Sequence record: NC_005260.1
Direction: 5' to 3' (one strand)
DNA: 64,000 nucleotides
Notes under the pieces: generated by a model
Told to the model about the DNA's origin: nothing
Database searches by the model: none
What the model saw: the letters and a program-made list of their open reading frames with translations, nothing else
Part shown: in pieces, positions 1-64,000 of the stretch
Layout of the letters: each line of letters starts with the position of its first letter
Numbering within the stretch: position 1 is the stretch's first letter
Made by a program: the position numbers and the translations under genes

Positions 1-2199
1 TTATTTTGCGACTTCTACGATGTTTTTAGCGATTGCATCTTTCAAATCATAGATCTGATTGAGATACCCAATGATCAGAGGGTTATTCTTCTCAAATTCG
101 CGAACTTTCGCATAAGCGCGGTCCGTTGCTTCCTTAACGAGTTTGGATACCACACCTTCAAGTGTACGCTGTTTGGCGTCTTTCAAGTCACAACGAGAAT
201 CACGAACTAACAGCAGGAATTCACCGATATCGCTACGTTGGCCGTTATGTCCACACAGATCGTCAGTCAGTGGCTTAGTGATTGGGTTAGATGACAGACG
301 GTTGATCCAACGCTCATTCACAGTCACACCGAAGTGATCCATAGTGACTTTGCCCATCTGATCCACAACATAATCGGTAACCATGAACTCGTTAAACTGC
401 TCGATATCCTTGTTTTTATCTGCCCGTGCCCAGTGCTGGGACTTGAAGACATAAACAGTTTTACCTTCCAGTTTAGACCAAGTTTTAATGATTCGATCAT
501 TGAACGTGGTAACAGTTTTCCAGTTTTCGTACTTGTCGCGAGTCTTGCCGTTTTTCAGAGTCTCGGTAGTGATCGTCGGAGTAGCAATCTTGTGATATCC
601 ATATTCATGGGCACACCAGATAACATCTTTCAGATCATCGATATCTTCGACATACATCTGGACTTCGGATGTAACGCCATTCTCGTATTTTACAACGTTA
701 GTTGCCTTACCGGTACGCTTCTTGACTTGAATCAAGCCTTTGTCCTTCATTTCTTTCAGAACTTCGGCACGTACTTTAGACAACAGAATCACTTTACCGT
801 CTTTCATCCGAGTCGGGAAATATTTCAGGTACTCTACCATGTTTTCGCGATTCGCTTTACCAACGGTAATGCTTTTCGGGTCTTTCTCGTCAACTTTCGC
901 ATTGGAGAATACATCAAACACATGTGCACCTTCAACTCGGAATTTGTTCAGACGATCAAGTCCGTACATAACTTCGGCAGCTCCAGTTTTCAGATCGTTG
1001 ATGATCACTGGACGGAAACTTGCACCAAAGCTAATATCTACGCCGTTTGACCAACGCTGTTTAACTTTACGAACGGTACCAGCACCAACGCTTGCACGAA
1101 CGATAGGAACATCTGCATTAGGACGAGTATATCCATTCAGTTGTGCTTTCCAAGTCTCGATAGTTTTCTTGCGGAACACACGCTTTTGAATCATGCGTTG
1201 CCACACTTCGTTCGGGAATCTGCCAATCATGTGTGAATACAGTTCGCGGATATCTTTGCATTTTTTGAATGCGTCGTCAATCTCTACCTCGTGAACTTTG
1301 TTCAGCAGTTTCATCCGCTTATCTATTGACGCGATGGTGTCCGGATCCAATGACAGTTCTTCGCGGCTCGGAGTCATATCCAGTTCGCCGATTTCAAAGC
1401 GAACGTAATATGTCTTACGAGAGGCATAAAGACCAATCATGGTGTTGTTCCAGTATTCAGCTGGAATCGGATACACTACACCACCCATAACAGCATACAC
1501 GCCGTTGCCGTGCTGTGAGTTGTAATTGCTGTCAATCTTGCAAATACCGTCTTTGTCGAACTCAAGATAGTTCACAGTGATCGGCTTGCCAATGAATCGA
1601 GGACGATACTCACCAAACGAACAGAACACGCGCTTGGCTTCTGCTTCCCAAGTATTCATGTCGTTAGACACAGGAACAGTAACTTCAACGCCAGTGTGTT
1701 CGGAAGAATCTTCCTCATACATTTTCATGATGTTCGGCTCGCCGTTTTTCATGAATGCGCTGAAAATCATTTTCTTGCCACCGAACCAAGAAGTAACGGT
1801 GAAAGTGTCGGTGTATGCGAACGGAGACTTACATCCCAGACCGAAGCCACCGATTTCGTCGTTACTGTTGGACTTGGTACTTGCAAAGTAAGTGCAGTAA
1901 AGCCCGGTAACATCTTCCTCACTCAGACCAATACCGTAATCACGGACGCTGAATTGTTGATTCAACATGCTCGGCAGAGTGACGTCGAAAGTCTTGCTAA
2001 CTTCTACGCCAGTGCGTTTCAGAGCGATGTGGCCATCTACGGCGTTGCAACACAGTTCACGAATGATCGCACGTTGCTTGTATTTGTACAAAGAGCTGGA
2101 CAGAATCTTGAATGCTTTTGCACTCGCCAGAATCTTAAAGCCCGCGCTTTGGTCTGCCGCGCTTCCGTAAATCTCGGTTTGTTCTTGATGAATTTTCAT
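1..2199 (-). CDS. rIIA: rIIA protector from prophage-induced early lysis (GHKL-type ATPase N-terminus)
   Basis: 732 aa; FKILSSSLY...IIRELCCNAVDGH, VRDYGIGL and IGGFGLGCKSPFAY motifs as in T4 rIIA. Confidence 0.93.
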   Translation of the reverse strand: MKIHQEQTEIYGSAADQSAGFKILASAKAFKILSSSLYKYKQRAIIRELCCNAVDGHIALKRTGVEVSKTFDVTLPSMLNQQFSVRDYGIGLSEEDVTGLYCTYFASTKSNSNDEIGGFGLGCKSPFAYTDTFTVTSWFGGKKMIFSAFMKNGEPNIMKMYEEDSSEHTGVEVTVPVSNDMNTWEAEAKRVFCSFGEYRPRFIGKPITVNYLEFDKDGICKIDSNYNSQHGNGVYAVMGGVVYPIPAEYWNNTMIGLYASRKTYYVRFEIGELDMTPSREELSLDPDTIASIDKRMKLLNKVHEVEIDDAFKKCKDIRELYSHMIGRFPNEVWQRMIQKRVFRKKTIETWKAQLNGYTRPNADVPIVRASVGAGTVRKVKQRWSNGVDISFGASFRPVIINDLKTGAAEVMYGLDRLNKFRVEGAHVFDVFSNAKVDEKDPKSITVGKANRENMVEYLKYFPTRMKDGKVILLSKVRAEVLKEMKDKGLIQVKKRTGKATNVVKYENGVTSEVQMYVEDIDDLKDVIWCAHEYGYHKIATPTITTETLKNGKTRDKYENWKTVTTFNDRIIKTWSKLEGKTVYVFKSQHWARADKNKDIEQFNEFMVTDYVVDQMGKVTMDHFGVTVNERWINRLSSNPITKPLTDDLCGHNGQRSDIGEFLLLVRDSRCDLKDAKQRTLEGVVSKLVKEATDRAYAKVREFEKNNPLIIGYLNQIYDLKDAIAKNIVEVAK

Positions 2200-2221
2200 T
2201 GTTTGCTCTCATTGTTGACAT
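2135..2221 (-). CDS. putative 28-aa basic uORF overlapping rIIA start (MSTMRANNENSSRTNRDLRKRGRPKRGL)
   Basis: GAGGA SD 7 nt before ATG 2221, same geometry as neighbouring genes; contains RKRGRPKR. Confidence 0.4.
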   Translation of the reverse strand: MSTMRANNENSSRTNRDLRKRGRPKRGL

Positions 2222-2243
2222 AATATATTCCTCACATAACATC

Positions 2244-2266
2244 AGAAAGTGGCTGGTGTCAGCCAC
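2244..2266 (-). terminator. rho-independent terminator
   Basis: GTGGCTG-ACAC-CAGCCAC then TTTCT, just after the 2271 stop. Confidence 0.6.
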
Positions 2267-2270
2267 CGGT

Positions 2271-2558
2271 TTATTTGAATGCGGCGAATGTCGCCTCTGC
2301 TTGTTTCTTGAAAACCCAGTCAACAAACTCTGCCTCGGTCTTCAATTCACTCAACATGATGCCATCATACGTGCTGTTAGCCCATCTGTCAAATGTTTTT
2401 TCGTGCTCGCTGATCTCAAACATGCCATCACATGCAACACGGAATCGAAATAGACCGTTTTTAGAAACGGGATAAAACTTATCCCACTTCCGGTCTTTAC
2501 CAATTTTCAGCAAAGCCGTCTTACACCAATGCTTATACTGCTTGGGTAGTTTTGTCAT
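2271..2558 (-). CDS. hypothetical protein
   Basis: 95-aa ORF coupled to neighbours in the operon. Confidence 0.75.
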   Translation of the reverse strand: MTKLPKQYKHWCKTALLKIGKDRKWDKFYPVSKNGLFRFRVACDGMFEISEHEKTFDRWANSTYDGIMLSELKTEAEFVDWVFKKQAEATFAAFK

Positions 2559-2869
2559 TACAGATACTCGTCAAACCAACGTTCGCCCAGCTCTTCCAGA
2601 TCGACTTCGTAACCGAAGATCAAATTCAGATTAGCAGTTTTATGGGTAATCTCGCTCGTCTCTTTCAGAGATTCGCGGAGCTTCTTAACTTCCTGCTTAA
2701 CTGTATGCAGAACTTTGATTTCGTGTTCCTCGCAATACAATTCCCATTCGCCGAACTTGACATCGATAAACTTGATAAACTTCTCACGGAGAAAAGTCAT
2801 CTTGCCGATTTTAATGCACGGGCTGATTTTCTTGGAGATATCGCCCAGATTCTTAGTCAGATTACCCAT
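2558..2869 (-). CDS. hypothetical protein
   Basis: 103-aa ORF, overlapping start/stop with neighbours. Confidence 0.75.
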   Translation of the reverse strand: MGNLTKNLGDISKKISPCIKIGKMTFLREKFIKFIDVKFGEWELYCEEHEIKVLHTVKQEVKKLRESLKETSEITHKTANLNLIFGYEVDLEELGERWFDEYL

Positions 2870-3345
2870 TTTTGTTCCAACACCTTTTTAGAAGCTTTCT
2901 TAGACATACGACGGTTATTATAACGCTTGTCGCCGGTTACTTCAAGACCCATCCACTCAGGAAGCGGAAGAATTTCTTCGTTTTCATGGGCAAGCTCAAT
3001 CTCCGCGAGCTTAAACCCTTCATAGGGATAGCTTTGAAACTCGTCCAGCTCAATCTTATGCTTGCCGTGTTGGTACTCACTGCGCTGTTTCTTCAACACG
3101 CCACCGACCGGAGCACGACGTTTGGCAAACTCATAGATGAACTTAGGAATACGTGTTTCCAGTTCAATCTTACTCATGCCTTTACCAATCTTCATATTCC
3201 AGAAGTAGGTAGAAATGCCGTGGTGTTGTTTACGGAATCGCAGTTTACCGAGATAAAACTGCTCAATCTCTAACCGACGAATCGGTTGATCTTCGATTAC
3301 TACATCCGGATTTACCAGATACTTACGTTCAATTTCAAGTAACAT
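2857..3345 (-). CDS. CYTH-domain (triphosphate tunnel metalloenzyme) protein
   Basis: EIERKYLV N-terminal ExExK motif; IELDEF, LAEIEL, LPEWMGLEVTGDKRYNN. Confidence 0.85.
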   Translation of the reverse strand: MLLEIERKYLVNPDVVIEDQPIRRLEIEQFYLGKLRFRKQHHGISTYFWNMKIGKGMSKIELETRIPKFIYEFAKRRAPVGGVLKKQRSEYQHGKHKIELDEFQSYPYEGFKLAEIELAHENEEILPLPEWMGLEVTGDKRYNNRRMSKKASKKVLEQKWVI

Positions 3346-3397
3346 ACGCTCTCCTTTTCAAAGCATGGAATGATTCTACACTTTGAAAAAGAGGGTG

Positions 3398-5239
3398 TCA
3401 ACCCTCTTCCTCTTCAATAATGATATCATCATCGAAACCAAGCCACTGTTTGCGCTTGTGTTCATCATCACCGAACAACATTTCCAGCAGTTCTGGTGTT
3501 TGATCATCGATAACCACTTGTTCCAAAACGAGATTTTCAATACATTGTTTGTATTCGCAATCGTCGCCTTCAACAGTCAACGAGCCAAGACCCTTGATGT
3601 GTCGATGCGTCCACTTGCCGTCGAACTTCTTAGATCTAAACTCGTCGCGAGAATAGCTCCAATCAGTCTTCTTGCCGTTTGTGCTGATATACTCTGGAGT
3701 CCGAACAATGTGAATTCGTCCTTGCTCGAACCAATGCGGCCAGAACTTGTAGAAAAACGCGATAGCCAGCATAGCGATAGAACCCTTGCCGTCTTGATCC
3801 GCGTCAGTCATGATAGCGATATCAGTATAAGCCGGCGCTTCTTTCGAGCGGAGTTCTACGTTGAGAATACCAAGCAGATCTGCGATCTCTTTGTTTTTCA
3901 GCACTTCATGATCAGGCAAATTCCATACGTTCAGCATCTTACCACGCAGGGGATAAGAGCCTTGTGTTTCTTCGTTGCGGAATCGAGTGAATGGACCAAT
4001 CGCCGAATCGCCTTCTGCAAGGAACAACATCGTTTTCAATCTGCCGAGTCCAGCTGCCGCAACGTGTTTCGCTACGTTTGCTTTCTTCGCTTTCTTCTGC
4101 GCTTTAGTTGCAGCCGCTTTATCTGCTGCTTCTTTCTTCGCAAGTGCAGATGCGATAATCGGGTCAATCACTTCTGGGGTTTTCAGAATCTTGCGAGCAA
4201 GAGCCTTATAATCCAGATTCATGTGATCGCGAATCTGTGCCCATGGAGAACTCAATCGCTCTTTTGTCTGACCGTCATACTTCGGCGCTACCAGATTACG
4301 AATAAACAAGCCAATAAGCAAGCATTCTTTGATTCTTGCTTTGTTGATTTCGATCTTGTGCTGACGCTTGATCATCGGAATCAGTTCATCACTCAGAGAG
4401 TCCAGCACGCCATAAACGTGATTGCCACCCTGCTTGGTGTGAACACCGTTAACAAAGCTCAGTTGTCTGTATTCTTCGGAAGTCGCAAAGAACAAGCTAA
4501 CGTTATCATCGTTATGACTTACAACATCACCGAATTGCGCGGCGAACTTACTAAACTTACCTTCAACTTTCTTGCCGTTATACTTGAAAGTAATCGGTGG
4601 GAAGTTTACTGCCAGTGTCAACAGTCGAGACTGAATAACTTGCTCGAAATCTTCATCAAGCTGGAACACACCAAATCGAGTGAAGTCAGGAACAAATGTT
4701 ACATTCGTACCTTTGAATTTACCCGCTTTAGTTGTATAGCTTACTTCATCCGCGTTGTTTGTGCAACGTACAGTTACGGTATTTGTGCCGTTGCCGGTTT
4801 CACCAACGAAACTATCAGAGAAAAAGTTAGTAAGTGCAGAGCCAACTCCGTTTTTACCAATAGTCTTACGATCTGCGGAGAAGTTAGAGCCAGCGCGAGC
4901 GCGAGTCCAAGCAGCCAATGGCAACGGTACTTCAACACCTTCCGGAGTGACTACCATACCCTGAGGCAAACCACGGCCGTTATCTTTGACGCTTACCTGA
5001 TTGTCTTTAATAACTACTTCGATTTGATTTGCATGTTCGAAGTTAGTTCGGATCGCTTCATCCACGCTGTTATCGATCACTTCATCCGTGATCTTTACTA
5101 GACCAGGGACATACGCGATTTGAACAAACTTGCCGTCAACCAGAACATCATGGGTTTCGGTAGAAGTCGAACCGATGTACATATCCGTATTGATAAGGCA
5201 GTGTTCTTTGTCGGATAAAACTTTAAACTCTTGGGACAT
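3398..5239 (-). CDS. 39: DNA topoisomerase II large subunit (gp39+gp60 fused)
   Basis: 613 aa; EVIDNSVDE, DNGRG, GKNGVG ATPase motifs plus TOPRIM AEGDSA, MTDADQDG, IKGLGS. Confidence 0.95.
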   Translation of the reverse strand: MSQEFKVLSDKEHCLINTDMYIGSTSTETHDVLVDGKFVQIAYVPGLVKITDEVIDNSVDEAIRTNFEHANQIEVVIKDNQVSVKDNGRGLPQGMVVTPEGVEVPLPLAAWTRARAGSNFSADRKTIGKNGVGSALTNFFSDSFVGETGNGTNTVTVRCTNNADEVSYTTKAGKFKGTNVTFVPDFTRFGVFQLDEDFEQVIQSRLLTLAVNFPPITFKYNGKKVEGKFSKFAAQFGDVVSHNDDNVSLFFATSEEYRQLSFVNGVHTKQGGNHVYGVLDSLSDELIPMIKRQHKIEINKARIKECLLIGLFIRNLVAPKYDGQTKERLSSPWAQIRDHMNLDYKALARKILKTPEVIDPIIASALAKKEAADKAAATKAQKKAKKANVAKHVAAAGLGRLKTMLFLAEGDSAIGPFTRFRNEETQGSYPLRGKMLNVWNLPDHEVLKNKEIADLLGILNVELRSKEAPAYTDIAIMTDADQDGKGSIAMLAIAFFYKFWPHWFEQGRIHIVRTPEYISTNGKKTDWSYSRDEFRSKKFDGKWTHRHIKGLGSLTVEGDDCEYKQCIENLVLEQVVIDDQTPELLEMLFGDDEHKRKQWLGFDDDIIIEEEEG

Positions 5240-5274
5240 TGATACCTCTTATATGTGGAGCACTTAGACTCCAC

Positions 5275-5303
5275 ATTATACACAATAAATCGATTTGGTA
5301 AAC
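5275..5303 (-). promoter_or_regulatory. T4-early-like promoter for topoisomerase
   Basis: GTTTAC-N17-TATAAT; leader hairpin ATGTGGAG/CTCCACAT at 5253-5276. Confidence 0.75.
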
Positions 5304-5304
5304 G

Positions 5305-5805
5305 TTAGATTACCTGTTTCTTCCACTTCTCGTTCTTGCTAATCATTGCGTTAACAATCAGTTCGCGGGCTTTGTCGGCAACAAGTGCTTTATCGACATT
5401 ATCTCCGATCTGTTTTCTTAACTTCTCGTACAGTTCAACATAAACGAGATCGATGCCACTGATAATCAGATCTGCGATTTCGCAGTGCAGCGGCTCAGGG
5501 TGTTGCTTATGCGGCTTGTTAATCACTGTAGCCGCTTCGCCAAGCTCTTCCGTACACTTGCCCAGTACATAGTGTTGGCTACGTTCTACCGGTGCAATCT
5601 GAGACGTTTCCAGCACGTTGGCGATTGGGTCAACTGACTTGAGATTTTGAGCAGCATTCCAGCCCATTACCCAAGTGTTCCAGCAGCCACCACGAACGAT
5701 GAAACGCTGGTCTTCATTCAGATTTTCCCAGTTATAAGCTTTCTGGAATTCCCGCTCACAATCGAGACGATTTACAGGAGCAAGACGGACATCAAGTGGA
5801 AACAT
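5305..5805 (-). CDS. MazG-like nucleotide pyrophosphohydrolase domain protein
   Basis: KCTEELGEAA...EIADLIISGIDL acidic motif pattern. Confidence 0.7.
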   Translation of the reverse strand: MFPLDVRLAPVNRLDCEREFQKAYNWENLNEDQRFIVRGGCWNTWVMGWNAAQNLKSVDPIANVLETSQIAPVERSQHYVLGKCTEELGEAATVINKPHKQHPEPLHCEIADLIISGIDLVYVELYEKLRKQIGDNVDKALVADKARELIVNAMISKNEKWKKQVI

Positions 5806-5807
5806 TT

Positions 5808-6011
5808 TTAGCCCTTAATAAAAGCGTAGGCACGTTTGTAGCTGACAATGATGCCGTCTACACGAGATTCGATATCAATATCACTCGGAACGCGCAGATC
5901 CATGATTGCGCGGAAGATAACTTCGCGTGAACTTTCGATCAGGTTGTACACAGTACGATCCAGAGTGTCGATTTGTTTTTGCTCGAACTCGGTAAAAATT
6001 CTTTCTTCCAT
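5808..6011 (-). CDS. hypothetical protein
   Basis: start revised to MEERIF (GAGGA SD); 67 aa. Confidence 0.65.
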   Translation of the reverse strand: MEERIFTEFEQKQIDTLDRTVYNLIESSREVIFRAIMDLRVPSDIDIESRVDGIIVSYKRAYAFIKG

Positions 6012-6012
6012 T

Positions 6013-6186
6013 TTATGCTTCCTCGTTGTATTCAGTGCCAGCGTCGGTAACAGTTCGTTCTGCCAACGCTTTGCCATCTTTGTTGTAGATTACGGTAGTC
6101 ATTTCGCCAAAGCCATACGAGGTACGCTCAAAAGCACCTTCGACAGTAGCTAGGATTTCGTTATAACGTACTTCGTTGATTTTCAT
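6013..6186 (-). CDS. small hypothetical protein (57 aa, not in ORF track)
   Basis: MKINEVRYNEILATVEGAFERTSYGFGEMTTVIYNKDGKALAERTVTDAGTEYNEEA; AGAGG SD; fills the gap after dexA. Confidence 0.65.
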   Translation of the reverse strand: MKINEVRYNEILATVEGAFERTSYGFGEMTTVIYNKDGKALAERTVTDAGTEYNEEA

Positions 6187-6188
6187 CT

Positions 6189-6869
6189 TTAGCCTCTTAA
6201 AATAGAAAGTGGGTCAACATTATCGCCAGTCGGCATGTCTTCTAGACCCCAAGCATAACGCTTAGAGTATATAAGCATAAGGATATCCTTGGCGCAGTCA
6301 TGAATACTATCATGTTTCACGAATCCGTCAAGTGTTCCTTTCGGAAGTGGGCAAATAGTTTGCATTCTAGAGCACAAATTTTGTTCAATCGCTGTTCTAA
6401 TATCGCGTTGGCGAGAGAAGTTAACAGGTTGTTCAAAAATTGTATCGTCCTGTTCGAGATACTCGGAAAGCATATCCTCGAATATCGCAAAGTCAAAGCT
6501 ATTGCCACGACACCACGCGAGTGATTTCCAGTAGTCAACTTTGAAACCTGGACGTCTGATATAGTCAAAGAACTTTTCCATACCGACGTTGATGTTAACA
6601 TCATTCATACTGGGTTTCAAGTTCTTTTTCGCTTCCGGAACTTGATTCTTCCACCACTCGATTGTGGATTTCATTTTATGACGATTTGACTGAGATTTCA
6701 AGTCAAACTTGATCTTTATACCACGAGACACGAGTTCCTGAAAGCTGGGAGGATTTTGAATATCCTCCCGATAAACGATAGCAGCTAAATCAATAACTGT
6801 TGCGTTTGCTTTGTTGCTAAATGTCTCCATGTCGATGATATAATCATCGTACTCTGGAACTTGAATCAT
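6189..6869 (-). CDS. dexA: DexA 3'-5' exonuclease
   Basis: IIDMET, WCRGNSFDF, RQRDIRT, HDSIHDCAKD DEDDh motifs. Confidence 0.9.
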   Translation of the reverse strand: MIQVPEYDDYIIDMETFSNKANATVIDLAAIVYREDIQNPPSFQELVSRGIKIKFDLKSQSNRHKMKSTIEWWKNQVPEAKKNLKPSMNDVNINVGMEKFFDYIRRPGFKVDYWKSLAWCRGNSFDFAIFEDMLSEYLEQDDTIFEQPVNFSRQRDIRTAIEQNLCSRMQTICPLPKGTLDGFVKHDSIHDCAKDILMLIYSKRYAWGLEDMPTGDNVDPLSILRG

Positions 6870-7366
6870 TTAACGCCAGAACTCCCAATGCCAGATTCGC
6901 CGCGTTCGGTATTACGATCAAAGCTTTCGACCTCTTTAAAGCCAAATCCCTTCACATACAGATGGAATACCATTTGCACAACACGATCACCCGGAACGAT
7001 AGTCAGATCACCAGTGCCTTCATTACGCAGCTTGATCATGATCTCGCCGTGATAGTCAGAGTCGATAACACCAGCGGTATTAGCGAGACGGACATAATGC
7101 TTGAACCCCAGACCGGAGCGCGGCAGAATGCATCCATACACACCGATATCAAGAAACACACTTGCGAGTTGCAGAGCGCCAATATCCATTTTCAGACCAG
7201 ACGGAATCACGATATCTTCACCCGGTTTCAGAACTACGGTTTCAGCGATAGCGGCTCGCAGATCGATGCCAGCGGCTTCGGCAGATTTGAAAGCGGGCAG
7301 TTCCCACTCAGGCAGATAATGAGGCAGTCGGATTACAGGAATAGCTTCCATTAAATTTTTCTCCAT
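6866..7366 (-). CDS. dut: trimeric dUTPase
   Basis: AGIDLRA, PRSGLG, GVIDSDYHGEI, RGESGIGSSG motifs. Confidence 0.95.
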   Translation of the reverse strand: MEKNLMEAIPVIRLPHYLPEWELPAFKSAEAAGIDLRAAIAETVVLKPGEDIVIPSGLKMDIGALQLASVFLDIGVYGCILPRSGLGFKHYVRLANTAGVIDSDYHGEIMIKLRNEGTGDLTIVPGDRVVQMVFHLYVKGFGFKEVESFDRNTERGESGIGSSGVK

Positions 7367-8400
7367 TCGGATAGTCTACGTTTAGCACTTAAACCAGAAA
7401 CGATATTCTGTTTCAAATACTGTTCAATTTGTTCGGCAGTAGCGCCTTCGTTTTTGATAATATCGTTGATATCCTTAGATCTCCAAGGACATTCGTACCA
7501 CACAACCACTTTCTCGCCAGCGTCGATAAGCTTCTCCAAACGCTCTACCGTCTCTTTCGATCTCGGCTCGTTATCTAGTACCCACACACGCTTGCTCTTG
7601 AATGGAGCGTCGTTCAGATGCATGGAGCCGCCAACGATAGCCAGAGAGTTTGGAATAAAAACGCTGTCAATTGGACCTTCAAAGTAAAAGACAGTTTTAC
7701 TACCGTCAACACGTTCTAGTCCATAAATTTTGTTCGCTTGATCATCAGGCTTAACAGTCAGATACCGTTGATTCTTGTCAACGTTACCCAATGCGCGTCC
7801 CTGAATACAGCTAACACTGCCGTCTTGATTGTGAATAGGAATAACAAGCCTGTATTCACGATCAACGACTTTATAAGTCTCTGGCTTAATGTGATTGCTC
7901 AGAGCTTTCCAGTTGTCTGTGAAATAAAACAATTTCAGTTTATCTTTCGGCATACAGCGATCAAGCATGTATTGAACAACTGGATGATCTTCTCTCAGTT
8001 CGGATAGTTTAACACAAAACGGAAGATCGGAAACAACTTTTTGCTCTTTTTTCTCAAGTTTTGATCCGAGATTTAGATTGACTTCCTGACGCTTCGGACG
8101 CTCGTTGTCTTTGTACTTCTCTTTGATGTACTCACGGTATAATTCTTCGTGATACATCTGGAGATAGAGTGAAAACGGCAATTGTTTACCGCAGTTGAAA
8201 CACCCATACCAGACTTGGCCATCGCGCTCATAAAACCAGCCGCGAGATTTGTACTTGTCTTTTTGGGAGTCACCACAGATATGACAACGGAAATTGTACT
8301 TGATTTCGTGTGCTCGACTGTGATCGGAAAACATCGGCAACACAAACGCGATCTGGTGCGCCATGTGACGCTGTAGGTAAAGCATAGTTTCTCCAAACAA
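7351..8400 (-). CDS. 61: DNA primase gp61
   Basis: Zn finger RCHICGDS...CFNC; FEGPIDS TOPRIM; DNEPRS; KDIND. Confidence 0.95.
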   Translation of the reverse strand: MFGETMLYLQRHMAHQIAFVLPMFSDHSRAHEIKYNFRCHICGDSQKDKYKSRGWFYERDGQVWYGCFNCGKQLPFSLYLQMYHEELYREYIKEKYKDNERPKRQEVNLNLGSKLEKKEQKVVSDLPFCVKLSELREDHPVVQYMLDRCMPKDKLKLFYFTDNWKALSNHIKPETYKVVDREYRLVIPIHNQDGSVSCIQGRALGNVDKNQRYLTVKPDDQANKIYGLERVDGSKTVFYFEGPIDSVFIPNSLAIVGGSMHLNDAPFKSKRVWVLDNEPRSKETVERLEKLIDAGEKVVVWYECPWRSKDINDIIKNEGATAEQIEQYLKQNIVSGLSAKRRLSEWRKI

Positions 8401-8401
8401 A

Positions 8402-8423
8402 AATGCCCCAATTAAGGGGCATT
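8402..8423 (-). terminator. hairpin/terminator after 61.1
   Basis: AATGCCCC-TTAATT-GGGGCATT followed by TTTGTTT. Confidence 0.6.
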
Positions 8424-8426
8424 GTA

Positions 8427-8894
8427 TCAGCTTTTCTTTTTCTTATCAATCTTTTTTGTCTGTCCAGCGCCCATACCGGTAACAGATCCACTTTTCTCGC
8501 CAGTCGCGATCTTAGTAGCATCGCCACCGCAATCACCCGATACCATTTCGATCAGCTTGTGCAAATCGCTTTCTTCTTCGCACTCAACTAGCGGCATTCG
8601 CGATAGATCCGGCTCGCCGTATTCTTTGATAACAGCATTCCAGCCCATTTTAACTGCAAGCGCAGTTGTCCCAAATCCACCGCTGAATTTCTGAATGGTC
8701 TGTTTGAGACTTCTTACCATACTATGAAATTTCGTATAGTTCGATTTCTCTTTAGGTGTTTCCGGACGTCGCAACACATTGCCTTGATCGTCAATGATAC
8801 CTAGCTTATGCGCTTCCCACTTAGAGAATGATTTCCCAAGTAAAGTCGCTAAACGGTATGCATATACCGCATCCATGATCGTTTTTGCACTCAT
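8427..8894 (-). CDS. 61.1: conserved T4-like gp61.1 protein
   Basis: AVYAYRLATLLGKSFSKWEAHKLGIIDDQGNVL...YTKFH; position between 41 and 61; CATAAATA late-like box at 8911-8918. Confidence 0.8.
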   Translation of the reverse strand: MSAKTIMDAVYAYRLATLLGKSFSKWEAHKLGIIDDQGNVLRRPETPKEKSNYTKFHSMVRSLKQTIQKFSGGFGTTALAVKMGWNAVIKEYGEPDLSRMPLVECEEESDLHKLIEMVSGDCGGDATKIATGEKSGSVTGMGAGQTKKIDKKKKS

Positions 8895-8927
8895 AACACC
8901 TCCAAAATCTTATTTATGAAAAGGGGA

Positions 8928-10385
8928 TTAAATCCCCCAATCAACCGCGTCGCTTGCATCACCCATCGCGGAGAGTTGATCCATCTTGTTTCGAGTGCTC
9001 AGATCTTTAGCTTTCGCCACATTATCTTTGTGCGTCGCTTGCATACGGTCATTTGCATCATTCAGATTACCACCAAAATTACCATCCGGTTCATGCCAAC
9101 GCTGCTTGCCCTTGTCAACGCATAGATTAAAGCGTGAAAACTTGTTCTTGTCGCCATAACGGGACTTGATCTGCTTCATCAGTTGTTGACCGATTTCGGC
9201 GAGTTCGTCTGTTTCCATAGCAGCAAGAATAAAGTCGGCAGTAGCAGCAAGACCAGCAGATTCTGCAATGTCTGACATACTGATATCAGAACTATCCCAG
9301 CCACCACGAGTTGTTTGCGCAGCAGACCACACAACAACGTTATGCTCTACCGCAAAGCCACGCAGCTCCTCGGCGATTGCTTTAACGAGTGTATAGCTAT
9401 TCTCAGAATAAGCAGTCATACGCTTGGAGCACATGATACCGAGATAATCCACGATAACGATATCTGGCTTGAACCCTTTCTTGATCTGCAAATCTGCCAT
9501 CAAGTTGTTCAAGTGGTTGACGTTAGCCGCACCAGTTGGGAATTGCTTGACAACGAGCTTACCGCAGTTTTTCTGTTTCAGTGCGCCAAATCGACGCATA
9601 AAATCAGACTCGGAGATCAAGCCGTCATCGATATCATCCAAGCTAACATCAAGCAAGTTGGCATCGATACGTTTACCACATACTTCTTCGCCCATTTCCA
9701 TGGACACGTAAAGCACGTTATAACCCTGTAACAGATACTCACAAGCTAAGTGACACAGACCCAGAGACTTACCGACGTTAACACCAGCAAGAATCAAGTT
9801 TAGTGTTTTACGCTCGACCCCACCTTTGGTGATTGTATTCAGAATCTTTGTCAAGAAGGAAATCTTCTTAGTTTTCATTCTATAGCTTTGAAAACGGGAT
9901 TCTACATCATCAAAGTAATCGTGGCCGATTGCAATGTTAAATGCTACGGCAAGCGCGTTTTTCATCAAATCAGGAATCGCACCGATATCGGAAATCCGCT
10001 TGTCTCGTTCATCAAGTGGTTTAGCGTGATTCTCTTGAATCCGAATCGCTTCGGACAAAGCGTTGTGCATCGCCCTTTCTTGACAATATTTCTCAGTTTC
10101 AGCAAGCAGCCAGGCGAGATCTTCTGGTACACCAGTGAGTTCGGCAATACCGGAATAGGCTTCATCAAACTCAACTTGCGCGATACCGGAGCGTTTCTCT
10201 AGTGCAATCACCAGCGCGTTGTGAGTCGGGATAGTCTTGTATTCGTTGTAATGCTTTTGAATCAGTTCGAAAATGATCCGAATCGGTCCCCTCGGAAAAT
10301 ACTCCGATTTCAGGAATGGGAAGACTTGGCGAAAGTATTCCTCAGAAACAAGGAGATTCGTGAGAATAGATTGTTCGATTGACAT
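8928..10385 (-). CDS. 41: replicative DNA helicase gp41
   Basis: AGVNVGKS Walker A, VIVDYLGI, WSAAQTTR, DKNKFSRF; DnaB-like. Confidence 0.95.
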   Translation of the reverse strand: MSIEQSILTNLLVSEEYFRQVFPFLKSEYFPRGPIRIIFELIQKHYNEYKTIPTHNALVIALEKRSGIAQVEFDEAYSGIAELTGVPEDLAWLLAETEKYCQERAMHNALSEAIRIQENHAKPLDERDKRISDIGAIPDLMKNALAVAFNIAIGHDYFDDVESRFQSYRMKTKKISFLTKILNTITKGGVERKTLNLILAGVNVGKSLGLCHLACEYLLQGYNVLYVSMEMGEEVCGKRIDANLLDVSLDDIDDGLISESDFMRRFGALKQKNCGKLVVKQFPTGAANVNHLNNLMADLQIKKGFKPDIVIVDYLGIMCSKRMTAYSENSYTLVKAIAEELRGFAVEHNVVVWSAAQTTRGGWDSSDISMSDIAESAGLAATADFILAAMETDELAEIGQQLMKQIKSRYGDKNKFSRFNLCVDKGKQRWHEPDGNFGGNLNDANDRMQATHKDNVAKAKDLSTRNKMDQLSAMGDASDAVDWGI

Positions 10386-10627
10386 TCTTTGCCTTCTGTG
10401 ATTTGCGCTTGTATAGCGGCTTGAACATGTTTAAATAATTCATCTTTCATTATCTCTTCTTCACTATGAGGAGTAGACCAGTCTATATGGACTTGTCCGT
10501 CTTTGTACGTCAGTTCGTGAATATACGCTAGAAAGGGCTCGCCGTCAACTAGAATAACAAGCTCTTGTTTTACGTCCTTCAACGCTTCTTCTAAAACGTC
10601 TCGATAATTTCTTTCTTTGGCTTCCAT
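10310..10627 (-). CDS. 40: head vertex assembly chaperone gp40
   Basis: VKQELVILVDGEPFLAYIHEL...HVQAAIQAQI; syntenic between uvsX and 41. Confidence 0.75.
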   Translation of the reverse strand: MEAKERNYRDVLEEALKDVKQELVILVDGEPFLAYIHELTYKDGQVHIDWSTPHSEEEIMKDELFKHVQAAIQAQITEGKECQSNNLFSRISLFLRNTFAKSSHS

Positions 10628-11316
10628 TGGTGTCTCCGTTTGCTCTGATATTTCCAGCTCTTTTCAACAGATCGACCTGCATTGTCCCACCAAGCTTCGC
10701 GATGCATGAAAGCATCTACCAGATCGTTACGACGAATTTGCGGAACGGGGATATCGCACCACGGCTCAAGACACTGATCATAGATACCGTCGTCGTAATA
10801 CTCCATATCCAGCTCGCGCTCATAATCGCTATAGCTGAGGTCTTGCTTGCGCTTCGATTCAGTATAGGCAAAGAACTTACCAAAAATGTGACGATTGCGG
10901 CTACCATAAGCATGTTTACGAGCGCCACGATCATTCCACTGTCGAGTCTTTGGCTTAACTTGTTTGTCGTATTCACGCAAGATCAGAACAGGGTCAACAA
11001 CTTTGTCCATGTCGCCTAGAATGATACCAGCGCAGGTACTAAACCCCTTGAAAATATCAAACCAGCTTTCTCGTCCAGAATAGTTACACTTAGCATGAAC
11101 AAACCCAGTCAGACGATATCCGTTGTGAATGTGAAATCCGTTTTTATCGATGCCGTCGCGAATCTCGTGGTAATGCTTAGAGTAAGTACCAACATGCATA
11201 CTTGTTCCGAACTTCCACAAGCGATTTGTAGACTTAACCAGATTGATAAGCTTATCATCGCGACGCTCGCCGTTTGCAAACACCGCAGTGTGAACTTTTT
11301 GCAGATCGATTTTCAT
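10591..11316 (-). CDS. hypothetical protein
   Basis: ORF between uvsX and 40; likely start MKIDLQ; basic C-terminal SWKYQSKRRHQWK. Confidence 0.7.
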   Translation of the reverse strand: MKIDLQKVHTAVFANGERRDDKLINLVKSTNRLWKFGTSMHVGTYSKHYHEIRDGIDKNGFHIHNGYRLTGFVHAKCNYSGRESWFDIFKGFSTCAGIILGDMDKVVDPVLILREYDKQVKPKTRQWNDRGARKHAYGSRNRHIFGKFFAYTESKRKQDLSYSDYERELDMEYYDDGIYDQCLEPWCDIPVPQIRRNDLVDAFMHREAWWDNAGRSVEKSWKYQSKRRHQWKPKKEIIETF

Positions 11317-11367
11317 AATCTCTCCTTGATAAGATAGCACCAGATTATCAGAGTCTTACATAAAAGT

Positions 11368-11389
11368 AAAGAGGGCTTTCGCCCTCTTT
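11368..11389 (-). terminator. terminator after uvsX
   Basis: AAAGAGGGC-GAAA-GCCCTCTTT-ACTTTT. Confidence 0.7.
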
Positions 11390-11395
11390 TGTGTT

Positions 11396-12631
11396 TTAGT
11401 CTAGATTAGCGAACAGTTCGTCGGAATCAGAGCCTTCTACGTCCACTTCTTCCAGTTGATCGATTTCTTCTTGATCAGCGGTATCAAGTTTTCGTCCCAT
11501 GTTAACAGGCATTTCAGCTTCACCGCTAAACAGTTCATCAACTTCATCAAAAACTTCGTCTTTGACTGCAACTGATTTCAGTTTAAACATGTCGGAACAT
11601 GCTGTCTTGAACGGCTGGTGCGCAAACATAGGCTTCCAGAATTCCAGACAGTTTGTGTCAGCACGACGCCACTTGCGATCTTCTTCAACCAGCTCGCCGG
11701 TTTCTTCGTCCAAGAATGCACGACTAAACCACCCGTTAGACGGTTTAACAACGAAACCAACTTCCAGTGCAATGTCAAGCATACCGGAGTATGTGTTAAT
11801 ACCACCTTGGAAAGTCACTTCTAGCGGCAGTTTGCTTTGCTCTTTGACGAAACGGGATTTCTCCATGTTCAGCACAAAGTTATAACCCAGCAGTTCTTTG
11901 CCGTCTTTCTCTTGTTGACGACCGATAATGATAACGGTGTCGGAAGAGTAAGTTATACCAGTACCACCGGAAACGACTTTCTTGGAGTACATTTCTTGGG
12001 TATCGTAGGTATGTGCAACCATGATCGCAGGAATATCATTTACTGTCAAGTAAGGAGTCATCATTCGTGTCAAAGACTTGATCTGTTTTGCGCGAGTCAT
12101 ATCCGATACAGATTTTTCGTCAATCGCATCGTCAATCTCTTTCTTAGAAGCAGCGTTGCCAATTGAGTCAACAAACACGATAACACGGTCACCGCGCTCA
12201 ATCGCTTCCAGCTTCTTGACGATATCGAATTTCAATTCTTCGATGTTCTTGAACGGACAATGAATAACACGGGAGATATCTACGCCCTGCGATTCAAAAT
12301 AACCAGGAGTTGAGCCGAATTCGTTATCAAAGAAAATACATACCGCGTCTGGATATTTGCGCAGATAAGCAGCGACGAATACCAGAGACAGGTTAGATTT
12401 AAAGTGCTTTGATGGACCAGCTAATACAGTCAATCCGGGGGTAAGACCACCGTCCAATTCACCGCTCATTGCCAAGTTAAGCAATGGAACTCGGGTTCGA
12501 ACACAATCTTTATCATTGAAGAATTTACTATCTGCCAGAACAGAACTCATTTTATTACTTGAGGTGCCTGCCAGTTTAGACATCAGACTTCCTAAGTTAC
12601 CGGTTTTCGCAGTTTTAATACCTTTCGCCAT
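11396..12631 (-). CDS. uvsX: UvsX RecA-like recombinase
   Basis: AGPSKHFKS P-loop, FVDSIGN, VSGGTG; acidic C-terminal tail. Confidence 0.96.
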   Translation of the reverse strand: MAKGIKTAKTGNLGSLMSKLAGTSSNKMSSVLADSKFFNDKDCVRTRVPLLNLAMSGELDGGLTPGLTVLAGPSKHFKSNLSLVFVAAYLRKYPDAVCIFFDNEFGSTPGYFESQGVDISRVIHCPFKNIEELKFDIVKKLEAIERGDRVIVFVDSIGNAASKKEIDDAIDEKSVSDMTRAKQIKSLTRMMTPYLTVNDIPAIMVAHTYDTQEMYSKKVVSGGTGITYSSDTVIIIGRQQEKDGKELLGYNFVLNMEKSRFVKEQSKLPLEVTFQGGINTYSGMLDIALEVGFVVKPSNGWFSRAFLDEETGELVEEDRKWRRADTNCLEFWKPMFAHQPFKTACSDMFKLKSVAVKDEVFDEVDELFSGEAEMPVNMGRKLDTADQEEIDQLEEVDVEGSDSDELFANLD

Positions 12632-12678
12632 TTTTCAGTTTTGCCTCTTGTTACGATTTTAGATTTCATAACAATCAT
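12592..12678 (-). CDS. putative 28-aa basic uORF overlapping uvsX start (MIVMKSKIVTRGKTEKWRKVLKLRKPVT)
   Basis: GAGGTGAGAG SD-rich leader directly downstream of a promoter. Confidence 0.35.
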   Translation of the reverse strand: MIVMKSKIVTRGKTEKWRKVLKLRKPVT

Positions 12679-12709
12679 TTTTATTCTCTCACCTCACTAA
12701 TATGGGGCT

Positions 12710-12739
12710 ATTATCTCATAGCCCCTCTGATTTATAAAC
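12710..12739 (-). promoter_or_regulatory. promoter with inverted repeat around -10
   Basis: GTTTATA...GATAAT (17 bp from TTTATA); arms GGGGCTAT/ATAGCCCC at 12704-12725. Confidence 0.6.
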
Positions 12740-15499
12740 TTACATGTCGCCAAAAAGATCAGACAGACTAGCTACTTTCTCGGTTTCCCAGCCAATCGCA
12801 CTACAGATATTTTCGAGCGGTTTCAGGTAATGTTTTTGATACATGCCCATGAAATCGAGATATTTAGACAAATCAAGATTGAAATCATCTGGAATCTTAT
12901 CACCACTCGGGAAAGCAAGCACAGGTGAATGAATATGATTCGGCTCTTTCAGCATCACGATCTGAATTTTTTCACCACTTCGAATCATGTCAAGGTTTCG
13001 CTGCTCGGCTACTTTGTTGTAAGCGAGTGCTCCCTTGATGTGACCTGGACAACCTTTGACTGGTACCCAGTTGTTGTGGTTCTTTTCGATGTTGTTTGCA
13101 CTCGACACACTAGCAATATCTCGGTAATCGCGCTTGGGATACTCGGCCTTGACTTCCTTAACGTAGTCTTGCATTGCCTGTTCACCCTTGGTCAGGATTA
13201 GCTTGATACTCTTCTCCAGCGATTTGCCAGCGAATACCGGGGTACTCGAACGTTGAGTTTCAATGCCCATGATCTTCAACTTCGGAACAACGTTACCGTG
13301 TTCGTCAAGCTTGCGCTTACCTTCTGAGTCCCACACATTAGCAGCGTACCGCTTTTTCGCAGTCCAGAAAGCAGTATCAGCGATGATTTCTCGGTCCATG
13401 AACAGCTTGTGATCATAACACTGGACATATTCTGCGAGTTCGCGATAGCTCTGATCGATATACGGCTCGCACTTCTCTTTAGCAAACTTGGACAGAAAAT
13501 CTACCCAACGAATAGTTTCAATGTCACCGACTTGAATACCCTTCTTCGCTGCCATGATATTGACGAACTTTTCAAACGTCAGATAAATGGAGTCAGTATC
13601 GCCGTAAACGACATAATCCACATCTTTGGTCTGACACAGTGCATTCATATATTCATTCATCTTCCTCATGATCCAGCGAATCGCAAATTGACCACTCATG
13701 GTAATCGCTTCTGCATTTCGAACGTCATAATAACGGAAGTGTTCGTTGCCCAATGCGCCATAAAGTGAGTTGATAAGTACCTTACGAGCTTGTTGGTTAA
13801 CGTTTTCGAGTTTCTCCATGAATCGGCAGTAATCGACGATGCCATGTAGAGATTCGTTGTTGAACGTTTTCAGATTCGCGATGAAATTATCAAACGTTTC
13901 TCCCTTGATAGAGAGATCAATGCCGTGTGCGTCGAAATCAATATCGGTATCTGCGATGTTATTATCTTTGCGGTCAACGATTGTATCCCAAGCGATTGTC
14001 GCGATCTTATCTGCTGTAAACTCTGCATTCTTCGCGGCTTTACGTTGCAAGAACACCTTTTCGATTTCAGTGGGGATAATGCCACGTTTCTTTCTGGTAT
14101 AACGCATCCCGTTAGCAGCGAATGAAAGATCGTCATTCGGTACTTGGAATTGTTTGTCAACGAGTCCCATGCCAACGATATCTGGTACCATGCGGTCTTT
14201 CACGAACACGCGAGGAACATCATAGCAATCAATAATCGTCTCTGGGCTAATGTTCCAACCCATGATCAAATGTGGATACAGGGATGTTAAGTCGAAACTC
14301 AGAATCCAGCGATAAAATGCCGTAACTGGGTCTTTAACAAACGCGCCTGCATACTTGACTTTTGATGTACGCTTGTTTTCTGGTACAACAATGCCTTGCA
14401 CAATCAGACTGTTATGGATGATCGCGTCCCAAGTCTTCAAGGGACTAAAGGTGTTGTTATAGTTGATCTTTGCGTAATAGCTTACGCTAGTAATCAGCGC
14501 CATCAACGACAAACGAGCGTCAAGTTTAACCAACAAATCAACGTCTCGGATAAGATAGTCGATATATTTTTGCGGATTCTTCTGACTGAATGCCAAGTAT
14601 GTTTTCTCGGTAAGCTCCAGCTTTTTCATGCCGAGTTCAATCTGACCGATGTAATCTAACTTGTAAGTCGGACGAGTCTTAAACGTGAATTTCTTGTAAG
14701 CCGCCATGTAATCCAGACAAGCAATGCCAAGCAGTTCATACGTCACGATCTCTTCGGCTTCGTCACCTTCGTCGTCATCCTTATAAACGGTACGCTCGAT
14801 GATTTGCTCCCAAGGACTAAGCTTGTTCGCGTATACGTCACCGAGAACTTTACGATACCGATTTACGATATAACGCAAGTCGAACATTTCAGAGTTCCAA
14901 CCGGAGAATACATCCGGGGTGTTATCTCTAAAGAATTTGAGATACCGAATCAAAAGCTCTCGCTCAGACTCACAGAACACGTAATCCACGCGATCTAAGA
15001 TATCAACAGCGTTACCCTTGTCGTCTTTGTCTAGAATTGATTTGGCCTTGTCCCACGGACGTGTAGTAAACAGTGAATACCGTTTGCGTTTCGTGCTGTA
15101 GTGACAGATGCCGTCGATTTCCCAGTCACAAATATGGGGTTCGGGGAATGGTCCGTCAGTCGGGACCTCGATATCCACAAACGCAATGTCAATTTGCTCA
15201 TATTTGAACGAAACAGGACCGCTATAGGTGTGATACAGATACTGGAGAACAAAATCGTCCATGCCAAGTGGCTCGCGATTGATGTCTCTCATGTCTTTCA
15301 TCCAGCGCCTGGCATCGCCAATGCTATCGAAATCAACTGCCGTCGCTGACTTTCCGTAAATGTCTTTCAGTTCGCCGTTATTGCTATGCTTGTATAGCGT
15401 TGGGCCAAAGTTAACTTTTCGACTTCGACTGATACCGTTATCATCTACATAACGTTCCAGCACTGTATTGCCTTGAATACATACGTTGGTATAAAACAA
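12740..15499 (-). CDS. 43: family B DNA polymerase gp43 (TTG start)
   Basis: 919 aa; VDIEV exonuclease, SFDLTSLYP, KVLINSLYGALG, YGDTDS; AGAGG SD before TTG. Confidence 0.98.
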   Translation of the reverse strand: MFYTNVCIQGNTVLERYVDDNGISRSRKVNFGPTLYKHSNNGELKDIYGKSATAVDFDSIGDARRWMKDMRDINREPLGMDDFVLQYLYHTYSGPVSFKYEQIDIAFVDIEVPTDGPFPEPHICDWEIDGICHYSTKRKRYSLFTTRPWDKAKSILDKDDKGNAVDILDRVDYVFCESERELLIRYLKFFRDNTPDVFSGWNSEMFDLRYIVNRYRKVLGDVYANKLSPWEQIIERTVYKDDDEGDEAEEIVTYELLGIACLDYMAAYKKFTFKTRPTYKLDYIGQIELGMKKLELTEKTYLAFSQKNPQKYIDYLIRDVDLLVKLDARLSLMALITSVSYYAKINYNNTFSPLKTWDAIIHNSLIVQGIVVPENKRTSKVKYAGAFVKDPVTAFYRWILSFDLTSLYPHLIMGWNISPETIIDCYDVPRVFVKDRMVPDIVGMGLVDKQFQVPNDDLSFAANGMRYTRKKRGIIPTEIEKVFLQRKAAKNAEFTADKIATIAWDTIVDRKDNNIADTDIDFDAHGIDLSIKGETFDNFIANLKTFNNESLHGIVDYCRFMEKLENVNQQARKVLINSLYGALGNEHFRYYDVRNAEAITMSGQFAIRWIMRKMNEYMNALCQTKDVDYVVYGDTDSIYLTFEKFVNIMAAKKGIQVGDIETIRWVDFLSKFAKEKCEPYIDQSYRELAEYVQCYDHKLFMDREIIADTAFWTAKKRYAANVWDSEGKRKLDEHGNVVPKLKIMGIETQRSSTPVFAGKSLEKSIKLILTKGEQAMQDYVKEVKAEYPKRDYRDIASVSSANNIEKNHNNWVPVKGCPGHIKGALAYNKVAEQRNLDMIRSGEKIQIVMLKEPNHIHSPVLAFPSGDKIPDDFNLDLSKYLDFMGMYQKHYLKPLENICSAIGWETEKVASLSDLFGDM

Positions 15500-15557
15500 A
15501 CTTACTACCTCTTGTCAGTGCGCCTTTCAGGGGTCGCATCTTAGGTGAAACATTCAT
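15441..15557 (-). CDS. putative 38-aa uORF overlapping gene 43 start
   Basis: GAGAGG SD before ATG 15557; MNVSPKMRPLKGALTRGSKFVLYQRMYSRQYSAGTLCR. Confidence 0.3.
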   Translation of the reverse strand: MNVSPKMRPLKGALTRGSKFVLYQRMYSRQYSAGTLCR

Positions 15558-15584
15558 AATAAACCTCTCACAAAATGAAAGTTG

Positions 15585-15613
15585 ATTATAAATGCGCTCT
15601 CGATTGTTGTCAA
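15585..15613 (-). promoter_or_regulatory. sigma70-type promoter for gene 43
   Basis: perfect TTGACA-N17-TATAAT; IR GCGCTCT/AGAGCGC encloses the -35. Confidence 0.8.
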
Positions 15614-15626
15614 GAGCGCGTTTGTA

Positions 15627-15995
15627 TTAAGAGCCGAACTTGTACTTGTGCACCAGAGTCCAGTTTGCCTTGTCTTTGTGGGAGATCACGCGGAAGAAGT
15701 TATTGCCTGGTGCGTTGTGCTCACTCACGATATCACACATTCCCCATTCTTTCAGCAACACCGCGATATCGTTACGACGGTCGATATCTTCTTGGCTGAT
15801 TTCTACTTGACGGCCATCAAGCTGGAGCAGTTCCTTGAAGTGAACGATGTAATACTTGCCTTGTTTTTGCAGAATGTGGCAGCTTTGATACAGTCGCTTT
15901 TCTACGTTGTTCGCGATACCGATACGGGTCAGAGTTTCGCGGATTTTCAGGAAGTCTTCGTCTTTCTTGAGTTGAATTTGCAGCATCATTTTCAT
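15627..15995 (-). CDS. regA: RegA translational repressor
   Basis: FLKIRETLTRIGIAN...LYQSCHILQKQGKYYIVHFKELL. Confidence 0.97.
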   Translation of the reverse strand: MKMMLQIQLKKDEDFLKIRETLTRIGIANNVEKRLYQSCHILQKQGKYYIVHFKELLQLDGRQVEISQEDIDRRNDIAVLLKEWGMCDIVSEHNAPGNNFFRVISHKDKANWTLVHKYKFGS

Positions 15996-16004
15996 TATGT
16001 CCTT

Positions 16005-16586
16005 TTACCAAGATCGGATAGCGCGTTGAATTTTTTCGCGCTCAGTTTTAGTTGGGATAACAGTCAAGCAACGGGCGTTGACGTCAGTAACGGTTGGAGA
16101 AAACATTTTCTTTAACCGTTTGATTTGTTCATCAGAGAAATAATCAATATATTCTCTGGCTCGTGGAATCGAGACTTCGTAATAATCAGAAACAAGGTAT
16201 TCGAATACTCTTTGTTCCCAATCGTCCGTGAGTTTAGCGAACTTTACTTTCGGGAGACTACACTGCCGAACAGTAAAATACAGATAGTCATAATGCATCT
16301 GATCGCTAATAAACCCTTCCATAGAATTCAGTTCAGAAGCATAGCCACTCATGGTAACATGCTGGGACAGAGCGTTATTTATTGCATGTTGATCGTAATC
16401 GGAGAATCGATCAACAGTGCCGTGTCCCTGCTTCTTTGTAACGTTGTCGATTATTTCAAACAGTGATTGTTCAGCTGGTACCTTAAACTGCTTGGCCAGC
16501 TCTTTTACAGCGTTCCAGTCTTTGGAACGCCATGCAATCTCATGCTCGTTTAAATCTTCTTCGTCCATAAAACAGGCGAGAGACAT
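16005..16586 (-). CDS. 62: clamp loader small subunit gp62
   Basis: INNALSQH, MHYDYLY; position between 44 and regA. Confidence 0.88.
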   Translation of the reverse strand: MSLACFMDEEDLNEHEIAWRSKDWNAVKELAKQFKVPAEQSLFEIIDNVTKKQGHGTVDRFSDYDQHAINNALSQHVTMSGYASELNSMEGFISDQMHYDYLYFTVRQCSLPKVKFAKLTDDWEQRVFEYLVSDYYEVSIPRAREYIDYFSDEQIKRLKKMFSPTVTDVNARCLTVIPTKTEREKIQRAIRSW

Positions 16587-17552
16587 TTATTTCCACTCCA
16601 TTTCCATACTGAGATCCGCGAGCAGATCAAACAGATGAATTTCCATGTTCGGAATACCGTTGGCGTATTTCTGATTCTCGGCGATAAGCTTGATCATCAC
16701 ACGCAGAGACGCCGGCTTTACTTCAAGGAACAGACGCTCATACAACTTGGTAATAAAGCTGTCATAATCGACTGTGAACTTTGGAACAAGCGAGCGAACA
16801 TCACCAAGCTTTTTAGACTTGAGCATGGCAACAACATCGTTCATATCTTCGGTTGCTTGTGTCGCTTTAGTCAAAACGCCTTCGTCAATCTTGCCGGATT
16901 TCGCATAGCTGTCCAGCATTGTGATAGTGCCACGCAGATCAGGGAAGTTTTGTTTCACAAGAGCCGCGATAGCTTTACGAGATTCTACTACAACACCTTC
17001 CATTTCGCAAATGGTTTCGCATCGAACGATCATTTCTTTCATCATTCGGAGCTTGTCGTCTTGAGTCGGGTTACCGAATTCAATCTGACGGAAGCGAGAT
17101 TTCAGAGGGCCTGGAATAGCTTCTACGTTGTTGCAAGTCATGATAACGGAACAGTTAGAGCTAAACGCTTCCATCCAAGAACGGAGTTCTTCATGAACAG
17201 CTTTCATGCCCTTGTTATCGCCTTCGTCGATGATGATAACTTTGCCGCCTGGCTTGCGAGTCATGGTAGACGCGAATGCGGTCAGATCGTTGCGCAGGTC
17301 ATCGATACGCAGTTTGCCACCGGAGATAAACATAACTTCGGCATCGATCTCATTACAGAGAACACGCGCCATGGTAGTTTTGCCAGTGCCAGGGCTTTTG
17401 GAGAATAGCAGGATGTGGGGAATTCTGCCAGTCGTGACGATACCTTTGAAACGCTCGATATCAGCAGACGGAAGAATACATTCAGAAATCAATGCAGGAC
17501 GATACTTTTGTTCCCACATAAACTCTTTTGGATCGGTGATAGTCACAGTCAT
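16587..17552 (-). CDS. 44: clamp loader large subunit gp44
   Basis: WEQKYRP, SPGTGKTT, IIDE, LKSRF; RFC-like AAA+. Confidence 0.96.
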   Translation of the reverse strand: MTVTITDPKEFMWEQKYRPALISECILPSADIERFKGIVTTGRIPHILLFSKSPGTGKTTMARVLCNEIDAEVMFISGGKLRIDDLRNDLTAFASTMTRKPGGKVIIIDEGDNKGMKAVHEELRSWMEAFSSNCSVIMTCNNVEAIPGPLKSRFRQIEFGNPTQDDKLRMMKEMIVRCETICEMEGVVVESRKAIAALVKQNFPDLRGTITMLDSYAKSGKIDEGVLTKATQATEDMNDVVAMLKSKKLGDVRSLVPKFTVDYDSFITKLYERLFLEVKPASLRVMIKLIAENQKYANGIPNMEIHLFDLLADLSMEMEWK

Positions 17553-17645
17553 TTATATGTCTCTCAGTGCATGGGTAAAACAGTTTAGAATGAACAGTCA
17601 TTGTAAACTATTCTAAAGTGGGGAGGTTGCCCTCCCCGACAGTCA

Positions 17646-18323
17646 TTAAGCAGTGTACTTGGATTTGGAGTCGATTGCAATGATATAACTTGCAGTCGCA
17701 CCCTTGAAGCAAATAGCGCCTTCTTTTGCGATCATCACGGTATATTTGCCGTCGATCATCTTCATGTTACCAATCGCAACGATGAAATCAAAAGTAGCGT
17801 CGTCGCCTTCGAAGTCATCAGCAATGGCAATCTCAAAGCTGTTGGAGTTGCTTTCGCCACCAGTCAGACGGGCAACAATCTTTCGACCGTCATTGACAAA
17901 GTGCAGATCTACCAGGGACATAGTAGAGGCAGACTTGTCGATCTGTTTCATTTGATCGGCAGTGATTTCGAACACAACGGAAGCAGTCGGCATAGTGAGT
18001 GCTTTCTTCGGATGTGCGATTGTACCAGCTTCTGCCATTTTGATCTTTGCCATAGCTTTGCCACCGGCTGCATTCTTGATAGTGATATATTCACCATCTT
18101 CGGTAACATCAGCAGGCAGACCGACCATTGCAGCAACACCCAAGAATTCACCGAGACTGTAGATCCGCAGCTCACTATCTACGGTATCTTTGATGGTACT
18201 TTCAGCATACAGAACGTTGTTCACGCTCTTGGTATTAACGAAAGTGCCCGGTTTCAGTACCACAGACGGGTTGATTTTTGCGAAGTTAGACAGAATTTCT
18301 ACGGTTTCTTTGCTCAGTTGCAT
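17646..18323 (-). CDS. 45: sliding clamp gp45
   Basis: LSKETVEILSNFAKINPSV, IYSLGEFL; synteny. Confidence 0.92.
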   Translation of the reverse strand: MQLSKETVEILSNFAKINPSVVLKPGTFVNTKSVNNVLYAESTIKDTVDSELRIYSLGEFLGVAAMVGLPADVTEDGEYITIKNAAGGKAMAKIKMAEAGTIAHPKKALTMPTASVVFEITADQMKQIDKSASTMSLVDLHFVNDGRKIVARLTGGESNSNSFEIAIADDFEGDDATFDFIVAIGNMKMIDGKYTVMIAKEGAICFKGATASYIIAIDSKSKYTA

Positions 18324-18359
18324 TTTATTTCCTCAGTTCAATTCAGTTAGATAGGTATA

Positions 18360-18668
18360 TTACGCTGCTTTCCATTCGGAGTAAACAAGAATGGCAGCAT
18401 CAGGGAAAAATTCTACAAACTCACGTTTGCAATTCAGATTCTCGGCACGGAACTTCTGACTCAGACGAATCGCGGTTTCGATCACATCGTCGTCAAATTC
18501 TTTGTACACATCAAAACGAACATCACGTTCCAGACACTGCAAACGGTCATATTCTTCCTGAGTCATCAGACAAACCCAGTTTTTACGAGCCAGATTCTGG
18601 TAGAAGTAGGCCGCGCTCAGAGTTTTCAGGGAATCACCAGGGATAAAATCAATCATTTCGTACTCCAA
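18360..18668 (-). CDS. rpbA: probable RNA polymerase-binding protein RpbA
   Basis: position upstream of 45; weak similarity (FYQNLARKNWVCLM). Confidence 0.55.
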   Translation of the reverse strand: MEYEMIDFIPGDSLKTLSAAYFYQNLARKNWVCLMTQEEYDRLQCLERDVRFDVYKEFDDDVIETAIRLSQKFRAENLNCKREFVEFFPDAAILVYSEWKAA

Positions 18669-18837
18669 TCAGGTATGTAATGTAACGTTTCATAGAATGA
18701 GACAAGTGTTTTTGTATCTTATCTCGATTGTCGTGCATTATACACGACTTGATCCAAAAGTAAAGTGCTAATAGACAAATAACCGGAAACATTATTGTCA
18801 GCATTATTCGGTCTATCATAGCTTCCATGCTAGCCAA
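18649..18837 (-). CDS. small hypothetical membrane protein
   Basis: 62 aa with one hydrophobic stretch. Confidence 0.6.
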   Translation of the reverse strand: MASMEAMIDRIMLTIMFPVICLLALYFWIKSCIMHDNRDKIQKHLSHSMKRYITYLIGVRND

Positions 18838-18992
18838 TGAGGATCAAAGTTGTTGATAATCCTAGTTAAGTGTTCTTCACCAAATCTAGCTACCAACTGA
18901 CTATACGTGACTTTGATCTCGTGGTCAATCCCTTTGTTTGATAGTACCCAGAATTCTACCTCTGGGTACACTTCGTTTATGTTATCGAACAT
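18816..18992 (-). CDS. hypothetical protein (gp45.2-like position)
   Basis: start revised to MFDNINEVYP with GGAG SD, overlapping the 46 stop. Confidence 0.6.
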   Translation of the reverse strand: MFDNINEVYPEVEFWVLSNKGIDHEIKVTYSQLVARFGEEHLTRIINNFDPHWLAWKL

Positions 18993-21300
18993 TCTCCACC
19001 ATCGTAGTAAAGCGACCTTGCTTATGCATACGAATGTGGCGATTGAAACTGTCATCCATAGCGTCTTTACGATGCGAGATAACAATTATGTTGGACTTCA
19101 TACTATCCAGCATTTTGTTGATTCCAACGATACCCATTTCATCACAGGATCCGTCGAACACTTCGTCCATGCATAGCAGGTTAATATTAACACCACTAAT
19201 CATACTGCTAACGTCGCGCCATGTAAACAACAAACTGAGGTTGATCCGTGCTTTCTCACCTTCGGAGAAGGAAGCATAACAGAAATCTTCTCTACCACGA
19301 GATTTGATTGATTCATTGAATCCTTCATCAAGCGCAAACACATAATCGGCACCCAATGCTTTCAAATACTCGTTGATCTTCTTGTTAAAGACAGGGATAT
19401 ACCGCTTAACAATGTGCGCTTTCACGCCATTATCTTTCAGCATATCAGCAACAATCGAACGGTGATGAAGTTCAAGAACAATCTTCGCGATCTCTTCCTT
19501 CAACTCATTAGCTCTTTGAATTGCTGCATCAACTTGAGAACGATCATACTCGGTAGCTTTCAAGTCGTCAATCTGTTTTTTCAAGTTTCTAGCGTTGTCA
19601 GCGGTAGTCTCATAGGACTCGGTACCAGTAGCGATACTAGCTTTCAATGCTTCCACATTCGCTTTGTATTGTGCAACATCCAGGTTGTGTTTTGCAACAC
19701 GTTCCGACTTCAACCGCTCTACCTCGTCTTCCAACTGAGACAGACGATCTTCCAGTTCGGCTTTGTTGTCTTTGAAACTGTCAATAGCCCAACGCTTCTC
19801 GTCTTCGAGAGTTCGCATATTGCGATCATACTCGATTACCTGAGTGGCGTGATTCAATCGCATTTCCTCGATCTCTCGATCAATGCGACGGATCTCGGCT
19901 TCGTGGTGTTCGCTAATCATGCGGCACTGATATGCATAATCATTCGTCTGTTTCTCGTACTCGCGACGCTTGCGCTCGTTTTCGTCAACAGTTGCCCGAT
20001 ATGTCTTGAGATCAGTTTCGTATTGCTGTTCCTGTGCAGTCAGACCGGAAATAATCTGGTCCTGCTCAGATATTTTAACATCAAAACTAGCGATCTCGTT
20101 ATCGATTTCAGCAATGCGATCATGCGAGTGATTAGAGCAATCTGTGCCGCAAGTCGGACACTCACCACCCTTCTCAAAAAATTCGCGACGTCCAACGAGC
20201 TGGCGCTTATCCAGTTCGAATGCCATCTTTAGCTGATTGGCTAGTTTCAGTTCTTCGCGAACGTTCACCACAGTCGGTTCAGACGCTTCTACATATACCG
20301 GTTCATTGGGAATAACAACGGCAGCAGTTTTAGCGATCAGATCTTCCTGAGTTGGCTTAGACTCTTCCAACATCATTTCGTCGTGAACTAACGCGCAATC
20401 GTGTGGTTGATCCAAACGCAACATAGCGATCTTGGATTGAATCTCGTCCAACTCTTCCTTGTGAGAAGATTCAAGTTCATCAATCTGTGAATTCAGATTA
20501 TCGCGTTTGTCTTCCACTTCTTGCGAGTCATCTTGTTCAAGATACACAGGCTCAACGAGAGAATCAAGCTCATTTTGATTTTTCGCGGCACTTTCCTTAA
20601 ACGCTTTCGCCTGATCTACCAGCGCACGGAAGTTCGTGGTAAACATAGCGATCATGTTATCAGTTTGTTTCTGTTGTGCTGCAATTGAAGCTTCGGCAGT
20701 TTGCTGTTCGCTTTCCGCGGAAGTCAATTTCACACGCAACAGATCAAGCTCGCCCTTCTTCTCTTTGATGATACCCTTGTTGATCTTGTCCATGTCACCG
20801 ATAACGGAAACATCCAGCAGATCTTCAACGAGTTCGCGACGCTTACCAGCAGGCAGTTCCATGAACGGCTTATAGCCAGCAGTACCAAGTACGATGATTT
20901 GTTTGAAACTATCGTAACTGATACCAAGCAGCTCAGTTTCAAAATACGATTGGTATTCAGTGGCACTAGCAACTTCTTTCAGAGGCTCGCCGTTCTTGGT
21001 GATTTTCAGAATGTTCGGTTTGATACCGCGCTCGATGTGATAGCGATCTTTACCAACGCTCAATTCTCCCTCAACATGGAGACCCTTCTTGTTCTGAGAG
21101 TTCACCAGTTGCGCTTTTGTTACATCACGAAACGCTTTGCCATAAAGCAGGAAAGTAAGTGCTTCGATAAACGTAGACTTACCAGCACCGTTAGTGCCAG
21201 TGACAAGCGTTTTCTTGTGTTCGTCAAGAGTGACGCGAACCGCCTTCGCGCCAACTGACATAATATTCTGGTATTTTACCCAGTGAAATGAAATATCCAT
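18982..21300 (-). CDS. 46: recombination endonuclease subunit gp46 (Rad50/SbcC-like)
   Basis: GTNGAGKS Walker A, CPTC zinc hook, FSEGEK signature, LLCMDEVFD. Confidence 0.96.
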   Translation of the reverse strand: MDISFHWVKYQNIMSVGAKAVRVTLDEHKKTLVTGTNGAGKSTFIEALTFLLYGKAFRDVTKAQLVNSQNKKGLHVEGELSVGKDRYHIERGIKPNILKITKNGEPLKEVASATEYQSYFETELLGISYDSFKQIIVLGTAGYKPFMELPAGKRRELVEDLLDVSVIGDMDKINKGIIKEKKGELDLLRVKLTSAESEQQTAEASIAAQQKQTDNMIAMFTTNFRALVDQAKAFKESAAKNQNELDSLVEPVYLEQDDSQEVEDKRDNLNSQIDELESSHKEELDEIQSKIAMLRLDQPHDCALVHDEMMLEESKPTQEDLIAKTAAVVIPNEPVYVEASEPTVVNVREELKLANQLKMAFELDKRQLVGRREFFEKGGECPTCGTDCSNHSHDRIAEIDNEIASFDVKISEQDQIISGLTAQEQQYETDLKTYRATVDENERKRREYEKQTNDYAYQCRMISEHHEAEIRRIDREIEEMRLNHATQVIEYDRNMRTLEDEKRWAIDSFKDNKAELEDRLSQLEDEVERLKSERVAKHNLDVAQYKANVEALKASIATGTESYETTADNARNLKKQIDDLKATEYDRSQVDAAIQRANELKEEIAKIVLELHHRSIVADMLKDNGVKAHIVKRYIPVFNKKINEYLKALGADYVFALDEGFNESIKSRGREDFCYASFSEGEKARINLSLLFTWRDVSSMISGVNINLLCMDEVFDGSCDEMGIVGINKMLDSMKSNIIVISHRKDAMDDSFNRHIRMHKQGRFTTMVENVR

Positions 21301-22328
21301 TATGCTCCCTTACCGGAGTTTGCAACTGCATATAGATCCTGAACATACGCACCAACTGACTTTTTATCGTCATCGTCCAGTGCCAGCCCAGTAACGTAGT
21401 CTTTCATTTGCTCAATGACTTTTTTCGTATCGGTGATATCCTCAACATCGGAAGAGAAATTATACACCTGCTTCTGACGGAACTCATAGCACACATTTTC
21501 GAATTGTGCCATAACTGCATCGAGCTTGTCATCGAACTCATAGATTATCAATTCTACGATCTTGCCCTTGCACTTGTCAATGACTTTGGGATCAAAATCT
21601 TTCTTGTAGTCGATTCGCAGATGCCAGATATCTGGGTTAGCGATGAATTCCAGCTCTTTTGTATCAGTATCGAACACCCAAAAGCCACGAATCTCGTTGC
21701 AATCGCCCATAGTCAGGGTATACGGTGTGCCGGTATACAACACATTGCCTTTACGGCTAGATGTGTGATAGTGGCCACTGATAACTTGCTTGTAGTTGCT
21801 CAGGAAGTCAATCGCCTCACCGGTAGACGGGATGCCCTTGTAGAACTCAAATCCGTCAAGTTCCCAGTGTCCAACGCAGTATTCGGAATCAGTAGATTCG
21901 GCGTATTTCTCGATTGCTTCTTTGTTTTCCGCGCACTTCCACGGATACAGATCCCATAGAGTATCACCAAACGCAACGGTAGTCGGCTTGTCTATGATAT
22001 GAATTCCAGGTACATCATGGAACATTTCGGTAATCGAGTTCGGCATGATCTTGTCTTTGACATGCATATCGTGGTTGCCAATCAACTTGTAGCGATCAAC
22101 GAATGCATCCTCATACATTGGATTCAAGCACTCGCGCTGAAATTTCATCGTCTCTTGAGACAACCCAGCACGGACGTCAAACCAGTCACCAGTCTGAATG
22201 TATGCAGTTATACCATGCTTCTTAGCGTAGTCGCACAAAAACTTGGAACCCAGATAGATAGCGTTTTGCATGTACTCGCTATCTTTTTGCGTCCCAACAT
22301 GCTTATCGCCTTCAATGATAAGTTTCAT
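21300..22328 (-). CDS. 47: recombination endonuclease subunit gp47 (Mre11/SbcD-like)
   Basis: GDKHVG, TGDWFD, IGNHD, GHWE, SGHYH phosphoesterase motifs; start MKLII with AAGGA SD. Confidence 0.95.
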   Translation of the reverse strand: MKLIIEGDKHVGTQKDSEYMQNAIYLGSKFLCDYAKKHGITAYIQTGDWFDVRAGLSQETMKFQRECLNPMYEDAFVDRYKLIGNHDMHVKDKIMPNSITEMFHDVPGIHIIDKPTTVAFGDTLWDLYPWKCAENKEAIEKYAESTDSEYCVGHWELDGFEFYKGIPSTGEAIDFLSNYKQVISGHYHTSSRKGNVLYTGTPYTLTMGDCNEIRGFWVFDTDTKELEFIANPDIWHLRIDYKKDFDPKVIDKCKGKIVELIIYEFDDKLDAVMAQFENVCYEFRQKQVYNFSSDVEDITDTKKVIEQMKDYVTGLALDDDDKKSVGAYVQDLYAVANSGKGA

Positions 22329-22355
22329 ATTGTTTCCTTGTGAATAAGTATAGCC

Positions 22356-22384
22356 ATGATACATCAAGATCATCAAGTAGTCAA
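22356..22384 (-). promoter_or_regulatory. sigma70-type promoter for 47-46
   Basis: TTGACT-N17-TATCAT. Confidence 0.65.
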
Positions 22385-22504
22385 CATGTGCGCAGCACTT
22401 CGAGCGCAGCGAGACAAAACAAAATCTCTTATAGATCTTTAATGAGAATCTATTTTGTCTTCCTTAAGGTAATCAATGAGTTAGCTTCGCAGTGGCAAGC
22501 CACT
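22385..22504 (+). repeat. non-coding palindromic element, copy 1 (core 22413-22493)
   Basis: 80/81 nt identical to the reverse complement of 49542-49622. Confidence 0.9.
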
Positions 22505-22512
22505 ACCATACG

Positions 22513-22534
22513 AAAAAGCCACCCGAAGGTGGCT
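22513..22534 (-). terminator. UUCG-loop terminator
   Basis: AGCCACC-TTCG-GGTGGCT-TTTT. Confidence 0.85.
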
Positions 22535-23097
22535 CAAATGTCAAGCGTCTTAGCTTTGATGTATCCAGTTTGTTCGATGTACTGTTCTAACTCTTCCTTC
22601 GTCCACCGCTCTTTGTCAAGAGAAAGCACTTCCTTGATCTTTTCCTGATACTTTGTTCCCATTGCGTCATAATCTTTACCGCATCGATTTTCATAACGCT
22701 GTCTGGCCAACGATTCATCAATAGGAAATTCTACCATAACGAAATCATATTTCAATCGCTTGTACTCAATAACAGGTTTGTGTCCGTCTAAAATAACGTA
22801 TTCATACCCCATAGACTCAAGCTGTTGTAGTGAGTGCTGCAACGCGCTGTTAAATTGTACTGCCGGAGTAGTCTCGAAACAATGGTATGTGTGATTTGAA
22901 CTCCTACATTTCTTATTTCGATCATATGCCCCGATTGCGCAGATTTTATCATTAAACTTGGTATAACTAACTGTTGTTCCTTTAGGAGAAGGACAATCAA
23001 TTTTATTTCTTGCATCCGGATTGAATTTATCTACCAGCGAATACATATAGGTAGTTTTTCCTGCACCAGGAATACCTAATAGCATTATTACTCTCAT
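22534..23097 (-). CDS. P-loop nucleotide-kinase-like protein
   Basis: LLGIPGAGKTT Walker A; VILDG; RQRYENR lid-like motif. Confidence 0.7.
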   Translation of the reverse strand: MRVIMLLGIPGAGKTTYMYSLVDKFNPDARNKIDCPSPKGTTVSYTKFNDKICAIGAYDRNKKCRSSNHTYHCFETTPAVQFNSALQHSLQQLESMGYEYVILDGHKPVIEYKRLKYDFVMVEFPIDESLARQRYENRCGKDYDAMGTKYQEKIKEVLSLDKERWTKEELEQYIEQTGYIKAKTLDI

Positions 23098-23124
23098 ATT
23101 ACCTCTTTAGTTTTTCATAACCTA

Positions 23125-23154
23125 ATTATGGCATACTTTATTTGCAAAGTAAAC
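23125..23154 (-). promoter_or_regulatory. T4-early-like promoter for the kinase gene
   Basis: GTTTAC(T)...CATAAT, 17 bp after TTTACT. Confidence 0.65.
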
Positions 23155-23156
23155 AT

Positions 23157-23176
23157 AAGGCTCCCGAAGGAGCCTT
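23157..23176 (-). terminator. UUCG-loop hairpin/terminator after the 964-aa gene
   Basis: AAGGCTCC-TTCG-GGAGCCTT. Confidence 0.7.
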
Positions 23177-23178
23177 TA

Positions 23179-26073
23179 TTACGCAAGTTCTAATCTGTGA
23201 GGTAGATATTGCAGTGCAGGCGCTGCACCCGATATCAAGTTATTATCGGTTGTTGCTGTACCAGAAGCGAATCCAGTTGCCGATATCAACTTGGGCAATT
23301 CAACCGCACCAGCGGTTTGCCATGTGTTTGCTGTTGTGTAATATTTGATTCCGAATGATCCGGTTGCACCGGCAGCGGCACCATCAAGATAATAAACAGT
23401 AACAGGTACAAACCAGATATTACCAGCAGCATCTTTGCCTAATATCAATTTGTAATATTCGGTCGGCACGGTTGCTGCTGCGACTGGGTCAACGTCACCT
23501 TGTCCACCGGTATATATATTATTCACGATAAACCCAGCGTTATTCAACGTGCTTTGTTTATTAGTTTCAAACTGAACTCCAGCAAATGCACCATCAAAGA
23601 ATGTATCATTATCCGTACCGCCCACAACAGCACCAAATTTCTGAATTAAAAACCAGAATCTAGCTCGTTTCTCTGGGTCAGTTGAACCACATCGCAACGC
23701 AATATCACTGGCTGGTAGTGTATTCACATACGATTGGAAATAGAAATCAACTACGTGCTTTGTAGGACTATAAACGTTTGTTGTATCTCTTGTAACGAAG
23801 TTCTTTGGATCACCAACTCCGGTATTAACGACTTCTGTTACAACTTTAGAACTTCCAATCTGACGAATCATCGCATAACTTGAACCTAATGAGTTGTCAT
23901 CGCCATAAATTGTATGTCCACCACCGGTATCATAAGTAACTCGAACTTTTACCTGCATATCAGCCGTAGGTGTTACAATTGATCTAGCGATGGACTGTGT
24001 GCTAAAGTTTTCCGTTGATGTTGCTGCAACTTTACCTCCATATGTACCCGGTAATCTGTTATTAGCAGAATCAACCCAGGTATATGCAAATCGTCCATTT
24101 GCCCCAAGTGAAGTAAACACATCACAAACTAACTCATACGTCTTATTTGCTTTCAGAGTAAACACACCGTTATTATTAACAACTTCTCCAATCGAAGTCA
24201 CATTAAACGCAAATGGCAAATCAAATTGTGTGTTGGTACCAGCAGCAGAATATCCAGTTGTGAATCTAGCAAGCAAGAAATCAGTTCTGTCGCCTTCTAA
24301 TATAACAGTAGATCTATTATCAACAATATTTGAACCGTCAATTTCTTCTACCAGAATCCAAGTATCACCGCCATCATTAGAGTTCTCGCCTCCAGCAACA
24401 ATATTATGATTCTGTCCGGAATAAGCACAACGAAGACTGATCATATTATTTTCTGTTGGAGTAATATATGCAATTCCAACCGGAGTATTTGTGTATGCAG
24501 TAGATCCCCAGATACTAGCGTACATCTGATCCGCTGGCCAAGACGCAGTTGTATCATTAAACACACCCCATCTAGCCCAACTTGTTCCTAATCCAGAAGC
24601 AGATATGTTATAAGTGATCTTATATGTATATCCAGATCTCAATGCAATTTGTGTTCCATTGCCTCTTGCAATATTATCGCCAACGCTTCTAACTGTCGTC
24701 AGTGATAATATCGAGTTTAATGTTTGTGCCAATGCGGTAGCAGATAATTTAGCAAACATATGTCCACGAGCTGTGCCAGTTGCAGATGATGAAGTTAATT
24801 TCCAGTATCTAGTAGCAAGCACAAACTGATAACTATTACCAATGGGTGAGGTATAAGTTGCATTGTTTGCTGGATTACTTGGGAACGTGATTGTTTCCAT
24901 TTTGCCATCATAATCTGCCCATGAGTTATCCGGACGATGTAATAGAACTTGATTCAAGTTCATATCAAAGTAAATCTTAACTCCGAATGTTGGTACACTA
25001 TACGAATTTGTCAATCTATAGCTTGTGTATGACTGATTCATATCGACTGTGCCAAGTCTTACCCATTCTTTTCCAGCATTGAATATTTGACCAGGCGACA
25101 CGTTTTTGGTACAAATATAAACTGCTTCCGCTAGTCCATATCTGACTAGATCTCCAGTATAATATTGACGGTCGATTTCAAATCCAACAATATTCAATGG
25201 CTCAAGTTTAGATAGATAATTCTGTAGACCGAATGCTGGCACATTACCAACCAACGGCATCCATTTTGTCATATCCAGTTTGATTGTGTTTGTTGAATTC
25301 AAAGTCTGAGTCGAAATAACATAGCACATATAAAGTGTAATATCAGAATCATTCAACGCAATAACATCACCGAATGTATAGTTAGTATTAACAGCGGGAA
25401 CAACTCCTCTCCACACTGGTTGATATCTACCACCATTCAGTACCGGTCTGAATGTCTGTGTGTTACCAGAACCCCACGCGAAATTCGTACCAGCGACGAT
25501 GGCCGCGTTGGCCTGCGCAATGATACCCTGATAAGATACAATCGCATTAGCATCGTATGAAAGACTGGTACTGAACACTGGTGCAGTTTTAAAGCCAGTC
25601 AGTTTTGTGAAGTAATTCAGTTCCGTAATTGCTTTGCCAACGCTAGTAATACTCGCACGATACAGATCTGTCCTGTAATAGAACATATCACCCTTGGCAA
25701 TAACACGATCTAGTAGCGGGTTAATTTCATCCCAATCCGGTACGTTAGTAATTTCTGCCGCTGTTGTTAACTCTTTCCAGTTAGTTGATAATGTACCAAC
25801 TACGAATGGAGTATCATACGGCATATCACCATTTGCGCGATATACTTTATTATCACGGTAACATAGATCGTCTTTGATCCAACTTCTTTGTTGTTTCCAA
25901 TCCGGTACGTTTGCTGTTAATGCGGCTTCTGGCAATTGTGATTCCAGAATCTTACCATCGCTATCTGTAATAACGATATGAGTGGAAGAAGCATCAGCCC
26001 AACGTCCATCATTCCACACTTTCGGAATGTTATCTTTGATTGGCTGTGTAACTAATGGTATTCTTTCTGCCAT
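23179..26073 (-). CDS. large virion fibre/adhesin-like protein (CBM5/12-like and C1q/BclA-like repeats)
   Basis: 964 aa; N-terminus paralogous to 26137-29346; own CTAAATA late box at 26100-26106. Confidence 0.65.
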   Translation of the reverse strand: MAERIPLVTQPIKDNIPKVWNDGRWADASSTHIVITDSDGKILESQLPEAALTANVPDWKQQRSWIKDDLCYRDNKVYRANGDMPYDTPFVVGTLSTNWKELTTAAEITNVPDWDEINPLLDRVIAKGDMFYYRTDLYRASITSVGKAITELNYFTKLTGFKTAPVFSTSLSYDANAIVSYQGIIAQANAAIVAGTNFAWGSGNTQTFRPVLNGGRYQPVWRGVVPAVNTNYTFGDVIALNDSDITLYMCYVISTQTLNSTNTIKLDMTKWMPLVGNVPAFGLQNYLSKLEPLNIVGFEIDRQYYTGDLVRYGLAEAVYICTKNVSPGQIFNAGKEWVRLGTVDMNQSYTSYRLTNSYSVPTFGVKIYFDMNLNQVLLHRPDNSWADYDGKMETITFPSNPANNATYTSPIGNSYQFVLATRYWKLTSSSATGTARGHMFAKLSATALAQTLNSILSLTTVRSVGDNIARGNGTQIALRSGYTYKITYNISASGLGTSWARWGVFNDTTASWPADQMYASIWGSTAYTNTPVGIAYITPTENNMISLRCAYSGQNHNIVAGGENSNDGGDTWILVEEIDGSNIVDNRSTVILEGDRTDFLLARFTTGYSAAGTNTQFDLPFAFNVTSIGEVVNNNGVFTLKANKTYELVCDVFTSLGANGRFAYTWVDSANNRLPGTYGGKVAATSTENFSTQSIARSIVTPTADMQVKVRVTYDTGGGHTIYGDDNSLGSSYAMIRQIGSSKVVTEVVNTGVGDPKNFVTRDTTNVYSPTKHVVDFYFQSYVNTLPASDIALRCGSTDPEKRARFWFLIQKFGAVVGGTDNDTFFDGAFAGVQFETNKQSTLNNAGFIVNNIYTGGQGDVDPVAAATVPTEYYKLILGKDAAGNIWFVPVTVYYLDGAAAGATGSFGIKYYTTANTWQTAGAVELPKLISATGFASGTATTDNNLISGAAPALQYLPHRLELA

Positions 26074-26099
26074 TTTGTCAATCCTCTTGTTATATTGAT

Positions 26100-26130
26100 T
26101 ATTTAGAGAAAAGCCACCCGAAGGTGGCTT
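26100..26130 (-). promoter_or_regulatory. terminator plus late promoter cassette
   Basis: AAGCCACC-TTCG-GGTGGCTT-TT then CTAAATA and leader CAATATAACAAGAGGA. Confidence 0.8.
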
Positions 26131-26136
26131 ATTATA

Positions 26137-29100
26137 TTATGACATTTTTGTGATTTTCCACCACATTCTATTAGATGATGGAGCGGCATTTGCTCCATTA
26201 CCAACGGTAACATCAATTTTTAACTTGATGTCTCCTGCGGCTGTATTTGATACCAACGCACATCCAACAGAAGCGTCGCCATCTTTCCAAGATGATGATG
26301 TAGGCCAGAAACTAATAGTTTGTATGCCTCCAGTTAATGTGGCATTACTAACACTACCTAATGTTGAGTAGTAGTATCCATCTGCAATAGATCCATTTGA
26401 CATTGCCCATTGCCATTCAAAAATATATTTCCCAGCGGGAAGAGTTAACGTTGATGTACCAACACCACTGACACCAATTGAGTCTATCAATGAACTGAAT
26501 ATTGCTGAATATCCCGTGCTTGCGCCGGTGTTGGAGAATGTTCCCATTGCCATCTTCGGACTAACATACGCGGCAACCGCTCCGCTGTTTAGTGTAGTGA
26601 CATCAAATCCAATTCCCCCTAATCCAAGCGTATTACCTCCCCCGACTGTTAGCGTCAACGGCAATGCAGGTAAAACTCCTATTTGAAGCCATACTAAGTT
26701 GTTAGTTGGTCCATTTGCAACGTAAGTTCCGGTAACGGATCCGGCTACCCAAACTCCGACATAATCTCCGATTTTAACTTGTGAACCGGGAGAAACGGAA
26801 GTAGTTCCACTCGCAAATGTTGTTGTGCTAACGAGATCAAACTTACCACCAGTGCTAAAAGAACTTTCGCCTATTTGCGGACGCATAACAACAACTGCGC
26901 CAGATGATCCGTAATTGGGAATTCTAACAGTAGACAAAATACCGTCTACGTTTATTCTTGACTGACGATCAAGAAACACGTTTGGTCCACCCATAGTAGC
27001 ATTTGGAGCTGGATTTTGTCCTTTAGTAACTACTCCCGTACTACTAGCAGCAGTCAACGGTTTCCATTCCCCAGATCCATAAAGAACATAGTCCTGTGTA
27101 TTAAGTGGAGCGGCAGCAAGAGCACCAGCTTTACCTTGAACTGTTGCGGTAGATCCCTGGAATATTGGGAATGCGCCGGCTGTTCCGGATATCTGAACAA
27201 CGGTCCACTGACTATAACCGTCGGATGTAGATGGATATGTTTTGTCGCGACTTCTAACTAACGCAATTTCCAAATTTTTCGTGGGTGTATAAATGAAATT
27301 ACCACCCTGTCCTCCGGTTGCTTGTGATGTACCGGATGCATCAGAAATTAACAACTCACCTGGATCAATATATAATCCGTCCGTGATGTTTCTCCATCTA
27401 AACGCGGCATATTCGGCTCCCGATACGTGTATAGATGTGGTAATCATATAAGTTTGATTTGCTTTTAGTTGCACTCTGTTGTTTGTGCATGTTATTCCGT
27501 AATTCTTCACGGAAACAATTGGCATCAAACTACCGGTAGTTTGAACGGTCTGAGCAACAGCAGAAATTGTACCACTAACAAAAGGAATTTCGGAACTCAA
27601 TAATTCGGCTGGATCTTTCCATTCTCCGTCACCAAACAGAATCTTTTTCTCGGCACCCGCAACAGGAGCAGCAACTACACCCGGTTTACCAGGAGTCGTA
27701 TTAGTTGCGCCTTGAAAAATAGGAAGACTACCATTAGATCCAGATATTTGCATCACGCTATATGAGCTAAACGGCTCATGCAATGCAACCGCACCTCCAG
27801 TTCGTTTCAGATAAATCGTTTCATTCACTGTTGGAGAATAAATGAATGTTGTACTAAGTGATCCAGCTTCATTTGCGGTATGTGTTACTGTTATTCCACT
27901 GAACGGAGCGGGGCCAATTAGTCCGGTTGTATTAACTGCATTATTATTTGACCATTGAAACGTTGCTGATCCTAGTGTCGATACAAGATAAACATTCGTG
28001 GAAATCAAGTATGTCTGATTTGCTTTTAAATTGATTCCGTTCGAAGTTATTGACATATCGCGTGATTGTGTTGCTGATAATGCGACAACTGTTCCGTTCG
28101 ATACGTTCGCCGCTTGTGTTAGTCTGCCCTGAATATAAGGAACATCTGATAATACACTTCCACCTCCGCTTCCAACTTTCTTCCATGTTGCACCCGTTGT
28201 TCCTTCTACAAATACGGTATTTGCGGGAATAGCCGCATTCGAGATATACAACTCTCCGTTGTTTCTAACGAGCTGCAATGCGTTGTAGGCTTGATTCGCA
28301 ACGAAGTCAGTAACAGCCCCACCTCCCAGTGCTTTCCATGTTGCACCAGTCGTTCCAACAGCCCATAACGTATTCGCAGGGATATCAGCGTTTGCGATAT
28401 AAGTGTTTCCGTCTGTGTAGACGACTACTGTATTCTTTTTATATGCGCTCGCAAATTTCCAAACGTTATAAGTTAGATCGTCTGCTTTGGAAAGATAATT
28501 ATCCAGTATAATCGGAGTATCGTTAATCAAAGGTGCCCAATATGCTGGAAGCGGAGTTGTTTCTGTTCCGATAGGAGGAGCAGATGCAGCAACACAAACG
28601 TAAAGAATATTGGATCTGGGCGTAGGGGCGATTACATCACCATAAAAGAAACCCTGACCATTAGCAGTCATCACACCTCTCCAAGCATACTGCAAATATC
28701 CGTTGAATAGAACTGGACGCCATGTAACTGCTTGACCACTCGCTCCCCACTCAAATGGAACATTACCACCAATGTTTGTGTTTGGTGTTACATAATATCC
28801 TTGCCAGCGAATAAGTTCACCGGCGGTATATGATTTGGTATACACATAAGATGGCGGCAACGTAAATCCTGTCAACTTTTCAAAATGATTAGTAGATGTT
28901 ATTTCATTTCCTACGTTATTCGCCCGAGATCTATACAGCGAACCGCTGTAATAATACATTTCTCCTTCTCGAATAGCGCGATCTATTCCAGGATTATATG
29001 CTGTCCAACTCGGAACGTTTGAAATTTCTGCCGCAGATGTAACGAGTTGCCAAGTCGCACCACCAGTAGATATTACAAATGGAGTATTCGCAGGTATATC

Positions 29101-29346
29101 AGTATTAGCGCGATATACCTGTCCGATATGATAAGCCAACGCTCCTGCTTTCCATGACTTAGATTGTGCCCATGTTGGAGCATTAGCAACAATTACTTCC
29201 TCAGGAATAACAGAACTTGAAATTTTACCATCGGTTCCCTTGGTAACAATATCAGTTGTTGGCGCATCAGCCCATGCTCCATTTAGCCACACTTTTGGTG
29301 TAGTTGTTTTCGGAGGCTGTAAGACTAATGGAATTCTTTCTGCCAT
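26137..29346 (-). CDS. large virion fibre/adhesin-like protein (CBM5/12-like, C1q/BclA-like and fibre-shaft repeats)
   Basis: 1069 aa; repeats of Y.AN..IPANT....G..GATW; two LKANQTY domains; two PIFQG.T...G..G...A...L.G.GEWK shaft motifs. Confidence 0.65.
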   Translation of the reverse strand: MAERIPLVLQPPKTTTPKVWLNGAWADAPTTDIVTKGTDGKISSSVIPEEVIVANAPTWAQSKSWKAGALAYHIGQVYRANTDIPANTPFVISTGGATWQLVTSAAEISNVPSWTAYNPGIDRAIREGEMYYYSGSLYRSRANNVGNEITSTNHFEKLTGFTLPPSYVYTKSYTAGELIRWQGYYVTPNTNIGGNVPFEWGASGQAVTWRPVLFNGYLQYAWRGVMTANGQGFFYGDVIAPTPRSNILYVCVAASAPPIGTETTPLPAYWAPLINDTPIILDNYLSKADDLTYNVWKFASAYKKNTVVVYTDGNTYIANADIPANTLWAVGTTGATWKALGGGAVTDFVANQAYNALQLVRNNGELYISNAAIPANTVFVEGTTGATWKKVGSGGGSVLSDVPYIQGRLTQAANVSNGTVVALSATQSRDMSITSNGINLKANQTYLISTNVYLVSTLGSATFQWSNNNAVNTTGLIGPAPFSGITVTHTANEAGSLSTTFIYSPTVNETIYLKRTGGAVALHEPFSSYSVMQISGSNGSLPIFQGATNTTPGKPGVVAAPVAGAEKKILFGDGEWKDPAELLSSEIPFVSGTISAVAQTVQTTGSLMPIVSVKNYGITCTNNRVQLKANQTYMITTSIHVSGAEYAAFRWRNITDGLYIDPGELLISDASGTSQATGGQGGNFIYTPTKNLEIALVRSRDKTYPSTSDGYSQWTVVQISGTAGAFPIFQGSTATVQGKAGALAAAPLNTQDYVLYGSGEWKPLTAASSTGVVTKGQNPAPNATMGGPNVFLDRQSRINVDGILSTVRIPNYGSSGAVVVMRPQIGESSFSTGGKFDLVSTTTFASGTTSVSPGSQVKIGDYVGVWVAGSVTGTYVANGPTNNLVWLQIGVLPALPLTLTVGGGNTLGLGGIGFDVTTLNSGAVAAYVSPKMAMGTFSNTGASTGYSAIFSSLIDSIGVSGVGTSTLTLPAGKYIFEWQWAMSNGSIADGYYYSTLGSVSNATLTGGIQTISFWPTSSSWKDGDASVGCALVSNTAAGDIKLKIDVTVGNGANAAPSSNRMWWKITKMS

Positions 29347-29372
29347 TTTTATTGTCCTCTTGTTATATTGAG

Positions 29373-29411
29373 TATTTAGTGTAAAAACAAAAAAGCCACC
29401 CGAAGGTGGCT
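29373..29411 (-). promoter_or_regulatory. terminator plus late promoter cassette
   Basis: AGCCACC-TTCG-GGTGGCT-TTTT then CTAAATA (29373-29379) and leader CAATATAACAAGAGGA. Confidence 0.8.
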
Positions 29412-29417
29412 AATTAA

Positions 29418-31739
29418 TTAAGGTGTAACGATTATTTCTTCCAGATAAGGAACACCTGCATCCATAATAAGCTTATATTTCTTGGCTGTAGCAGCATCGG
29501 TAATTACGTCAGACGCAACTTCCTCTTCTACCAACTTGTTACCAACAACAACACGACGTTTTCCGTCATTTGTCGCTGGCTTAGCAAGTGCACCAACCAT
29601 ATCTGCTGTATAATCACCGGCTTGTGGAACAACGTTACCAGTTCTTGTATTGAATCCAGTTACAGATGTTGCAACAGAACCGCCGTAAGTCCAGTTCGCT
29701 TTGATGTTAGGCAATGCGAATGCGTCCAAATACCACTGATCTTGGGTGTCAATCTGAATCGCAATAGTGAATCTATTTGCAACAGGCAAAGACAATCTAG
29801 CAGTTTCATTTGCAACGCTTACACGACGCAGTGTATCGATAGGAGGCAATTGCTCTACAGATACCTTACCGTCTTCACCCAATTTCGCAGCACCGTTAGG
29901 CACACCGAGTTTTACAGCACCATCGTTCTCGGCACTAGCTGGACGAACGTAAAGTTCACCAGTCGCGCTTACCAGCGTGTTACGGCCAGGCATAACGATT
30001 CCAAGCTCGGTCGGTTTAGCAACGTTCGCTAGATTTCGTTCAAGATAGAATGTGTTTGGATCAACTAGATTCAGGAACGATTCATTCTCTCCGATGTTTC
30101 GCATAATAACGAGTTTGTCGCCCGCTTTAAATGCTAACCCACCATAGTTAATCTCACGATCCGATCTCCAGTAGTCGTTCTTTGTCGCGGGAACGAATTG
30201 AGTCAAGTCTCTAGTGAAATTGATATCACCGCGCATTGTACCAACTTTAAATGTATCAGCATCTTTCAATGCGTTAATACTCAGTCGATTTGCACCTTGT
30301 AGAGTCTCAAGCATTCTAGCAACATCTGCACCATCTTCTTTGTTGATAATATCAACGGCACGGAAACGCATCAAATCCACAACTCGCCATGGTTCAGTTG
30401 GAACGGTTGTACCACCATAACACTTAATTGGAGTACCATCCGGTTTTACAACACGAACGTTAAGAATATTACCGGGCTGAACAAACAAGTTTCCCTGATA
30501 GTTAATCAGTTCTTCCTGTCTATCTACTAATTCCGCATTCTTCACAGTCTGAGAATAAATTAGAGTCAGTCCACCTTGTGACCATATTTGGAATTTAATA
30601 TCACCGACGTAATTCTCCGCAGGCATAAGAGCCATTCTAAGAATAGCCATTCTCGCTGGATATGGACGAGTGAAATTATAATCCACGATTTGTCCATAAT
30701 CGATATCACCGTTAAACGGAACTCTGTTCTCTCTTGCCTCAAATACAACCTCAGCAGCACCATAAATGCTTAGTCCGTCGTTTGATATACCTTGCCAAAC
30801 TGGATAGAAGTTATCACCCGTGAACACATTTCGAAACGCCATATTCTCGTTGTTAGAAATGATTTTATGTCCACCGATATCAATAACGTTTCTGTCTTCG
30901 GCATTTACACCGAATGGAATAGCTTTGAATCTCTGTGCTGGTGTCCATGAATGTTGATTGTCATTACTGAAACGAACATATTCATGAATACCATCTTGGA
31001 AGAATGATGTCCACGGACCCAATTCGGATGCAGAATATTGAGCAATAAAACTCAATCCATCTTGAGCAACGAATCTAAATGGAGCGTCAAAGGTTAATCC
31101 ACTATTAATAGAGATTCTTCCCCATTGTCTGAGATCTTTATCAAACGTGGTAGACCAAGGACCAGTCTCAGTTTCTCCATATTGATACACGATAGTATCC
31201 GCACTGATTTTAAATCCAGCAGTATAATCGATTCCTTCATTTACACTCATTCGTGCGTATTTGTGAGTTGCTTGATCGAAAGTGTTCACCCAATCAGAAA
31301 TACCATTAATTGAATACTGATACTTGACTTTATCAGCAACTAACTTGAATCCCTTTGACCAACTAACTTGATCGTCTCGACTGAATCGAATATATTTGCT
31401 ATTATCATCGGGCACTCCAAACCAGCCAGCGTCTCCCGGAGGATTATCTGCGCTATATTGAATAGAAACATCGAATCCGTCTTTACCCGCGGCACCTACA
31501 GCACCAGTGATAACAGCCGTTATTTCTTTCCAAGACGTATCTGCTTTTTTGTATTGGAATAATTGATATGTTCCCGGAGCAGTTGTGATCAATACAATAA
31601 GATCATCGAGCAAGCGTCCTGGATTATTTGTGAAAAACGTATCTCTAGCGGCAGTGCTTGCGAATCTCAAGTCGTTAGGAACAACAAGAGAGCCACCGCC
31701 CGCTCCACCAGATCCACCGCCTAAAACTATAAATGGCAT
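29418..31739 (-). CDS. tail-fibre-like protein with four tandem ~45-aa QYS repeats
   Basis: 773 aa; QY[SG]...W...F....Y.R.S.......F repeats; NGAAKLGEDGKV..QLP and SVTGFNTRTGNV...DYTADMVGA fibre motifs. Confidence 0.65.
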   Translation of the reverse strand: MPFIVLGGGSGGAGGGSLVVPNDLRFASTAARDTFFTNNPGRLLDDLIVLITTAPGTYQLFQYKKADTSWKEITAVITGAVGAAGKDGFDVSIQYSADNPPGDAGWFGVPDDNSKYIRFSRDDQVSWSKGFKLVADKVKYQYSINGISDWVNTFDQATHKYARMSVNEGIDYTAGFKISADTIVYQYGETETGPWSTTFDKDLRQWGRISINSGLTFDAPFRFVAQDGLSFIAQYSASELGPWTSFFQDGIHEYVRFSNDNQHSWTPAQRFKAIPFGVNAEDRNVIDIGGHKIISNNENMAFRNVFTGDNFYPVWQGISNDGLSIYGAAEVVFEARENRVPFNGDIDYGQIVDYNFTRPYPARMAILRMALMPAENYVGDIKFQIWSQGGLTLIYSQTVKNAELVDRQEELINYQGNLFVQPGNILNVRVVKPDGTPIKCYGGTTVPTEPWRVVDLMRFRAVDIINKEDGADVARMLETLQGANRLSINALKDADTFKVGTMRGDINFTRDLTQFVPATKNDYWRSDREINYGGLAFKAGDKLVIMRNIGENESFLNLVDPNTFYLERNLANVAKPTELGIVMPGRNTLVSATGELYVRPASAENDGAVKLGVPNGAAKLGEDGKVSVEQLPPIDTLRRVSVANETARLSLPVANRFTIAIQIDTQDQWYLDAFALPNIKANWTYGGSVATSVTGFNTRTGNVVPQAGDYTADMVGALAKPATNDGKRRVVVGNKLVEEEVASDVITDAATAKKYKLIMDAGVPYLEEIIVTP

Positions 31740-31749
31740 TTCATTCTCC

Positions 31750-32037
31750 TTATAATTTCGATACGCTTAGTTCGATTGTAGCAACATCGCTTTCTGATCT
31801 ACACCAAACTTCAAGACTTCCAGATGAAGCAATTACTTGTGATCCGAAATACATTCTACCGTTAAGCATATCTCCGTCTCTGCTAGACTCTAACGGTCTG
31901 GTGCCTTCTGCCAAAATACCAGCAACTCTAGGATTTAAGTTTTGAATTTTGAACTGAGTGCCGACTGGAATATTTGCAGTCGCATTCAGAGAAACCCAAG
32001 ACTTACCAACAGTTGCGTTTGGAATTGTCTGTGACAT
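31750..32037 (-). CDS. small beta-rich late protein
   Basis: 95 aa; GGAGA SD; directly behind CTAAATA at 32066-32072. Confidence 0.7.
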   Translation of the reverse strand: MSQTIPNATVGKSWVSLNATANIPVGTQFKIQNLNPRVAGILAEGTRPLESSRDGDMLNGRMYFGSQVIASSGSLEVWCRSESDVATIELSVSKL

Positions 32038-32065
32038 TCAAATTTCTCCTGTGATTGTTTTCTAT

Positions 32066-32102
32066 TATTTAGATAAACAAAAAGGGAGCCGAAGCTCCCT
32101 TT
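32066..32102 (-). promoter_or_regulatory. terminator plus late promoter cassette
   Basis: AAAGGGAGC-TTCG-GCTCCCTTT then CTAAATA. Confidence 0.8.
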
Positions 32103-32105
32103 TAT

Positions 32106-32498
32106 TTAGATCGAACAGACTGGTGTCAGCGAAACTTCCTCAGATTGACTGGCCGCTTCTGGCTCGCTTTCCGTTACTTTCTGATACGCTTCCATTACTA
32201 GCTCGTCATAACGCTGTTTGGAGCTCATCCAGAGCGATTCCAGAACATCCTTAGCGATAGGTTTTTGTAGAGTCAGAACACGGAGCTTTTCGATTGCGTA
32301 GATATATCCGTCTTTGTTGCAAACATGAAGACATTCTTCCGCGTGAAGTCTCAGACGCTCAATCTCTTTCCGATTCTTGGCAAGATATTTCTTACTCTTC
32401 TTTTCTACCATTGATTTAATCGCGGCTTGTTCACGCTCTTTCGCTTCTTCGATTTCGCGTTGATCTTCGGCAATTACATCTTCAATACGTTCGTTCAT
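32106..32498 (-). CDS. a-gt.4: conserved T4-like a-gt.4 protein
   Basis: KKYLAKNRKEIERLRLHAE...YIYAIEKLR; synteny with 55. Confidence 0.8.
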   Translation of the reverse strand: MNERIEDVIAEDQREIEEAKEREQAAIKSMVEKKSKKYLAKNRKEIERLRLHAEECLHVCNKDGYIYAIEKLRVLTLQKPIAKDVLESLWMSSKQRYDELVMEAYQKVTESEPEAASQSEEVSLTPVCSI

Positions 32499-32740
32499 TT
32501 ATTTTTCCATGTGTAAGTGAGAGTCAAACCATTATCTATAACAGACAATTCGCCATGCTTTAATACCATACGGTTAGAACGAATAGAAAGAGGATCAATA
32601 ATCACCGGGATTCCAGATTCGAGCAATTTTAAATTTAGCATATAGGGAACTAAGTCAAGTTCATGATTGGACTCAATTAATAAGTCGATAGAATTTATGG
32701 ATAATGAGATATTATTCGCTGTCATCTTCATCATCCTCAA
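32495..32740 (-). CDS. hypothetical protein (a-gt.5 position)
   Basis: 81 aa between 55 and a-gt.4. Confidence 0.6.
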   Translation of the reverse strand: MRMMKMTANNISLSINSIDLLIESNHELDLVPYMLNLKLLESGIPVIIDPLSIRSNRMVLKHGELSVIDNGLTLTYTWKNK

Positions 32741-33233
32741 GGAATGACAATCCGCCGAGCTGTTTGGGTTTCTTGGGCTTAATTTTTCTTTTCGCCTCGA
32801 AATCGTTAGCTTTAGTCATCATGTCATTATAGAAAGCAACATCCACTAGCTTGGCCATGTCTTCATCTTCACCATCGTGAACATGTTCCAAGAAATATTT
32901 GTATTTTGCTGCTTCTTCCTGTTTCATGAATTTAATTCTATTGAAAAAGGCTCTGGCACAAATCATACTAATATATGCGTGTGGATTACTATAACGCTGG
33001 GTATCAAAGTTCTTGCAATATCGCAAGCATACATCGATTGCCGCACCTACCATTGCTTCTTTCCATGTGTCGGTATAGCGATTAAATCGCCAATGGTGCG
33101 TGAATCCTTCCGCGATCTTCATAATCGCTCCCCCGATAAATTCGGGCATCCTCTCAGTTGGGTTTTCTTTCAACTTCTCTTTCCAAGCGACGAATGCCTG
33201 GTAAAGTTCCTCGTTGTCAACATAATTTGCCAT
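32712..33233 (-). CDS. 55: late sigma factor gp55
   Basis: NYVDNEELYQ...IGGAIMKIAEG...F..Y...WKEAMV...NPHAYI. Confidence 0.95.
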   Translation of the reverse strand: MANYVDNEELYQAFVAWKEKLKENPTERMPEFIGGAIMKIAEGFTHHWRFNRYTDTWKEAMVGAAIDVCLRYCKNFDTQRYSNPHAYISMICARAFFNRIKFMKQEEAAKYKYFLEHVHDGEDEDMAKLVDVAFYNDMMTKANDFEAKRKIKPKKPKQLGGLSFLEDDEDDSE

Positions 33234-33237
33234 AAAG

Positions 33238-33296
33238 GTATACTTCCCTCGTTTGTTTACAAGAGAAGTATACTATGAAAATTTGATGTTATAAAC
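33238..33296 (-). promoter_or_regulatory. gene 55 promoter embedded in an RBS-sequestering hairpin
   Basis: GTTTATA-N17-TATACT; 14-bp stem GTATACTTCTCTTG/CGAGGGAAGTATAC (2 G-U) covers GAGG. Confidence 0.7.
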
Positions 33297-34735
33297 TAAG
33301 GTCGCACACTATCGACCCAGTCTCGCACCATTTTAACATGCTCTGGTTGTATAATGTCAAGCTTATAATCCAACTTTCTGCACCAACGATAGAACTTTCC
33401 TTGTTCTTCTTTTGTCAACTCAAACATGGTGCCAAATGTGACTTTCTTCTTTCTAGGCGTAGTTTCTTTCTTACGCTCTTTTCGTTCTGGACCACTCACC
33501 ATATGTTCGGTATCAATCTTTGACTCAGGCAAATATCTAGATTTCAGATATTCAGCGGCTCGCAGATCTGGAACGATTAGCGTCACTTTCCATTTCGAAT
33601 GCTGATTTCGAATGTCAGTTCTCAAACAAAGCTGAAACACCGGCTCAAGGTATTTTGATACCAGATAAGCGTCGATCAGTTTGTTTGTGTCCATATTATG
33701 ACAACTCGACAAGCATTTAAGCAACTCAATTTGCCATGGCATAGGGTTATAGCTGAATAACGCTACCGCAGTCGTATGGCTCATGTAACTGTTAAGTCCA
33801 TGTGGATTATACGCTACCCTATGTCCTACTTTCAGTGCCGCTCTATAGCTGTTCGTTGTGTAGATGAAAGGGCTTATCCCAACTAAGTCGTAAACAACGT
33901 CCTTGACTTTGTTATAAACGCTTTCACCATTGACGTCCTTATCTGCCGCGTATCGAGACCATATACCGTCATAAACGGGAATAATTTCCACTCGATTTGA
34001 ATTCGGATACTGAATGAAATCCAGCTTCTTCATCAGCGGACTCGTTTTAAACTTCCAGCCGCAAAAGTCTTTCAGCACAACGCCAGTAAACGTTTCTCTA
34101 AAGTTGGCACAAGCGATTGTGATCTTATCGAACTTGTTCCACTTCTGTGTTGTGCTGTCATCTATGAAATACACCACATTGTCTTTGACTATAACAGGAA
34201 TGCCTTGCAATAGAGATCTCGCTAATGAGAAAACAGCACTAGATACAACGTCATGTCCATATAAACCGTCTGTTGCTATCTTGTTCAGCTTGTCTCTGAA
34301 ATCTTCATTCAGTGTCATTCTACCGTCTTCGATATTACAGTATTTTCCAATAAAGTCAAGGTTATCTGTGAACTTTAATTGATTCAACTGCACGAAATCA
34401 GGTACTTCGTCAATATACAATTCGTGTCCATTCAGATCTTCATAATCCGGATAAGACAATAAAGCGGCATGAGTAATAAACAACACACGATAATTGCCAG
34501 CACTTTCTTTGATTACTTCTGCCACGCTCTTGCTTCTGCTAACGTGATCCGAGTCGATGATAATACTATCACTTTCTCCTCCCAAGTTATTATAGAAGTC
34601 ATAGCTTTGTTGTGATAGCTGGCAACTAATTGATGCGATCACACACGGCTTTTTATTCTTTTTAACGTGAGTCAGAATTGCTTTTGTTTTACCAGCAGCC
34701 GGAACTGCCTGTAGAATCTCAACGTTTAATGCCAT
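33296..34735 (-). CDS. SF2-helicase-like P-loop protein
   Basis: AVPAAGKT Walker A, LYIDEVP Walker B, Q..LR..IR motif VI-like. Confidence 0.6.
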   Translation of the reverse strand: MALNVEILQAVPAAGKTKAILTHVKKNKKPCVIASISCQLSQQSYDFYNNLGGESDSIIIDSDHVSRSKSVAEVIKESAGNYRVLFITHAALLSYPDYEDLNGHELYIDEVPDFVQLNQLKFTDNLDFIGKYCNIEDGRMTLNEDFRDKLNKIATDGLYGHDVVSSAVFSLARSLLQGIPVIVKDNVVYFIDDSTTQKWNKFDKITIACANFRETFTGVVLKDFCGWKFKTSPLMKKLDFIQYPNSNRVEIIPVYDGIWSRYAADKDVNGESVYNKVKDVVYDLVGISPFIYTTNSYRAALKVGHRVAYNPHGLNSYMSHTTAVALFSYNPMPWQIELLKCLSSCHNMDTNKLIDAYLVSKYLEPVFQLCLRTDIRNQHSKWKVTLIVPDLRAAEYLKSRYLPESKIDTEHMVSGPERKERKKETTPRKKKVTFGTMFELTKEEQGKFYRWCRKLDYKLDIIQPEHVKMVRDWVDSVRP

Positions 34736-34967
34736 TATCTACACCAAAAGCAATAGTATCGTACTCACGGAGAATAAAAGCAACCAGATGTTCGCGGAGA
34801 GCTTTCTTCATCCATGGAGTATCTTCTACGACTTTGGTGATTGCTTCGTGCATCCACACTACCTGTTCATCTAGCCAAGCTGGGTCACAAGCGAAACCGG
34901 TTTTCTTGCGAGCTTCAACAGCCTCAACGATTCTTGTATTGCACACATTTCCAAAAACGACGTTCAT
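34719..34967 (-). CDS. hypothetical protein
   Basis: 82 aa; GAGGTG SD; own promoter. Confidence 0.7.
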   Translation of the reverse strand: MNVVFGNVCNTRIVEAVEARKKTGFACDPAWLDEQVVWMHEAITKVVEDTPWMKKALREHLVAFILREYDTIAFGVDNGIKR

Positions 34968-34997
34968 TTATTCACCTCTCGTTACTGTATAAGCACT

Positions 34998-35026
34998 ATT
35001 CTTGCATAGAATAGGACTTTAGTCAA
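34998..35026 (-). promoter_or_regulatory. promoter with IR around -10
   Basis: TTGACT-N17-AAGAAT; CTATTCT/AGAATAG at 34996-35014. Confidence 0.55.
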
Positions 35027-35042
35027 CAAAAAAGGTTCTGAC

Positions 35043-35543
35043 TTACGCCAGAACCTTGTTCCAATACTTATAGTTCATCTTTCGTGCTGTCTTGTAGCAT
35101 TCAGCGGGATGTAACGGCTGCTTGTGCAAACGTTTCGCGCTCTTGACTACTTTAGCCCAGCCGTCCGGACGAATGTAGATCAGCCCTGCCCATTTAGGAA
35201 CGTCATCTGGCGAAATGAGTCCTTCGGGTACTGCATACCAGAAATAGTTTGACATATCTCCGGCTTCTAACGCTTCTCGTTTCGTCTTGCGAGTCATCTT
35301 ATGCGTTCTATACAGTGTGGGTTTCTCTAATTTTTCGAATATACGAACAGACTTCTTGGCATCGGCTTTGAAATCTGCTTTACTTACCTTGATTTCTATT
35401 TCATCACACAAGCCGCTTGGACGCAAGCAAAATAAATCTGCCTCGTTGTCGTAAAGTGTGTAGCAATTAGGGACAATCAGATCATATCGTTTCTGAAATT
35501 CGGGTGTTCGTCCTATCGCTTTTTGTACATCAGATTCGGTCAT
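35043..35543 (-). CDS. PD-(D/E)XK nuclease-fold protein (MmcB-like)
   Basis: EADLFCL...DEIEIKVSKADFKAD; NYFWYAVP; PKWAGLI. Confidence 0.65.
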   Translation of the reverse strand: MTESDVQKAIGRTPEFQKRYDLIVPNCYTLYDNEADLFCLRPSGLCDEIEIKVSKADFKADAKKSVRIFEKLEKPTLYRTHKMTRKTKREALEAGDMSNYFWYAVPEGLISPDDVPKWAGLIYIRPDGWAKVVKSAKRLHKQPLHPAECYKTARKMNYKYWNKVLA

Positions 35544-35824
35544 ACCAACTCCCCATATTTTTCTTTAAATGTTTGAAAACTTCCTATCCACTTATCATCA
35601 ACGAATATCTGTGGATATTGGCGGGGAGAAGTATCTTTACCAGCTCTAATTCGACATTCTTCTATTGCGGGTCTGTTATATGCAAACCCAAGTTGATTTG
35701 AATCCCTGATTATAACCGGAATAAACGTGTAATCGAGTGAGTATGATCGACAGAAATCAACGGCAGCAATACATCCAGGACACTTAAAAAGTTCCTCCGG
35801 TACGCCGTAGATTTCTATTTTCAT
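35540..35824 (-). CDS. glutaredoxin (NrdH/NrdC-like)
   Basis: CPGC active site, YPQIFVDDKWIG. Confidence 0.88.
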   Translation of the reverse strand: MKIEIYGVPEELFKCPGCIAAVDFCRSYSLDYTFIPVIIRDSNQLGFAYNRPAIEECRIRAGKDTSPRQYPQIFVDDKWIGSFQTFKEKYGELV

Positions 35825-36093
35825 GCGTTGGCATCAACCCACATTTTGAGTTCTTCGAATCCACCGATATATTCACCATCGGCAAATACTTGCGGCATAG
35901 AAGTCACCACAACACCGTGTTCCTTAGCGCGACGGGTTAGATCTGCTTTATTAACTTTGTGTTCTTCTGTCTTGCTGATTTTAGCAATAGGCAGAAACAC
36001 GTAATTTACGCCGCGAACATCAAGCAGACGTTTGGCATTCAGACAGGGTTTGCATTCTAATTCGAGAGGATCGAATCCATAAACTTCGAGCAT
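35821..36093 (-). CDS. glutaredoxin (NrdH/NrdC-like)
   Basis: CKPC active site, MPQVFADGEYIGGFEEL. Confidence 0.88.
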   Translation of the reverse strand: MLEVYGFDPLELECKPCLNAKRLLDVRGVNYVFLPIAKISKTEEHKVNKADLTRRAKEHGVVVTSMPQVFADGEYIGGFEELKMWVDANA

Positions 36094-36102
36094 TTAAATT
36101 CC

Positions 36103-36480
36103 TTACATGTGTTTGGTGAATGTGCGAGTCACAATATCTCGCTGTTGTTCTGGAGTCAGCGCATTAAAACGTACCGCATAGCCAGAGATTCTAACTACCA
36201 GATTTGGGTAACGATTGGGGTCTTCAATAGCAAGCATCAAATGCTCCCGAGAAAGAACATTCACATTTAGATGTTGGCCGGCATGTTGTACCGATTCAAT
36301 TTCAACGTCCCGTGTTTCTTGTTCCTCGATCTGAGTTTTGATTGCCTGATATTTCACGCTATTTTGTTTGAGGATTTCATCCTCTTGATATCCCGGAGCA
36401 ACTAAAATTCTAATTGCTTCTGGAGTATAAAGCATAATTGCACCTTTTAGATGCCCGCTCATTATCTGAATTGCTTTCAT
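36103..36480 (-). CDS. grcA: autonomous glycyl radical cofactor GrcA (T4 vs.6-like)
   Basis: GQHLNVNV...[31 protein letters not shown]. Confidence 0.93.
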
Positions 36481-36956
36481 ACTTCTCCTAGATAGATTAT
36501 ACGTTGATTCTCCGAGCCTCGGAATTTCAGATCAACGTTTTTAAGTTCTTCAACGAATTTACCGTCAACAAGAACATCAATCAGTGATGCAACTATAACA
36601 TTCTTTTTAGGTTCAAGTAAACATTCTTCGCGAGTGTAACCTGTCCATAGCCAAACTGTTTTAGTTGGGAACTCAGCACGAAACCACTTTAGAAACTCAA
36701 TTAGGCAGTCTAGGTTGCGGTCATACAACGGATCACCACCCAACAGCGATATACCTTCACGTTTGATGCGGGAATCGTTCATATCGCGTTCCACGAGCTT
36801 CCGCAGTTGAATTTCTTCTTCTGTCTTTCCGTCCCACTTCCATGTGCTCTTGCTAAAACATCCTTTGCATTGGTGACTGCATCCAGCAAGCCAAATACTT
36901 GCGCGAGTTCCAGTTCCGTTTAATACGTCTAACGACTTGTAATCCAAGATCTTCAT
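36477..36956 (-). CDS. nrdG: anaerobic RNR activase
   Basis: GCSHQCKGC radical-SAM motif; [10 protein letters not shown]; KFRGSENQR. Confidence 0.96.
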
Positions 36957-36971
36957 ATTATTTCCTATGAG

Positions 36972-36991
36972 AAAGGGCCCGAAGGCCCTTT
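36972..36991 (-). terminator. UUCG hairpin between nrdD and nrdG
   Basis: AAAGGGCC-TTCG-GGCCCTTT-CT. Confidence 0.7.
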
Positions 36992-36992
36992 A

Positions 36993-39107
36993 TTAAAGAT
37001 GTTTTACTCGTTTTTGGACTTCATCCTGCTTGCCGCGATTAAATGCGCGAGAACCAGGCGCACCGAGATAACCGCATACGCGACGAATAACGTTCATTTT
37101 GGTATCGTCATGATTACCACATTTAGGACATTCGTACCCTTTGGAAGTAGCAGTGAATTCACCGTGATAGCCACATTCAAAGCAAACATCAACAGGAGTA
37201 TTTGTTCCGTAATACGGTGTGTTCAGATAAGCATAATCCCAAACGTCTTCCAACGCTTTCAGATTATTTTTCATATTCGGATATTCTCCGTATGAAATAA
37301 ATCCACCTGAACTCAGAGGAATAAATTGCTTTTCAAAATCAATCTTGTCATAAGGATTGGTATTATGACGGACGTCGAGGTGGAAGCTGTTTGTGTAATA
37401 ATCTTTATCGAACACTTTATGAGTCGGATAAAGTTCGCTATCAATTTTAGCGAAACGATAGCACAGGCTTTCAGATGGAGTACCGTACAGGCTGAAAGCC
37501 AAACCAGTTTCAGCTTTCCAAGAATCGGTAATCTCTTTCATGTGTTTAAGAACAGACAGAGCGAACACTTGTTTGGTTTGATTCTCCATGATGTGTTCAT
37601 CGATACCATACATCATGATTTCACTCAGTTCATGCAGGCCGATATAGCCGATACTGACAGAAGCGCGTCCATTTTCAAATGCTTTCATGATATCGTCATC
37701 TGGATTCAGACGTACACCGCAGGCGCCTTCGACGTAAAGAATCGGAGCCACGCTTGCCTTAACGCCACGCAGACGATCAACACGTACCATTAGAGCTTGT
37801 TTAACTACTTCCATACGCTCTTCCAGAAGCTCCCAGAAACGCATATGATTGCCGTTTGCGTCGAGTGCGATACGCGGCAGATTCAGAGTAACAACCCCTA
37901 GATTATTACGACCTTCGTGAACTTCATTGCCATTTTCGTCTTCCCAACGATGCAAGAAACTGCGGCATCCCATAGGGAACTTAAAGCTGCCAGTTGTTTC
38001 AACAACTTTATCATAACTCAGAATATCTGGATACATACGCTTAGAAGCGCACTCCAGTGCCAGTTGCTTGATACGATAAAGCGGGTCAGTTGGCTTCAAG
38101 TTGTGTCCGTCTTTCAGAGCAAACACCAGTTTCGGGAACACCGGAGTGATACCCTCTTTGCCAAGTCCAGCCAGTCGAACTTTCAAGATCGCTTCCTGAA
38201 TCAGTTCAGCTTCCCAGCTTTCACCCAGACCAAAGCCGAATGTACAGAAGGGAGTTTGACCGTTCGCGGAGTGAAGAGTGTTCACCTCGTATTCGAGTCC
38301 CTGCATTGCATCATACACAGCTTTGTGAGTCTTTGCAATAGCGTATTCTTTCGCATCTGGAATTTTCCAATAACGGGCTTCGTCCAAATGCTTTTCATGA
38401 GTCATCTTAACATACGGTGCCAGCACTTCGTCAATACGATTAATTGTGTTGCCGCCGTAAATGTGACTTGCTACTTGCGCAATAATCTGAGCGACTACGG
38501 CAGCAGCGGTAGAAATGCTTTTCGGAGTTTCGATCTGTGCATTTCCCATACGGAACCCGCGATCTAACATGCCTTTGACATCTATCAACATGCAGTTAAA
38601 CATTGGGAAGAATGGAGAATAGTCAAGATCATGGAAGTGCAGCCAGCCTTTTTCGTGTGCTTGCATAACTTCAACAGGAAGATAATGCTTTGCAAAGTGC
38701 TTACTAACAATACCAGCAACCAGATCGCGTTGAGTAGGGATTACTTTAGCGTCTTTGTTAGCATTCTCATTCATGATGCCTTCATCTTCCTGCTTCATCA
38801 GTCCCATGATACGCTTGGTCATGTCGCTGTTCAAGTCGCGAGCAACGTCACGATCATAGCGGTATTCGATGTAGGAGCGAGCCACAGCAGGATATCGAGA
38901 TTTCATTAAAGTGTCTTCAACTACGTGTTGAATTTCTTCAATCGTTACCAGATTGCGGCCTATGAGCTTGCGAACGACTGCCTCTGTGGCGTGGTGCGGG
39001 AAAGTTGGGTCGATAATATTGATCGACTGGAGGGAATTTGTGATTGCTGTTTCAATAAAAGATTGGTCAAAGTCAACTACTCGACCATCGCGTTTTTGTA
39101 CTTGCAT
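36993..39107 (-). CDS. nrdD: anaerobic ribonucleoside-triphosphate reductase (ATP-cone)
   Basis: 704 aa, uninterrupted; MGCRSFL, Zn site CFECG...CPKCG, RRVCGYLG. Confidence 0.98.
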   Translation of the reverse strand: MQVQKRDGRVVDFDQSFIETAITNSLQSINIIDPTFPHHATEAVVRKLIGRNLVTIEEIQHVVEDTLMKSRYPAVARSYIEYRYDRDVARDLNSDMTKRIMGLMKQEDEGIMNENANKDAKVIPTQRDLVAGIVSKHFAKHYLPVEVMQAHEKGWLHFHDLDYSPFFPMFNCMLIDVKGMLDRGFRMGNAQIETPKSISTAAAVVAQIIAQVASHIYGGNTINRIDEVLAPYVKMTHEKHLDEARYWKIPDAKEYAIAKTHKAVYDAMQGLEYEVNTLHSANGQTPFCTFGFGLGESWEAELIQEAILKVRLAGLGKEGITPVFPKLVFALKDGHNLKPTDPLYRIKQLALECASKRMYPDILSYDKVVETTGSFKFPMGCRSFLHRWEDENGNEVHEGRNNLGVVTLNLPRIALDANGNHMRFWELLEERMEVVKQALMVRVDRLRGVKASVAPILYVEGACGVRLNPDDDIMKAFENGRASVSIGYIGLHELSEIMMYGIDEHIMENQTKQVFALSVLKHMKEITDSWKAETGLAFSLYGTPSESLCYRFAKIDSELYPTHKVFDKDYYTNSFHLDVRHNTNPYDKIDFEKQFIPLSSGGFISYGEYPNMKNNLKALEDVWDYAYLNTPYYGTNTPVDVCFECGYHGEFTATSKGYECPKCGNHDDTKMNVIRRVCGYLGAPGSRAFNRGKQDEVQKRVKHL

Positions 39108-39172
39108 TTTGTTTCCGTTGTAGGTGTGTAGGAAAAGAAAAACGAGTCTTTCGACTCGCTGATATTGTACTG

Positions 39173-39418
39173 CTATTTAGAACGAACATAAACATTTTCT
39201 CGCTTCACAATTCCACGAACTAGCTCCAATCGAGCTAACATTTGATTCGGATGTAACGGCGACGTGATATATAACGCATCACTTTCCATATCAACGAGTT
39301 TTCGATACGCTTTCAGAGCGTTTTCGTGTTGAATATAGAGTTCTTCAACTGCGGCTTTATTGTAGCCGCAGACTTCCCAACGATTTAGAGTTTCCGGTAA
39401 AATCACGATTAACCCCAC
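39173..39418 (-). CDS. hypothetical protein
   Basis: 81-aa ORF overlapping the upstream stop. Confidence 0.65.
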   Translation of the reverse strand: MGLIVILPETLNRWEVCGYNKAAVEELYIQHENALKAYRKLVDMESDALYITSPLHPNQMLARLELVRGIVKRENVYVRSK

Positions 39419-39804
39419 AAAGTCAGAAGTTCGGTATCTTCTTTTTTCAAGCTGTCAACGATTGTTTTCAGCTCCGCATAACGAATCGAACAACGACCTT
39501 TGTTGACATCGATACCAGCAGCAGTCAGAACAGACAGTGGAACATGACGAACATTGCCGAATTGAACATCGTTTGTGTTCTTTTCTTTACCATAATCAAC
39601 ACCTAGTTCGATGTGAGTAATGTCAGCAAAGAATACCTTGTTACCTTTGTCAACGATTGCAATATGTTTCATCTTGGTAATGCGTTCGGCGGCACCGATA
39701 AAACCAATTGCTCGTTTCTCTTTCATCATCGTTTCAAAACTCAGACACTCGCCTTGACCGTCTTTATTACGACTCGGGATTACTACGATGGTATCATGTT
39801 TCAT
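39409..39804 (-). CDS. hypothetical early protein
   Basis: 131 aa; GAGGA SD behind an IR promoter. Confidence 0.8.
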   Translation of the reverse strand: MKHDTIVVIPSRNKDGQGECLSFETMMKEKRAIGFIGAAERITKMKHIAIVDKGNKVFFADITHIELGVDYGKEKNTNDVQFGNVRHVPLSVLTAAGIDVNKGRCSIRYAELKTIVDSLKKEDTELLTLWG

Positions 39805-39837
39805 GATTTATTCCTCAGCTTTGTTTCGATAGAGCCA

Positions 39838-39865
39838 ATCTTAACATGATGGCTCTGGGCGTCAA
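39838..39865 (-). promoter_or_regulatory. early promoter with IR around -10
   Basis: TTGACG-N16-TAAGAT; AGAGCCA/TGGCTCT at 39831-39856. Confidence 0.7.
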
Positions 39866-39872
39866 CTACTTT

Positions 39873-39959
39873 TTAGAAAATTGCTGGAGCAACAACGCTG
39901 AACAAAATTCCCAGGATTGCAACAACAACAATCAGTTCAATCAGAGTAAAGCCTTTCAT
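39873..39959 (-). CDS. 28-aa type IV prepilin-like peptide (MKGFTLIELIVVVAILGILFSVVAPAIF)
   Basis: G/FTLIE prepilin peptidase cleavage/methylation motif followed by a hydrophobic helix; ATGA overlap with the upstream stop. Confidence 0.8.
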   Translation of the reverse strand: MKGFTLIELIVVVAILGILFSVVAPAIF

Positions 39960-40219
39960 TTCAGATCCTCACATTGAGTAATAAGTTTAAAACCTTTGTT
40001 TTGCAGTGCATGTCGGATACTTGCATATGCATCAAACTTGCTAACAGCTTGTACCATGTACTTGTCAGTTTCGAATTCAGATACATCCAACTCTGGGAAA
40101 ACCTCAGAGAAACGACGCAATGCAACGGTACTTGCGTGTGCTGCCATACCGTCGATGTTAGCAGACACAAAGGCAATATTGCGCTTGTGATTAACAAAAC
40201 TTCTGACTTGATGTTCCAT
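39956..40219 (-). CDS. hypothetical early protein
   Basis: start revised to MEHQVRSF (GAGGA SD); promoter at 40248-40275. Confidence 0.75.
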   Translation of the reverse strand: MEHQVRSFVNHKRNIAFVSANIDGMAAHASTVALRRFSEVFPELDVSEFETDKYMVQAVSKFDAYASIRHALQNKGFKLITQCEDLK

Positions 40220-40247
40220 GGTGTATTCCTCTCGTTTCGATGTGTCC

Positions 40248-40275
40248 ATATTAGCAGATCAATACCATGTGTCAA
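40248..40275 (-). promoter_or_regulatory. early promoter
   Basis: TTGACA-N16-TAATAT with TG extension and leader GGACACATCGAAAC. Confidence 0.75.
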
Positions 40276-40292
40276 CTCTTTTGGAAAATAAA

Positions 40293-40312
40293 AATCCGCC
40301 CGAAGGCGGATT
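40293..40312 (-). terminator. terminator after nrdB
   Basis: AATCCGCC-TTCG-GGCGGATT-TTTATTTT. Confidence 0.85.
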
Positions 40313-40315
40313 CTA

Positions 40316-41446
40316 TTAAACTTCTAATTCTTCAAAGAATGTTTCATCGAGAGTCGAATCAACTTGTCCGATCAGATAGCTAGACAACTCAGCCTCTTGG
40401 GCAGCGACTTGAACGGAATCGCTGTTAAGCCACTTGCGAATCCACGGCAGAGGGTGTTTCATACCGATGTTCAGTTCTTCTGGCGCGGGGAGACCAGCAG
40501 ATCGCATACGGCTTACAGTCAGATAATCGATGTAATCCAACATACTGGACAGACTCAAGCCGGGAATAGTCACATTACCAAGCAAGTCTCTTGCCCATTC
40601 TTTCTCTTGTTCAGCAACTTCCAAGAAGATTTGCACCGCTTTATGTTCGAGGCGTTTGGCGATCTCGTACATTTCGGAATCATCTTCTGCATTCTGCCAA
40701 GCACGAATCAGATACTGGGTGCCTTTCAGGTGAAGCTGTTCATCCCGCGCAATCAGACGCATGATCTTAGCGTTGCCTTCCATGATACCACGCTCACCGA
40801 ATGAGAACGTGCAAGCAAAGCTAACATAGAAACGAATCGCTTCCAAAGCGTTTACGGCGTGCATTGCGAGATATAACGCTTCTTTTACTTTAGTCAGTTG
40901 TGCAACTCGCAACTCCGGAGAGAATACAGATTGAGTCAACAGATCATAAGTTTTCAGCTCTTTGATCAGATTGTCATAATACTGAGTTACAGAAGTGGCA
41001 CGTGCCATAATCTTACTGTCAAGCAGAATCCTATCAAACACAGCAGACGGATCAACATAGAGATTCCGCATGATGTGGGTATAAGAACGGCTATGAATTG
41101 TCTCACTGAAACTCCATGTGGTGATCCAAGTTTCAAGCGCGACATCAGATACGATTGGCAAGAATACCAAGTTAGGTGCGCGACCTTGTACCGAGTCAAG
41201 CAGACTTTGATATTTCAAGTTTTGAGTGAAAACATGTTGTTCGGCTTCACTCAGTTGATTATAGTCGATTGCATCCTTAGACAAATCCACTTCTTCGGGA
41301 CGCCAGAAAAATGAAAGTTGCTTTTCTGTAAGCTTATCAATTGCCGGATGTTTTACTGTTTCATATCGAGCCAATCCCATTGCTTCGCCCAAGAACAGAG
41401 GCGCTTTCATATGATCAACTACATTTTTATTAAATACGGTATCCAT
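40316..41446 (-). CDS. nrdB: class Ia ribonucleotide reductase beta subunit
   Basis: FFWRPEEVDL, SETIHSRSY, EAIRFYVSF, IARDEQLH; no intron. Confidence 0.97.
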   Translation of the reverse strand: MDTVFNKNVVDHMKAPLFLGEAMGLARYETVKHPAIDKLTEKQLSFFWRPEEVDLSKDAIDYNQLSEAEQHVFTQNLKYQSLLDSVQGRAPNLVFLPIVSDVALETWITTWSFSETIHSRSYTHIMRNLYVDPSAVFDRILLDSKIMARATSVTQYYDNLIKELKTYDLLTQSVFSPELRVAQLTKVKEALYLAMHAVNALEAIRFYVSFACTFSFGERGIMEGNAKIMRLIARDEQLHLKGTQYLIRAWQNAEDDSEMYEIAKRLEHKAVQIFLEVAEQEKEWARDLLGNVTIPGLSLSSMLDYIDYLTVSRMRSAGLPAPEELNIGMKHPLPWIRKWLNSDSVQVAAQEAELSSYLIGQVDSTLDETFFEELEV

Positions 41447-41488
41447 TTTTATTCCTTGTTAAAAGGGGACGAATCCCCTTATCAGTTA

Positions 41489-42460
41489 TCAGACCTTACA
41501 AACATCACAAGAAGAATCTTGTTCTTCGGTACCATCGGCACCATCGCGAGTGTTCGAGTAATAAAGAGACTTAACGCCGTGTTTCTGTGCTCTTGAAATA
41601 TCTTTCAGAACAACTTTCATCGGGATCTTCTCACCCGGATACACAGCAGGATCATAATAAGTATTTGCACTAATCATTTGATCCACAAACTTCTGCATGA
41701 TAGCTACAATGTCCAAGTAACCCTTCATGCCGTGTTTGGTCATCTGCCAAGCTGTCTCATACTCGCTACCAAGCATGTCTACCTCAGGCACTAGCTGATT
41801 AAAGACACCATCTTTCGATTGCTTGGTGCTCACTAGGCCGCGCGGTGGCTCGATACCGTTTGTGCTGTTGGTGATCTGTGAACTACTCTCACAAGGCATA
41901 AATGCGCTTAGAGTATCGTTTCGCAGGCCGTGCTGTTTGATCTCAGCTCGCAGCCATTCCCAATCCATTTTCAGATCATTCGGAACGATATTGTCAACGT
42001 TCTTATTGTACCAGTCAATCGGTAACAGTCCATCAGCCCATTTTGTCTTATGATGCCACTCGTTTGCACCGCGTTCTTTCGCCAGCTCCATAGACGCTAC
42101 CAAGTTCGCAAACTGCATCATTTCCATGGTGCGGTGAACAAGCTTGTTTGCATTTCCGCTAGAGTAGTTAACAAAATTCTTCGCCAAGAAATAAGCAAAG
42201 TTTGTTACACCCATGCCGAGTGCGCGACGCTTCTTGGCTGCCAGTGCTTGAACGACGGGATAATCCTGATAGTCAAGCAAGTTATCGAGTGCGCGAACAG
42301 CAGCGCGAGCAACGTTTAGGAAGTCTTCATAACCCTCAATTGCGCCGAGATTATACGCCGCTAAAGTGCAAAGGCTTATTTCCGAAACATCTACCTCAAT
42401 TTCTACCGTGGTATATTCTTCATCTTCGTATACTTCGTAAATTCTTTCATGTTCGATCAT
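41489..42460 (-). CDS. nrdA: ribonucleotide reductase alpha subunit, C-terminal fragment (NrdA-b)
   Basis: EISLCTL, RRALGMG, MPCESSSQ, KSLYY, C-terminal CDVC; acidic N-terminal extension. Confidence 0.93.
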   Translation of the reverse strand: MIEHERIYEVYEDEEYTTVEIEVDVSEISLCTLAAYNLGAIEGYEDFLNVARAAVRALDNLLDYQDYPVVQALAAKKRRALGMGVTNFAYFLAKNFVNYSSGNANKLVHRTMEMMQFANLVASMELAKERGANEWHHKTKWADGLLPIDWYNKNVDNIVPNDLKMDWEWLRAEIKQHGLRNDTLSAFMPCESSSQITNSTNGIEPPRGLVSTKQSKDGVFNQLVPEVDMLGSEYETAWQMTKHGMKGYLDIVAIMQKFVDQMISANTYYDPAVYPGEKIPMKVVLKDISRAQKHGVKSLYYSNTRDGADGTEEQDSSCDVCKV

Positions 42461-43160
42461 TTTCTCTAAATCTCCTATTGAGAATAAATCTGGAGATTCC
42501 GGTTTCTTTCATGGCAATGCCTATGCTTGGATATTCAATGCCGCCAATGACAATTTTTATACCGTTCGGTGCCGGCTTTCCTAAATTAGTTGCTCTTGAC
42601 TTAGGCACATATTCTTTATTGTGTTCATCATCACCAAGCTTATAGAGTTTCCACCCATGGTGATTACTTCTTTTACCGCGACAAACTGCACTCATTGTAC
42701 TGGGATTTAATCCGTGCTTCAAGCAGAAATCTTTTAACCCAGAAACAATGTGTTCTTCTCCCGTAGGAGACACGAATCGCCATAGATAAGAAAGCTTTTC
42801 TCTTTGAACATCAGACATTGGCTTTCCTTTGTTCGGAGCAATACTTCCAGTTTTGACTTCGGATAAAGCCTTAGCGAGTTTGACACGATTTGATTCATGC
42901 ATATATGCATAAACTCTACTATGTTCTTTATTTCCAACTCGCATCATGTTATAAGCGAATATCAGTTTGTTGCTTTTATAAATCTTAGTCAATAAATGAT
43001 GAACAACATAGTGTGCTTTAGCAGTTAGATATACCAAATTGTCGTCACTATCATCACCTCCCATACATCTTGGGATAATATGATGTTTCTCTTTGTAACC
43101 GGAGATCTCCGAATTTTTAAATTTGTTGATAATTAAGTCGTGTATTCTCTTATAATTCAT
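42447..43160 (-). mobile_element. mobE: free-standing HNH homing endonuclease (mobE-like) splitting nrdA
   Basis: EKHHIIPRCMGG...NLVYLTAKAHYVVHHLL HNH motif; C-terminal NUMOD-like DNA-binding repeats. Confidence 0.9.
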
Positions 43161-43204
43161 ATTTGCACCCTCTTAACGTACACGACTATTTAGAGGGTGC
43201 AAAT
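43161..43204 (-). promoter_or_regulatory. mobE RBS-sequestering hairpin with internal late promoter
   Basis: 13-bp perfect stem ATTTGCACCCTCT/AGAGGGTGCAAAT abutting the ATG; CTAAATA at 43187-43193. Confidence 0.9.
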
Positions 43205-43206
43205 TT

Positions 43207-44628
43207 TTAGTATCTCAGAGACTTATATTGATCCGTCGCTACCATAAGTTTGAACTTATCAACTTCGGACTTTTTGACTTTAAACAACATCTTTTCTTTC
43301 TTTCCCATAGGGACTGTCGGCAGCGCGATTTCGATGCACAGATTACCCATACGAATAGGCTCTTTGTACGGAGTAGCCGAGTTAACGTTATCAACGAACA
43401 TCGGATAAATGCGACCGGTGCCAGTTCTTTCTTGTGCGAACAGATTGAACAACTCGGAGGCTTTGATACGCTTCTTACGACACCAAGGCTCGTTTTCCAG
43501 CATTTCGTACAGCTCTTTGAACTTCACCGGATCTTTATAAAAGAGATCGTAAAGCTCGCCGTTTTGAACGTCTGGACTAAAGAGCGTGATATAGTCGTCA
43601 TTTTTCAGACGCTCGAAAAACAGCTTGTTGATTTGGATACCGTAGTCAAGCTGGCGAATTCGATTTTCTTCCACGCCCTTGTTGTTTTTCAGAACAAGGA
43701 TTTTTTCAACTTCAAGATGCCACATTGGATAGTAAAGAGTAGCAGCGCCACCGCGTACACCACCCTGTGAGCAACTTTTTACCGCAGTCTGGAAATATTT
43801 CCAGAACGGAATAATACCAGTGTGGCGAACTTCACCACTTCGAATGCGAGAACCTTCGGCACGAATAGCGCCACCGTTGATACCGATACCAGCGCGTTTG
43901 CTAATATAGTCAACGATTGAACTTGCGGTAGCGTTAATGCTATCGAGTTCGTCGCCGCTTTCGATCTTCACGCATGAGCTAAACTGGCGAGTCGGGGTTC
44001 GAACACCAGCAAGAATTGGCGTCGGTAGACTCAGTTTGCCCAACGATGTTACGTCATAAAAGTTTTTAACTTTAGCGATTCTATCTGTTTTTTCGTCTTG
44101 ATGCAAGCACATTGCAACAAGCATATACAGAATTTGAGGTGTTTCGTAAATCTGATCGGTACTACGATCTTTCGCCAGGTACTTCTCTTTAAACTGCATT
44201 ACGCCAGCATAAGCAAGATCAAAATCGCGATCATGCTTGATATAGGCATTCAGTTCATTGAATTCATCATCTGTCCATTTGATGGCAAGATCTTTATCAT
44301 AGATGCCGTCTTGTACCAAGTCAAGTGTGTGTCGTTTCAGATGAATCGGGTCAAACTGATTGTAAACGTCTTTGCGAATCGCATACATTTGCAGACGAGC
44401 AGCGACGTATTGATAATCGGATTGTTCAATAGAGATACGATCTGCCGCAAATTTAATTGCCAGCTTCTGAATGTTCTTTGTGCTCATGCCGTCGGTGATA
44501 GAAGGCATAATACCGTTCAGGATTTCATTCGGATCGATTCGAGTTCCAGCAGTAGCGAATCCCAGAATTTTCAACAGCTTTTTCGGCTCAAAATTCTCGG
44601 TTATCCCACTTGATTTTCTTACTAACAT
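43207..44628 (-). CDS. nrdA: ribonucleotide reductase alpha subunit, N-terminal fragment (NrdA-a)
   Basis: ATP cone, PTPILAG, FSSC, GGVRGG, GNLCIEI; basic C-terminal extension; start MLVRKS (the track ATG lies in the -10 box). Confidence 0.93.
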   Translation of the reverse strand: MLVRKSSGITENFEPKKLLKILGFATAGTRIDPNEILNGIMPSITDGMSTKNIQKLAIKFAADRISIEQSDYQYVAARLQMYAIRKDVYNQFDPIHLKRHTLDLVQDGIYDKDLAIKWTDDEFNELNAYIKHDRDFDLAYAGVMQFKEKYLAKDRSTDQIYETPQILYMLVAMCLHQDEKTDRIAKVKNFYDVTSLGKLSLPTPILAGVRTPTRQFSSCVKIESGDELDSINATASSIVDYISKRAGIGINGGAIRAEGSRIRSGEVRHTGIIPFWKYFQTAVKSCSQGGVRGGAATLYYPMWHLEVEKILVLKNNKGVEENRIRQLDYGIQINKLFFERLKNDDYITLFSPDVQNGELYDLFYKDPVKFKELYEMLENEPWCRKKRIKASELFNLFAQERTGTGRIYPMFVDNVNSATPYKEPIRMGNLCIEIALPTVPMGKKEKMLFKVKKSEVDKFKLMVATDQYKSLRY

Positions 44629-44661
44629 GTTACCCCGTTGTGTTATGTGTTGGAGAGTTTC

Positions 44662-44690
44662 ATTATACATCAGTCACAAAGAATGTAAAC
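44662..44690 (-). promoter_or_regulatory. T4-early-like promoter for nrdA
   Basis: GTTTAC-N17-TATAAT with TG extension. Confidence 0.8.
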
Positions 44691-44716
44691 AACTTACATG
44701 TTTACAGAGTTAAAAA

Positions 44717-44734
44717 ATCCCGCATCAGCGGGAT
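44717..44734 (-). terminator. terminator
   Basis: ATCCCGC-TGAT-GCGGGAT-TTTTT. Confidence 0.75.
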
Positions 44735-45207
44735 CCCTTGTAAAGCAAAACATCTTGATAAATCGGAGTCAAAATGCTCAACCAGTGATTGGCTAGTTCT
44801 ATCCGAGCTTGATAATAAGCTACTTGATCTTCTTTATAGTAGCCATTTTTCTCACTATGATATTGATCGGTACAATCTCCAGTGAGATAGTTTAGCTTAA
44901 TTACATGTCCGAGATTACCGGACCAATATTTATAGTATTTCAAGAACTCGACATTTGCCATCTTCGTCCTGATTTGAAAGCAAAGTCCACGGCGAATATG
45001 ATCGCGATTGATCTTACATTCGATGATATCATTTAAAGTCTTGATATCGTTCGCGAGTTCTTTGATATCAGCAACACCATTCCAGAAGATGATGGACTTT
45101 CGTTGACCACTGGAATATTTGGCATTCAGTCTCGCTTGAGTTGCCGCAAGTTCAGCCAGTCGCTTGGCTCGGTTCGGCATCAAAAAATCAATAATTGTTT
45201 TCAGCAT
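44725..45207 (-). CDS. ARLELARHW-family hypothetical protein
   Basis: RRGLC...YKYWSG...YYQARIELANHWL. Confidence 0.8.
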   Translation of the reverse strand: MLKTIIDFLMPNRAKRLAELAATQARLNAKYSSGQRKSIIFWNGVADIKELANDIKTLNDIIECKINRDHIRRGLCFQIRTKMANVEFLKYYKYWSGNLGHVIKLNYLTGDCTDQYHSEKNGYYKEDQVAYYQARIELANHWLSILTPIYQDVLLYKGSR

Positions 45208-45209
45208 GA

Positions 45210-45680
45210 TTACACATTTTGAGTGAAATGATTGTCAACGAAAGTCATTACATCAAGCCAGTGACGAGCCAGTTCCAAACGAGCTTCGTAAAACTTAACG
45301 TTCTTTTCGTAATAGCGTTCTTCGGCATATTGCATTTCGGGAGAATGGCCATCTTTGATGTCAATCAAAAACAGTTGTCCACACGTTTCTTTGTCCCAGT
45401 GACGATACATCGCCATAATTGGATCAGTCCGCAGAATACCAGCAACTTCGAACCCAACATGATAACAGACTCCACAGGCAATTCTATTTCGCGCCAGTGT
45501 TCGATCTGTGATCTTATACAAAGTTTTCATTGCATCGGCGTATCGTTCTGGCTTTTCGATTCGCAATTTAAGAAGATCATAATACTTTGTCAAGTTAGCA
45601 TCGTCCAGAAACTTGAGTTTCAGACGCTCGTTCTTGCTCATGAAAACGGATTTGATTTTTGCTCGCAGAACAGTAAACAT
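45210..45680 (-). CDS. ARLELARHW-family hypothetical protein
   Basis: ACGVC...YRHW...FYEARLELARHWL. Confidence 0.8.
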   Translation of the reverse strand: MFTVLRAKIKSVFMSKNERLKLKFLDDANLTKYYDLLKLRIEKPERYADAMKTLYKITDRTLARNRIACGVCYHVGFEVAGILRTDPIMAMYRHWDKETCGQLFLIDIKDGHSPEMQYAEERYYEKNVKFYEARLELARHWLDVMTFVDNHFTQNV

Positions 45681-45708
45681 GATATAACCCTCTCTATAAG
45701 ATAATGCC

Positions 45709-45736
45709 AGTATACGCTACTGGCATTAGGTGTCAA
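45709..45736 (-). promoter_or_regulatory. early promoter with 11-bp IR around -10
   Basis: TTGACA-N16-TATACT; TAATGCCAGTA/TACTGGCATTA at 45702-45728. Confidence 0.8.
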
Positions 45737-46600
45737 TTAGTTTTTAGCGATAGCCATCACATTTTCAATGACTTTCAGCCAATGCCGAGCAAGTTCCAGA
45801 CGCGCTTCATAGTATGCGGTATCATACTTCATCGAACAATAAACTTCGTCCTTGAATTGCTTGATTGCTTGGTTCCGCTTGTGATCTTCGATTGTGTAGT
45901 GTTTCGCACGAGGATCAGGCATAAAGTTCTTGACTTCATCGGTTTCAAGCAGGATGATGTAACCTTTCCAACCACTCCAGAATTTGTAGTCTTTAAGGAT
46001 ATACTCGCCATTCAGCTTGACTTTAATCATTTCACACAGACCTTCTTTGAGCTGATCGCGTGTGATTTTACCGATAATAACATCGCGCAGAATTTCGCGA
46101 GATTCTTCCCATTCAGAACGATTAAAAACACAATGCCGCACCAGATCATTCATATGAGCCTGACGTTCAACAGCATCGCAATACTCAGATTGCAGTTTCA
46201 GAATATAACGCAGCCAGTGACGAGCCAGTTCCAGACGAGCTTCCCAGTATTCATCATTACCTTCGGACTCTTCATCTGCTTCTTGATGAAACTGTGCGAT
46301 GGCTTCATTCAACGGATCGTCCATTTCATCGGGATTACCAATCAGAATGCTGTGACCTTCCCAGCCGCTCCAGAACTTGTATCCGTTCAAGATCTTTTCA
46401 TTGCACAAATCTACACCACCGGCCTTTGAGCCGACAATACGACATATGCCAATCTTGCATTCTTCGCGGGTGATACGTCCGTCGATGATATCATTCAGTT
46501 TCGCTTTGGATACGTCGAAACGTTCTTTGTTCTTGACGTAATATTTTACGTCTTCGGAAACAGTCGGGTCATTGATGATTCGGGTTTGCAGTTCGTTCAT
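45737..46600 (-). CDS. ARLELARHW-family protein with two domain copies
   Basis: two YKFWSGW.G...EARLELARHWL units. Confidence 0.85.
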   Translation of the reverse strand: MNELQTRIINDPTVSEDVKYYVKNKERFDVSKAKLNDIIDGRITREECKIGICRIVGSKAGGVDLCNEKILNGYKFWSGWEGHSILIGNPDEMDDPLNEAIAQFHQEADEESEGNDEYWEARLELARHWLRYILKLQSEYCDAVERQAHMNDLVRHCVFNRSEWEESREILRDVIIGKITRDQLKEGLCEMIKVKLNGEYILKDYKFWSGWKGYIILLETDEVKNFMPDPRAKHYTIEDHKRNQAIKQFKDEVYCSMKYDTAYYEARLELARHWLKVIENVMAIAKN

Positions 46601-46629
46601 GATTTATTCCTCAGTTGTTTGATGTGGAC

Positions 46630-46657
46630 ATCCTATCATGTCCACATTTGCTGTCAA
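46630..46657 (-). promoter_or_regulatory. early promoter with 10-bp IR around -10
   Basis: TTGACA-N16-TAGGAT; ATGTGGACAT/ATGTCCACAT at 46622-46647. Confidence 0.8.
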
Positions 46658-46660
46658 TCG

Positions 46661-47029
46661 TTATTGCAAAACAATTTTAGTTTCGATGAAATTGATCCAG
46701 TGACGAGCAAGTTCCAGGCGAGCTTCCCAGTACGGATCATTGTCACCGTATTCAGACTCTTCCAAATCTTCTTCTTCATGAAACTGTTCGATTGCTTGAG
46801 GCAGATGATCGTGATACCGACGGGACTCTTCGGTAGTTTCACCGACATACACACAATAGCCTCGCATACCACTCCAATATTTGTAGCCTTCGAAGACGGA
46901 ATGATCTGTCAACATATCGCAGTTAATCAGATTGCACAAGCCACCGCGGCACTCATATCGAGTAATGCGACCTTCTACAACATCTTTGAGGATGTAATAC
47001 GCTTTCATAATATTTGCATTCATAAACAT
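46661..47029 (-). CDS. ARLELARHW-family hypothetical protein
   Basis: start revised to MFMNANI (AAGGA SD); RGGLC...YKYWSG...YWEARLELARHWI. Confidence 0.8.
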   Translation of the reverse strand: MFMNANIMKAYYILKDVVEGRITRYECRGGLCNLINCDMLTDHSVFEGYKYWSGMRGYCVYVGETTEESRRYHDHLPQAIEQFHEEEDLEESEYGDNDPYWEARLELARHWINFIETKIVLQ

Positions 47030-47063
47030 GATTATTTCCTTAGCAACTAGATACGATAAAGCC

Positions 47064-47092
47064 AGTCTACGCGAGACTGGCTTAGGTGTCAA
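47064..47092 (-). promoter_or_regulatory. early promoter with 10-bp IR around -10
   Basis: TTGACA-N17-TAGACT; AAGCCAGTCT/AGACTGGCTT at 47059-47083. Confidence 0.8.
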
Positions 47093-47093
47093 A

Positions 47094-47579
47094 TCAATTA
47101 TGAAGTTTTTTCATCTTTTTTGGCATTTCTTTGTTGAACACTGTGCAGAGTTCAGCCTTAGTCATGCCGTCATTGTACGCGAAACCGTTTGATTGTAACT
47201 CAGCAATCATCGCCGGTTTATCTTGACGAGCGAAACGCTTTTTCAAATCTGGCAACAGTTTCGGGTGAATATCGTTTTCTTTGGTATCTTGTTCGAGATA
47301 CACGATCAAAGTTTTTAGTTGTGTGATGTAATCGACGTTCCTAGACGCCAGACCGGAGCGCATAAACTCATGTCTAACCATACCTTCAAACTTGTTACAA
47401 AAGCAACATAGCAAACCGCGCACACGGCCAGCTTGCGGACCATTCAATTCGTGATCGTGATCAAGATGATTTTTGTTAATCTCTTTGTCAAGTTCGCGTT
47501 TGCATAGAGGGCAAATGCCATTTTGTGCATGGTACAGTTTTTCTTTTGCTGCATCATAGGTTTTGGGAGTCAAGATCAT
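47094..47579 (-). CDS. 49: recombination endonuclease VII gp49
   Basis: QNGICPLC...HLDHDHEL...VRGLLCCFCN; start MILTPK matches the T4 N-terminus. Confidence 0.95.
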   Translation of the reverse strand: MILTPKTYDAAKEKLYHAQNGICPLCKRELDKEINKNHLDHDHELNGPQAGRVRGLLCCFCNKFEGMVRHEFMRSGLASRNVDYITQLKTLIVYLEQDTKENDIHPKLLPDLKKRFARQDKPAMIAELQSNGFAYNDGMTKAELCTVFNKEMPKKMKKLHN

Positions 47580-47616
47580 TAGAGTCATTCCATTTTGATA
47601 GTATGACTCTATTTAG
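47580..47616 (-). promoter_or_regulatory. late promoter plus translation-blocking hairpin for gene 49
   Basis: CTAAATA at 47610-47616; 9-bp stem TAGAGTCAT/ATGACTCTA ending next to the ATG. Confidence 0.7.
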
Positions 47617-47619
47617 TTG

Positions 47620-48189
47620 TTATGCTTCCCACTTCAATTTTGCAGTAATATCAATGTGTGTTGCATCGATACGTTTCATCGAACCGTCATCATGTCTATA
47701 CCAATCACCAGCATAGTTGTAGATGTAAACGCGACCAGTAGTGCCGACAAACATCATAGCATCAGACATCGCATTGGATGCAAAACTGCTATATTGGAAA
47801 TACCCGCCCGTAATTTGAGCGCCGGCGATAAAACCAACAAAGCGGACTGTTAGACGCTCGGGTTTCCCGTCTGTGCGCGATATGCGCAACGGGAATTGAC
47901 GACCAATAGCGATCTCAGATGTGCTTTGTTTGCGACCGGTAACCCAGAGCTTATCGCATTGGATGAAAATGCCAGTGGATTCAACATATTGACCGTTAGC
48001 CCACTTATCACCCATAACGTGTTCATACTCGGCAATCAGTTTCAGATCGTTCATGAAAACATGAAATCTGGCGATTTTAGTCTCTGGATTGAAATCAATC
48101 AGAGTCATGTCCCTGAATTTCAGTCGAACAACATCACCAGGATTAAGCTCTTTCTTTTCGGCTTTTTCTTTACTTTCCAGAATAAACAT
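47620..48189 (-). CDS. hypothetical protein
   Basis: 189 aa, coupled operon. Confidence 0.8.
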   Translation of the reverse strand: MFILESKEKAEKKELNPGDVVRLKFRDMTLIDFNPETKIARFHVFMNDLKLIAEYEHVMGDKWANGQYVESTGIFIQCDKLWVTGRKQSTSEIAIGRQFPLRISRTDGKPERLTVRFVGFIAGAQITGGYFQYSSFASNAMSDAMMFVGTTGRVYIYNYAGDWYRHDDGSMKRIDATHIDITAKLKWEA

Positions 48190-48710
48190 TAGTCATATCT
48201 CCATGGCAGATCGTACAGTTGTTCGAATTGACCGAATGATGTAGTGTAGAGTTGAACGGCTTCATAATCACCATCATCAACAGCGATAGCATAATGTGCC
48301 ATGCCTTTGTTGTCAATCAAAATCAAACAAGGATCTTCTTCCGCGATGCCAATTCGCACACTCTCGACTTTAGAGCTGGTTCGATCCCACAACAGTGTGA
48401 TTCCGGTTTCGGCAACAACTTTCATTTCATCAACGAAATCGCCAACATTAATCACACTGCGATTGGTATAGAAAAGCTCGCCGTTTTCGATTGTATAATC
48501 GGACATATTGATTAGATACATCGGACGACCAATCGGGTCTTTCGCATTGTGCCAGCGTCCATTTTCAAACACAAGTTCGGAATAAGCAATATCTCCGATT
48601 GTGAGTTTGATAGAGTTTGATGTTACCTCAGTCAAAACACCTTGCAATCCTTTCACTCGAACAACATTGTCGATTTCAACTTTTTTCTTGTCTTCCGAAT
48701 AACGAAACAT
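48189..48710 (-). CDS. hypothetical protein
   Basis: 173 aa, coupled operon. Confidence 0.8.
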   Translation of the reverse strand: MFRYSEDKKKVEIDNVVRVKGLQGVLTEVTSNSIKLTIGDIAYSELVFENGRWHNAKDPIGRPMYLINMSDYTIENGELFYTNRSVINVGDFVDEMKVVAETGITLLWDRTSSKVESVRIGIAEEDPCLILIDNKGMAHYAIAVDDGDYEAVQLYTTSFGQFEQLYDLPWRYD

Positions 48711-48711
48711 A

Positions 48712-49269
48712 TTAACCTCGGTATTGATTGATCACACATATGTGGGTATCGTTGACGAACATACTACCATTTGAGTCCGGTTCCACAAAGTAAAGTGTTT
48801 GGCCGGTGCCTACAATAACGCGCTCTTTGCCGTCTTCGTTTTTCACCACAATAGCATTTTTCTCACAACGACTCGGGTTAAAAATAATCTGATCTTTGTT
48901 GATTACAAACGACCCCACGGCAACAACTACACCCTTGTAATAGGTAGACTCGACGCAATAATCAATCTCTTCACCAGCAGCGATTGGCTGCTTTACACCG
49001 TAATCATACAGCATACCAAGACTCATGCCATAGCGAGAGTTCATACCGCTGCCGGTGATTGTGTATCCGCGATCTGGGTTATAACAGCGATACCGATATG
49101 ATTTGGAACTCAGTTGATAGAAATCGAGTTCAACCTTTGCGCCAGTGTCGGTATCAGTCAGGTAAACTTTCTTGCCGTCGATTTTCTCGATAGTCAGGAG
49201 TTCGCCGCGATTGAGATTGATAACACTACCAATACCGAGTCGAATCGGATTAACAATTTTACAAATCAT
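48712..49269 (-). CDS. hypothetical protein
   Basis: 185 aa, coupled operon. Confidence 0.8.
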   Translation of the reverse strand: MICKIVNPIRLGIGSVINLNRGELLTIEKIDGKKVYLTDTDTGAKVELDFYQLSSKSYRYRCYNPDRGYTITGSGMNSRYGMSLGMLYDYGVKQPIAAGEEIDYCVESTYYKGVVVAVGSFVINKDQIIFNPSRCEKNAIVVKNEDGKERVIVGTGQTLYFVEPDSNGSMFVNDTHICVINQYRG

Positions 49270-49439
49270 TTATTCATCCTCATTTCACGTTTAAGCCGTT
49301 CGATACGCTGATTAACAGCGATACCGTCAGGAGTACACACAGAAGCACCGGAAGCGGTATGGATCTGCATAGCATAAGCATTGATTTTGATCATCGGCTT
49401 GTACTTCATACGATTCATAAGGCGTTTCAGGTAGTTCAT
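49266..49439 (-). CDS. small basic hypothetical protein
   Basis: start revised to MNYLKRL (GGAGA SD). Confidence 0.7.
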   Translation of the reverse strand: MNYLKRLMNRMKYKPMIKINAYAMQIHTASGASVCTPDGIAVNQRIERLKREMRMNK

Positions 49440-49464
49440 GGTGTTCTCCGTGGTTGATAGCAAG

Positions 49465-49492
49465 AGTATAGCGATTGGATTCCTACTGTCAA
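49465..49492 (-). promoter_or_regulatory. early promoter
   Basis: TTGACA-N16-TATACT. Confidence 0.75.
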
Positions 49493-49528
49493 ACACTATT
49501 TTCGTTCGAATAGTAATCTACTCCAGAA

Positions 49529-49655
49529 AGTCGCGCCAGCGACTGCGAAGCTAACTCATTGATTACCTTAAGGAAGACAAAATAGATTCTCATTAAAGAT
49601 CTATAAGAGATTTTATTTTGTCTTTGTTCGCTACGCTCACAAGTGCTGGCGCACG
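49529..49655 (-). repeat. non-coding palindromic element, copy 2 (core 49542-49622)
   Basis: inverted copy of 22413-22493 with 1 mismatch; flanks partly conserved. Confidence 0.9.
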
Positions 49656-49739
49656 TTACCCGCGATTCCATTGCGTTCTAATACATTCGTATCAGTATAA
49701 CGTAGGAATCGCCGGTACGTTGATACCAGAGCTTTTGGC

Positions 49740-50201
49740 TTAATATCTGAGTGTGGTAGGTGATAGTCCAATTATACCACGATTGAAATCCAGCTCGATT
49801 CTATACCAGTTACCACGCTCTGTTTTCATATGGCTATCTCTTGTGACATCACAGTTCGGACTAGCCCATTGCAAAGTGTTTTTGATACCATCTGGAGTTC
49901 GATCTGAACTCATAACAACGATAACCCGTTTGCCTTCATTGACAATGCAACCACTGCTAATGAAATCAGCATTGAATCGACTTTCGGTAACATTAAATGG
50001 AGTCTGCACAAAACGCGCTGGAACGATTACCAAGTCGTTCCCTAGATAAACTGATATGTCTCCACTGTCCACGTCAAGCATCGCGTCCAATTTCGTTCCA
50101 CACACGTAGGCGTGATATAACTCGATTACTTGATTCGCAGTCATTTCTGGGCGTTCTTTGTGTGCCCTGAACATAGACATATTAACAATTTGAACTTTCA
50201 T
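49740..50201 (-). CDS. hypothetical protein
   Basis: 153 aa; AGGAG SD. Confidence 0.8.
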   Translation of the reverse strand: MKVQIVNMSMFRAHKERPEMTANQVIELYHAYVCGTKLDAMLDVDSGDISVYLGNDLVIVPARFVQTPFNVTESRFNADFISSGCIVNEGKRVIVVMSSDRTPDGIKNTLQWASPNCDVTRDSHMKTERGNWYRIELDFNRGIIGLSPTTLRY

Positions 50202-50217
50202 TTATTTCTCCTATGAA

Positions 50218-50237
50218 AAAGGGCCCGAAGGCCCTTT
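50218..50237 (-). terminator. UUCG terminator
   Basis: AAAGGGCC-TTCG-GGCCCTTT-TT. Confidence 0.8.
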
Positions 50238-50239
50238 GT

Positions 50240-50482
50240 TTAGATTGAATGTAACTTGATATTTCGAGTGGTACATAGATGCAAATCGCAAATAGCGTCT
50301 ACTTTAGTGCCGTCACTCAACACGATATCAAAAGAGTTGTATACGTTGGCACAAATGATTGTTACGTGTTCACCGTATACTTGCGCTTTCAACAGCTTAC
50401 CGAACACTTCGGCACCGTAAGCGAATTCCCACTCGGATGCATCTACCATGTCCAGCTTGATGATTTTTGCTTTAACATCCAT
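50240..50482 (-). CDS. hypothetical early protein
   Basis: 80 aa; GAGGA SD behind a promoter. Confidence 0.75.
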   Translation of the reverse strand: MDVKAKIIKLDMVDASEWEFAYGAEVFGKLLKAQVYGEHVTIICANVYNSFDIVLSDGTKVDAICDLHLCTTRNIKLHSI

Positions 50483-50517
50483 GATGTATTCCTCAGTTGT
50501 TTGGCTTCAATGTGGAC

Positions 50518-50545
50518 ATAATATCAGGTTCGAAAATCAGTGCAA
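50518..50545 (-). promoter_or_regulatory. early promoter
   Basis: TTGCAC-N16-TATTAT; leader GTCCACATTGAAG. Confidence 0.65.
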
Positions 50546-50896
50546 GCACTTTTTCATGAATTCATAATGTTTTTGTTTGTTGAAGGTATAGCGAAATTCA
50601 GGACGAGCCACGATACCTTCAAACAACACCGGAGATTTTGCAATCACGGTAACATCATATCCGACCAACTCACGCTTGCAATGAACATTCGGTACCTTGA
50701 TTTCGGATTCACGATTGATCGGAACGTACATCGGAACACCATAAACAACTTGCACAGCAAACACTTGCACCGTTTTCTTGATCATCGCCGGAATAGTGAA
50801 AATCTCTTTGATCTTCACGCCCTCGATATGGCCGTTTGCGATCATCTGCTGATATACTGCCATTGACGCTTTCATGTCTTCTTTCTTGATAAACAT
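50537..50896 (-). CDS. hypothetical protein
   Basis: 119 aa; AAGGA SD. Confidence 0.75.
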   Translation of the reverse strand: MFIKKEDMKASMAVYQQMIANGHIEGVKIKEIFTIPAMIKKTVQVFAVQVVYGVPMYVPINRESEIKVPNVHCKRELVGYDVTVIAKSPVLFEGIVARPEFRYTFNKQKHYEFMKKCLH

Positions 50897-50906
50897 AGTA
50901 TTTTCC

Positions 50907-51134
50907 TTAAATCAGTTCGATGAATTTAGATGGGATATCTTCAAACAGAATACAGTTCAGCTCAAAGCTATAACCGTTTTCTGTCTCTTCTATTTCAAAC
51001 TCGGTCTTTTGTTCAGCATGATAGAAGAAAACATGGAGACCGTGAATACCAACAAGTTCATAGAGAAAATCACTTTCATCGGATGAACAATAGGCATCAA
51101 TAGCTATGCCGAAATCTTTGATACGTGCTTTCAT
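50907..51134 (-). CDS. small acidic hypothetical protein
   Basis: 75 aa, coupled. Confidence 0.7.
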   Translation of the reverse strand: MKARIKDFGIAIDAYCSSDESDFLYELVGIHGLHVFFYHAEQKTEFEIEETENGYSFELNCILFEDIPSKFIELI

Positions 51135-51517
51135 TAACGACCGTCCTTACAAGAAATGAAACCGAAGATACCGAGTTTAGAGCCCTGGGACATTGCATCT
51201 TGCCACTTGCTTACATGACCACGAACATACTTAGTAGCAGCTTTCCAACCGTTGGCTTTCAGAATCTCTCCGGTTTCCATGTTCACAAACCAAACAACAC
51301 TACGGGTAGATTGATTCGCATAGTCGGCTCGGAAGATTCTGGCATTCTTTTTGCCGAACTCAATGCCGTACACATAGCGAGAAATATTACCGTCTACCAG
51401 ACGCTGGGCATGGTCTTGCTCATAACGCTTGAAGAAATCTGGAACACTGATATCAAAATAAACGTGATCCGAAAACTCGTTCATTTCTTTTACCATTTGT
51501 TCGATTGCTGCTTTCAT
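51134..51517 (-). CDS. hypothetical early protein
   Basis: 127 aa; SVVWFVNMETGEILKANGWKAA..YVRG segment typical of a widespread phage family. Confidence 0.8.
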   Translation of the reverse strand: MKAAIEQMVKEMNEFSDHVYFDISVPDFFKRYEQDHAQRLVDGNISRYVYGIEFGKKNARIFRADYANQSTRSVVWFVNMETGEILKANGWKAATKYVRGHVSKWQDAMSQGSKLGIFGFISCKDGR

Positions 51518-51550
51518 TATGAATTCCTCAGTTCTTGTTTCGATGTGGAC

Positions 51551-51578
51551 ATATTATCAGGTCCACACCCAGCGTCAA
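51551..51578 (-). promoter_or_regulatory. early promoter with IR around -10
   Basis: TTGACG-N16-TAATAT; TGTGGAC/GTCCACA at 51544-51567. Confidence 0.75.
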
Positions 51579-51587
51579 GCAATTTTC

Positions 51588-52187
51588 TTAATTATTTTCG
51601 TCTGTATTTTCGTACAGATGATTGATTTTAGAAACATCAAATTGGTGATCGATTTCATCAAACACTTTTTGTACCATTTCTTTGATTTCGGCATTGTGAA
51701 GTGGACAAGTCCGATCAACTCGACGGAACGGATCTCCGCGACGGTGTTCCGGACAAGTGCAGTGTGGCAGATTGTATTTGTGGAAAGACGAATCGATATC
51801 AAAACCCCAGAGAGATTGCAATTCGTATTCGATGTCCTTTAGCCATGCAAGATGTTTGGCAATACGCTGTTTCTGTATCACATTACCAACAGTACCTGGA
51901 CTATAAAGTTTCTCGTTTTGAAGTTGCTTTACATGGATATCCCGATAGTGTTGCAACTGATCGATCTTGAGAATCGTTTCATCCGACAGATTTCGAGAGA
52001 TAGCCAGATCCAGATTAACGGTAGTGTGACGCTGTTTGATAGCGCGTTCCCATTGTTCAGCCATAAAAGCAATGATCTTTTGTGCATTCGGCCGGTCTTT
52101 TGCTTCGAACACGCCGAGAAGTTTCAGCGCGTCTTTCTGTGCCAGAAAGATACGGAGTTTATCCGCATCAGTTATCAGTTTTTTCAT
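51588..52187 (-). CDS. hypothetical protein with C-terminal Cys/His cluster
   Basis: start revised to MKKLITD; FHKYNLPHCTCPEH...CPLH may bind metal. Confidence 0.75.
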   Translation of the reverse strand: MKKLITDADKLRIFLAQKDALKLLGVFEAKDRPNAQKIIAFMAEQWERAIKQRHTTVNLDLAISRNLSDETILKIDQLQHYRDIHVKQLQNEKLYSPGTVGNVIQKQRIAKHLAWLKDIEYELQSLWGFDIDSSFHKYNLPHCTCPEHRRGDPFRRVDRTCPLHNAEIKEMVQKVFDEIDHQFDVSKINHLYENTDENN

Positions 52188-52410
52188 TGACAAACTCCAT
52201 AAATTCTTTTTCGTAGCCACGATTGATTGCGAACGATACCACATCTTCACCGCCAGCTATCATGTGACGACGAACAGATTCCAAGAAGTAATCGAACTCA
52301 CTGAAACCATGTGAACTTTGCATTTTCAGATGCCAGTTGATCTTTTGATCCAATTCTTTCAGATTGATTGAATGATGTTTCCAATGAAAAACTCGACTTT
52401 GATTTTTCAT
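52168..52410 (-). CDS. hypothetical early protein
   Basis: start revised to MKNQSR (GGAG SD). Confidence 0.7.
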   Translation of the reverse strand: MKNQSRVFHWKHHSINLKELDQKINWHLKMQSSHGFSEFDYFLESVRRHMIAGGEDVVSFAINRGYEKEFMEFVNEKTDN

Positions 52411-52436
52411 AACGACTCCGTTTTGTATCTGGGACC

Positions 52437-52464
52437 AATATAACATGGTCCCAGATAGAGTCAA
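52437..52464 (-). promoter_or_regulatory. early promoter with 12-bp IR around -10
   Basis: TTGACT-N16-TATATT; TATCTGGGACCA/TGGTCCCAGATA at 52426-52457. Confidence 0.75.
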
Positions 52465-53346
52465 TCAATTTTTACCAACATACCAAGCGAATACGCTATG
52501 AAATGCGGAGCTTGCACTCTTACCGCCACGAGCTTCGTATTCGGCAATGAATTTCACGCGATCACGGATACCTTCTTCCCACAGAACATTAGCCAGTTTG
52601 GACGGACGATGACGAACAATTTCACCACTTGGTGCAGCATAACGCTTTTTACCGTCTCCCGTATCAACTACTTGGGCAGCTACTTTCTTGCCAACGACTT
52701 TAGCCGGAACTTTGATCTCGACTTTGTTTTGTTTGACTTCTACCTTCTGGGTTACAACGGTAACAGTCGGAGCAGCTTCACCCTTGCGAGTCGGTACATA
52801 AGTCAGCATGGATTTATCTTGCGGGCCAACATAATCGAACGGCTTGATTGGGTGTTTGCCATTGCGAGTGCGATAAACGTGGCCTTTCTGAATGTTATCA
52901 TGAACTTTCTTGTTAACAACGACTTTCTGACCAGCAACACCGTAAACGTGTTGGTTGACAGGTACTTCCAGATCGTGATAAGTCTTACCGCTACCACCCA
53001 TCATTTTGTGAATATACTGCCAACGAGCGTCATGTCCACTTTTACCTCGTTGTACATAATCAACAATATGTGCAACTTCGTGACTTACGGTTTCGTCAAG
53101 CAGATGCCACCAAGCTTTCTCGCTCATGATCATCATGTTAACGTTGAAATTCAGCTCATACTTGCGATTGAAGCTATAGCCTTGCATCATTGCGCGACCA
53201 GCAGAGCGAGCGCGAAGAGTGAATTTTACTGCCAGATTCTTACCAATCACGAGGTCAACACCGAACAGTTCGTTGGCTTTTTTAACTTCGATTTCTACCC
53301 GGGCTTTGAGTGCTGCGATTGCTTGATCTTTCAGATTCAAAGTCAT
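52465..53346 (-). CDS. SprT-like zinc metallopeptidase
   Basis: AGRA, ETVSHEVAH (HExxH), GHDARWQ...MGG; start MTLNLK. Confidence 0.85.
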   Translation of the reverse strand: MTLNLKDQAIAALKARVEIEVKKANELFGVDLVIGKNLAVKFTLRARSAGRAMMQGYSFNRKYELNFNVNMMIMSEKAWWHLLDETVSHEVAHIVDYVQRGKSGHDARWQYIHKMMGGSGKTYHDLEVPVNQHVYGVAGQKVVVNKKVHDNIQKGHVYRTRNGKHPIKPFDYVGPQDKSMLTYVPTRKGEAAPTVTVVTQKVEVKQNKVEIKVPAKVVGKKVAAQVVDTGDGKKRYAAPSGEIVRHRPSKLANVLWEEGIRDRVKFIAEYEARGGKSASSAFHSVFAWYVGKN

Positions 53347-53390
53347 GATGTTTTCCTCAGTGCATTTCATTGATTGGTTTCGATGTGTCC

Positions 53391-53418
53391 ATAATAACAG
53401 GCAGATCCCAAGCGTCAA
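53391..53418 (-). promoter_or_regulatory. early promoter
   Basis: TTGACG-N16-TATTAT; leader GGACACATCGAAAC. Confidence 0.75.
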
Positions 53419-53437
53419 CAATTTTTTGGAAATAAAA

Positions 53438-53455
53438 ATCCGCCCGAAGGCGGAT
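53438..53455 (-). terminator. UUCG terminator
   Basis: ATCCGCC-TTCG-GGCGGAT-TTTTATTT. Confidence 0.85.
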
Positions 53456-53457
53456 CA

Positions 53458-53751
53458 TCATTTCTTTGTTGCTAGTCTTAGCAAATGTCTGAGCTGGGCA
53501 CTGTCAATATTCGTTTTGATTTGCTCGGCGAGATCTGCTGGATTTGAATCCGGTAGCGCATCAGCATAAGCTTGATAAACATCGTCAGCACTATCAAACC
53601 CACGATATCGCTTGATCCGATTTCTGGTGATTGACTGCACAAGATACGATTCAAACTGATCGCGATAGATGCCAGATTTCACCAACATTCGATCAATAAA
53701 AGCGGCAATGTGATAAAGAACATACAACAAGACAAATTGAACGTGTTTCAT
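53458..53751 (-). CDS. hypothetical protein
   Basis: 97 aa; AGGAG SD. Confidence 0.75.
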   Translation of the reverse strand: MKHVQFVLLYVLYHIAAFIDRMLVKSGIYRDQFESYLVQSITRNRIKRYRGFDSADDVYQAYADALPDSNPADLAEQIKTNIDSAQLRHLLRLATKK

Positions 53752-53792
53752 ATTTCTCCTTAAAAGAAAAGAGGGCTTTCGCCCTCTCTTGA

Positions 53793-54740
53793 TTACTGCA
53801 TTTGTTTCAGAAACAGCGGAGCTTGTCCGTTGCCCATCATAGTGAAGTTAGCAGGTACTTGACCGTTCCAACCGGCACCAGCTTTCTTCATTTCAACTTC
53901 CAGACGCTTCAACTCGATGATCTGCGGAGTCAGAGAAGATGCCAGTTTCTGGTTACCAATCGCAGTTTGTTCAGCCATGTAACGATCTGCATCTGCTTTC
54001 TGTTTTACACCGTCAGCATAAGCTTTGGCTTGAACGAAAGTCTGGTAAGCAGCGGCTTCAAACTTCGCTTTGTCTGCGGCAGCTTGACCCTTAGCAGTTG
54101 CTTCGGTAGTCTGTGCGGCAGTGGTAGCGATTCGCAGCTGGGATTTCTCAGCTTCTTCCTTCTGGATTCGATCTTGAGTTTGCAGAATTTGATTCTGAAT
54201 ACGCGGATCGAAAGTTACATCTTGCACCAGAACTTCTTGCAGAGTGATACCAGTGCCGGTCAGTGCTTCTTGCAGACGACGCTTGGTATTCTCTTGCATC
54301 GCGGTTACATTGAAGCTATCAGCCAGACCACGGGAGTCGGCAATCTTACGGCCTTCGTCTTTGATAATGCTAGTCAGGAACTGAGACATCGCTTTATCAA
54401 CAAACATTTCCATAGTACCGTAGTTCTTTTTGATGAACGGGGTCTTGGAGTTGTCTACACGATACAACACGGTAACGTTTGCGGTACTGTTGAAACGGTC
54501 TTTAGTCGGGATCAGCAAGTTTTCTTTAACAAACTTGTTGTTCCGGGTATCGAAAGTATCAAATCCCATGAACGGGTTTACAAAGTGCAGACCTTCTTCC
54601 AGCGGACGATCTTGAACTTCACCCATCAGAGTACCGACTTTGGTAGTACCCGCATCGACGATGGTATAAGAGTTCATACCCACGATTGCAGCGAACAGAA
54701 CACCAACAGCAACACCACCAAGTTTAAACATATCGTTCAT
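53793..54740 (-). CDS. SPFH/prohibitin (band 7) membrane protein
   Basis: N-terminal TM, LEEGLHFVNPF, GITLQEVLVQDVTF, Ala/Gln coiled coil. Confidence 0.9.
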   Translation of the reverse strand: MNDMFKLGGVAVGVLFAAIVGMNSYTIVDAGTTKVGTLMGEVQDRPLEEGLHFVNPFMGFDTFDTRNNKFVKENLLIPTKDRFNSTANVTVLYRVDNSKTPFIKKNYGTMEMFVDKAMSQFLTSIIKDEGRKIADSRGLADSFNVTAMQENTKRRLQEALTGTGITLQEVLVQDVTFDPRIQNQILQTQDRIQKEEAEKSQLRIATTAAQTTEATAKGQAAADKAKFEAAAYQTFVQAKAYADGVKQKADADRYMAEQTAIGNQKLASSLTPQIIELKRLEVEMKKAGAGWNGQVPANFTMMGNGQAPLFLKQMQ

Positions 54741-55084
54741 TAAACATTCCTTTTATATTCTCCCATAACATCTTGATAATTTTCGATGTTAAAAGCTGGG
54801 AGAGAGCAGCTTAGATTAGAATCACAGAAGTGATTCACCAGTTGATCGATAACACTGTCAGTAAGACGGAAGTTATCGGCTTCATAAGTTTCCCAGGCAT
54901 CACGTATCATTTGTTCGGTGACTGAAAAACAGAAATTGTTAACGCCATACACTTTGATTTCGATTTCTTTGTTATCGAACAGTGCAATCAGATTTTGCAC
55001 ATTCGGGCTAGTGACCATGTTTGCGCTAGTTGCGTTATAGATACCACGAGCATTAATAACAGCGTTTACAGTAACAAAGTGCAT
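54740..55084 (-). CDS. hypothetical early protein
   Basis: 114 aa; GAGGA SD. Confidence 0.75.
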   Translation of the reverse strand: MHFVTVNAVINARGIYNATSANMVTSPNVQNLIALFDNKEIEIKVYGVNNFCFSVTEQMIRDAWETYEADNFRLTDSVIDQLVNHFCDSNLSCSLPAFNIENYQDVMGEYKRNV

Positions 55085-55113
55085 GATGTTTTCCTCATTG
55101 ATTTGATAGAGCC

Positions 55114-55142
55114 ATTATCGCATGGCTCTGGGCGATAGTCAA
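55114..55142 (-). promoter_or_regulatory. early promoter with 8-bp IR around -10
   Basis: TTGACT-N17-GATAAT; AGAGCCAT/ATGGCTCT at 55108-55129. Confidence 0.75.
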
Positions 55143-55154
55143 CAACTTTTTTAA

Positions 55155-55592
55155 TTAACTGCGGTCATCATCGAGGCTCGGTTCGTCCCAGTAATCATCC
55201 ATTTCAAGAGGATAATCCCAATTCAACGAATCAAACCTAGATTCGCGTGGTTTAAAGTCGATCATCAACTCTTTGCACATTTTCAGATAACGCTCAGCCG
55301 CTTTCCGTTTAAAGAACAGACGATGGCTATTATACCCGTTTTTGATACCCACGTTGCAGTCGATCAGACTGAATTCGCTGTTATGATTGCCGATAGTACC
55401 ATCACTGAATACATAGCCAGCGGGAACAAACAGAGAATCGCTTTCTCGCAGAGGTTTCGGAATATTCTTCCAGATGTGAACTTGCGGACGACCACGAACA
55501 ACGTACTTGGTAACAAACGAACTTTCGCCAAGCGCATGGACATAGTATACAGTTTTGCCAGCTTTGATATTCTTTTTGTTCATCTTTTTCAT
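55155..55592 (-). CDS. hypothetical early protein
   Basis: 145 aa; GAGGA SD. Confidence 0.75.
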   Translation of the reverse strand: MKKMNKKNIKAGKTVYYVHALGESSFVTKYVVRGRPQVHIWKNIPKPLRESDSLFVPAGYVFSDGTIGNHNSEFSLIDCNVGIKNGYNSHRLFFKRKAAERYLKMCKELMIDFKPRESRFDSLNWDYPLEMDDYWDEPSLDDDRS

Positions 55593-55620
55593 GATTATTT
55601 CCTCTCGTTTCGATGTAGTT

Positions 55621-55648
55621 AGTTTAACAGGTCACACATTGTTGTCAA
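55621..55648 (-). promoter_or_regulatory. early promoter
   Basis: TTGACA-N16-TAAACT; leader CATCGAAAC. Confidence 0.7.
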
Positions 55649-55660
55649 CGACTTTTTGAG

Positions 55661-55915
55661 TTATTTTGCCCAACCCGGTTTGTAGCATTCCCAAGTGATT
55701 TCGATACCACACTCATCGGCGATTTGTTGTGCCGTTTCATGTGCATCCACCAGACTATCTTCAAAATCTTCGAAAATCTCTTGTCCAAAAACTTCTTCGG
55801 CAGCACCAGTTGCTTTTACACCGTAATGCTCTTCCAGAACATCTTCATCGTTTTCATCTTGAGCCACAACAGCTTCGTAAGAATAGATGATAACTTGAGT
55901 GATTTCTTTGGACAT
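55661..55915 (-). CDS. small very acidic hypothetical protein
   Basis: 84 aa, Glu/Asp-rich. Confidence 0.75.
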   Translation of the reverse strand: MSKEITQVIIYSYEAVVAQDENDEDVLEEHYGVKATGAAEEVFGQEIFEDFEDSLVDAHETAQQIADECGIEITWECYKPGWAK

Positions 55916-55947
55916 GATACTTTCTCTTTGTTGTCTTGATGTGGCCC

Positions 55948-55976
55948 ATTATAACAGCAATGAGCCACACAGTCAA
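55948..55976 (-). promoter_or_regulatory. early promoter with IR around -10
   Basis: TTGACT-N17-TATAAT; TGTGGCTCATT/AATGGGCCACA at 55940-55969. Confidence 0.8.
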
Positions 55977-55979
55977 GCA

Positions 55980-56909
55980 CTAAGAAAAGAAATTTCGAAC
56001 TTTTTTCTTAATGATCTTGCACCACAAATCCCTGATAATAGCGTTGATAACAGGCATCATCTGCTTGTAGATCTTCGCGCTTTCATCGGTAGTGCCGTGC
56101 GCACCCGCAATCCGCTTTTTGAAGTGGTCCACGGTGATACCAACTTGACAACCAGCACTTACCATAACTTTGTCGTCTTGAGTGAAAAACAGAACATTGC
56201 GACCACGCTTACCACAACCAGAAAGCAGGAAATGATCGCCGACATTCAGATTCGCATATGACGGCAGATTGATCTTGAACAGCTTAACGCATTCGCCAAT
56301 CTTGTTGCCTTCGTTGCAGTGGACAGCGCCCAGACTCGCGTATTGTTCGATTACGCTAAGATTGCAGATATGGGATTCGAAGATATCAACAGACCGTTTG
56401 ATTTCGCAATGTTCACCAATCATGGAGTTTCGAACTTTAACGCCGTCCCACAGTTTAGCGTATTGACGAATTTCCGTTCCGGTTCCGATATTGCAAGATG
56501 AACTAATGCGAACATTATTTCGAATTCGGCAACGCTCATAGATAGTGGTATTATATCCGATTCTAACGCTTTCGCCAATTACGGTATCACGTTTAATCGT
56601 AACGTTATCGTCAATATCAACGTTATCCATGATAACAACATCGTCTCCGATTTGAGAACGAGTGCCGATGCGGCAGTTTTCTCCGATACAGCAACTACCG
56701 ATTCTTCCGCTCACGAAACGCGAACTGAAAACTGTACCCTTTCCAACCCAGAATTTCTCAGTTGTCTTTGGCATTTCCACGATGTTTTCGATTTTAGCGC
56801 CGATATCACCGTTGTTAATGAAAATATCCTTTCCCGCTGGGTTGTAAAACTTAAAATATGTCAATGCTTCAATGTGACCATCGTCATTGATTTTCCAGAG
56901 TTCAGTCAT
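55980..56909 (-). CDS. left-handed beta-helix (hexapeptide repeat) protein
   Basis: IGENCR-IGTRSQ-IGDDVV-IMDNVD-IDDNVT... repeats; C-terminal VSAGC...F...I...HG. Confidence 0.85.
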   Translation of the reverse strand: MTELWKINDDGHIEALTYFKFYNPAGKDIFINNGDIGAKIENIVEMPKTTEKFWVGKGTVFSSRFVSGRIGSCCIGENCRIGTRSQIGDDVVIMDNVDIDDNVTIKRDTVIGESVRIGYNTTIYERCRIRNNVRISSSCNIGTGTEIRQYAKLWDGVKVRNSMIGEHCEIKRSVDIFESHICNLSVIEQYASLGAVHCNEGNKIGECVKLFKINLPSYANLNVGDHFLLSGCGKRGRNVLFFTQDDKVMVSAGCQVGITVDHFKKRIAGAHGTTDESAKIYKQMMPVINAIIRDLWCKIIKKKVRNFFS

Positions 56910-56911
56910 GA

Positions 56912-57052
56912 TTAGTTCACCATATTATGAAAAGCGTTAACACAAACAATCAGAGCGAACAGCGCCCGCATTTGATCCGGTTCAGCAAAGAATACACCAT
57001 AAGCGCCAAGCAATGCAATGCAAATCATCACAATTTTATTTTTCTTGTTCAT
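56912..57052 (-). CDS. small two-TM membrane protein
   Basis: start revised to MNKKNKIV; ATGA overlap. Confidence 0.65.
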   Translation of the reverse strand: MNKKNKIVMICIALLGAYGVFFAEPDQMRALFALIVCVNAFHNMVN

Positions 57053-57312
57053 AGATCTTTGTCCAGTTCGACTATAGTTTTCATATGAGAGATAACGGAT
57101 TTGATAGTCGTAAATCTCACATGGCGCTGACTGCAATTGTTTGTGATTGTGTACCCAAACAGATTTGGAGTAACCCAGTATGACATGCATTCCAGATTCA
57201 CAACGCAACAATCACGGTACCGCTCGAACTTGATACCTTCTTTTTTCAGAAGTTTAGCGACTTCACCAACACGGCGTGACATGATAGATCGCGTGATATC
57301 TTCGATTAACAC
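57049..57312 (-). CDS. hypothetical protein
   Basis: 87 aa; start uncertain. Confidence 0.65.
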   Translation of the reverse strand: MLIEDITRSIMSRRVGEVAKLLKKEGIKFERYRDCCVVNLECMSYWVTPNLFGYTITNNCSQRHVRFTTIKSVISHMKTIVELDKDL

Positions 57313-57620
57313 TTTTCGATCTCCACTCTGGAATTACCCCAAGTTTGAATCGCTCGGATCATTTCTTCTTCGTTTCCGAAGATAGTCGATACCTTATCAC
57401 ATATCCGCTTCTTATAGCTGGAAGTTGATGTGCAACGGAAGTTGGTCTGTTTTACAAAGATATCGGCAATTGCTTGTGATTGCGCGTGATTTGAAATCCA
57501 CACTTCCAGTTGAAAACGAGTGCCAAACTGGGTAGAACTAACAACAACATTGTGATAACTGAAACCCAGCTTCTCCAGCATTTGCTTTACAACGATTTGC
57601 AATTCTTGCTTGATAGTCAT
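57306..57620 (-). CDS. hypothetical protein
   Basis: 104 aa, coupled. Confidence 0.7.
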   Translation of the reverse strand: MTIKQELQIVVKQMLEKLGFSYHNVVVSSTQFGTRFQLEVWISNHAQSQAIADIFVKQTNFRCTSTSSYKKRICDKVSTIFGNEEEMIRAIQTWGNSRVEIEKC

Positions 57621-57790
57621 ACGTTAGTCTCCAGAACATAGATAGAATGCAAAATGCTTTCGATTTCTTGGTTCCAGATAGCGCGTTGATCCGCACCAGC
57701 GGGAGTCCACGTGCCTTCATAAGAGGCTTCGATCATATTTTGCAGATACTTGATTTGTTCTTTCAGAACTTCGATGGCGATTTTGTTCAT
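57617..57790 (-). CDS. small hypothetical early protein
   Basis: start revised to MNKIAIE (GAGGA SD). Confidence 0.7.
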   Translation of the reverse strand: MNKIAIEVLKEQIKYLQNMIEASYEGTWTPAGADQRAIWNQEIESILHSIYVLETNV

Positions 57791-57830
57791 GATATTTTCC
57801 TCAGTGTTTGTGTTGCGTCTTGATGTAACC

Positions 57831-57858
57831 ATAATAACAGGTCCGTACCAAGACGCAA
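57831..57858 (-). promoter_or_regulatory. early promoter
   Basis: TTGCGT-N16-TATTAT with TG extension. Confidence 0.6.
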
Positions 57859-57871
57859 GAACTTTTTTCAA

Positions 57872-58105
57872 TTAATCCAAATAAACTTTTGGACCATAGT
57901 GCTCGAAATCCTCACGGATCATGAACTCACATTCTTGTCCGTTTCGTTCTTCGTCATGGACATAGGTACAAATCCACTCCCAAGCACCATCTTCACTCCG
58001 TACTGGCTTAGTCTTGCAAACAAAACGCGCAACATGAAAGCCGTATACTTCACAGAACGGAGTACCGACTTCCAGCTTCTTTACACAATCGTCAATCCTA
58101 CTCAT
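57872..58105 (-). CDS. hypothetical protein
   Basis: 77 aa, coupled. Confidence 0.7.
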   Translation of the reverse strand: MSRIDDCVKKLEVGTPFCEVYGFHVARFVCKTKPVRSEDGAWEWICTYVHDEERNGQECEFMIREDFEHYGPKVYLD

Positions 58106-58337
58106 TCAAAAACCCCTTCTTGTCGAGTACCTTACAGGCTTCGCGAACAGCTTCCACGCTTTCGCTAATGCTTTCGTCGTGACCATACACGGCAACATGA
58201 CGCATCACTTTGTCCATGCAACCCGGAAGATTGTTATTCCAGATAACAGACACTGGATCTACCAACGGACGTCCTTTCAAGAAAGTCGCCAGCATGACCT
58301 TGTTTACGTGATCTTTAGTTTCTTGCCAATAACTCAT
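58098..58337 (-). CDS. hypothetical protein
   Basis: start revised to MSYWQET. Confidence 0.65.
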   Translation of the reverse strand: MSYWQETKDHVNKVMLATFLKGRPLVDPVSVIWNNNLPGCMDKVMRHVAVYGHDESISESVEAVREACKVLDKKGFLNE

Positions 58338-58525
58338 TAGATAATTCCTGCAACAGTGAACAGATAATAAGAGATACCGATAACCGGAGACATCAGAGCA
58401 AGAGTGACCGGCAATCTGATTTTCATACGATATTCTTCCCAGCATTCAATCCAATTGCTGGCCATGATGCCGTAAGTGATCATAACGAAAAACAGAACAA
58501 CGTCAATTACTTCGATGCTTTCCAT
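58337..58525 (-). CDS. small two-TM membrane protein
   Basis: 62 aa; GAGGAG SD. Confidence 0.7.
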   Translation of the reverse strand: MESIEVIDVVLFFVMITYGIMASNWIECWEEYRMKIRLPVTLALMSPVIGISYYLFTVAGII

Positions 58526-58551
58526 GATTATCTCCTCGCTTCAATATGGAT

Positions 58552-58579
58552 ATAATAACAGGCTGATTCCGGTTTGCAA
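58552..58579 (-). promoter_or_regulatory. early promoter
   Basis: TTGCAA-N16-TATTAT. Confidence 0.6.
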
Positions 58580-58592
58580 GCACTAAAACGAA

Positions 58593-58614
58593 AAAAGCAC
58601 CCGAAGGTGCTTTT
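58593..58614 (-). terminator. UUCG terminator
   Basis: AAAAGCACC-TTCG-GGTGCTTTT-TT. Confidence 0.85.
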
Positions 58615-59173
58615 ATTTTACGATAACAACATCAGTCAGACTTTCGCCCAACACGTTCTCGGCTTCTTCGATCCAATCAGCGGATTCAACGCTTTCATAA
58701 AAATCATCAACGCTTTCGAAAATAGCTTGTTTCTGTCCCATTTCGGTACGCTTCTTGGATTGAAATCCAGCAGTTCCCTTAGGGTAAACCGTAGCGATCT
58801 CAATCTGACGATTGCGAACACGCCCAGCAACGCTGATATCCATGCCCTTAGAGTGGAACATGAATTGACCATTTCGGATCTTTTGATCTTCAACGTAATG
58901 AGCAATCTTTCGATAGAATGCTTTCCAGTCTTCTGGACTAACATCGTTTCGGCGTTGTGCTGCTCGCGCTTGTGCATGAATCGAACTCATGAAATCATAG
59001 ACCCCAACTTTCATTTTGGTAGCCAGTTTAGATCTCTTTGAGAGTTCGAACTCCTGTTCTTTAGTAAGCTCAACAACTTGATTTTTGCTATAAACAGGTT
59101 TCTTTTGATCCTTCTCCAGTTGTTCATCGCCGGGCATATGAGACTCGGCTAGAAAATCAGCCAGTGATTTCAT
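58613..59173 (-). CDS. probable internal head protein (capsid-targeting N-terminus)
   Basis: starts MKSLADFLAE, resembling T4 IP capsid-targeting MKTYQEFIAE; downstream of CTAAATA. Confidence 0.55.
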   Translation of the reverse strand: MKSLADFLAESHMPGDEQLEKDQKKPVYSKNQVVELTKEQEFELSKRSKLATKMKVGVYDFMSSIHAQARAAQRRNDVSPEDWKAFYRKIAHYVEDQKIRNGQFMFHSKGMDISVAGRVRNRQIEIATVYPKGTAGFQSKKRTEMGQKQAIFESVDDFYESVESADWIEEAENVLGESLTDVVIVK

Positions 59174-59414
59174 TTTTATCCCTCTTGATTTTTTGACGTA
59201 GAATGATATCCACGACAATAAGAACGACGATACCAGCGCCGAAATACATTGCAAATGGACCGTCACTCTCAACGAAAGTATCGGTGATCCATGCCTGACC
59301 AGCAGCGAATGCCATAGATCCTAGCAGCAGTTGCCACAGAGTACAACACAGCTTTTGGAAAAACTTGATATCGAATCCAGCCAACACTTTTTTCAATTCT
59401 TCTTCATCAGTCAT
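59157..59414 (-). CDS. late-expressed small two-TM membrane protein
   Basis: start revised to MTDEEEL (AGGAG SD); late box at 59434-59440. Confidence 0.7.
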   Translation of the reverse strand: MTDEEELKKVLAGFDIKFFQKLCCTLWQLLLGSMAFAAGQAWITDTFVESDGPFAMYFGAGIVVLIVVDIILRQKIKRDKNEITG

Positions 59415-59433
59415 TTTTATTCTCCTAAAACTA

Positions 59434-59440
59434 TATTTAG
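59434..59440 (-). promoter_or_regulatory. late promoter CTAAATA
   Basis: same heptamer as at 26100, 29373, 32066, 43187, 47610. Confidence 0.65.
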
Positions 59441-59625
59441 TTAGAAATGAACATAACCGACTTAGTACCGAATTGAGCAAGCACAACTAGCCATACGAAT
59501 GCAACAAAAAAGTAAAACGAGTTCTTACGCTTTTGTAATGTTTCACCGAACACGGCACCATGAAGCGAGATTATGATAGAGATTGTGTAAGTCATGTTCA
59601 GCGCAAGAATACCAAGTCCAATCAT
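59437..59625 (-). CDS. small membrane protein
   Basis: start revised to MIGLGIL; ATGA overlap. Confidence 0.6.
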   Translation of the reverse strand: MIGLGILALNMTYTISIIISLHGAVFGETLQKRKNSFYFFVAFVWLVVLAQFGTKSVMFISN

Positions 59626-59753
59626 TTTATCATCCCATTTGTGAGTAGATAGAAGCATACACCGAAACCGATTATGGCGCCGCGAGTTATGTTATTGCCA
59701 ACTACAAGCAAAAACGCTGCCGCAGATAGCAACAAATTAGTTTCGATAAACAT
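59622..59753 (-). CDS. small membrane protein (43 aa, not in track)
   Basis: MFIETNLLLSAAAFLLVVGNNITRGAIIGFGVCFYLLTNGMIK; coupled at both ends. Confidence 0.6.
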   Translation of the reverse strand: MFIETNLLLSAAAFLLVVGNNITRGAIIGFGVCFYLLTNGMIK

Positions 59754-60037
59754 CAGATTTCTCCGAGTTCAATCAGTTCATAATCGTCGGCAGTCTTGCG
59801 CTTGATATCGTAGTTTGACAATTCCGGATTATCTGTGCCGGAGTTATACCAATCAACAACTTTCGTATGATTGATTACGTTTTCGAAGATACCGCGATCA
59901 CTTGAAATGAACGGAACAGAGCAAAGAAAATCAAACTCGGCAGTGATGCTGTTACAGAACTCCGCATCTTCGTGTGAGGATAAACTGATACCAAGCCAAA
60001 GATCTTTCTTCTCTTTATGACGCATTGCATAGAACAT
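59753..60037 (-). CDS. hypothetical early protein
   Basis: start revised to MFYAMRH (GAGGA SD). Confidence 0.75.
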   Translation of the reverse strand: MFYAMRHKEKKDLWLGISLSSHEDAEFCNSITAEFDFLCSVPFISSDRGIFENVINHTKVVDWYNSGTDNPELSNYDIKRKTADDYELIELGEI

Positions 60038-60065
60038 GATAATTTCCTCTCTAAAAGATAGGCTC

Positions 60066-60093
60066 ATTCTACACGAACGAGCCTAGTTGTCAA
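60066..60093 (-). promoter_or_regulatory. early promoter with IR around -10
   Basis: TTGACA-N16-TAGAAT; TAGGCTCGTTC/GAATGAGCCTA at 60059-60085. Confidence 0.75.
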
Positions 60094-60429
60094 TCAACTC
60101 AGACCAAGAATTTTCTTTTCTTCGTCACTCAGTTTAGCGAGCGCGGCAGCTTTCTTCTCGTTGTTGATTTTGGTTTCGTAGTCTTCGCGTTTGCGAATTA
60201 CGGTAATCCGATCTTTAACGAGGAAGCTGAATTCTTCGCCGTCGATATCGAATGTCAGAACATCTTTTGCACCAGAGTAGCAGGCGCCATTGCCACCGTA
60301 CCAACCCTTGCCCTTAGACAGTTCCAATCCCAGAGCCTCGCTGGTAGAGTAGCAGAACACAGCAGATCGGCGTTCGTCGGTAGATACGGTTATTTCGTAT
60401 GCTTTTTCTTTTTTCAGTTGTACAGTCAT
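60094..60429 (-). CDS. hypothetical protein
   Basis: 111 aa; GAGG SD; C-terminal AALAKLSDEEKKILGL. Confidence 0.75.
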   Translation of the reverse strand: MTVQLKKEKAYEITVSTDERRSAVFCYSTSEALGLELSKGKGWYGGNGACYSGAKDVLTFDIDGEEFSFLVKDRITVIRKREDYETKINNEKKAAALAKLSDEEKKILGLS

Positions 60430-60436
60430 ATTAACC

Positions 60437-60625
60437 TCACAGATATTCAGTTGCGGATGCGATTTCGATATTGTTCAGCTTGATACTGATTTCCAGCGTT
60501 ACATCGTTATAATAGCCATGGCGGCGATTCAGTGAAATATCGAGATTTGATTTCAGGTATTCTTCTACCTTGGCTTCGATCTTCTGTTCCAACTCTTCTT
60601 CGCTGATAGTAATCATTTTGCTCAT
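60437..60625 (-). CDS. small acidic hypothetical protein (paralog of next gene)
   Basis: YLKSNLDIS...LEISIKLNNIEIASATEY. Confidence 0.7.
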   Translation of the reverse strand: MSKMITISEEELEQKIEAKVEEYLKSNLDISLNRRHGYYNDVTLEISIKLNNIEIASATEYL

Positions 60626-60876
60626 TGCCAGTTGTCCTTCTCACCTATGATATCGCAGATGTATTCTGAATCGCTGGCGATTACTTCGCCGTCAAGCTGA
60701 ATTTCTACTTCGAGTTTACCATCGGTAGCACTCATTGAGACTTCCAGCTTTTCTTTCAGATACGCTTTAAGTTGTTCCAGTATATCTGGACTCAAACTGT
60801 TGTCAACTGATTTTTCCACAATTTTTGTGCTCTTTACATTGCGTTGTTGTGTAGCCGTCAAACACAGAACGAGCAC
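60622..60876 (-). CDS. small acidic hypothetical protein (start uncertain)
   Basis: YLKEKLEVS...LEVEIQLDGEVIASDSEY. Confidence 0.6.
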   Translation of the reverse strand: MLVLCLTATQQRNVKSTKIVEKSVDNSLSPDILEQLKAYLKEKLEVSMSATDGKLEVEIQLDGEVIASDSEYICDIIGEKDNWQ

Positions 60877-61294
60877 GATAATAGTCCTTAGCTGTGAATC
60901 CGTTCACACTATCAACGTGGATAAAATGTTCTTTTTGTGACTCCAACATATCGTCGTCATCATCAACAATCACATAATTTTCACATTCTTGGTGTTTGTT
61001 CAGCCACTCTTGAATCAACTCGCCGCGATTCTCACCAACAAGATCTCTTGTCTTGAAATCCTCGTGCAGACAATCAGGTGGGAATCCTGCCATCGCAAGT
61101 TGATCCTTCACCATCTGCGCATCGCAGCCAAGTCTCCAAGTGCTACTGTATACCACTTTCAAATTGTAGTCAACGATAAGTTTGGATAAAAGCTTTACAG
61201 CTCCTATGTCTACCATTTGCCCGTATTTCAAGTAACTGCTATCGCTATGAAATACGCCGTCAACATCGAGAAACATTACACGGCATTTTTTCAT
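60803..61294 (-). CDS. HAD-superfamily phosphatase (Swiss-army-knife RNA-repair-like HAD)
   Basis: FLDVDGV, VYSSTWR, RGELIQEWL, YVIVDD motifs. Confidence 0.85.
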   Translation of the reverse strand: MKKCRVMFLDVDGVFHSDSSYLKYGQMVDIGAVKLLSKLIVDYNLKVVYSSTWRLGCDAQMVKDQLAMAGFPPDCLHEDFKTRDLVGENRGELIQEWLNKHQECENYVIVDDDDDMLESQKEHFIHVDSVNGFTAKDYYRARSVFDGYTTTQCKEHKNCGKIS

Positions 61295-62538
61295 ATGTCA
61301 AGCGTCCACATCGTATCTTTCAGCCAATCTGGATACTTTCTACCGTCGCTGGTATCAGTCTCGTCTAGTGTGTTGCAATAAGCGATTTGACTTTCAATCC
61401 GAGTTCGGTATTCTTCTCCCAAAAGCTTCACCAATCGCTCTATGGCAGCGTTTCTATTGTCCAGCATATACTCACAAGCGTATATACGAGAAACGATTGT
61501 ACCAGCGTTCTGGCCTGCTTCCAGCATACGTTTCACGATGCCTTCTAGTATGTTACCGTCACCACACGACGGCTCAAAGAAAGTCGAACTAGAATTTGCG
61601 TCATCGATATCGGTATAATCCAACATCTGATTTACGAGTTCAATAGGAGTAAAGAACTCCGCAGTTTTCTTTTGGCGATCTCGCTCAATCTTGTCGGTAA
61701 ACAATCGGGTGTCACCAACGACTTGCGTTTTGTGTCGCTTGCCGCCATAGTAATCTTCGATCACTTCCTGCACTCTTGGTCTGATATCAAGCATATCGAA
61801 TTTTTCGAATAACTCGTCATCAGTCCAACGCTTCGTCATGTCTACCCATGGGATTGCATGTAGCTCGCCACTGTCTAGGTGAACATTCATCTTATACAGA
61901 GAAAGCATAAATCTTGCAAAGTCCGTTTTCAGATAAGCAATAAAATTCTCTGCTTCTTCTAACGTTCTAAACGCAAAATTTTGACCGCGCTTTGGCATTT
62001 CAGTCGTCGGAACGTAATCAACTGGGAACATCGTAAAGAAGTCGCTATTAAAGCGTTTGCCAGCTTCTGGAGGATGTCCTCTAACACTTGCTATAGTGAC
62101 GTAGTGACTTGCTCCTATAACTTCGCCAGAGCATTTCATGTGCGCTACGCTCGGATATTTCATCTTGTCATAGACATCAACACACCAATCTCCAATCATA
62201 TTGATTTTGTTTAGCGGCAGTCTTGCGTCATAATAACCAGAAACGTTAATTAGACCGGATTTCATTGTTTTGTCAATAACGGTTATACTAAGCGGAGTAA
62301 GAAATCCAGCTTTGAAAACGGCGTTACCGTCAAACAAATGAACACTCGTTGTATATTCTTTCATATTGCCGAGTAGTTCAGCAACTCGCTTAGTTTGTCT
62401 AGTTGGCTTTCTGTTTACAAATGGTCCGGACGGATGCACCGCGACGGTGACATCACATTTCTTTACACCTAGATTAACAAAGTCAACGTGCAAACCCGCA
62501 CTATATGGCGGGTTTGCGATCATGTAATCAAAGTGCAT
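61291..62538 (-). CDS. N6-adenine DNA methyltransferase, Eco57I/TaqI-like motifs in permuted order
   Basis: NPPY at residues 9-12; FFTP, FEPSCGDG and IYACE near the C-terminus. Confidence 0.8.
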   Translation of the reverse strand: MHFDYMIANPPYSAGLHVDFVNLGVKKCDVTVAVHPSGPFVNRKPTRQTKRVAELLGNMKEYTTSVHLFDGNAVFKAGFLTPLSITVIDKTMKSGLINVSGYYDARLPLNKINMIGDWCVDVYDKMKYPSVAHMKCSGEVIGASHYVTIASVRGHPPEAGKRFNSDFFTMFPVDYVPTTEMPKRGQNFAFRTLEEAENFIAYLKTDFARFMLSLYKMNVHLDSGELHAIPWVDMTKRWTDDELFEKFDMLDIRPRVQEVIEDYYGGKRHKTQVVGDTRLFTDKIERDRQKKTAEFFTPIELVNQMLDYTDIDDANSSSTFFEPSCGDGNILEGIVKRMLEAGQNAGTIVSRIYACEYMLDNRNAAIERLVKLLGEEYRTRIESQIAYCNTLDETDTSDGRKYPDWLKDTMWTLDI

Positions 62539-63223
62539 GAGTGCTCAACCGTTCACCGTATTCGGTGCCCATGTTATACTCTTTCGCGATCTTCATAATA
62601 GCGATGTTCATTTGCACAAGCTTTTCGCGCTCGCGGGTATAGTCTGCCATCATTACCTCAAGTTCTATGGCATGACGGCGCTTGATTTCTGCTTCCATTT
62701 GTTTAATTTGGAGACGCAGATCATCGGTAGAAACTTCTTTGATGTCTTTCTCCACTTTAGTAATGATCTCCGGTTTCTTTTTCTTCGGTTCTTTTACCAA
62801 CAGATCGATTTTGCGTTCAGGAATACGAACTTTCATTTTGAAACCATAGTCGGTGCGAATTGCATTGAACGGAGAAAATTCTTTCATTCGATCAAAAATC
62901 GCATCGATAATTGATTGACTACCACGGCTGAATTCAAACTCAACCCAGTTCGCAACAATACCCTCGCCAATCTTTGTTACATTAAAACCTGCCAGCTCTG
63001 GAATGTGACCGTCAACGATGTAGGCACCGAATATCTCGTTTAAATGCGATTTATTGTAATAACGACTACCGACCATATTACCGACGTATCGACGTATGTT
63101 TCCGCGAAATCGCACGGAGTCGATTGTGACTTTGGTGCCAGCTGGCTTAGTGTGAGTTTCGCAAGCAATATTCAGAAATTTGTACCACTGATTGCGAGCA
63201 ACTAGCTTCCGTTTTTCGTTCAT
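62528..63223 (-). CDS. hypothetical protein with C-terminal coiled coil
   Basis: start revised to MNEKRKL (AGGAG SD). Confidence 0.75.
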   Translation of the reverse strand: MNEKRKLVARNQWYKFLNIACETHTKPAGTKVTIDSVRFRGNIRRYVGNMVGSRYYNKSHLNEIFGAYIVDGHIPELAGFNVTKIGEGIVANWVEFEFSRGSQSIIDAIFDRMKEFSPFNAIRTDYGFKMKVRIPERKIDLLVKEPKKKKPEIITKVEKDIKEVSTDDLRLQIKQMEAEIKRRHAIELEVMMADYTREREKLVQMNIAIMKIAKEYNMGTEYGERLSTHAL

Positions 63224-63252
63224 AATTTCTCCTATGAGAGGGCCCGAAGCCC

Positions 63253-63453
63253 TCAAATGTCAAACAGTGATGCAAGCCCAGGATGTTGTGGGAACTTCAC
63301 CTGTTTTGTGTTTTTGTCAATAGCCAATCCGGTTTGTTTAACAAACGCATCGAATTTTTCTTTAGAAGCAAAACGGACTTTGATCGTCCGTTTACCACTT
63401 TTCATTTTTTCGACAACGTGTTCCGGTGCGGCATCTGGGTTAACGTATGCCAT
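63253..63453 (-). CDS. small hypothetical protein coupled to the glycosyltransferase-like gene
   Basis: IKVRFASKEKFDAFVKQTG...TKQVKFP. Confidence 0.7.
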   Translation of the reverse strand: MAYVNPDAAPEHVVEKMKSGKRTIKVRFASKEKFDAFVKQTGLAIDKNTKQVKFPQHPGLASLFDI

Positions 63454-64000
63454 TATTCTTCCTCGTCGTTAGCATCTTGTTCGGACGCTTTGATGGATGT
63501 TAGCACCATTCCGTATTCATTGCAACCTTCTGGAATAACATTTTTCAGTTTCAGACGATTTGCGCGATACGGTGCGTAGTCTACCCAGTGATGCCAGCGA
63601 CCATTCATCCACTGCAATCTGGCAACGTCTGGATGCATGTCCACGATCATTTGCGACTTAGGCAGAGTACCTTCTTTCGAATAGAAAGCTTCGGTGTTAC
63701 CACCTGCCATTGCTTGAGTCACCAGCTTTCCAGTCAGATAAGCATTATATTGAATCGTGCAATGGCCGTCTTTCAGAACACGCAGACTCAAATCGGTATC
63801 TTCGTTATAGCGACCTCTCCAGCGATACGGGATATCGTTCAGAATGAGTAGGGTACTATAAATCCGACAGTTTTGAACGAATGGCGGCAAAGTCTCTTTT
63901 GGCACAGCAAAGAAGCGATAATGTGGACCAGCGATATACACGTTATCATAACGATCAACATGATCTTCCATTGCACGGAAGATAGCACCGCTATTAACGA
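63453..64000 (-). CDS. GREB1-like / TET-associated glycosyltransferase (TAGT) family protein, 5'-truncated by the window edge
   Basis: WRGRYNEDTDLSLRVLKDG...GGNT...KSQMIVDMHPD...GRWHHWVDY; frame stays open to the window end. Confidence 0.65.
   Translation of the reverse strand, partial: VNSGAIFRAMEDHVDRYDNVYIAGPHYRFFAVPKETLPPFVQNCRIYSTLLILNDIPYRWRGRYNEDTDLSLRVLKDGHCTIQYNAYLTGKLVTQAMAGGNTEAFYSKEGTLPKSQMIVDMHPDVARLQWMNGRWHHWVDYAPYRANRLKLKNVIPEGCNEYGMVLTSIKASEQDANDEEE

Follow-up and report, generated by a model that had tools for sequence, protein, structure and literature searches.

A non-coding repeat occupies seven evenly spaced loci in the genome of the T4-like Aeromonas phage Aeh1 (233,234 bp), and each of these sites most probably serves as a place where proteins bind the DNA, and not as an RNA, because it has two inverted repeats beside an IHF consensus. 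T4-like phages are textbook systems, and we know of no shared cis-acting sequence for their origins or for the organisation of their genomes; here a non-coding element stands at seven syntenic positions in three genera, under a constraint above that of most codon positions. The window analysed, bases 1-64000 of NC_005260.1, contains a pair of copies (c1 and c2) that the initial annotation had presented as the two copies of a candidate origin or structured RNA. No published description of this repeat was found in a literature search.

Structure of the repeated unit

The count of two had to be revised, since BLAST and profile searches of the whole Aeh1 genome, which was covered by the profile scan from end to end, rendered eight copies at seven loci:

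22412, plus strand: c1
49623, minus strand: c2
89990, plus strand: c3
119982 and 120152, both plus strand: c6 and c8, a tandem pair at one locus
148908, minus strand: c5
187165, minus strand: c7
230796, minus strand: c4

All eight are intergenic, three of them overlapping tiny ORFs called by gene finders. In the window, a repeat search returned inverted arms at 22403-22496 and 49539-49632 (94 nt, 94% complementary), and one 41-nt part of the core has exactly two occurrences, where 100 shuffles gave an expectation of 0.00. The near-identity of the inverted cores reported at first was borne out, with a single difference between c1 and c2 (C/T at 22420) over 22412-22494, and so was the view of the element as non-coding, dyad-symmetric and much better conserved than its flanks. 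Copy c1 falls in the gap from the Aeh1p026 stop to the gene 47 start and is flanked, as had been described, by a minus-strand terminator on one side and a minus-strand promoter on the other. Copy c2 lies between Aeh1p060 and Aeh1p058 and has been annotated as a 60-aa CDS, Aeh1p059 (49489-49671), a call that is probably spurious. The features of both sites are as follows:

22356-22384, minus strand: sigma-70-type promoter TTGACT-17-TATCAT for gene 47, abutting the 5' module of c1 and directed away (promoter scan, annotation)
22388-22410, plus strand: 5' module of c1, with the hairpin GTGC-GCA-GCAC (22388-22398) and a second GCGCAGC mini-hairpin motif (22404-22410) (sequence read)
22412-22486, plus strand: 75-bp core of c1 (nhmmer E 2.6e-21; alignment of 31 copies; IHF consensus scan; pair counts)
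22412-22421, plus strand: left inverted repeat (IR-L) of c1, AGACAAAACA
between IR-L and IR-R, plus strand: asymmetric centre of c1, 27-29 bp
22451-22460, plus strand: right inverted repeat (IR-R) of c1, TATTTTGTCT
22461-22470, plus strand: variable spacer of c1
22471-22483, plus strand: IHF consensus match of c1, AATCAATGAGTTA (consensus scan)
22491-22504, plus strand: 3' hairpin of c1, AGTGGC-AA-GCCACT (sequence read and fold)
22516-22535, minus strand: intrinsic terminator of Aeh1p026, flanking c1 outside the repeat (terminator scan)
49465-49492, minus strand: early promoter TTGACA-16-TATACT for Aeh1p058, just past the tail of c2 and directed away from the element (promoter scan)
49504-49544, minus strand: 3' hairpin of c2, AGTCGC-TGGC-GCGACT (49544-49529), then the tail TTTCTGGAG...TTCGAAC (alignments)
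49549-49623, minus strand: 75-bp core of c2 (nhmmer E 2.1e-21; IHF scan; alignment)
49623-49614, 49584-49575 and 49564-49552, minus strand: IR-L, IR-R and IHF consensus of c2
49631-49654, minus strand: 5' module of c2, with the hairpin GTGC-GCCA-GCAC (49654-49643) and a GCGTAGC motif (sequence read)

The unit begins with one or two GC-rich hairpins (GTGC-n-GCAC, GCGGC-GYA-GCCGC), often with GCGNAGC, and the c1 type of this 5' module recurs in c2 as well as at gene 47 in PX29 and phiAS5. The core (75 bp, ~75% A+T) lies between GC-rich hairpins and starts with IR-L (AGACAAAATA), separated by 27-29 bp from its 10-bp inverted counterpart IR-R; the 27-bp centre between the two is well conserved and asymmetric, with a variable middle (AGATCT, AATACT, ATATCT or AAATCT). 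The imperfect palindrome of about 50 bp centred on AGATCT that had been proposed is present at 22413-22459 (47 bp, GACAAAA...TTTTGTC), but the AGATCT centre is not kept among the other copies. A spacer of ~10 nt, free to vary in sequence and constant in length in all copies, leads from IR-R to the IHF motif, and the block after it reads (A/T)ATCAAT(G/A)AGTTAGC. At the 3' end there is a second GC-rich hairpin, whose stem versions differ yet remain self-complementary (GTCGC/GCGAC, GTGC/GCAC, GCGCC/GGCGC, TCGCA/TGCGA); those of c1 and c2 are the terminal hairpins noticed initially, with their compensatory changes. In most copies TTTCT comes after this hairpin, and PX29 c2 alone has a T-run there; most copies end in a tail, TTTCTGGAG...(A)TGAAC.

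Scanning revealed no terminator inside the unit and, at c1, c2 and c5, no internal sigma-70 or late promoter by the scan criteria; two internal promoters picked by eye, TTGTCT-16-TRAGTT (sense) and TTGATT-18-TAGATT (antisense), are weak, unconvincing and below those criteria. There are no direct repeats or iterons in the unit according to a repeat search and the alignment, no conserved MotA-box-like motif in the alignment of 31 copies, and no tRNA or tmRNA. With regard to the annotation of these genomes, three tiny Aeh1 CDSs (Aeh1p059, p349 and p285) and the extended start of phiAS5 ORF0008 fall on the repeat and call for correction. The frame of the three CDSs, MRIYFVF..., is open in most copies, lacks a Shine-Dalgarno sequence and shows conservation that ignores codon position; it is not under coding constraint, since c8 has a stop and the codons that vary do so radically.

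The IHF consensus, which we take from the literature to be WATCAANNNNTTR, is matched perfectly in each of the eight copies of Aeh1; of the 31 copies compared, which come from five phages, 22 match it perfectly and seven more have a single mismatch. The whole Aeh1 genome has 30 perfect sites where 16 were expected from shuffles; the chance of a perfect site in one 75-bp core is ~0.005, a figure to be read with the match having been noticed post hoc. Information content is highest at CAA and TTA, the positions specified by the consensus. Complexes bent by IHF operate in site-specific recombination, at transposon ends, at lambda cos, at plasmid origins and in promoter control.

Read in reverse complement, the 3' module is similar to the 5' module, which makes the whole unit a long imperfect palindrome; the complementarity of the end modules is imperfect and clearest in c2, and the tail lies outside them. 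Folding with RNA parameters pairs the 5' and 3' modules of c2 in the manner of terminal inverted repeats, with z-scores against shuffled controls of -5.0 (sense) and -6.4 (antisense), the corresponding values being -2.9 and -4.8 for c5 and -1.3 and -2.7 for c1. Across the 31-copy alignment, 94% of the cells of the dyad pair and 33 are unpaired. Compensated changes occur in all PX29 copies (C-G to G-C and A-T to G-C), in the gene-47 copy of phiAS5 (C-G to T-A) and, within the inner stem, in five PX29 copies (C-G to T-A); on the other hand, the inner palindrome decays in PX29 and the inverted repeats of phiAS5 carry uncompensated changes. The alifold consensus hairpin is weak (-6 kcal/mol), and this, together with the unpaired cells and the decaying inner stem, indicates that the conserved symmetry is that of the two 10-bp inverted repeats and not that of a stable long hairpin.

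Gene 224 and a putative protein platform

In the region between genes 14 and 15, copy c5 takes up all of the space from the late promoter of gene 15 to Aeh1p224 (148189-148794, minus strand), standing back to back with that promoter, which serves the gene 15-24 morphogenesis operon, and its tail constitutes the Shine-Dalgarno sequence and ATGAAC start of Aeh1p224. A complete unit is found upstream of gene 224 in four genomes (Aeh1, PX29, phiAS5 and phiWae14). The solo copies keep this tail in decayed form, in which the ATG is gone or a stop comes after it, as in c6 (ATGAACTAA), c7 (ATGAGCTAA) and c2 (TTCGAAC, recognised from the alignments), and three PX29 solo copies have ATTTGTACC in common. 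A promoter for gene 224 was not found.

The product, gp224 (201 aa), consists of three CapR-type zinc-finger repeats (CxxC...CxC, with conserved cysteines) with no nuclease or other domain. Its match to Pfam CapR PF21817 (E 3.6e-5) is marginal, at 24.3 bits against a cut-off of 24.2, and it also matches PHROG "endonuclease" families in their middle part. When 1.8 billion representatives were searched with a profile, 44 remote relatives emerged; the ten that were scanned all have CapR, DUF723 and/or DUF4379 zinc-finger domains, seven of them with three or four CapR stretches. No paralogue is present in Aeh1, where gp224 is the sole CapR-type protein, and its dN/dS of 0.10-0.15 indicates purifying selection. 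Searches for a solved structural relative and for an NCBIfam match returned none, and the AlphaFold model, built from six sequences, is poor (pLDDT 50). The protein is present in exactly the nine phages that carry the element, a co-occurrence that may reflect only the shared ancestry of one clade.

In homing endonucleases, domains of the CapR type are believed to recognise long asymmetric sites like beads on a string, and we know of no case in which they bind inverted repeats as dimers. CapR itself has been shown experimentally to bind DNA by its zinc fingers and represses a promoter for phage morphogenesis at the -35 region; in T5orf172 homing endonucleases, CapR domains supply the "beads" that bind DNA, and I-TevI exerts autorepression at the promoter of its own gene (PMC8096241, PMC10448857). 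The linkage of gene 224 to c5 suggests that gp224 binds the element, and it is a better candidate partner than the helicase-like protein encoded at 33296-34735 that had been put forward initially.

The strong constraint, the fixed positions, the orientation independence, the match to a DNA-binding consensus and the covarying inverted repeats point to a protein platform on double-stranded DNA. We therefore favour, tentatively and at somewhat less than an even chance, a cis-acting, orientation-independent double-stranded DNA site at which IHF and a phage protein, most plausibly gp224, would assemble. Host IHF would bind the conserved motif and bend the DNA sharply next to the inverted repeats, which would be occupied by a sequence-specific phage protein; the most plausible one, gp224, would derive from a homing endonuclease. 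Copy c5 would be the operator and leader of gene 224, with autoregulation at this master copy, and the six other loci would provide extra binding sites of the same kind. The complex could control promoters locally, or it could act genome-wide in replication initiation or DNA organisation. Binding by IHF and by gp224, and the role of their complex, are what we infer from sequence. Each of the six solo loci is close to a promoter directed away from it, which fits local regulation or insulation, but the distance from core to promoter varies from ~30 to >120 bp, a spread that speaks against a single, fixed geometry of regulation. The IHF consensus, the inverted repeats and the physical tie to a nuclease-less derivative of a homing endonuclease would offer a testable handle on two questions, namely how large lytic phages use the architectural proteins of their hosts and how selfish endonuclease genes are domesticated into regulators.

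Conservation, spacing and alternative readings

The seven loci are syntenic and all occupied in Aeh1, Ah1, PX29 and phiAS5, which represent three genera. Related copies came to light in nine T4-like phages of Aeromonas, belonging to three genera, and nowhere else (Aeh1, Ah1, avDM12-TAAL, PX29, AsFcp_1, AsFcp_2, AsFcp_4, phiAS5 and phiWae14), and the carriers in IMG/VR were only Aeh1, Ah1, PX29 and phiAS5. Orthologous cores of Aeh1 and Ah1 are identical at 583 of 600 positions (97.2%), whereas the adjacent gene 224 differs at 33% of its synonymous sites. Between genera, cores are 71-84% identical and flanking genes 73-77%, with saturated synonymous sites (pS 0.69-0.78). The core evolves far more slowly than synonymous sites. 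Within a genome, paralogues are 88-100% identical, well above orthologues between genera, which indicates concerted evolution within genomes. Such high identity can arise through gene conversion alone, a point that counts against the platform reading.

It could also be the case, though we consider it unlikely, that the repeat is a portable regulatory cassette or selfish element with no site-specific function, generated by PeSL- or BIME/MITE-like copying of the 15/224 intergenic region, kept alike by gene conversion in a recombinogenic phage and useful as a homology patch for modular shuffling. The Shine-Dalgarno/ATG tail retained by solo copies is what such copying would leave, and concerted evolution fits it as well, as does the mosaic nature of the units, in which 3' variants A and B occur with both core subtypes. 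The gene-47 copy of phiWae14 is 91% identical to that of Aeh1 and 76% identical to that of its near-twin phiAS5, which points to local exchange between phages. Large indels adjoin c1 (Aeh1 22534-32083 is absent from PX29, and 23180-31900 from Ah1), and the gene adjoining c2 has been replaced. PX29 c2, with its hairpin, T-run and early promoter, even resembles a PeSL (PMC2839356). Against this reading, there is no presence/absence polymorphism, all seven slots being filled in the four genomes compared in spite of saturated synonymous sites, and a cross-genus core identity of 71-84% goes beyond what within-genome conversion alone would give. No target-site duplications were seen at the flanks of the units, and no promoter lies inside them. 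Moreover, no copies were found in phages outside the set of nine (scans including IMG/VR), a plasmid scan gave no match, and GTDB genomes and JGI metagenomes, covering hosts and environment, gave chance matches only (<=17 bits). Even spacing would not be expected of a selfish repeat either.

This spacing was assessed on the circular map with the tandem pair c6/c8 counted as one locus, by tests that were post hoc and, as the three phages share ancestry, not independent:

Aeh1, 233,234 bp: loci at 22.4, 49.6, 90.0, 120.1, 148.9, 187.1 and 230.8 kb; smallest gap 24.9 kb; P 2.6e-4
phiAS5, 225,268 bp: loci at 7.8, 46.0, 89.8, 115.2, 134.5, 174.2 and 204.4 kb; smallest gap 19.3 kb; P 4e-3 (analytic)
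PX29, 222,006 bp: loci at 22.2, 38.9, 77.0, 106.2, 135.5, 175.5 and 219.2 kb; smallest gap 16.7 kb; P 1e-2 (analytic)

The gaps in Aeh1 measure 27.1, 40.4, 30.1, 28.8, 38.3, 43.6 and 24.9 kb (CV 0.20), and the P value for the smallest, given above against seven random points, becomes 1.3e-4 when real intergenic gaps are sampled. Such even spacing suggests a genome-scale role.

One role of that kind, which we regard as rather unlikely, would be that of replication origins or priming sites, with an AT-rich core unwound with the help of IHF, GCGNAGC-type hairpins forming on single strands, seven sites spreading the starts evenly over the 233-kb genome, and gp224 perhaps as initiator in an arrangement of ori next to rep. 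The origins of R6K and pSC101 have IHF sites beside AT-rich regions and inverted-repeat operators before the initiator gene, and d(GCGNAGC) mini-hairpins are known from single-strand phage origins. The even spacing in the three phages and the composition of the core, with its high A+T content, its GC hairpins on either side and the IHF consensus inside, speak for this possibility. T4 also uses at least five origins, but these have no common motif and work through promoter-driven R-loops, and none of the seven loci matches the T4 origin positions soc, rI.-1, repEA, uvsY and 34 (PMC3016281). Further points against an origin are that the unit contains no iterons or direct repeats, that the neighbouring promoters are directed away from the core and not through it, and that the cumulative GC skew is monotonic through both copies of the window.

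A wider version of the platform reading, in which the clade would mark its genome every ~33 kb and IHF and gp224, as a domesticated homing-endonuclease protein, would organise a genome-wide process, appears improbable. Candidate processes would be replication initiation, programmed breaks seeding recombination-dependent replication, and topological or loop domains. If this were true, it would represent an evenly spaced system defined by sequence, in contrast to the origins of T4 with their lack of a motif.

The structured RNA proposed initially is unlikely, as the unit occurs in both orientations with respect to transcription. Relative to the flanking minus-strand genes of Aeh1, c1, c3, c6 and c8 are antisense and c2, c4 and c7 are sense; the c4 slot is on the minus strand in Aeh1 and on the plus strand in PX29 and phiAS5, and for the c2 slot, Aeh1 and PX29 have the minus strand and phiAS5 the plus strand. 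These flips at orthologous slots take in the whole unit, tail included, with the asymmetric segment conserved, and they sit badly with a function that would require the flanking mRNA to carry the unit in one direction. A search for RNA-seq of Aeh1 found none, returning only metagenome runs with 5-6% of the sampled words. An RNA-acting element more generally, be it a hairpin for mRNA processing, stabilisation or attenuation (in the manner of RNase III sites in T7 or of REP stabilisers), a gene for a small RNA or a translational leader of gene 224, is very unlikely. In its favour, c2 and c5 fold with energies below those of shuffled controls (z -2.9 to -6.4), c1 less markedly so, hairpin stems co-vary, c5 is the 5' leader of gene 224 with its 3' hairpin just before the Shine-Dalgarno sequence, and a short upstream frame, MRIYFVF..., ends one codon before the ATG of gene 224, but that frame shows no coding constraint, the best-conserved asymmetric block fits a DNA-binding consensus, no internal sigma-70 or late promoter was found at c1, c2 or c5, the consensus hairpin is weak, and Rfam gave nothing at the gathering threshold over the whole window, the only matches over the locus at E<=1 being sub-threshold ones on the neighbouring terminator.

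Comparison with known systems

The DNA site proposed here differs from the T4 origins oriF and oriG, which need a middle-mode promoter reading into an unwinding element, in that the promoters adjacent to the Aeh1 unit point away from it, and from iteron-type origins in having an IHF site and an AT-rich region but no direct repeats. The Correia elements (NEMIS) of Neisseria, of ~100-150 bp, resemble it in their internal IHF site, occurrence in both orientations and intergenic location near promoters, and their terminal inverted repeats would have a counterpart in its imperfectly complementary end modules. Correia elements are, however, numerous and strain-polymorphic and produce TA duplications, whereas the Aeh1 unit shows neither insertion polymorphism nor target duplication.

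As for the protein, the CapR repressor of the PLE satellite and the autorepression by I-TevI are cases in which DNA-binding modules from homing endonucleases serve again as regulators, and gp224, like CapR, has CapR-type zinc-finger repeats and no nuclease domain (PMC8096241, PMC10448857). Its gene directly follows a unit that faces the promoter of a morphogenesis operon, which is the kind of target that CapR represses. In contrast to CapR, which acts on one promoter, gp224 is phage-encoded and clade-wide and would have seven dispersed putative sites.

With the BIME-1 (RIB-RIP) elements of enterobacteria, which consist of a REP, an IHF linker and an inverted REP, the Aeh1 unit has in common its intergenic location in either orientation and its build of two inverted GC-rich hairpin modules around a conserved linker with an IHF consensus; BIME-1 elements are also found at the ends of transcription units and are thought to be architectural or topological sites at the DNA level, which we count as a likeness (PMC3333891). 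The differences are that the Aeh1 unit belongs to a lytic phage and to seven syntenic loci, whereas BIME-1 is chromosomal and present in hundreds; that its most conserved part is an AT-rich centre with inverted repeats of its own; and that it has neither the REP consensus (5' GTAG) nor sequence similarity to BIME-1, whose associate is a RAYT transposase. PeSL cassettes, known from T4-like phages of the RB49/phi1 type, are likewise dispersed intergenic repeats with stem-loops that adjoin early promoters and are linked to plastic regions and to recombination between copies (PMC2839356). A PeSL, however, itself comprises a sigma-70 promoter and a terminator and flanks ORFans in hyperplastic regions, while the Aeh1 unit is promoterless, is also present in late-gene regions, keeps its positions from genus to genus and has inverted repeats as well as an IHF consensus. 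As it has neither the REP and chromosomal setting of BIME-1 nor the own promoter of PeSL, the element is a member of neither family, and by this comparison it can be regarded as an analogue of both BIME-1/RIB and PeSL.

Gene calls on copies of the repeat

Three small annotated coding sequences of Aeh1 lie entirely on copies of the conserved non-coding repeat, and a fourth call, in the related Aeromonas phage phiAS5, reaches into one, all in the repeat's own orientation:
window 49489-49671, Aeh1p059
Aeh1 genome 230599-230766, p349
Aeh1 genome 187049-187153, p285
phiAS5 L024:1117, extended start codon of ORF0008
Since conservation across these four is not codon-like, the three gene calls and the extended start of ORF0008 are probably spurious.

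Apparent exchange and plasticity around the repeat

The phiWae14 and phiAS5 phages are near-identical elsewhere, but their repeat copies at gene 47 (L009:1501-1575 and L007:1518-1586, respectively) differ strongly, with 76% identity, while the phiWae14 copy resembles that of Aeh1 (91%). To judge from these sequences, the phiWae14 copy looks like a local replacement through inter-phage exchange. The Aeh1-Ah1 alignment is interrupted between 49751 and 50188, in the region of Aeh1p060 (window 49740-50201), directly upstream of copy 2, and Ah1 carries unrelated sequence instead of this gene.

By genome comparison, window 22534-32083 is a plastic region with the repeat (copy 1) at its boundary. These ca. 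9.5 kb, which adjoin copy 1 and hold Aeh1p026 as well as p027 and p028, both very large hypothetical genes, have no counterpart in PX29, in which a-gt.4, a-gt.5 and gene 55 come directly in their place; Ah1 lacks window 23180-31900. The 5' ends of p027 and p028 have direct repeats in common, which suggests that the two giant genes are paralogues:
window 25948-26112 and 29221-29385, 165 nt, 72% identical
window 25732-25762, 25897-25927 and 29005-29035, further direct repeats

A possible ancestor type of gp224

A remote relative of gp224, the predicted CapR-type zinc-finger protein of Aeh1, is encoded by gene 0005 of phiA047 (L069:623-1645), an unrelated Aeromonas phage. Judging by its position beside nrdA and the size of its product (340 aa), this gene may encode a full-length CapR/T5orf172-type homing endonuclease, and gp224 would then likely descend from a protein of this kind.

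Late promoters and other repeat families

Aeh1 seems to use two late promoter forms (genome 148940-148962, 89913-89945 and 119800-119812; stretches L004 and L003). The form CTAAATAC is found upstream of gene 15 and of p141, where it directly adjoins the first hairpin of the repeat; gene 26 is preceded by the canonical T4 form, TATAAATA.

Other repeat families are also found in the window:
45242-46732, 52-nt coding-like repeat (D3) in four copies, ca. 450-520 bp apart
40214-40311, 51517-51595, 53377-53455, 55587-55634, 57797-57875 and 58538-58596, minus strand, terminator-promoter cassettes (D1, D4, D5)
Around Aeh1p052/p053, the D3 repeats probably reflect small paralogous genes arranged in tandem. 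In each cassette, a terminator with a GC hairpin (ATCCGCCTTCGGGCGGATTTTT type) comes first, then an early promoter (TTGACA-17-TAtaAT) and finally a leader that is conserved; the cassettes resemble PeSLs and are distinct from the element studied here.

Follow-up and report, generated by a model that had tools for sequence, protein, structure and literature searches.

To our knowledge, the tools by which phages disable type IV pili target either the ATPase, as Aqs1 and Tip do, or the platform protein, as PfsE does, and none mimics the pilin itself. Aqs1 of phage DMS3 and Tip of phage D3112 disable type IV pili via PilB, and Aqs1 acts across species on type II secretion and DNA uptake as well (PMC13436744, PMC8764522). 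PfsE (PA0721) of Pf4 is a very small single-pass inner-membrane peptide with a cytoplasmic N-terminus, which binds the platform protein PilC, stops pilus extension, and excludes pilus-dependent phages (PMC8764522). Headless fragments of the N-terminal pilin helix (alpha1-N) can also be active: the 17-aa CIP peptide of Caulobacter PilA binds the transmembrane helix of a sensor kinase and lowers susceptibility to pilus phage (PMC7196804), and the N-terminal domain of gonococcal PilE (the first 38 residues) engages the machinery in a manner dependent on Gly(-1) and PilD (PMC4877100). Virus-encoded pilins are known from the archaeal provirus SNJ2, where host processing and assembly machinery is used (PMC12426801), and naturally short pilins (Geobacter PilA-N, 61 aa; Caulobacter PilA, 59 aa) keep a complete alpha1 of ~50 residues and still polymerise.

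Several phages carry short pilin-like proteins without an assigned function, including KVP40.0030 (66 aa, PHROG 13280), the KPP10/PAK_P3/G1 group (59 aa, PHROG 10597), PhiW-14 gp120 (44 aa), AhP_Mru1 (37 aa), and a cyanophage "pilin" (127 aa, PHROG 3433). A literature search on phage mini-pilins, including the pilin-like genes of Aeh1, KVP40, and PAK_P3/KPP10, found no functional study. Here we describe the smallest form that we consider, gene Aeh1p044, in a window comprising bases 1-64000 of Aeromonas phage Aeh1 (64,000 nucleotides), and weigh the roles that its product may have.

The mini-pilin gene and its transcription unit

Aeh1p044 is a real phage gene of 28 codons plus stop (39873..39959, minus strand), identified by translation of its open reading frame, by its GenBank CDS, and by two profile matches above cut-off. 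It consists of a Met-Lys-Gly leader (39951-39959), a predicted mature alpha1-N stub of 25 residues (39876-39950), and a stop codon (39873-39875), all on the minus strand. Its translation is identical to the peptide quoted in an earlier reading of this DNA (hereafter the sequence-only reading), which gave no strand. That reading took the gene to be unannotated, which is incorrect: GenBank/RefSeq lists it as Aeh1p044 / NP_943922.1, [quoted passage not shown]. The orthologue in phage PX29 carries a record note similar to that of Aeh1p044, and in UniRef this orthologue and longer proteins of KVP40 and G1 are named prepilin-type domain proteins; in avDM12-TAAL, phiAS5, Ah1, AsFcp_4, and phiWae14 the orthologue is present without annotation.

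The peptide scores 32.9 bits against Pfam PF07963 (N_methyl; cut-off 21.2) and 35.8 bits against NCBIfam TIGR02532 (cut-off 16.3, E = 4e-9). Measured against a background of 1746 open frames of at least 20 codons in the window, this E-value, together with the conservation described below, rules out a chance reading frame or a chance profile match. Coding on the plus strand, where a 43-aa frame spans 39846-39977, was also rejected, as this frame is not retained in phiAS5 and substitutions fall at third positions of the minus-strand frame.

The signal comprises Met-Lys-Gly with the cleavage-site Gly(-1), then Phe-Thr-Leu-Ile-Glu, and hydrophobic residues up to the C-terminus, and is alike in all seven orthologues. 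A three-residue Met-Lys-Gly leader is natural, being found without an alternative start in 36 of 107 full-length bacterial prepilins. The mature peptide is strongly hydrophobic (GRAVY 2.62), and the buried Glu5 is nonetheless kept; by alignment, Gly14 and Pro22 are in register with solved full-length pilins. The reading frame ends at mature residue 25, three residues past the Pro that aligns with pilin P22, and its stop is followed by a 68 nt spacer carrying a promoter-like site and then by the next gene. The globular C-terminal domain (alpha1-C, alpha-beta loop, beta-sheet, D-region) is absent. With profile scores above cut-off and a stop at this position, the description of a complete class III signal with no globular head is borne out. 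The best solved-structure matches are geopilin chains, with the alignment limited to their first 25 mature residues, and among the families of short phage pilin-like proteins (PHROG 13280, 10597, and 11263) the best match (PHROG 13280, 37.5 bits) likewise covers only profile positions 4-30 of 67, the tail being absent. Scores against GspG (TIGR01710; 30.9 bits, profile positions 1-27 only of 134, equivalog cut-off 88.85), GspH (24.6 bits), and PilA (24.1 bits) all lie far below the equivalog cut-offs, so these family scores fail to discriminate which filament, if any, is mimicked.

The gene is located between nrdB and nrdD of this T4-like phage, with pilus and secretion assembly genes absent nearby. 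The nrdB transcript ends at an intrinsic terminator (hairpin and T-run; 40291..40314, minus) whose stem is conserved in seven phages, its central 12 bases being invariant. Directly after it lies a sigma-70-like, early-type promoter (40248..40275, minus; TTGACA, 16 nt spacer, TAATAT with upstream TG; 10/12 matches), of which the -35 element and the TG-extended -10 element are kept in seven phages, and the terminator is predicted to isolate the unit of Aeh1p045 and the mini-pilin gene. The sequence-only reading had proposed an early promoter; the promoter itself stands and is conserved, whereas its timing is drawn from the consensus, and early expression of Aeh1p044 is probable.

Aeh1p045 (39956..40219, minus; 87 aa), which precedes the mini-pilin gene, belongs to PHROG 23306 (function listed as unknown) and has homologues in Aeromonas phages only. 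Searches with it gave no match in Pfam and one sub-threshold, uninformative match in NCBIfam, and its AF2 model (pLDDT 45.7) is unusable. Its TGA and the ATG of Aeh1p044 share 4 nt (ATGA, 39956-39959), confirming the coupling of the two genes noted earlier. A Shine-Dalgarno sequence, GAGGA (39966..39970, minus), lies 6 nt 5' of this ATG within the last codons of Aeh1p045 and occurs at all seven orthologous loci, including that of PX29, which lacks an Aeh1p045 counterpart. Downstream, a second promoter-like site (39838..39865, minus; TTGACG, 16 nt spacer, TAAGAT) begins 8 nt past the Aeh1p044 stop, ahead of Aeh1p043, and a similar TTGAC element follows the mini-pilin stop in avDM12, phiAS5, and phiWae14. 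Aeh1p043 (39409..39804, minus; 131 aa; PHROG 23814) and Aeh1p042 (39173..39406, minus; 77 aa as annotated) both have functions listed as unknown, and a terminator (39141-39160) lies 3' of the latter. A literature search on Aeh1p044 and its orthologues found no transcript, ribosome-profiling, proteomic, or phenotype report.

Selection on the stub and related genes in other phages

Orthologues of 27-29 codons occur in seven Aeromonas T4-like phages of three genera (Cinqassovirus, Chrysonvirus, and Angelvirus), with a common Met-Lys-Gly|Phe start, Shine-Dalgarno sequence, and stop. Between Aeh1 and phiAS5, codons 1-18 have a pS of 0.77 (near saturation) and a pN of 0.05 (pN/pS ~0.07), whereas codons 19-28 have a pS of 0.61 and a pN of 0.49, with every change hydrophobic and the Pro kept. 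Strong constraint thus covers exactly mature residues 1-15, and the contrast between the two parts places it exactly on the residues of peptidase recognition and assembly (G-1, F1, E5), while in the C-terminal third amino-acid replacement is almost neutral. The peptide ends in Ile-Phe in six of the seven orthologues and in Phe-His in that of PX29.

The stub persists while its surroundings change. Aeh1p045 is absent in PX29; Ah1 and AsFcp_4 lack Aeh1p043 and Aeh1p042 through deletions whose junction lies 4 nt past the stub's stop; and an extra gene of ~90-100 aa is found at the locus in phiAS5, avDM12, phiWae14, and PX29, the stub being kept in each case. Between Aeh1 and avDM12, the Aeh1p045 tail and the stub are 93-100% identical, and identity falls to about 30-65% in the Aeh1p045 body.

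Pilin-like genes of 37-181 aa are found in other phages, including genes of 72-74 aa in 44RR-type Aeromonas phages. Positional orthology of the stub with the 44RR-type genes or with the 66-82-aa genes of Vibrio phages was rejected, as their flanks carry neither nrd genes nor Aeh1p043 or Aeh1p045 homologues; the KVP40-type and 44RR-type genes are accordingly not syntenic with the Aeh1 group. Similar Met-Lys-Gly stubs occur in both T4-like and T5-like Aeromonas phages, families that are unrelated to each other. Wider searches for relatives used exact cluster look-up, degenerate DNA patterns, and phmmer with the 31-aa PX29 form. Gly-1, Phe1, and Glu5 are retained by every orthologue and by every other short phage pilin-like frame recovered. 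Among the matches listed, which include no Aeromonas genomes in the bacterial set, frames with an Aeh1p044-type start have a median length of 57 aa on viral contigs versus 161 aa in bacterial genomes (Mann-Whitney p = 2e-8). Phage-like metagenomic contigs hold further examples of 34-50 aa, and the three that were checked are all complete genes. Many database matches of this same size resemble contig-end fragments of ordinary pilins. By tblastn, phages infecting Synechococcus, Pseudomonas, Vibrio, Aeromonas, and Acinetobacter gave matches, and Escherichia or Klebsiella phages gave none; the tblastn matches are confined to phages whose hosts have active type IV pili.

Candidate roles of the peptide

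For the translation, processing, target, and effect of Aeh1p044 we infer the following course. The product would be a prepilin cut down to a class III signal and a transmembrane alpha1-N helix, and the host prepilin peptidase (TapD in Aeromonas) would cut it after Gly3. The resulting 25-residue stub (Phe1, Glu5, Gly14, Pro22) would fill sites meant for the alpha1-N of real pilins or pseudopilins, at the assembly platform and at the growing base of Tap or MSHA-type pili or of the type II secretion pseudopilus. Being headless, it would act as a dominant-negative subunit or decoy, and pilus and/or secretion function would be lowered during infection. The most likely reading, a membrane-inserted, peptidase-processed stub directed against host type IV filament systems, has, in our view, somewhat under an even chance of being correct. 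The host setting is suitable, in that Aeromonas has Tap and Bfp/MSHA-type pili and TapD both serves pili and is needed for type II secretion (PMC3658858), which agrees with the background of Tap/Msh pili and a secretion system with a common peptidase given in the sequence-only reading. PfsE is the nearest functional model for what such a stub might do. It must be said that gonococcal PilE fragments of 34 residues or fewer lose the sole function assayed (PMC4877100), so that a 25-residue stub may not dock at all, and that 28 residues are too short for co-translational targeting, which makes membrane insertion and peptidase access assumptions. The gain for a strictly lytic T4-like phage from disabling pili is also not obvious. 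Titration of the peptidase is the least plausible of the routes proposed earlier because the cleavage-site Gly is kept, so that the peptide, as a substrate, would have to compete with natural pilins, which are very abundant.

Conservation bears on two other explanations. Longer phage pilin-like genes exist, which makes an origin of the stub by truncation plausible, and the sequence-only reading had named a decayed longer gene in relatives as an outcome that would count against it. What the relatives show instead, in favour of that reading, is a frame of 27-29 codons under purifying selection in three genera; a recent remnant is ruled out by the common length, start, Shine-Dalgarno sequence, and stop together with low pN at saturated pS. 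That the frame is a passively carried, non-functional stump of a once longer phage or host gene is extremely improbable, given also that it outlasts the deletion or replacement of its neighbours and that the longer forms are not syntenic with it. The same data weigh against a generic single-pass inner-membrane peptide whose role has nothing to do with type IV filaments (for example, setting the time of lysis, modulating membrane potential, or excluding related T4-like phages as their DNA enters) and whose pilin-like N-terminus is an inherited or convenient anchor. Several small membrane proteins of T4-type phages serve in exclusion and in controlling lysis, Aeh1p044 sits amid small early genes without assigned function, and its strong hydrophobicity and a C-terminal part that is free to change while remaining hydrophobic would suit such a role. 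A plain anchor, however, needs no Gly-1, Phe1, or membrane-buried Glu5, all of which are kept at saturated synonymous divergence, and both the restriction of matches to phages of piliated hosts and the similar stubs of two unrelated phage families speak against it; we find this explanation decidedly unlikely.

There are two further possibilities. The processed stub may imitate the unassembled inner-membrane pilin pool and bind the transmembrane segments of a PilS-like or PleC-like sensor, turning pilin expression off or rewiring cAMP or c-di-GMP surface sensing without physical jamming of assembly. In Caulobacter, 17 residues of mature PilA are enough to signal via PleC TM1, and the synthetic peptide lowers pilus-phage susceptibility by 77% and attachment by 71% (PMC7196804); membrane PilA is sensed by PilS via the six transmembrane segments of this kinase (PMC8088505, PMC6058289). 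The constrained mature residues 1-15 approximate the Caulobacter signalling peptide in length, and sub-stoichiometric amounts would do. However, a lytic cycle is short compared with the time that transcriptional repression of pilin genes takes, T4-like phages usually shut off host transcription anyway, and an assembly poison predicts an equal conservation pattern, so that signal mimicry appears unlikely. Activation of a DegS/AlgW-type protease by a hydrophobic-Phe motif at the periplasmic face, with a sigma-E-type response remodelling the envelope for the phage, has a precedent in truncated P. aeruginosa PilA ending in Phe-Thr-Phe, which activates AlgW and AlgU (PMC3684759), and the Ile-Phe ending of most orthologues would fit. 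The Phe-His ending in PX29 goes against a terminal-Phe rule, however, the end lies only ~3 residues past the helix-breaking Pro and may stay within the membrane, and the motif is missing from the longer phage pilin-like proteins; we consider an envelope-stress trigger very unlikely.

If the stub is indeed a dominant-negative pilin, a stand-alone, selected 25-residue alpha1-N would mean that pilins can be attacked through their most conserved part and would show how little pilin suffices to engage peptidase, platform, or sensors. It would also explain the miniature "pilin" genes found in many lytic phages whose hosts bear pili (Aeromonas, Vibrio, Pseudomonas, Acinetobacter, and cyanobacteria) and, since one prepilin peptidase serves pili and type II secretion in Aeromonas, could touch adhesion, secretion, and DNA uptake together. 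A broader conjecture, which we hold to be rather doubtful, is that alpha1-N-only stubs and tiny-headed pilins of phages are widespread, unrecognised dominant-negative mimics, which would be processed by the peptidase and use the alpha1-N interface, which is conserved universally, to shut down pili, type II secretion, and DNA uptake as type IV filament machines in lytic infection, the 25-residue Aeromonas form being the minimal natural inhibitor. Even under another mechanism, Aeh1p044 is a clear phage gene of fewer than 30 codons under purifying selection that most genome annotations have missed.

Comparison with known pilins and pilus inhibitors

Like type IV pilins and type II secretion pseudopilins, Aeh1p044 has a short, basic leader with a final Gly, followed by Phe1, Glu5, and a hydrophobic alpha1-N that carries Gly14 and Pro22; unlike them, it is headless, has a leader of three residues, and is a lytic-phage gene outside a pilus or secretion operon. 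Its product is less than half the length of Geobacter PilA-N or Caulobacter PilA, and whereas SNJ2 pilins are full-length and build filaments, it cannot be a normal filament subunit. The CIP and PilE fragments, which match it in being headless, are lab-made or proteolytic pieces of the host's own pilin, while Aeh1p044 is a stand-alone, selected phage gene.

Among inhibitors, Aqs1 and Tip are soluble, cytoplasmic, PilB-binding proteins of temperate phages without a membrane segment or pilin resemblance, unlike Aeh1p044. [quoted passage not shown] The short phage pilin-like proteins have the class III signal, alpha1-N, and lytic-phage context in common with Aeh1p044; they end in a short tail on the periplasmic side, in which a Cys pair is often present, and the Aeh1 group is the extreme tailless case.

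Identity and pilin likeness of the mini-pilin gene

A 921-nt query around the mini-pilin was 100% identical to Aeromonas phage Aeh1 (AY266303 / NC_005260) at equal coordinates, which identifies the window as positions 1-64000 of this phage, and the translation of the 28-codon minus-strand ORF at 39873..39959 matched exactly the peptide quoted in the sequence-only reading. The description of this ORF there as unannotated is refuted, as the record already carries it as a CDS (Aeh1p044 / NP_943922.1) with the note 'similar to N-terminal sequence of bacterial secretion protein pilin; predicted by GeneMarkS'. The PX29 orthologue has much the same pilin-type note and is named a 'prepilin-type N-terminal cleavage/methylation domain' protein in UniRef, as are longer relatives from KVP40 and G1; in the annotations of five other relatives the ORF was left uncalled.

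Profile searches placed the product above the cut-offs of both Pfam N_methyl (32.9 bits; curated cut-off 21.2) and TIGR02532 (35.8 bits; cut-off 16.3; E = 4e-9), and a chance match is ruled out when this E-value is set against the window's 1746 open frames (20 codons or more). The best matches among solved structures were the N-termini of full-length pilins (geopilin, PilA, MshA, PilE, and GspG), with the Gly and Pro of the mini-pilin aligned in register with pilin residues G14 and P22. Because the predicted mature part comprises 25 residues (GRAVY 2.62, a single buried Glu at +5) and ends three residues past P22, the product is, by prediction, the membrane-embedded alpha1-N segment and no more, in agreement with the earlier proposal of a pilin-type signal and hydrophobic helix without a head. 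Matches to the GspG, GspH, PilA, PpdD, and ComGC equivalog models cover only the first ~25 positions and fall far under cut-off, so that the filament class is not assignable from them. In pilins, G-1 is the determinant recognized by prepilin peptidase, methylation and assembly involve F1 and E5, and alpha1-N acts first as membrane anchor and later as filament core.

Gene layout, conservation, and selection

All of the following signals lie on the minus strand. Behind the nrdB terminator, a strong hairpin with a T-run (40314-40291), stands a sigma-70-like promoter (40275-40248; TTGACA, 16 nt spacer, TAATAT, TG upstream; 10/12 matches), with which the annotated start of the 87-aa upstream gene Aeh1p045 (40219) is compatible. 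The p045 TGA and the mini-pilin ATG overlap as ATGA (39956-39959) with GAGGA 6 nt upstream of the ATG, confirming the proposed layout for translational coupling. A second promoter-like site (39865-39838) begins eight nt past the mini-pilin stop and is followed by Aeh1p043, Aeh1p042, and a terminator (39160-39141). The nrdB terminator and the -35, TG, and -10 elements are kept in 7/7 related phages, and in PX29, from which p045 is absent, no gene stands between the conserved promoter and the mini-pilin; given this arrangement, 'early' expression may reasonably be inferred. Of the 'early promoter' claimed previously, the promoter thus stands, and its timing is read from sequence. The literature searched contained nothing on expression of the mini-pilin (transcript or translation), its processing, or its phenotype. 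Starting Aeh1p045 at its longest-ORF ATG (40249) would lay the gene over its own -10 hexamer, and the alignment to PHROG 23306 starts at residue 11 of that long form; both agree with the annotated ATG. According to the record, the HNH homing endonuclease gene mobE interrupts nrdA (41489-44628), dividing it into nrdA-A and nrdA-B.

Orthologues occur in Cinqassovirus (Aeh1, Ah1), Chrysonvirus (phiAS5, avDM12-TAAL), Angelvirus (PX29, AsFcp_1/2/4), and phiWae14 (unclassified in its record; stub and locus layout as in phiAS5). Each has 27-29 codons, starts with Met-Lys-Gly, the cleavage site, and Phe-Thr-Leu-Ile-Glu, and keeps the GAGGA, with a stop position constant within one codon. Between Aeh1 and phiAS5 (Nei-Gojobori), codons 1-18 gave pS 0.77 and pN 0.05, and codons 19-28 gave pS 0.61 and pN 0.49, the replacements in the latter being all hydrophobic with Pro retained. 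These codon comparisons show selection acting on exactly the residues that prepilin peptidase and assembly would use (G-1, F1, and E5). An opposite-strand ORF, considered as the real gene, was rejected as it is not conserved in relatives.

The neighbourhood is fluid. In Ah1 and AsFcp_4 (both at 1588-1710 of the retrieved loci, L007 and L008), p043 and p042 are deleted except for the final ~11 codons of p043, and the junction falls 4 nt past the mini-pilin stop; the deletion precisely spared the mini-pilin. An additional gene of ~90-100 aa lies downstream of it in phiAS5, avDM12, phiWae14, and PX29. Between Aeh1 and avDM12, the nrdB end and promoter are 80-100% identical, the p045 body (40000-40215) about 30-65% per 30-nt window, and the last ~14 codons of p045 with the entire mini-pilin (39868-40000) 93-100%, placing a mosaic boundary inside p045. 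This difference suggests that the SD-bearing p045 tail and the mini-pilin form one module, exchanged or retained together. Orthologue length, retained signals, substitution rates, and persistence amid changing neighbours exclude a passively decaying remnant.

Miniaturised pilin-like genes in other phages

The mini-pilin peptide matched 174 phage records by tblastn, named after Synechococcus (49), Pseudomonas (46), Vibrio (32), Aeromonas (27), Acinetobacter (8), Delftia (2), Salmonella (1), and Microcystis (1), or 'Bacteriophage sp.' with no host genus given (8); Escherichia and Klebsiella phages were absent among the 174. The underlying ORFs are short: 37 aa in AhP_Mru1 (a T5-like phage of Aeromonas in which the leader is once more Met-Lys-Gly), 44 aa in PhiW-14, 59 aa in the KPP10/PAK_P3/G1 group, 66-67 aa in the KVP40 group, 72-74 aa in 44RR-type Aeromonas phages, 82 aa in Vibrio phage 1.081.O, 107 aa in Acibel004, and 127 aa in Cyanophage ACG-2014f. 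PHROGs labels several such families as of unknown function and names one 'pilin'. The longer Vibrio-type and 44RR-type genes share no synteny with the Aeh1 stub.

Several loci merit individual description. The 37-aa ORF of AhP_Mru1 (Demerecviridae; L010 1501-1614), found also in L028 (5094-5207), is nearly identical to the stub over its first 13 residues; the two unrelated phage families have either converged on the Aeromonas host or exchanged the gene. An unrelated 116-kb IMG/VR contig (L016 12502-12588) holds another 28-codon ORF starting Met-Lys-Gly-Phe-Thr-Leu-Ile-Glu with GAGGAG upstream, a less hydrophobic helix (containing Asn and Thr), and flanks unrelated to AhP_Mru1-type loci. In AhFM11 (L152 367-825), the prepilin motif lies at about residue 79 of a 152-aa annotated CDS, the start of which is probably wrong, since a GTG just ahead of the motif would yield ~74 aa, close to the 72-aa ORF of contig L029, which is of 44RR size. 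The gene directly after the PhiW-14 ORF (L151 723-1013), annotated 'similar to Aeh1p107', is a possible recurrent partner.

An identical degenerate DNA pattern (ATG-Lys-Gly-Phe-Thr-Leu-Ile-Glu-Leu) was scanned against IMG/VR and one genome per bacterial species. Viral contigs yielded 15 distinct ORFs of 27-181 aa (median 57), and bacterial genomes at least 113 (median 161 aa), with only two of 90 aa or less, one of them not hydrophobic (Mann-Whitney p = 2e-8; bacterial values among the matches listed). A three-residue leader is natural, since 36/107 full-length bacterial ORFs, among the matches listed, have no alternative in-frame start. In a second viral scan, mature lengths of 34 or less occurred only in Aeromonas phages. 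Queried with the 31-aa PX29 form, phmmer returned 3341 matches among 1.84 billion representatives, and many short ones resemble contig-end fragments; the three inspected lie complete on phage-like contigs (34, 47, and 50 aa). Two of these, on metagenomic contigs (L181 4001-4153, 50 aa; L183 3427-3570, 47 aa), share 4 nt with the gene upstream, repeating the Aeh1 coupling; in L181 that gene encodes a cell-wall hydrolase family protein. The 7-kb contig with the 34-aa gene (L180; 1474-1578 and 4001-4105) has a near-perfectly duplicated, inverted gene order and may be an assembly artefact. Phage pilin-like genes are systematically reduced in size, and those of Aeromonas phages, which lack a head, mark the extreme, a pattern apparently undescribed in the literature searched.

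Possible action on host filament machines

A selected, promoter-proximal, translationally coupled gene is shown to encode a prepilin signal and alpha1-N. At 28 residues, the product is too short for co-translational targeting, so its insertion into the membrane and its access to the peptidase are assumed. If both hold, host peptidase would process the mini-pilin to an alpha1-N stub, which could interfere with the type IV filament machines of the host, as a dominant-negative subunit or a decoy. The gene's features, established pilus biology, and active headless N-termini elsewhere favour this reading, which we hold tentatively, at somewhat under an even chance. In accordance with the shared peptidase invoked previously, Tap pili and type II secretion in Aeromonas depend on one and the same peptidase, TapD (PMC3658858). 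Of the routes proposed, simple titration of the peptidase looks weakest, because the stub would itself be open to cleavage, in competition with very abundant pilins.

The main rival, itself unlikely, is that the peptide mimics a pilin-inventory signal; membrane PilA is sensed by PilS (PMC8088505, PMC6058289), and in Caulobacter a 17-residue stretch of PilA binds to a helix of a sensor kinase and lowers pilus-phage susceptibility by 77% (PMC7196804). Marginally less probable is that the gene encodes an ordinary membrane peptide serving some other role, a reading that leaves the retained Gly-1, Phe1, and Glu5 and the host distribution unexplained. A trigger of envelope stress, in which the C-terminal Ile-Phe would act much as truncated PilA does on AlgW (PMC3684759), is improbable; the Phe-His end of the PX29 orthologue speaks against it. 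Least probable of all is a dead remnant; the sequence-only reading had foreseen that relatives might reveal a decayed longer pilin, and the comparison came out in the gene's favour, with 27-29 codons kept and pN 0.05 in codons 1-18.

The 'jammer' idea, that the stub would obstruct host pilus or secretion machinery, is plausible and has good precedents. Residues 1-38 of gonococcal PilE engage the machinery in a G-1/PilD-dependent manner, whereas forms of 34 residues or fewer did not (PMC4877100), and PfsE, a small membrane peptide of phage Pf4, blocks extension via PilC (PMC8764522).

Follow-up and report, generated by a model that had tools for sequence, protein, structure and literature searches.

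A mobile two-gene cassette of a TAGT-family glycosyltransferase and its putative small partner in Aeromonas phage Aeh1

Introduction

The stretch of DNA analysed here (64,000 nucleotides; hereafter, the window) ends inside a gene for a glycosyltransferase-like protein that is followed by a very small ORF, which raises the question of whether the two genes are the edge of a larger DNA hypermodification locus or a unit of their own and, in either case, on what the enzyme may act. The window corresponds to bases 1-64000 of the genome of Aeromonas phage Aeh1 (233,234 bp; 100% identity), a relative of T4 classified in Straboviridae, Cinqassovirus; the 'non-T4' label attached to the locus by a first-pass annotation thus does not fit the phage.

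The enzyme itself is not new to the literature. An entry in PMC8056088, citing Iyer 2013, already lists it as a glucosyltransferase that 'presumably modifies DNA, unknown base'. More broadly, 'solitary' TAGT homologues have been found in 288 of the 753 phage genomes encoding glycosyltransferases, and their function was called yet to be defined (PMC13216743). In the literature searched, we found no description of the features reported below, namely the paralogy between the small partner and the N-terminal domain of the enzyme, the fusions of the two, the mobility of the cassette and the clamp-type tail.

Results

The glycosyltransferase and its family

The gene truncated by the end of the window is Aeh1p093, which occupies genome positions 63453-64652 on the minus strand and encodes 399 aa (Table 1). 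Its assignment as a TAGT-like glycosyltransferase, made initially from a set of sequence motifs, holds: all of these motifs are present (Table 1), and the Pfam TAGT profile (PF20691; gathering cut-off, 27.5 bits) matches the full protein with 151.6 bits (E 3.6e-44), covering residues 105-317 and profile positions 1-204 of 205. The piece of the protein that falls within the window scores 70.3 bits on the same profile, and phrog_842 matches Aeh1p093 with 232 bits.

Table 1. Features of the glycosyltransferase locus of phage Aeh1 (positions in the window, unless given as genome positions)
Feature	Position	Strand	Remarks
Aeh1p093, C-terminal part	63453..64000	-	last 181 codons, residues 219-399; TAGT-family glycosyltransferase
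RGRYNEDTDLSLRVLKDG block	63765..63818	-	contains E284-D285, the invariant 'ED' motif of the GT-A active site
GGNT motif of Aeh1p093	63693-63704	-	read from the sequence
KSQMIVDMHPD motif of Aeh1p093	63627-63659	-	read from the sequence
RWHHWVDY motif of Aeh1p093	63576-63599	-	read from the sequence
C-terminal subdomain, GGNT ... EGT.PKS ... HPD ... RWHH.VDY	63576..63704	-	subfamily-specific; beyond the end of the Pfam model
Catalytic DxD, WVMDDN	genome 64041-64058	-	outside the window, as is the N-terminal domain
TAATG stop/start overlap, Aeh1p093 to Aeh1p092	63451..63455	-	TAA of the enzyme overlaps ATG of the partner
Partner Aeh1p092	63253..63453	-	66 aa; GAGGAAG Shine-Dalgarno-like run upstream
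Predicted beta-alpha-beta core of partner (RTIKVRF...KFP)	63289..63390	-	paralogous to Aeh1p093 residues 45-84
C-terminal tail of partner, GLASLFDI	63256..63279	-	candidate gp45 sliding-clamp-binding motif
GC-rich hairpin GAGGGCU-UCG-GGCCCUC, 7 bp	63238..63254	-	begins at the stop codon of the partner

The AF2 model of Aeh1p093, obtained with 60 homologues, is of good quality (pLDDT 88.4, pTM 0.87) and displays a GT-A fold. A sequence search of the PDB returned no match. Foldseek comparison of the model to the PDB retrieved GT-A enzymes only, with modest scores, whereas against BFVD the top matches were viral models containing TAGT domains (E 1e-26 to 1e-11), with the T6-type enzyme of Klebsiella phage PKO111 also among the matches (E 4e-11). 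Across the 60 homologues, R183, D202-D203 (within WVMDDN) and E284-D285 are invariant, as are multiple positions of the C-terminal subdomain (G317, G318, F323, Y324, E327-T329, K332, S333, P341, R352, H354 and H355). In R183, D202-D203 and E284-D285 we recognize the R...DDD...EDY/F motifs reported from the GT-A DNA glycosyltransferases of phages and from the JGT (10.1101/2023.12.21.572611). Collectively, these results identify Aeh1p093 as a TAGT-family GT-A glycosyltransferase with intact catalytic motifs. Purifying selection on the gene is strong, with dN/dS of 0.052 in comparison to phiAS5 at dS of ~1.1, and no gene in its neighbourhood is better conserved. The family to which it belongs is very large, with more than 7,600 matches in a word-based search and at least 592 loci in IMG/VR. 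PADLOC yielded no match for Aeh1p093 or for Aeh1p092, p089, p091 and p095.

The closest comparison offered by the current annotation is with the enzyme of T2 and T6, which shares with Aeh1p093 the PF20691 family, the GT-A fold and hosting by T4-family phages, and the catalytic DxD of which can be aligned (WMIDDT in T6, WVMDDN in Aeh1). The T6 enzyme, with 279 aa, scores only 37.2 bits on PF20691 and has none of three features of Aeh1p093: a beta-alpha-beta domain at the N-terminus, a lid at the C-terminus and a partner. Furthermore, T6 carries gene 42 and an alpha-glucosyltransferase, which make the acceptor, whereas Aeh1 carries neither. The phage GT-A enzymes associated with TET/5mYOX and the trypanosome JGT, which likewise have the GT-A fold and R...DD...ED motifs, act on DNA once it has been replicated, transferring a sugar onto a hydroxymethyl base (10.1101/2023.12.21.572611). 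The genes for these enzymes adjoin those for a methyltransferase and TET, or for a thymidylate synthase (TS)-type hydroxymethylase. The Aeh1 cassette lacks neighbours of this kind, and the Aeh1 genome lacks such genes altogether.

A mobile cassette with a small partner

The coupling between the glycosyltransferase and a 66-aa protein, noted in the first-pass annotation, is confirmed by the overlap of the stop and start codons (Table 1); junctions that are likewise tight or overlapping occur at eleven other loci. Downstream, the two-gene unit is delimited by a hairpin (predicted folding energy of its 71-nt context, -18.1 kcal/mol; z -1.97). Upstream of Aeh1p093, a sigma-70-like promoter (genome 64683-64711) proved to be no better than chance and was rejected.

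A small ORF directly downstream of the enzyme gene was found in all 11 full-length loci inspected, which comprise Aeh1, POP12 and nine metagenomic T4-like contigs (L025, L027, L029, L032, L033, L034, L119, L120 and L121). In these loci, the partner ORF encodes 53-84 aa (gene calling had missed the one in L121, which was taken from the frame-2 translation) and its junction with the enzyme gene is tight and often overlapping. By contrast, the flanking genes differ fully among the loci (tk/Band_7; gp46-47/deformylase; DsbA/gp41/UvsX; UvsY/UvsW; and others). In cultured phages, the partner occurs solely directly downstream of a TAGT gene. Thus, Aeh1p093 and Aeh1p092 constitute a self-contained mobile two-gene cassette. 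A search of sequencing runs for the locus returned metagenome contigs only, with a 0.07 share of sampled words.

Aeh1p092 matches phrog_22103, and when compared to phiAS5 displays dN of 0.078 with dS saturated. Pfam searched at E 10 gave nothing for either the partner or the N-terminal domain of the enzyme, the ESM Atlas placed the partner domain in viral clusters without names, and a word-based search with the 66-aa sequence recovered only itself and the phiAS5 protein; an exhaustive HMM search of 1.8 billion representatives uncovered 81 clusters, nearly all of 53-80 aa. When a profile of eight partners was compared to the N-terminal residues 45-84 of the enzyme, hhalign aligned the two with a probability of 96.7% (E 3.4e-10); both regions are strand-helix-strand and follow the pattern ...[IV]x[IV]RF....D...F....GI......K.I.[YF]P. 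As judged from this match, Aeh1p092 can be recognized as a stand-alone paralogue of the N-terminal beta-alpha-beta domain of its own enzyme.

In some lineages, the two proteins are joined. The partner HMM detected the domain at the C-terminus of six enzymes (P0043, P0046 and P0047, these three with E 1e-15, and P0063, P0068 and P0072) and at the N-terminus of seven (P0073, P0074, P0090, P0101, P0105, P0106 and P0108); the same N-terminal extension was recognized by eye in the alignment for Kuja and PTm1. Locus L031, which encodes the fused enzyme P0047, contains no separate small ORF. The HMM search also revealed a fusion of the beta-alpha-beta domain to a ParB_N domain (P0191), and tandem copies of it in P0177 and P0192. 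When P0047 was modelled with AF2 (pLDDT 86.6), the fused domain followed a disordered linker, was strand-helix-strand and had pLDDT above 90, whereas the last five residues, the tail 463-467, were disordered. Strands 48-54 and 77-80 of the enzyme N-terminal domain are formed in this model and both are missing from the model of unfused Aeh1p093. Solely from these changes in secondary structure, the partner most likely pairs with the N-terminal domain of the enzyme, the two behaving as half-domains.

A clamp-type tail

The Aeh1 partner ends in GLASLFDI. Within the same phage, gp43 ends in ASLSDLFGDM, gp55 in GGLSFLE followed by an acidic run, and gp33 in ATLAFLE, and in T6 the tail of gp43 is ASLDFLFG. 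The hydrophobic-acidic C-termini of gp43, gp55 and gp33 are ligands of the gp45 sliding clamp, are interchangeable and function even when internal (PMC2988020). Like them, the Aeh1 partner carries a short hydrophobic-acidic sequence at its extreme C-terminus, after a flexible linker, with LASLFD resembling LSDLFG of gp43; unlike them, the partner consists otherwise of a new small domain without a Pfam family, and its gp45 binding is a prediction. A similar pairing of tails is seen in contig L029, where the polymerase ends in ISLDSFFG and the partner in KLEDFFN; the C-terminally fused enzymes end in SLSEFFG, TLDTFFC or SLADFL.

Tails of the SLEAFFG, SLSDFFG and LDEFFQ kind recur across the 81 clusters and, along with others like SLDDFM, prevail in the 61 small members of the family that the HMM search recovered. 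With motif expressions written post hoc, after the sequences had been seen, a loose motif was found in 45 of the 61 (background, 0.10-0.12) and a tighter one in 23 (background, 0.006-0.015); for 15 hand-gathered tails, from 9 stand-alone partners and 6 fusions, the respective counts were 11 (binomial P 7e-8) and 10 (P 1e-15). In Aeh1, the tight expression also matches gp26 and a DprA-like protein; a baseplate protein is among the matches. Several enzymes of the family bear a gp55-like tail of their own (LGKLDFVG and an acidic run) with the partner still present; the possibility that such a tail and the partner are alternatives to each other was ruled out, given that L119 and L120 have both.

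Collectively, the sequence and position of the tail suggest that Aeh1p092 probably ties the enzyme to the gp45 clamp. About half of the IMG/VR relatives contain one beta-alpha-beta domain, as a separate upstream ORF, and no clamp-tailed partner; hence, clamp tethering would be a feature of the T4-like branch rather than of the whole subfamily.

Genes around the cassette

The first-pass annotation had placed a permuted methyltransferase gene about 0.7 kb from the glycosyltransferase, and this gene is indeed there: it lies at 61291-62538, on the same strand and 715 bases from Aeh1p092, and its methyltransferase-like product has NPPY near the N-terminus and the AdoMet motif EPSCGDG near residue 320, an order from which it follows that the methyltransferase is permuted. 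On the other side, the prediction that the remaining genes of a modification pathway lie just beyond 64 kb failed. The adjoining DNA encodes Aeh1p094 and Aeh1p095 and then many small genes without a relevant domain, and no TET/JBP, hydroxymethylase, aGPT-PPlase or ParB-like gene. Aeh1p094 has 27% identity to phiAS5 and a marginal JetA match in PADLOC (E 0.007); in the case of Aeh1p094 and Aeh1p095, evolution (dN/dS 0.54) is too rapid for enzymes.

To place these genes in a broader context, 15 Aeh1 neighbours (p086 to p100) were compared by tblastn to 93 TAGT-bearing loci totalling 950 kb. Only the enzyme (93 loci) and the partner were matched; the methyltransferase, the HAD-like p089, p091, p094 and p095 were each found in none of the 93 loci. 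The proximity of the methyltransferase is thus specific to the lineage, and it, the HAD-like gene and the other neighbours look like unrelated modules. Given that no Aeh1 neighbour other than the partner recurs in the 93 loci and that there are no pathway genes beyond 64 kb, we regard the locus as a two-gene cassette and not as the edge of a pathway.

Search for a hydroxylated acceptor

The Aeh1 genome encodes a single real TS-family enzyme (203482-204315), which adjoins frd and is a true td, scoring 291 bits on TIGR03284 (cut-off, 108) compared to 29 bits for the T6 gp42 control. A second match (22089-22277) is weak, lies antisense inside gene 47 and was discarded as spurious. Genome-wide, there is no gene 42-type enzyme and, even at E 1, no Tet_JBP (PF12851), 2OG-FeII_Oxy_2/3 (PF13532, PF13640) or C5 DNA methylase. 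This substantiates the earlier observation, made in the window, that T4-type genes for hydroxymethylcytosine (hmC) and its glucosylation are missing, and agrees with Petrov et al., who placed Aeh1 among the phages without genes 42, 56 and glucosyltransferases (PMC2993671). Thus, known precursor genes for a hydroxylated pyrimidine are absent from Aeh1.

The same holds for other phages carrying the subfamily. PF12851 is absent from the five complete genomes of POP12, henriette 12B8, GD1, 1.076.O and phage 65. An intron-split td is the sole TS-family gene of POP12, a true td stands alone in henriette 12B8 and GD1, and the complete genome of 1.076.O has no TS-family gene; accordingly, a TS-type hydroxylase was not found in these four phages or in Aeh1. 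Canonical DNA presents no hydroxyl for sugar transfer.

Discussion

In this study, we set out from a truncated ORF and a small companion and arrive at an autonomous cassette, for which we propose the following mode of action. Aeh1p093 would be an active GT-A nucleotide-sugar transferase that carries the subfamily-specific beta-alpha-beta domain at its N-terminus and a lid at its C-terminus. Aeh1p092, acting as an adaptor, would pair with the N-terminal domain of the enzyme to complete a small alpha/beta module, leaving its hydrophobic-acidic tail free to bind the gp45 sliding clamp, so that the pair could travel with the clamp and add sugar to phage DNA that has just been replicated. On balance, we lean slightly towards this scenario as a whole. 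It has a precedent in the T4 alpha-glucosyltransferase, which binds and co-purifies with gp45 (PMC13216743, also citing Sommer 2004); this T4-family DNA glycosyltransferase has a GT-B fold, is unrelated in sequence to Aeh1p093 and binds the clamp itself, whereas in Aeh1 a separate adaptor paralogue would bring the tail.

It is plausible, if unproven, that Aeh1p093 modifies DNA at some base, as suggested by the first-pass annotation. Because no pathway leading to a hydroxylated pyrimidine is recognizable in Aeh1, neither hmC nor glucosyl-hmC would serve as the acceptor. A more specific version of the proposal is that the clamp-tethered enzyme adds sugars to replicating DNA without any hydroxylated pyrimidine, the acceptor being either a canonical base, through N- or O-glycosylation, or another one not described so far; we consider this version possible but rather unlikely.

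The acceptor might also not be DNA. Under this alternative, which we deem improbable, although not negligible, the enzyme would glycosylate a replisome, clamp-bound, virion or host protein, with the small partner serving as a targeting or regulatory subunit. Such a role would be in keeping with the lack of a hydroxylated base pathway in six phages carrying the subfamily and with the finding that ~65% of phage contigs encoding glycosyltransferases have no adjoining base-modification gene (10.1101/2023.12.21.572611). It also has a parallel in GREB1, an animal protein of the same Pfam family, with which the first-pass annotation had already grouped the enzyme: this large protein is cytoplasmic and O-GlcNAcylates ER-alpha (PMC7968844), although, unlike Aeh1p093, it has no phage-type N-terminal domain or partner. 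Finally, in Vibrio phage 1.076.O the homologue is located between the portal and head-morphogenesis genes. However, most homologues reside in replication or nucleotide-metabolism modules, every characterized phage member, that is, the T6 enzyme and the TET-associated GT-A enzymes, acts on DNA, and the small domain, with its fusion to ParB_N, and the clamp-type tail likewise point to DNA. We note that the gene position in 1.076.O, the protein target of GREB1 and the IMG/VR relatives without a clamp-tailed partner were all counted against DNA glycosylation in our assessment.

Alternatively, the product could be a base-J-like glycosyl-hydroxymethyl pyrimidine, the hydroxymethyl group being supplied by a divergent oxygenase or another enzyme missed by current profiles. 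Profiles do miss some: PF12851 is present on only 83% of the contigs retrieved by the Clade C2 or phage-5mYOX profiles, with thousands lacking the annotation, and Clade C2 T-dioxygenases often occur with glycosyltransferases and adenine methyltransferases (PMC13229309). In addition, Kuja, which has two tandem TAGTs, and phage 65 each encode one TS homolog that scores close to the equivalog cut-offs or under them, and PTm1 has an extra divergent one. Nevertheless, Aeh1 contains no candidate for any of the three oxygenase profiles even at E 1, PF12851 is missing from the other five complete genomes, the 93 loci have no third gene that is conserved alongside the cassette, and the fast evolution of Aeh1p094 and Aeh1p095 speaks against either being the enzyme in question. 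We therefore consider such a hidden step distinctly unlikely.

Much less likely still is the reading from which the analysis started, in which the two genes are the edge of a multi-gene hypermodification locus that would include the permuted methyltransferase as well as TET/JBP, hydroxymethylase, aGPT-PPlase and ParB genes beyond 64 kb. The methyltransferase is close by and on the same strand, but the genes beyond 64 kb carry no such domains, the genome-wide profile searches were negative and the neighbours have no homologues in the 93 loci; moreover, the methyltransferase is of the NPPY (amino-methylating) type, which yields no hydroxyl acceptor. As for the RefSeq product name, beta-glucosyl-HMC-alpha-glucosyltransferase, which comes from the phrog_842 match and would have Aeh1p093 add a second glucose onto glucosyl-hmC as in T2 and T6, it is almost certainly wrong, since its BLASTP match to the T6 enzyme falls short of significance (E 0.13) and genes 42 and 56, alpha-gt and beta-gt are all absent from Aeh1 (genome search; PMC2993671); the name is unjustified and misleading and should not be propagated.

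Returning to the cassette, our results provide the class of solitary TAGTs with an anatomy that consists of an extra N-terminal domain, a clamp-type tail and a paralogous partner, which some lineages have as a fusion with the enzyme, and offer Aeh1 as a cultured, hmC-free phage in which these enzymes can be tested. If the enzyme acts on protein, it would represent a phage enzyme glycosylating replisome-associated proteins. If it acts on DNA, Aeh1 must carry either a base not yet described or a known base made in a way not yet described, with a bearing on the evasion of restriction and CRISPR, on sequencing artefacts and, possibly, on enzymatic tools for DNA labelling. Should a clamp-tethered enzyme prove to glycosylate replicating DNA in phages that make no hydroxylated pyrimidine, this would amount to DNA modification of a new kind, with a wide distribution among T4-like and marine phages.

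Variants and clamp-type tails of the TAGT family

In approximately half of the 80 IMG/VR relatives of the Aeh1 glycosyltransferase, Aeh1p093, the N-terminal beta-alpha-beta domain is encoded by a separate ORF of 80-100 aa, which ends in ...RYVDES and overlaps, in a different frame, the start of a 290-aa ORF for the catalytic core. Either the enzyme gene is split in these loci, or the overlap possibly marks a frameshift site.

Many family enzymes terminate in LGKLDFVG, or a similar sequence, followed by an acidic run, resembling the C-terminus of Aeh1 gp55, and those with such a tail are nonetheless accompanied by the partner, the small protein represented in Aeh1 by Aeh1p092. The co-occurrence hints at a two-armed attachment to the gp45 sliding clamp, as with gp33 and gp55. 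Elsewhere in the Aeh1 genome, the DprA-like protein Aeh1p239 ends in IDLSFLE, closely resembling the clamp-binding tails of gp55 (GGLSFLE) and gp33 (ATLAFLE); it may be a further gp45 client.

RefSeq names distant TAGT proteins "beta-glucosyl-HMC-alpha-glucosyltransferase" in phages that lack hmC genes; on these proteins, the name is a spreading over-annotation.

Features of TAGT-carrying phages and loci (L, TAGT-bearing locus; P, protein)
Feature	Position or record	Remark
Aeh1p089, HAD-like	window 60803-61294	adjoins methyltransferase gene
Aeh1p322, HAD-like	genome 203015-203518	overlaps td end
Aeh1p094 and Aeh1p095	genome 64715-66372	just beyond window
Aeh1p239, DprA-like	genome 162127-162684	outside window
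Enzymes with gp55-like tail	P0009-P0019; L119:2501-3724; L120:2501-3733	
Kuja entry	L010:6788-9476 (Vibrio phage Kuja) and L016:1498-2385	
PTm1 divergent TS-family protein	L023:1444-2121	225 aa
Records with the RefSeq name	NC_005260 (window 63453-64000), NC_055733, NC_014636, NC_015251, NC_048827, NC_049340	
Separate N-domain ORF	L035, L037, L039 and ~40 further IMG/VR loci	
Example of overlapping pair	L035:5956-6198 (N-domain ORF); from 6182 (core ORF)	

Neighboring genes and candidate base-modification functions

Close to the enzyme gene, Aeh1p094 and Aeh1p095 are neighboring paralogues with a common N-terminal motif, F.NVTV.GKT. Both evolve fast (for Aeh1p094, 27% identity and dN/dS of 0.54 between Aeh1 and phiAS5), and neither has a match in any other TAGT locus. 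A DxDGV motif occurs in two small HAD-like proteins, Aeh1p089 and Aeh1p322.

In Vibrio phage Kuja (Ackermannviridae), a pair of TAGT genes stands in tandem, and the N-domain of each is doubled; the phage's sole thymidylate synthase (TS) homolog scores slightly under the thymidylate-synthase equivalog cut-offs, a combination suggesting that Kuja may produce glycosylated hydroxymethyluracil. Tenacibaculum phage PTm1, another carrier of TAGT, encodes, in addition to an insert-containing td, a second, divergent TS-family protein (51.7 bits on TIGR03283), which is a candidate pyrimidine hydroxy(methyl)ase.

Finally, P0191 carries a ParB N-terminal domain (PF02195, 26.9 bits) with the small beta-alpha-beta domain fused after it, and in P0177 and P0192 the latter forms tandem pairs. 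This distribution suggests that the small domain serves phage DNA-modification systems generally as an adaptor.
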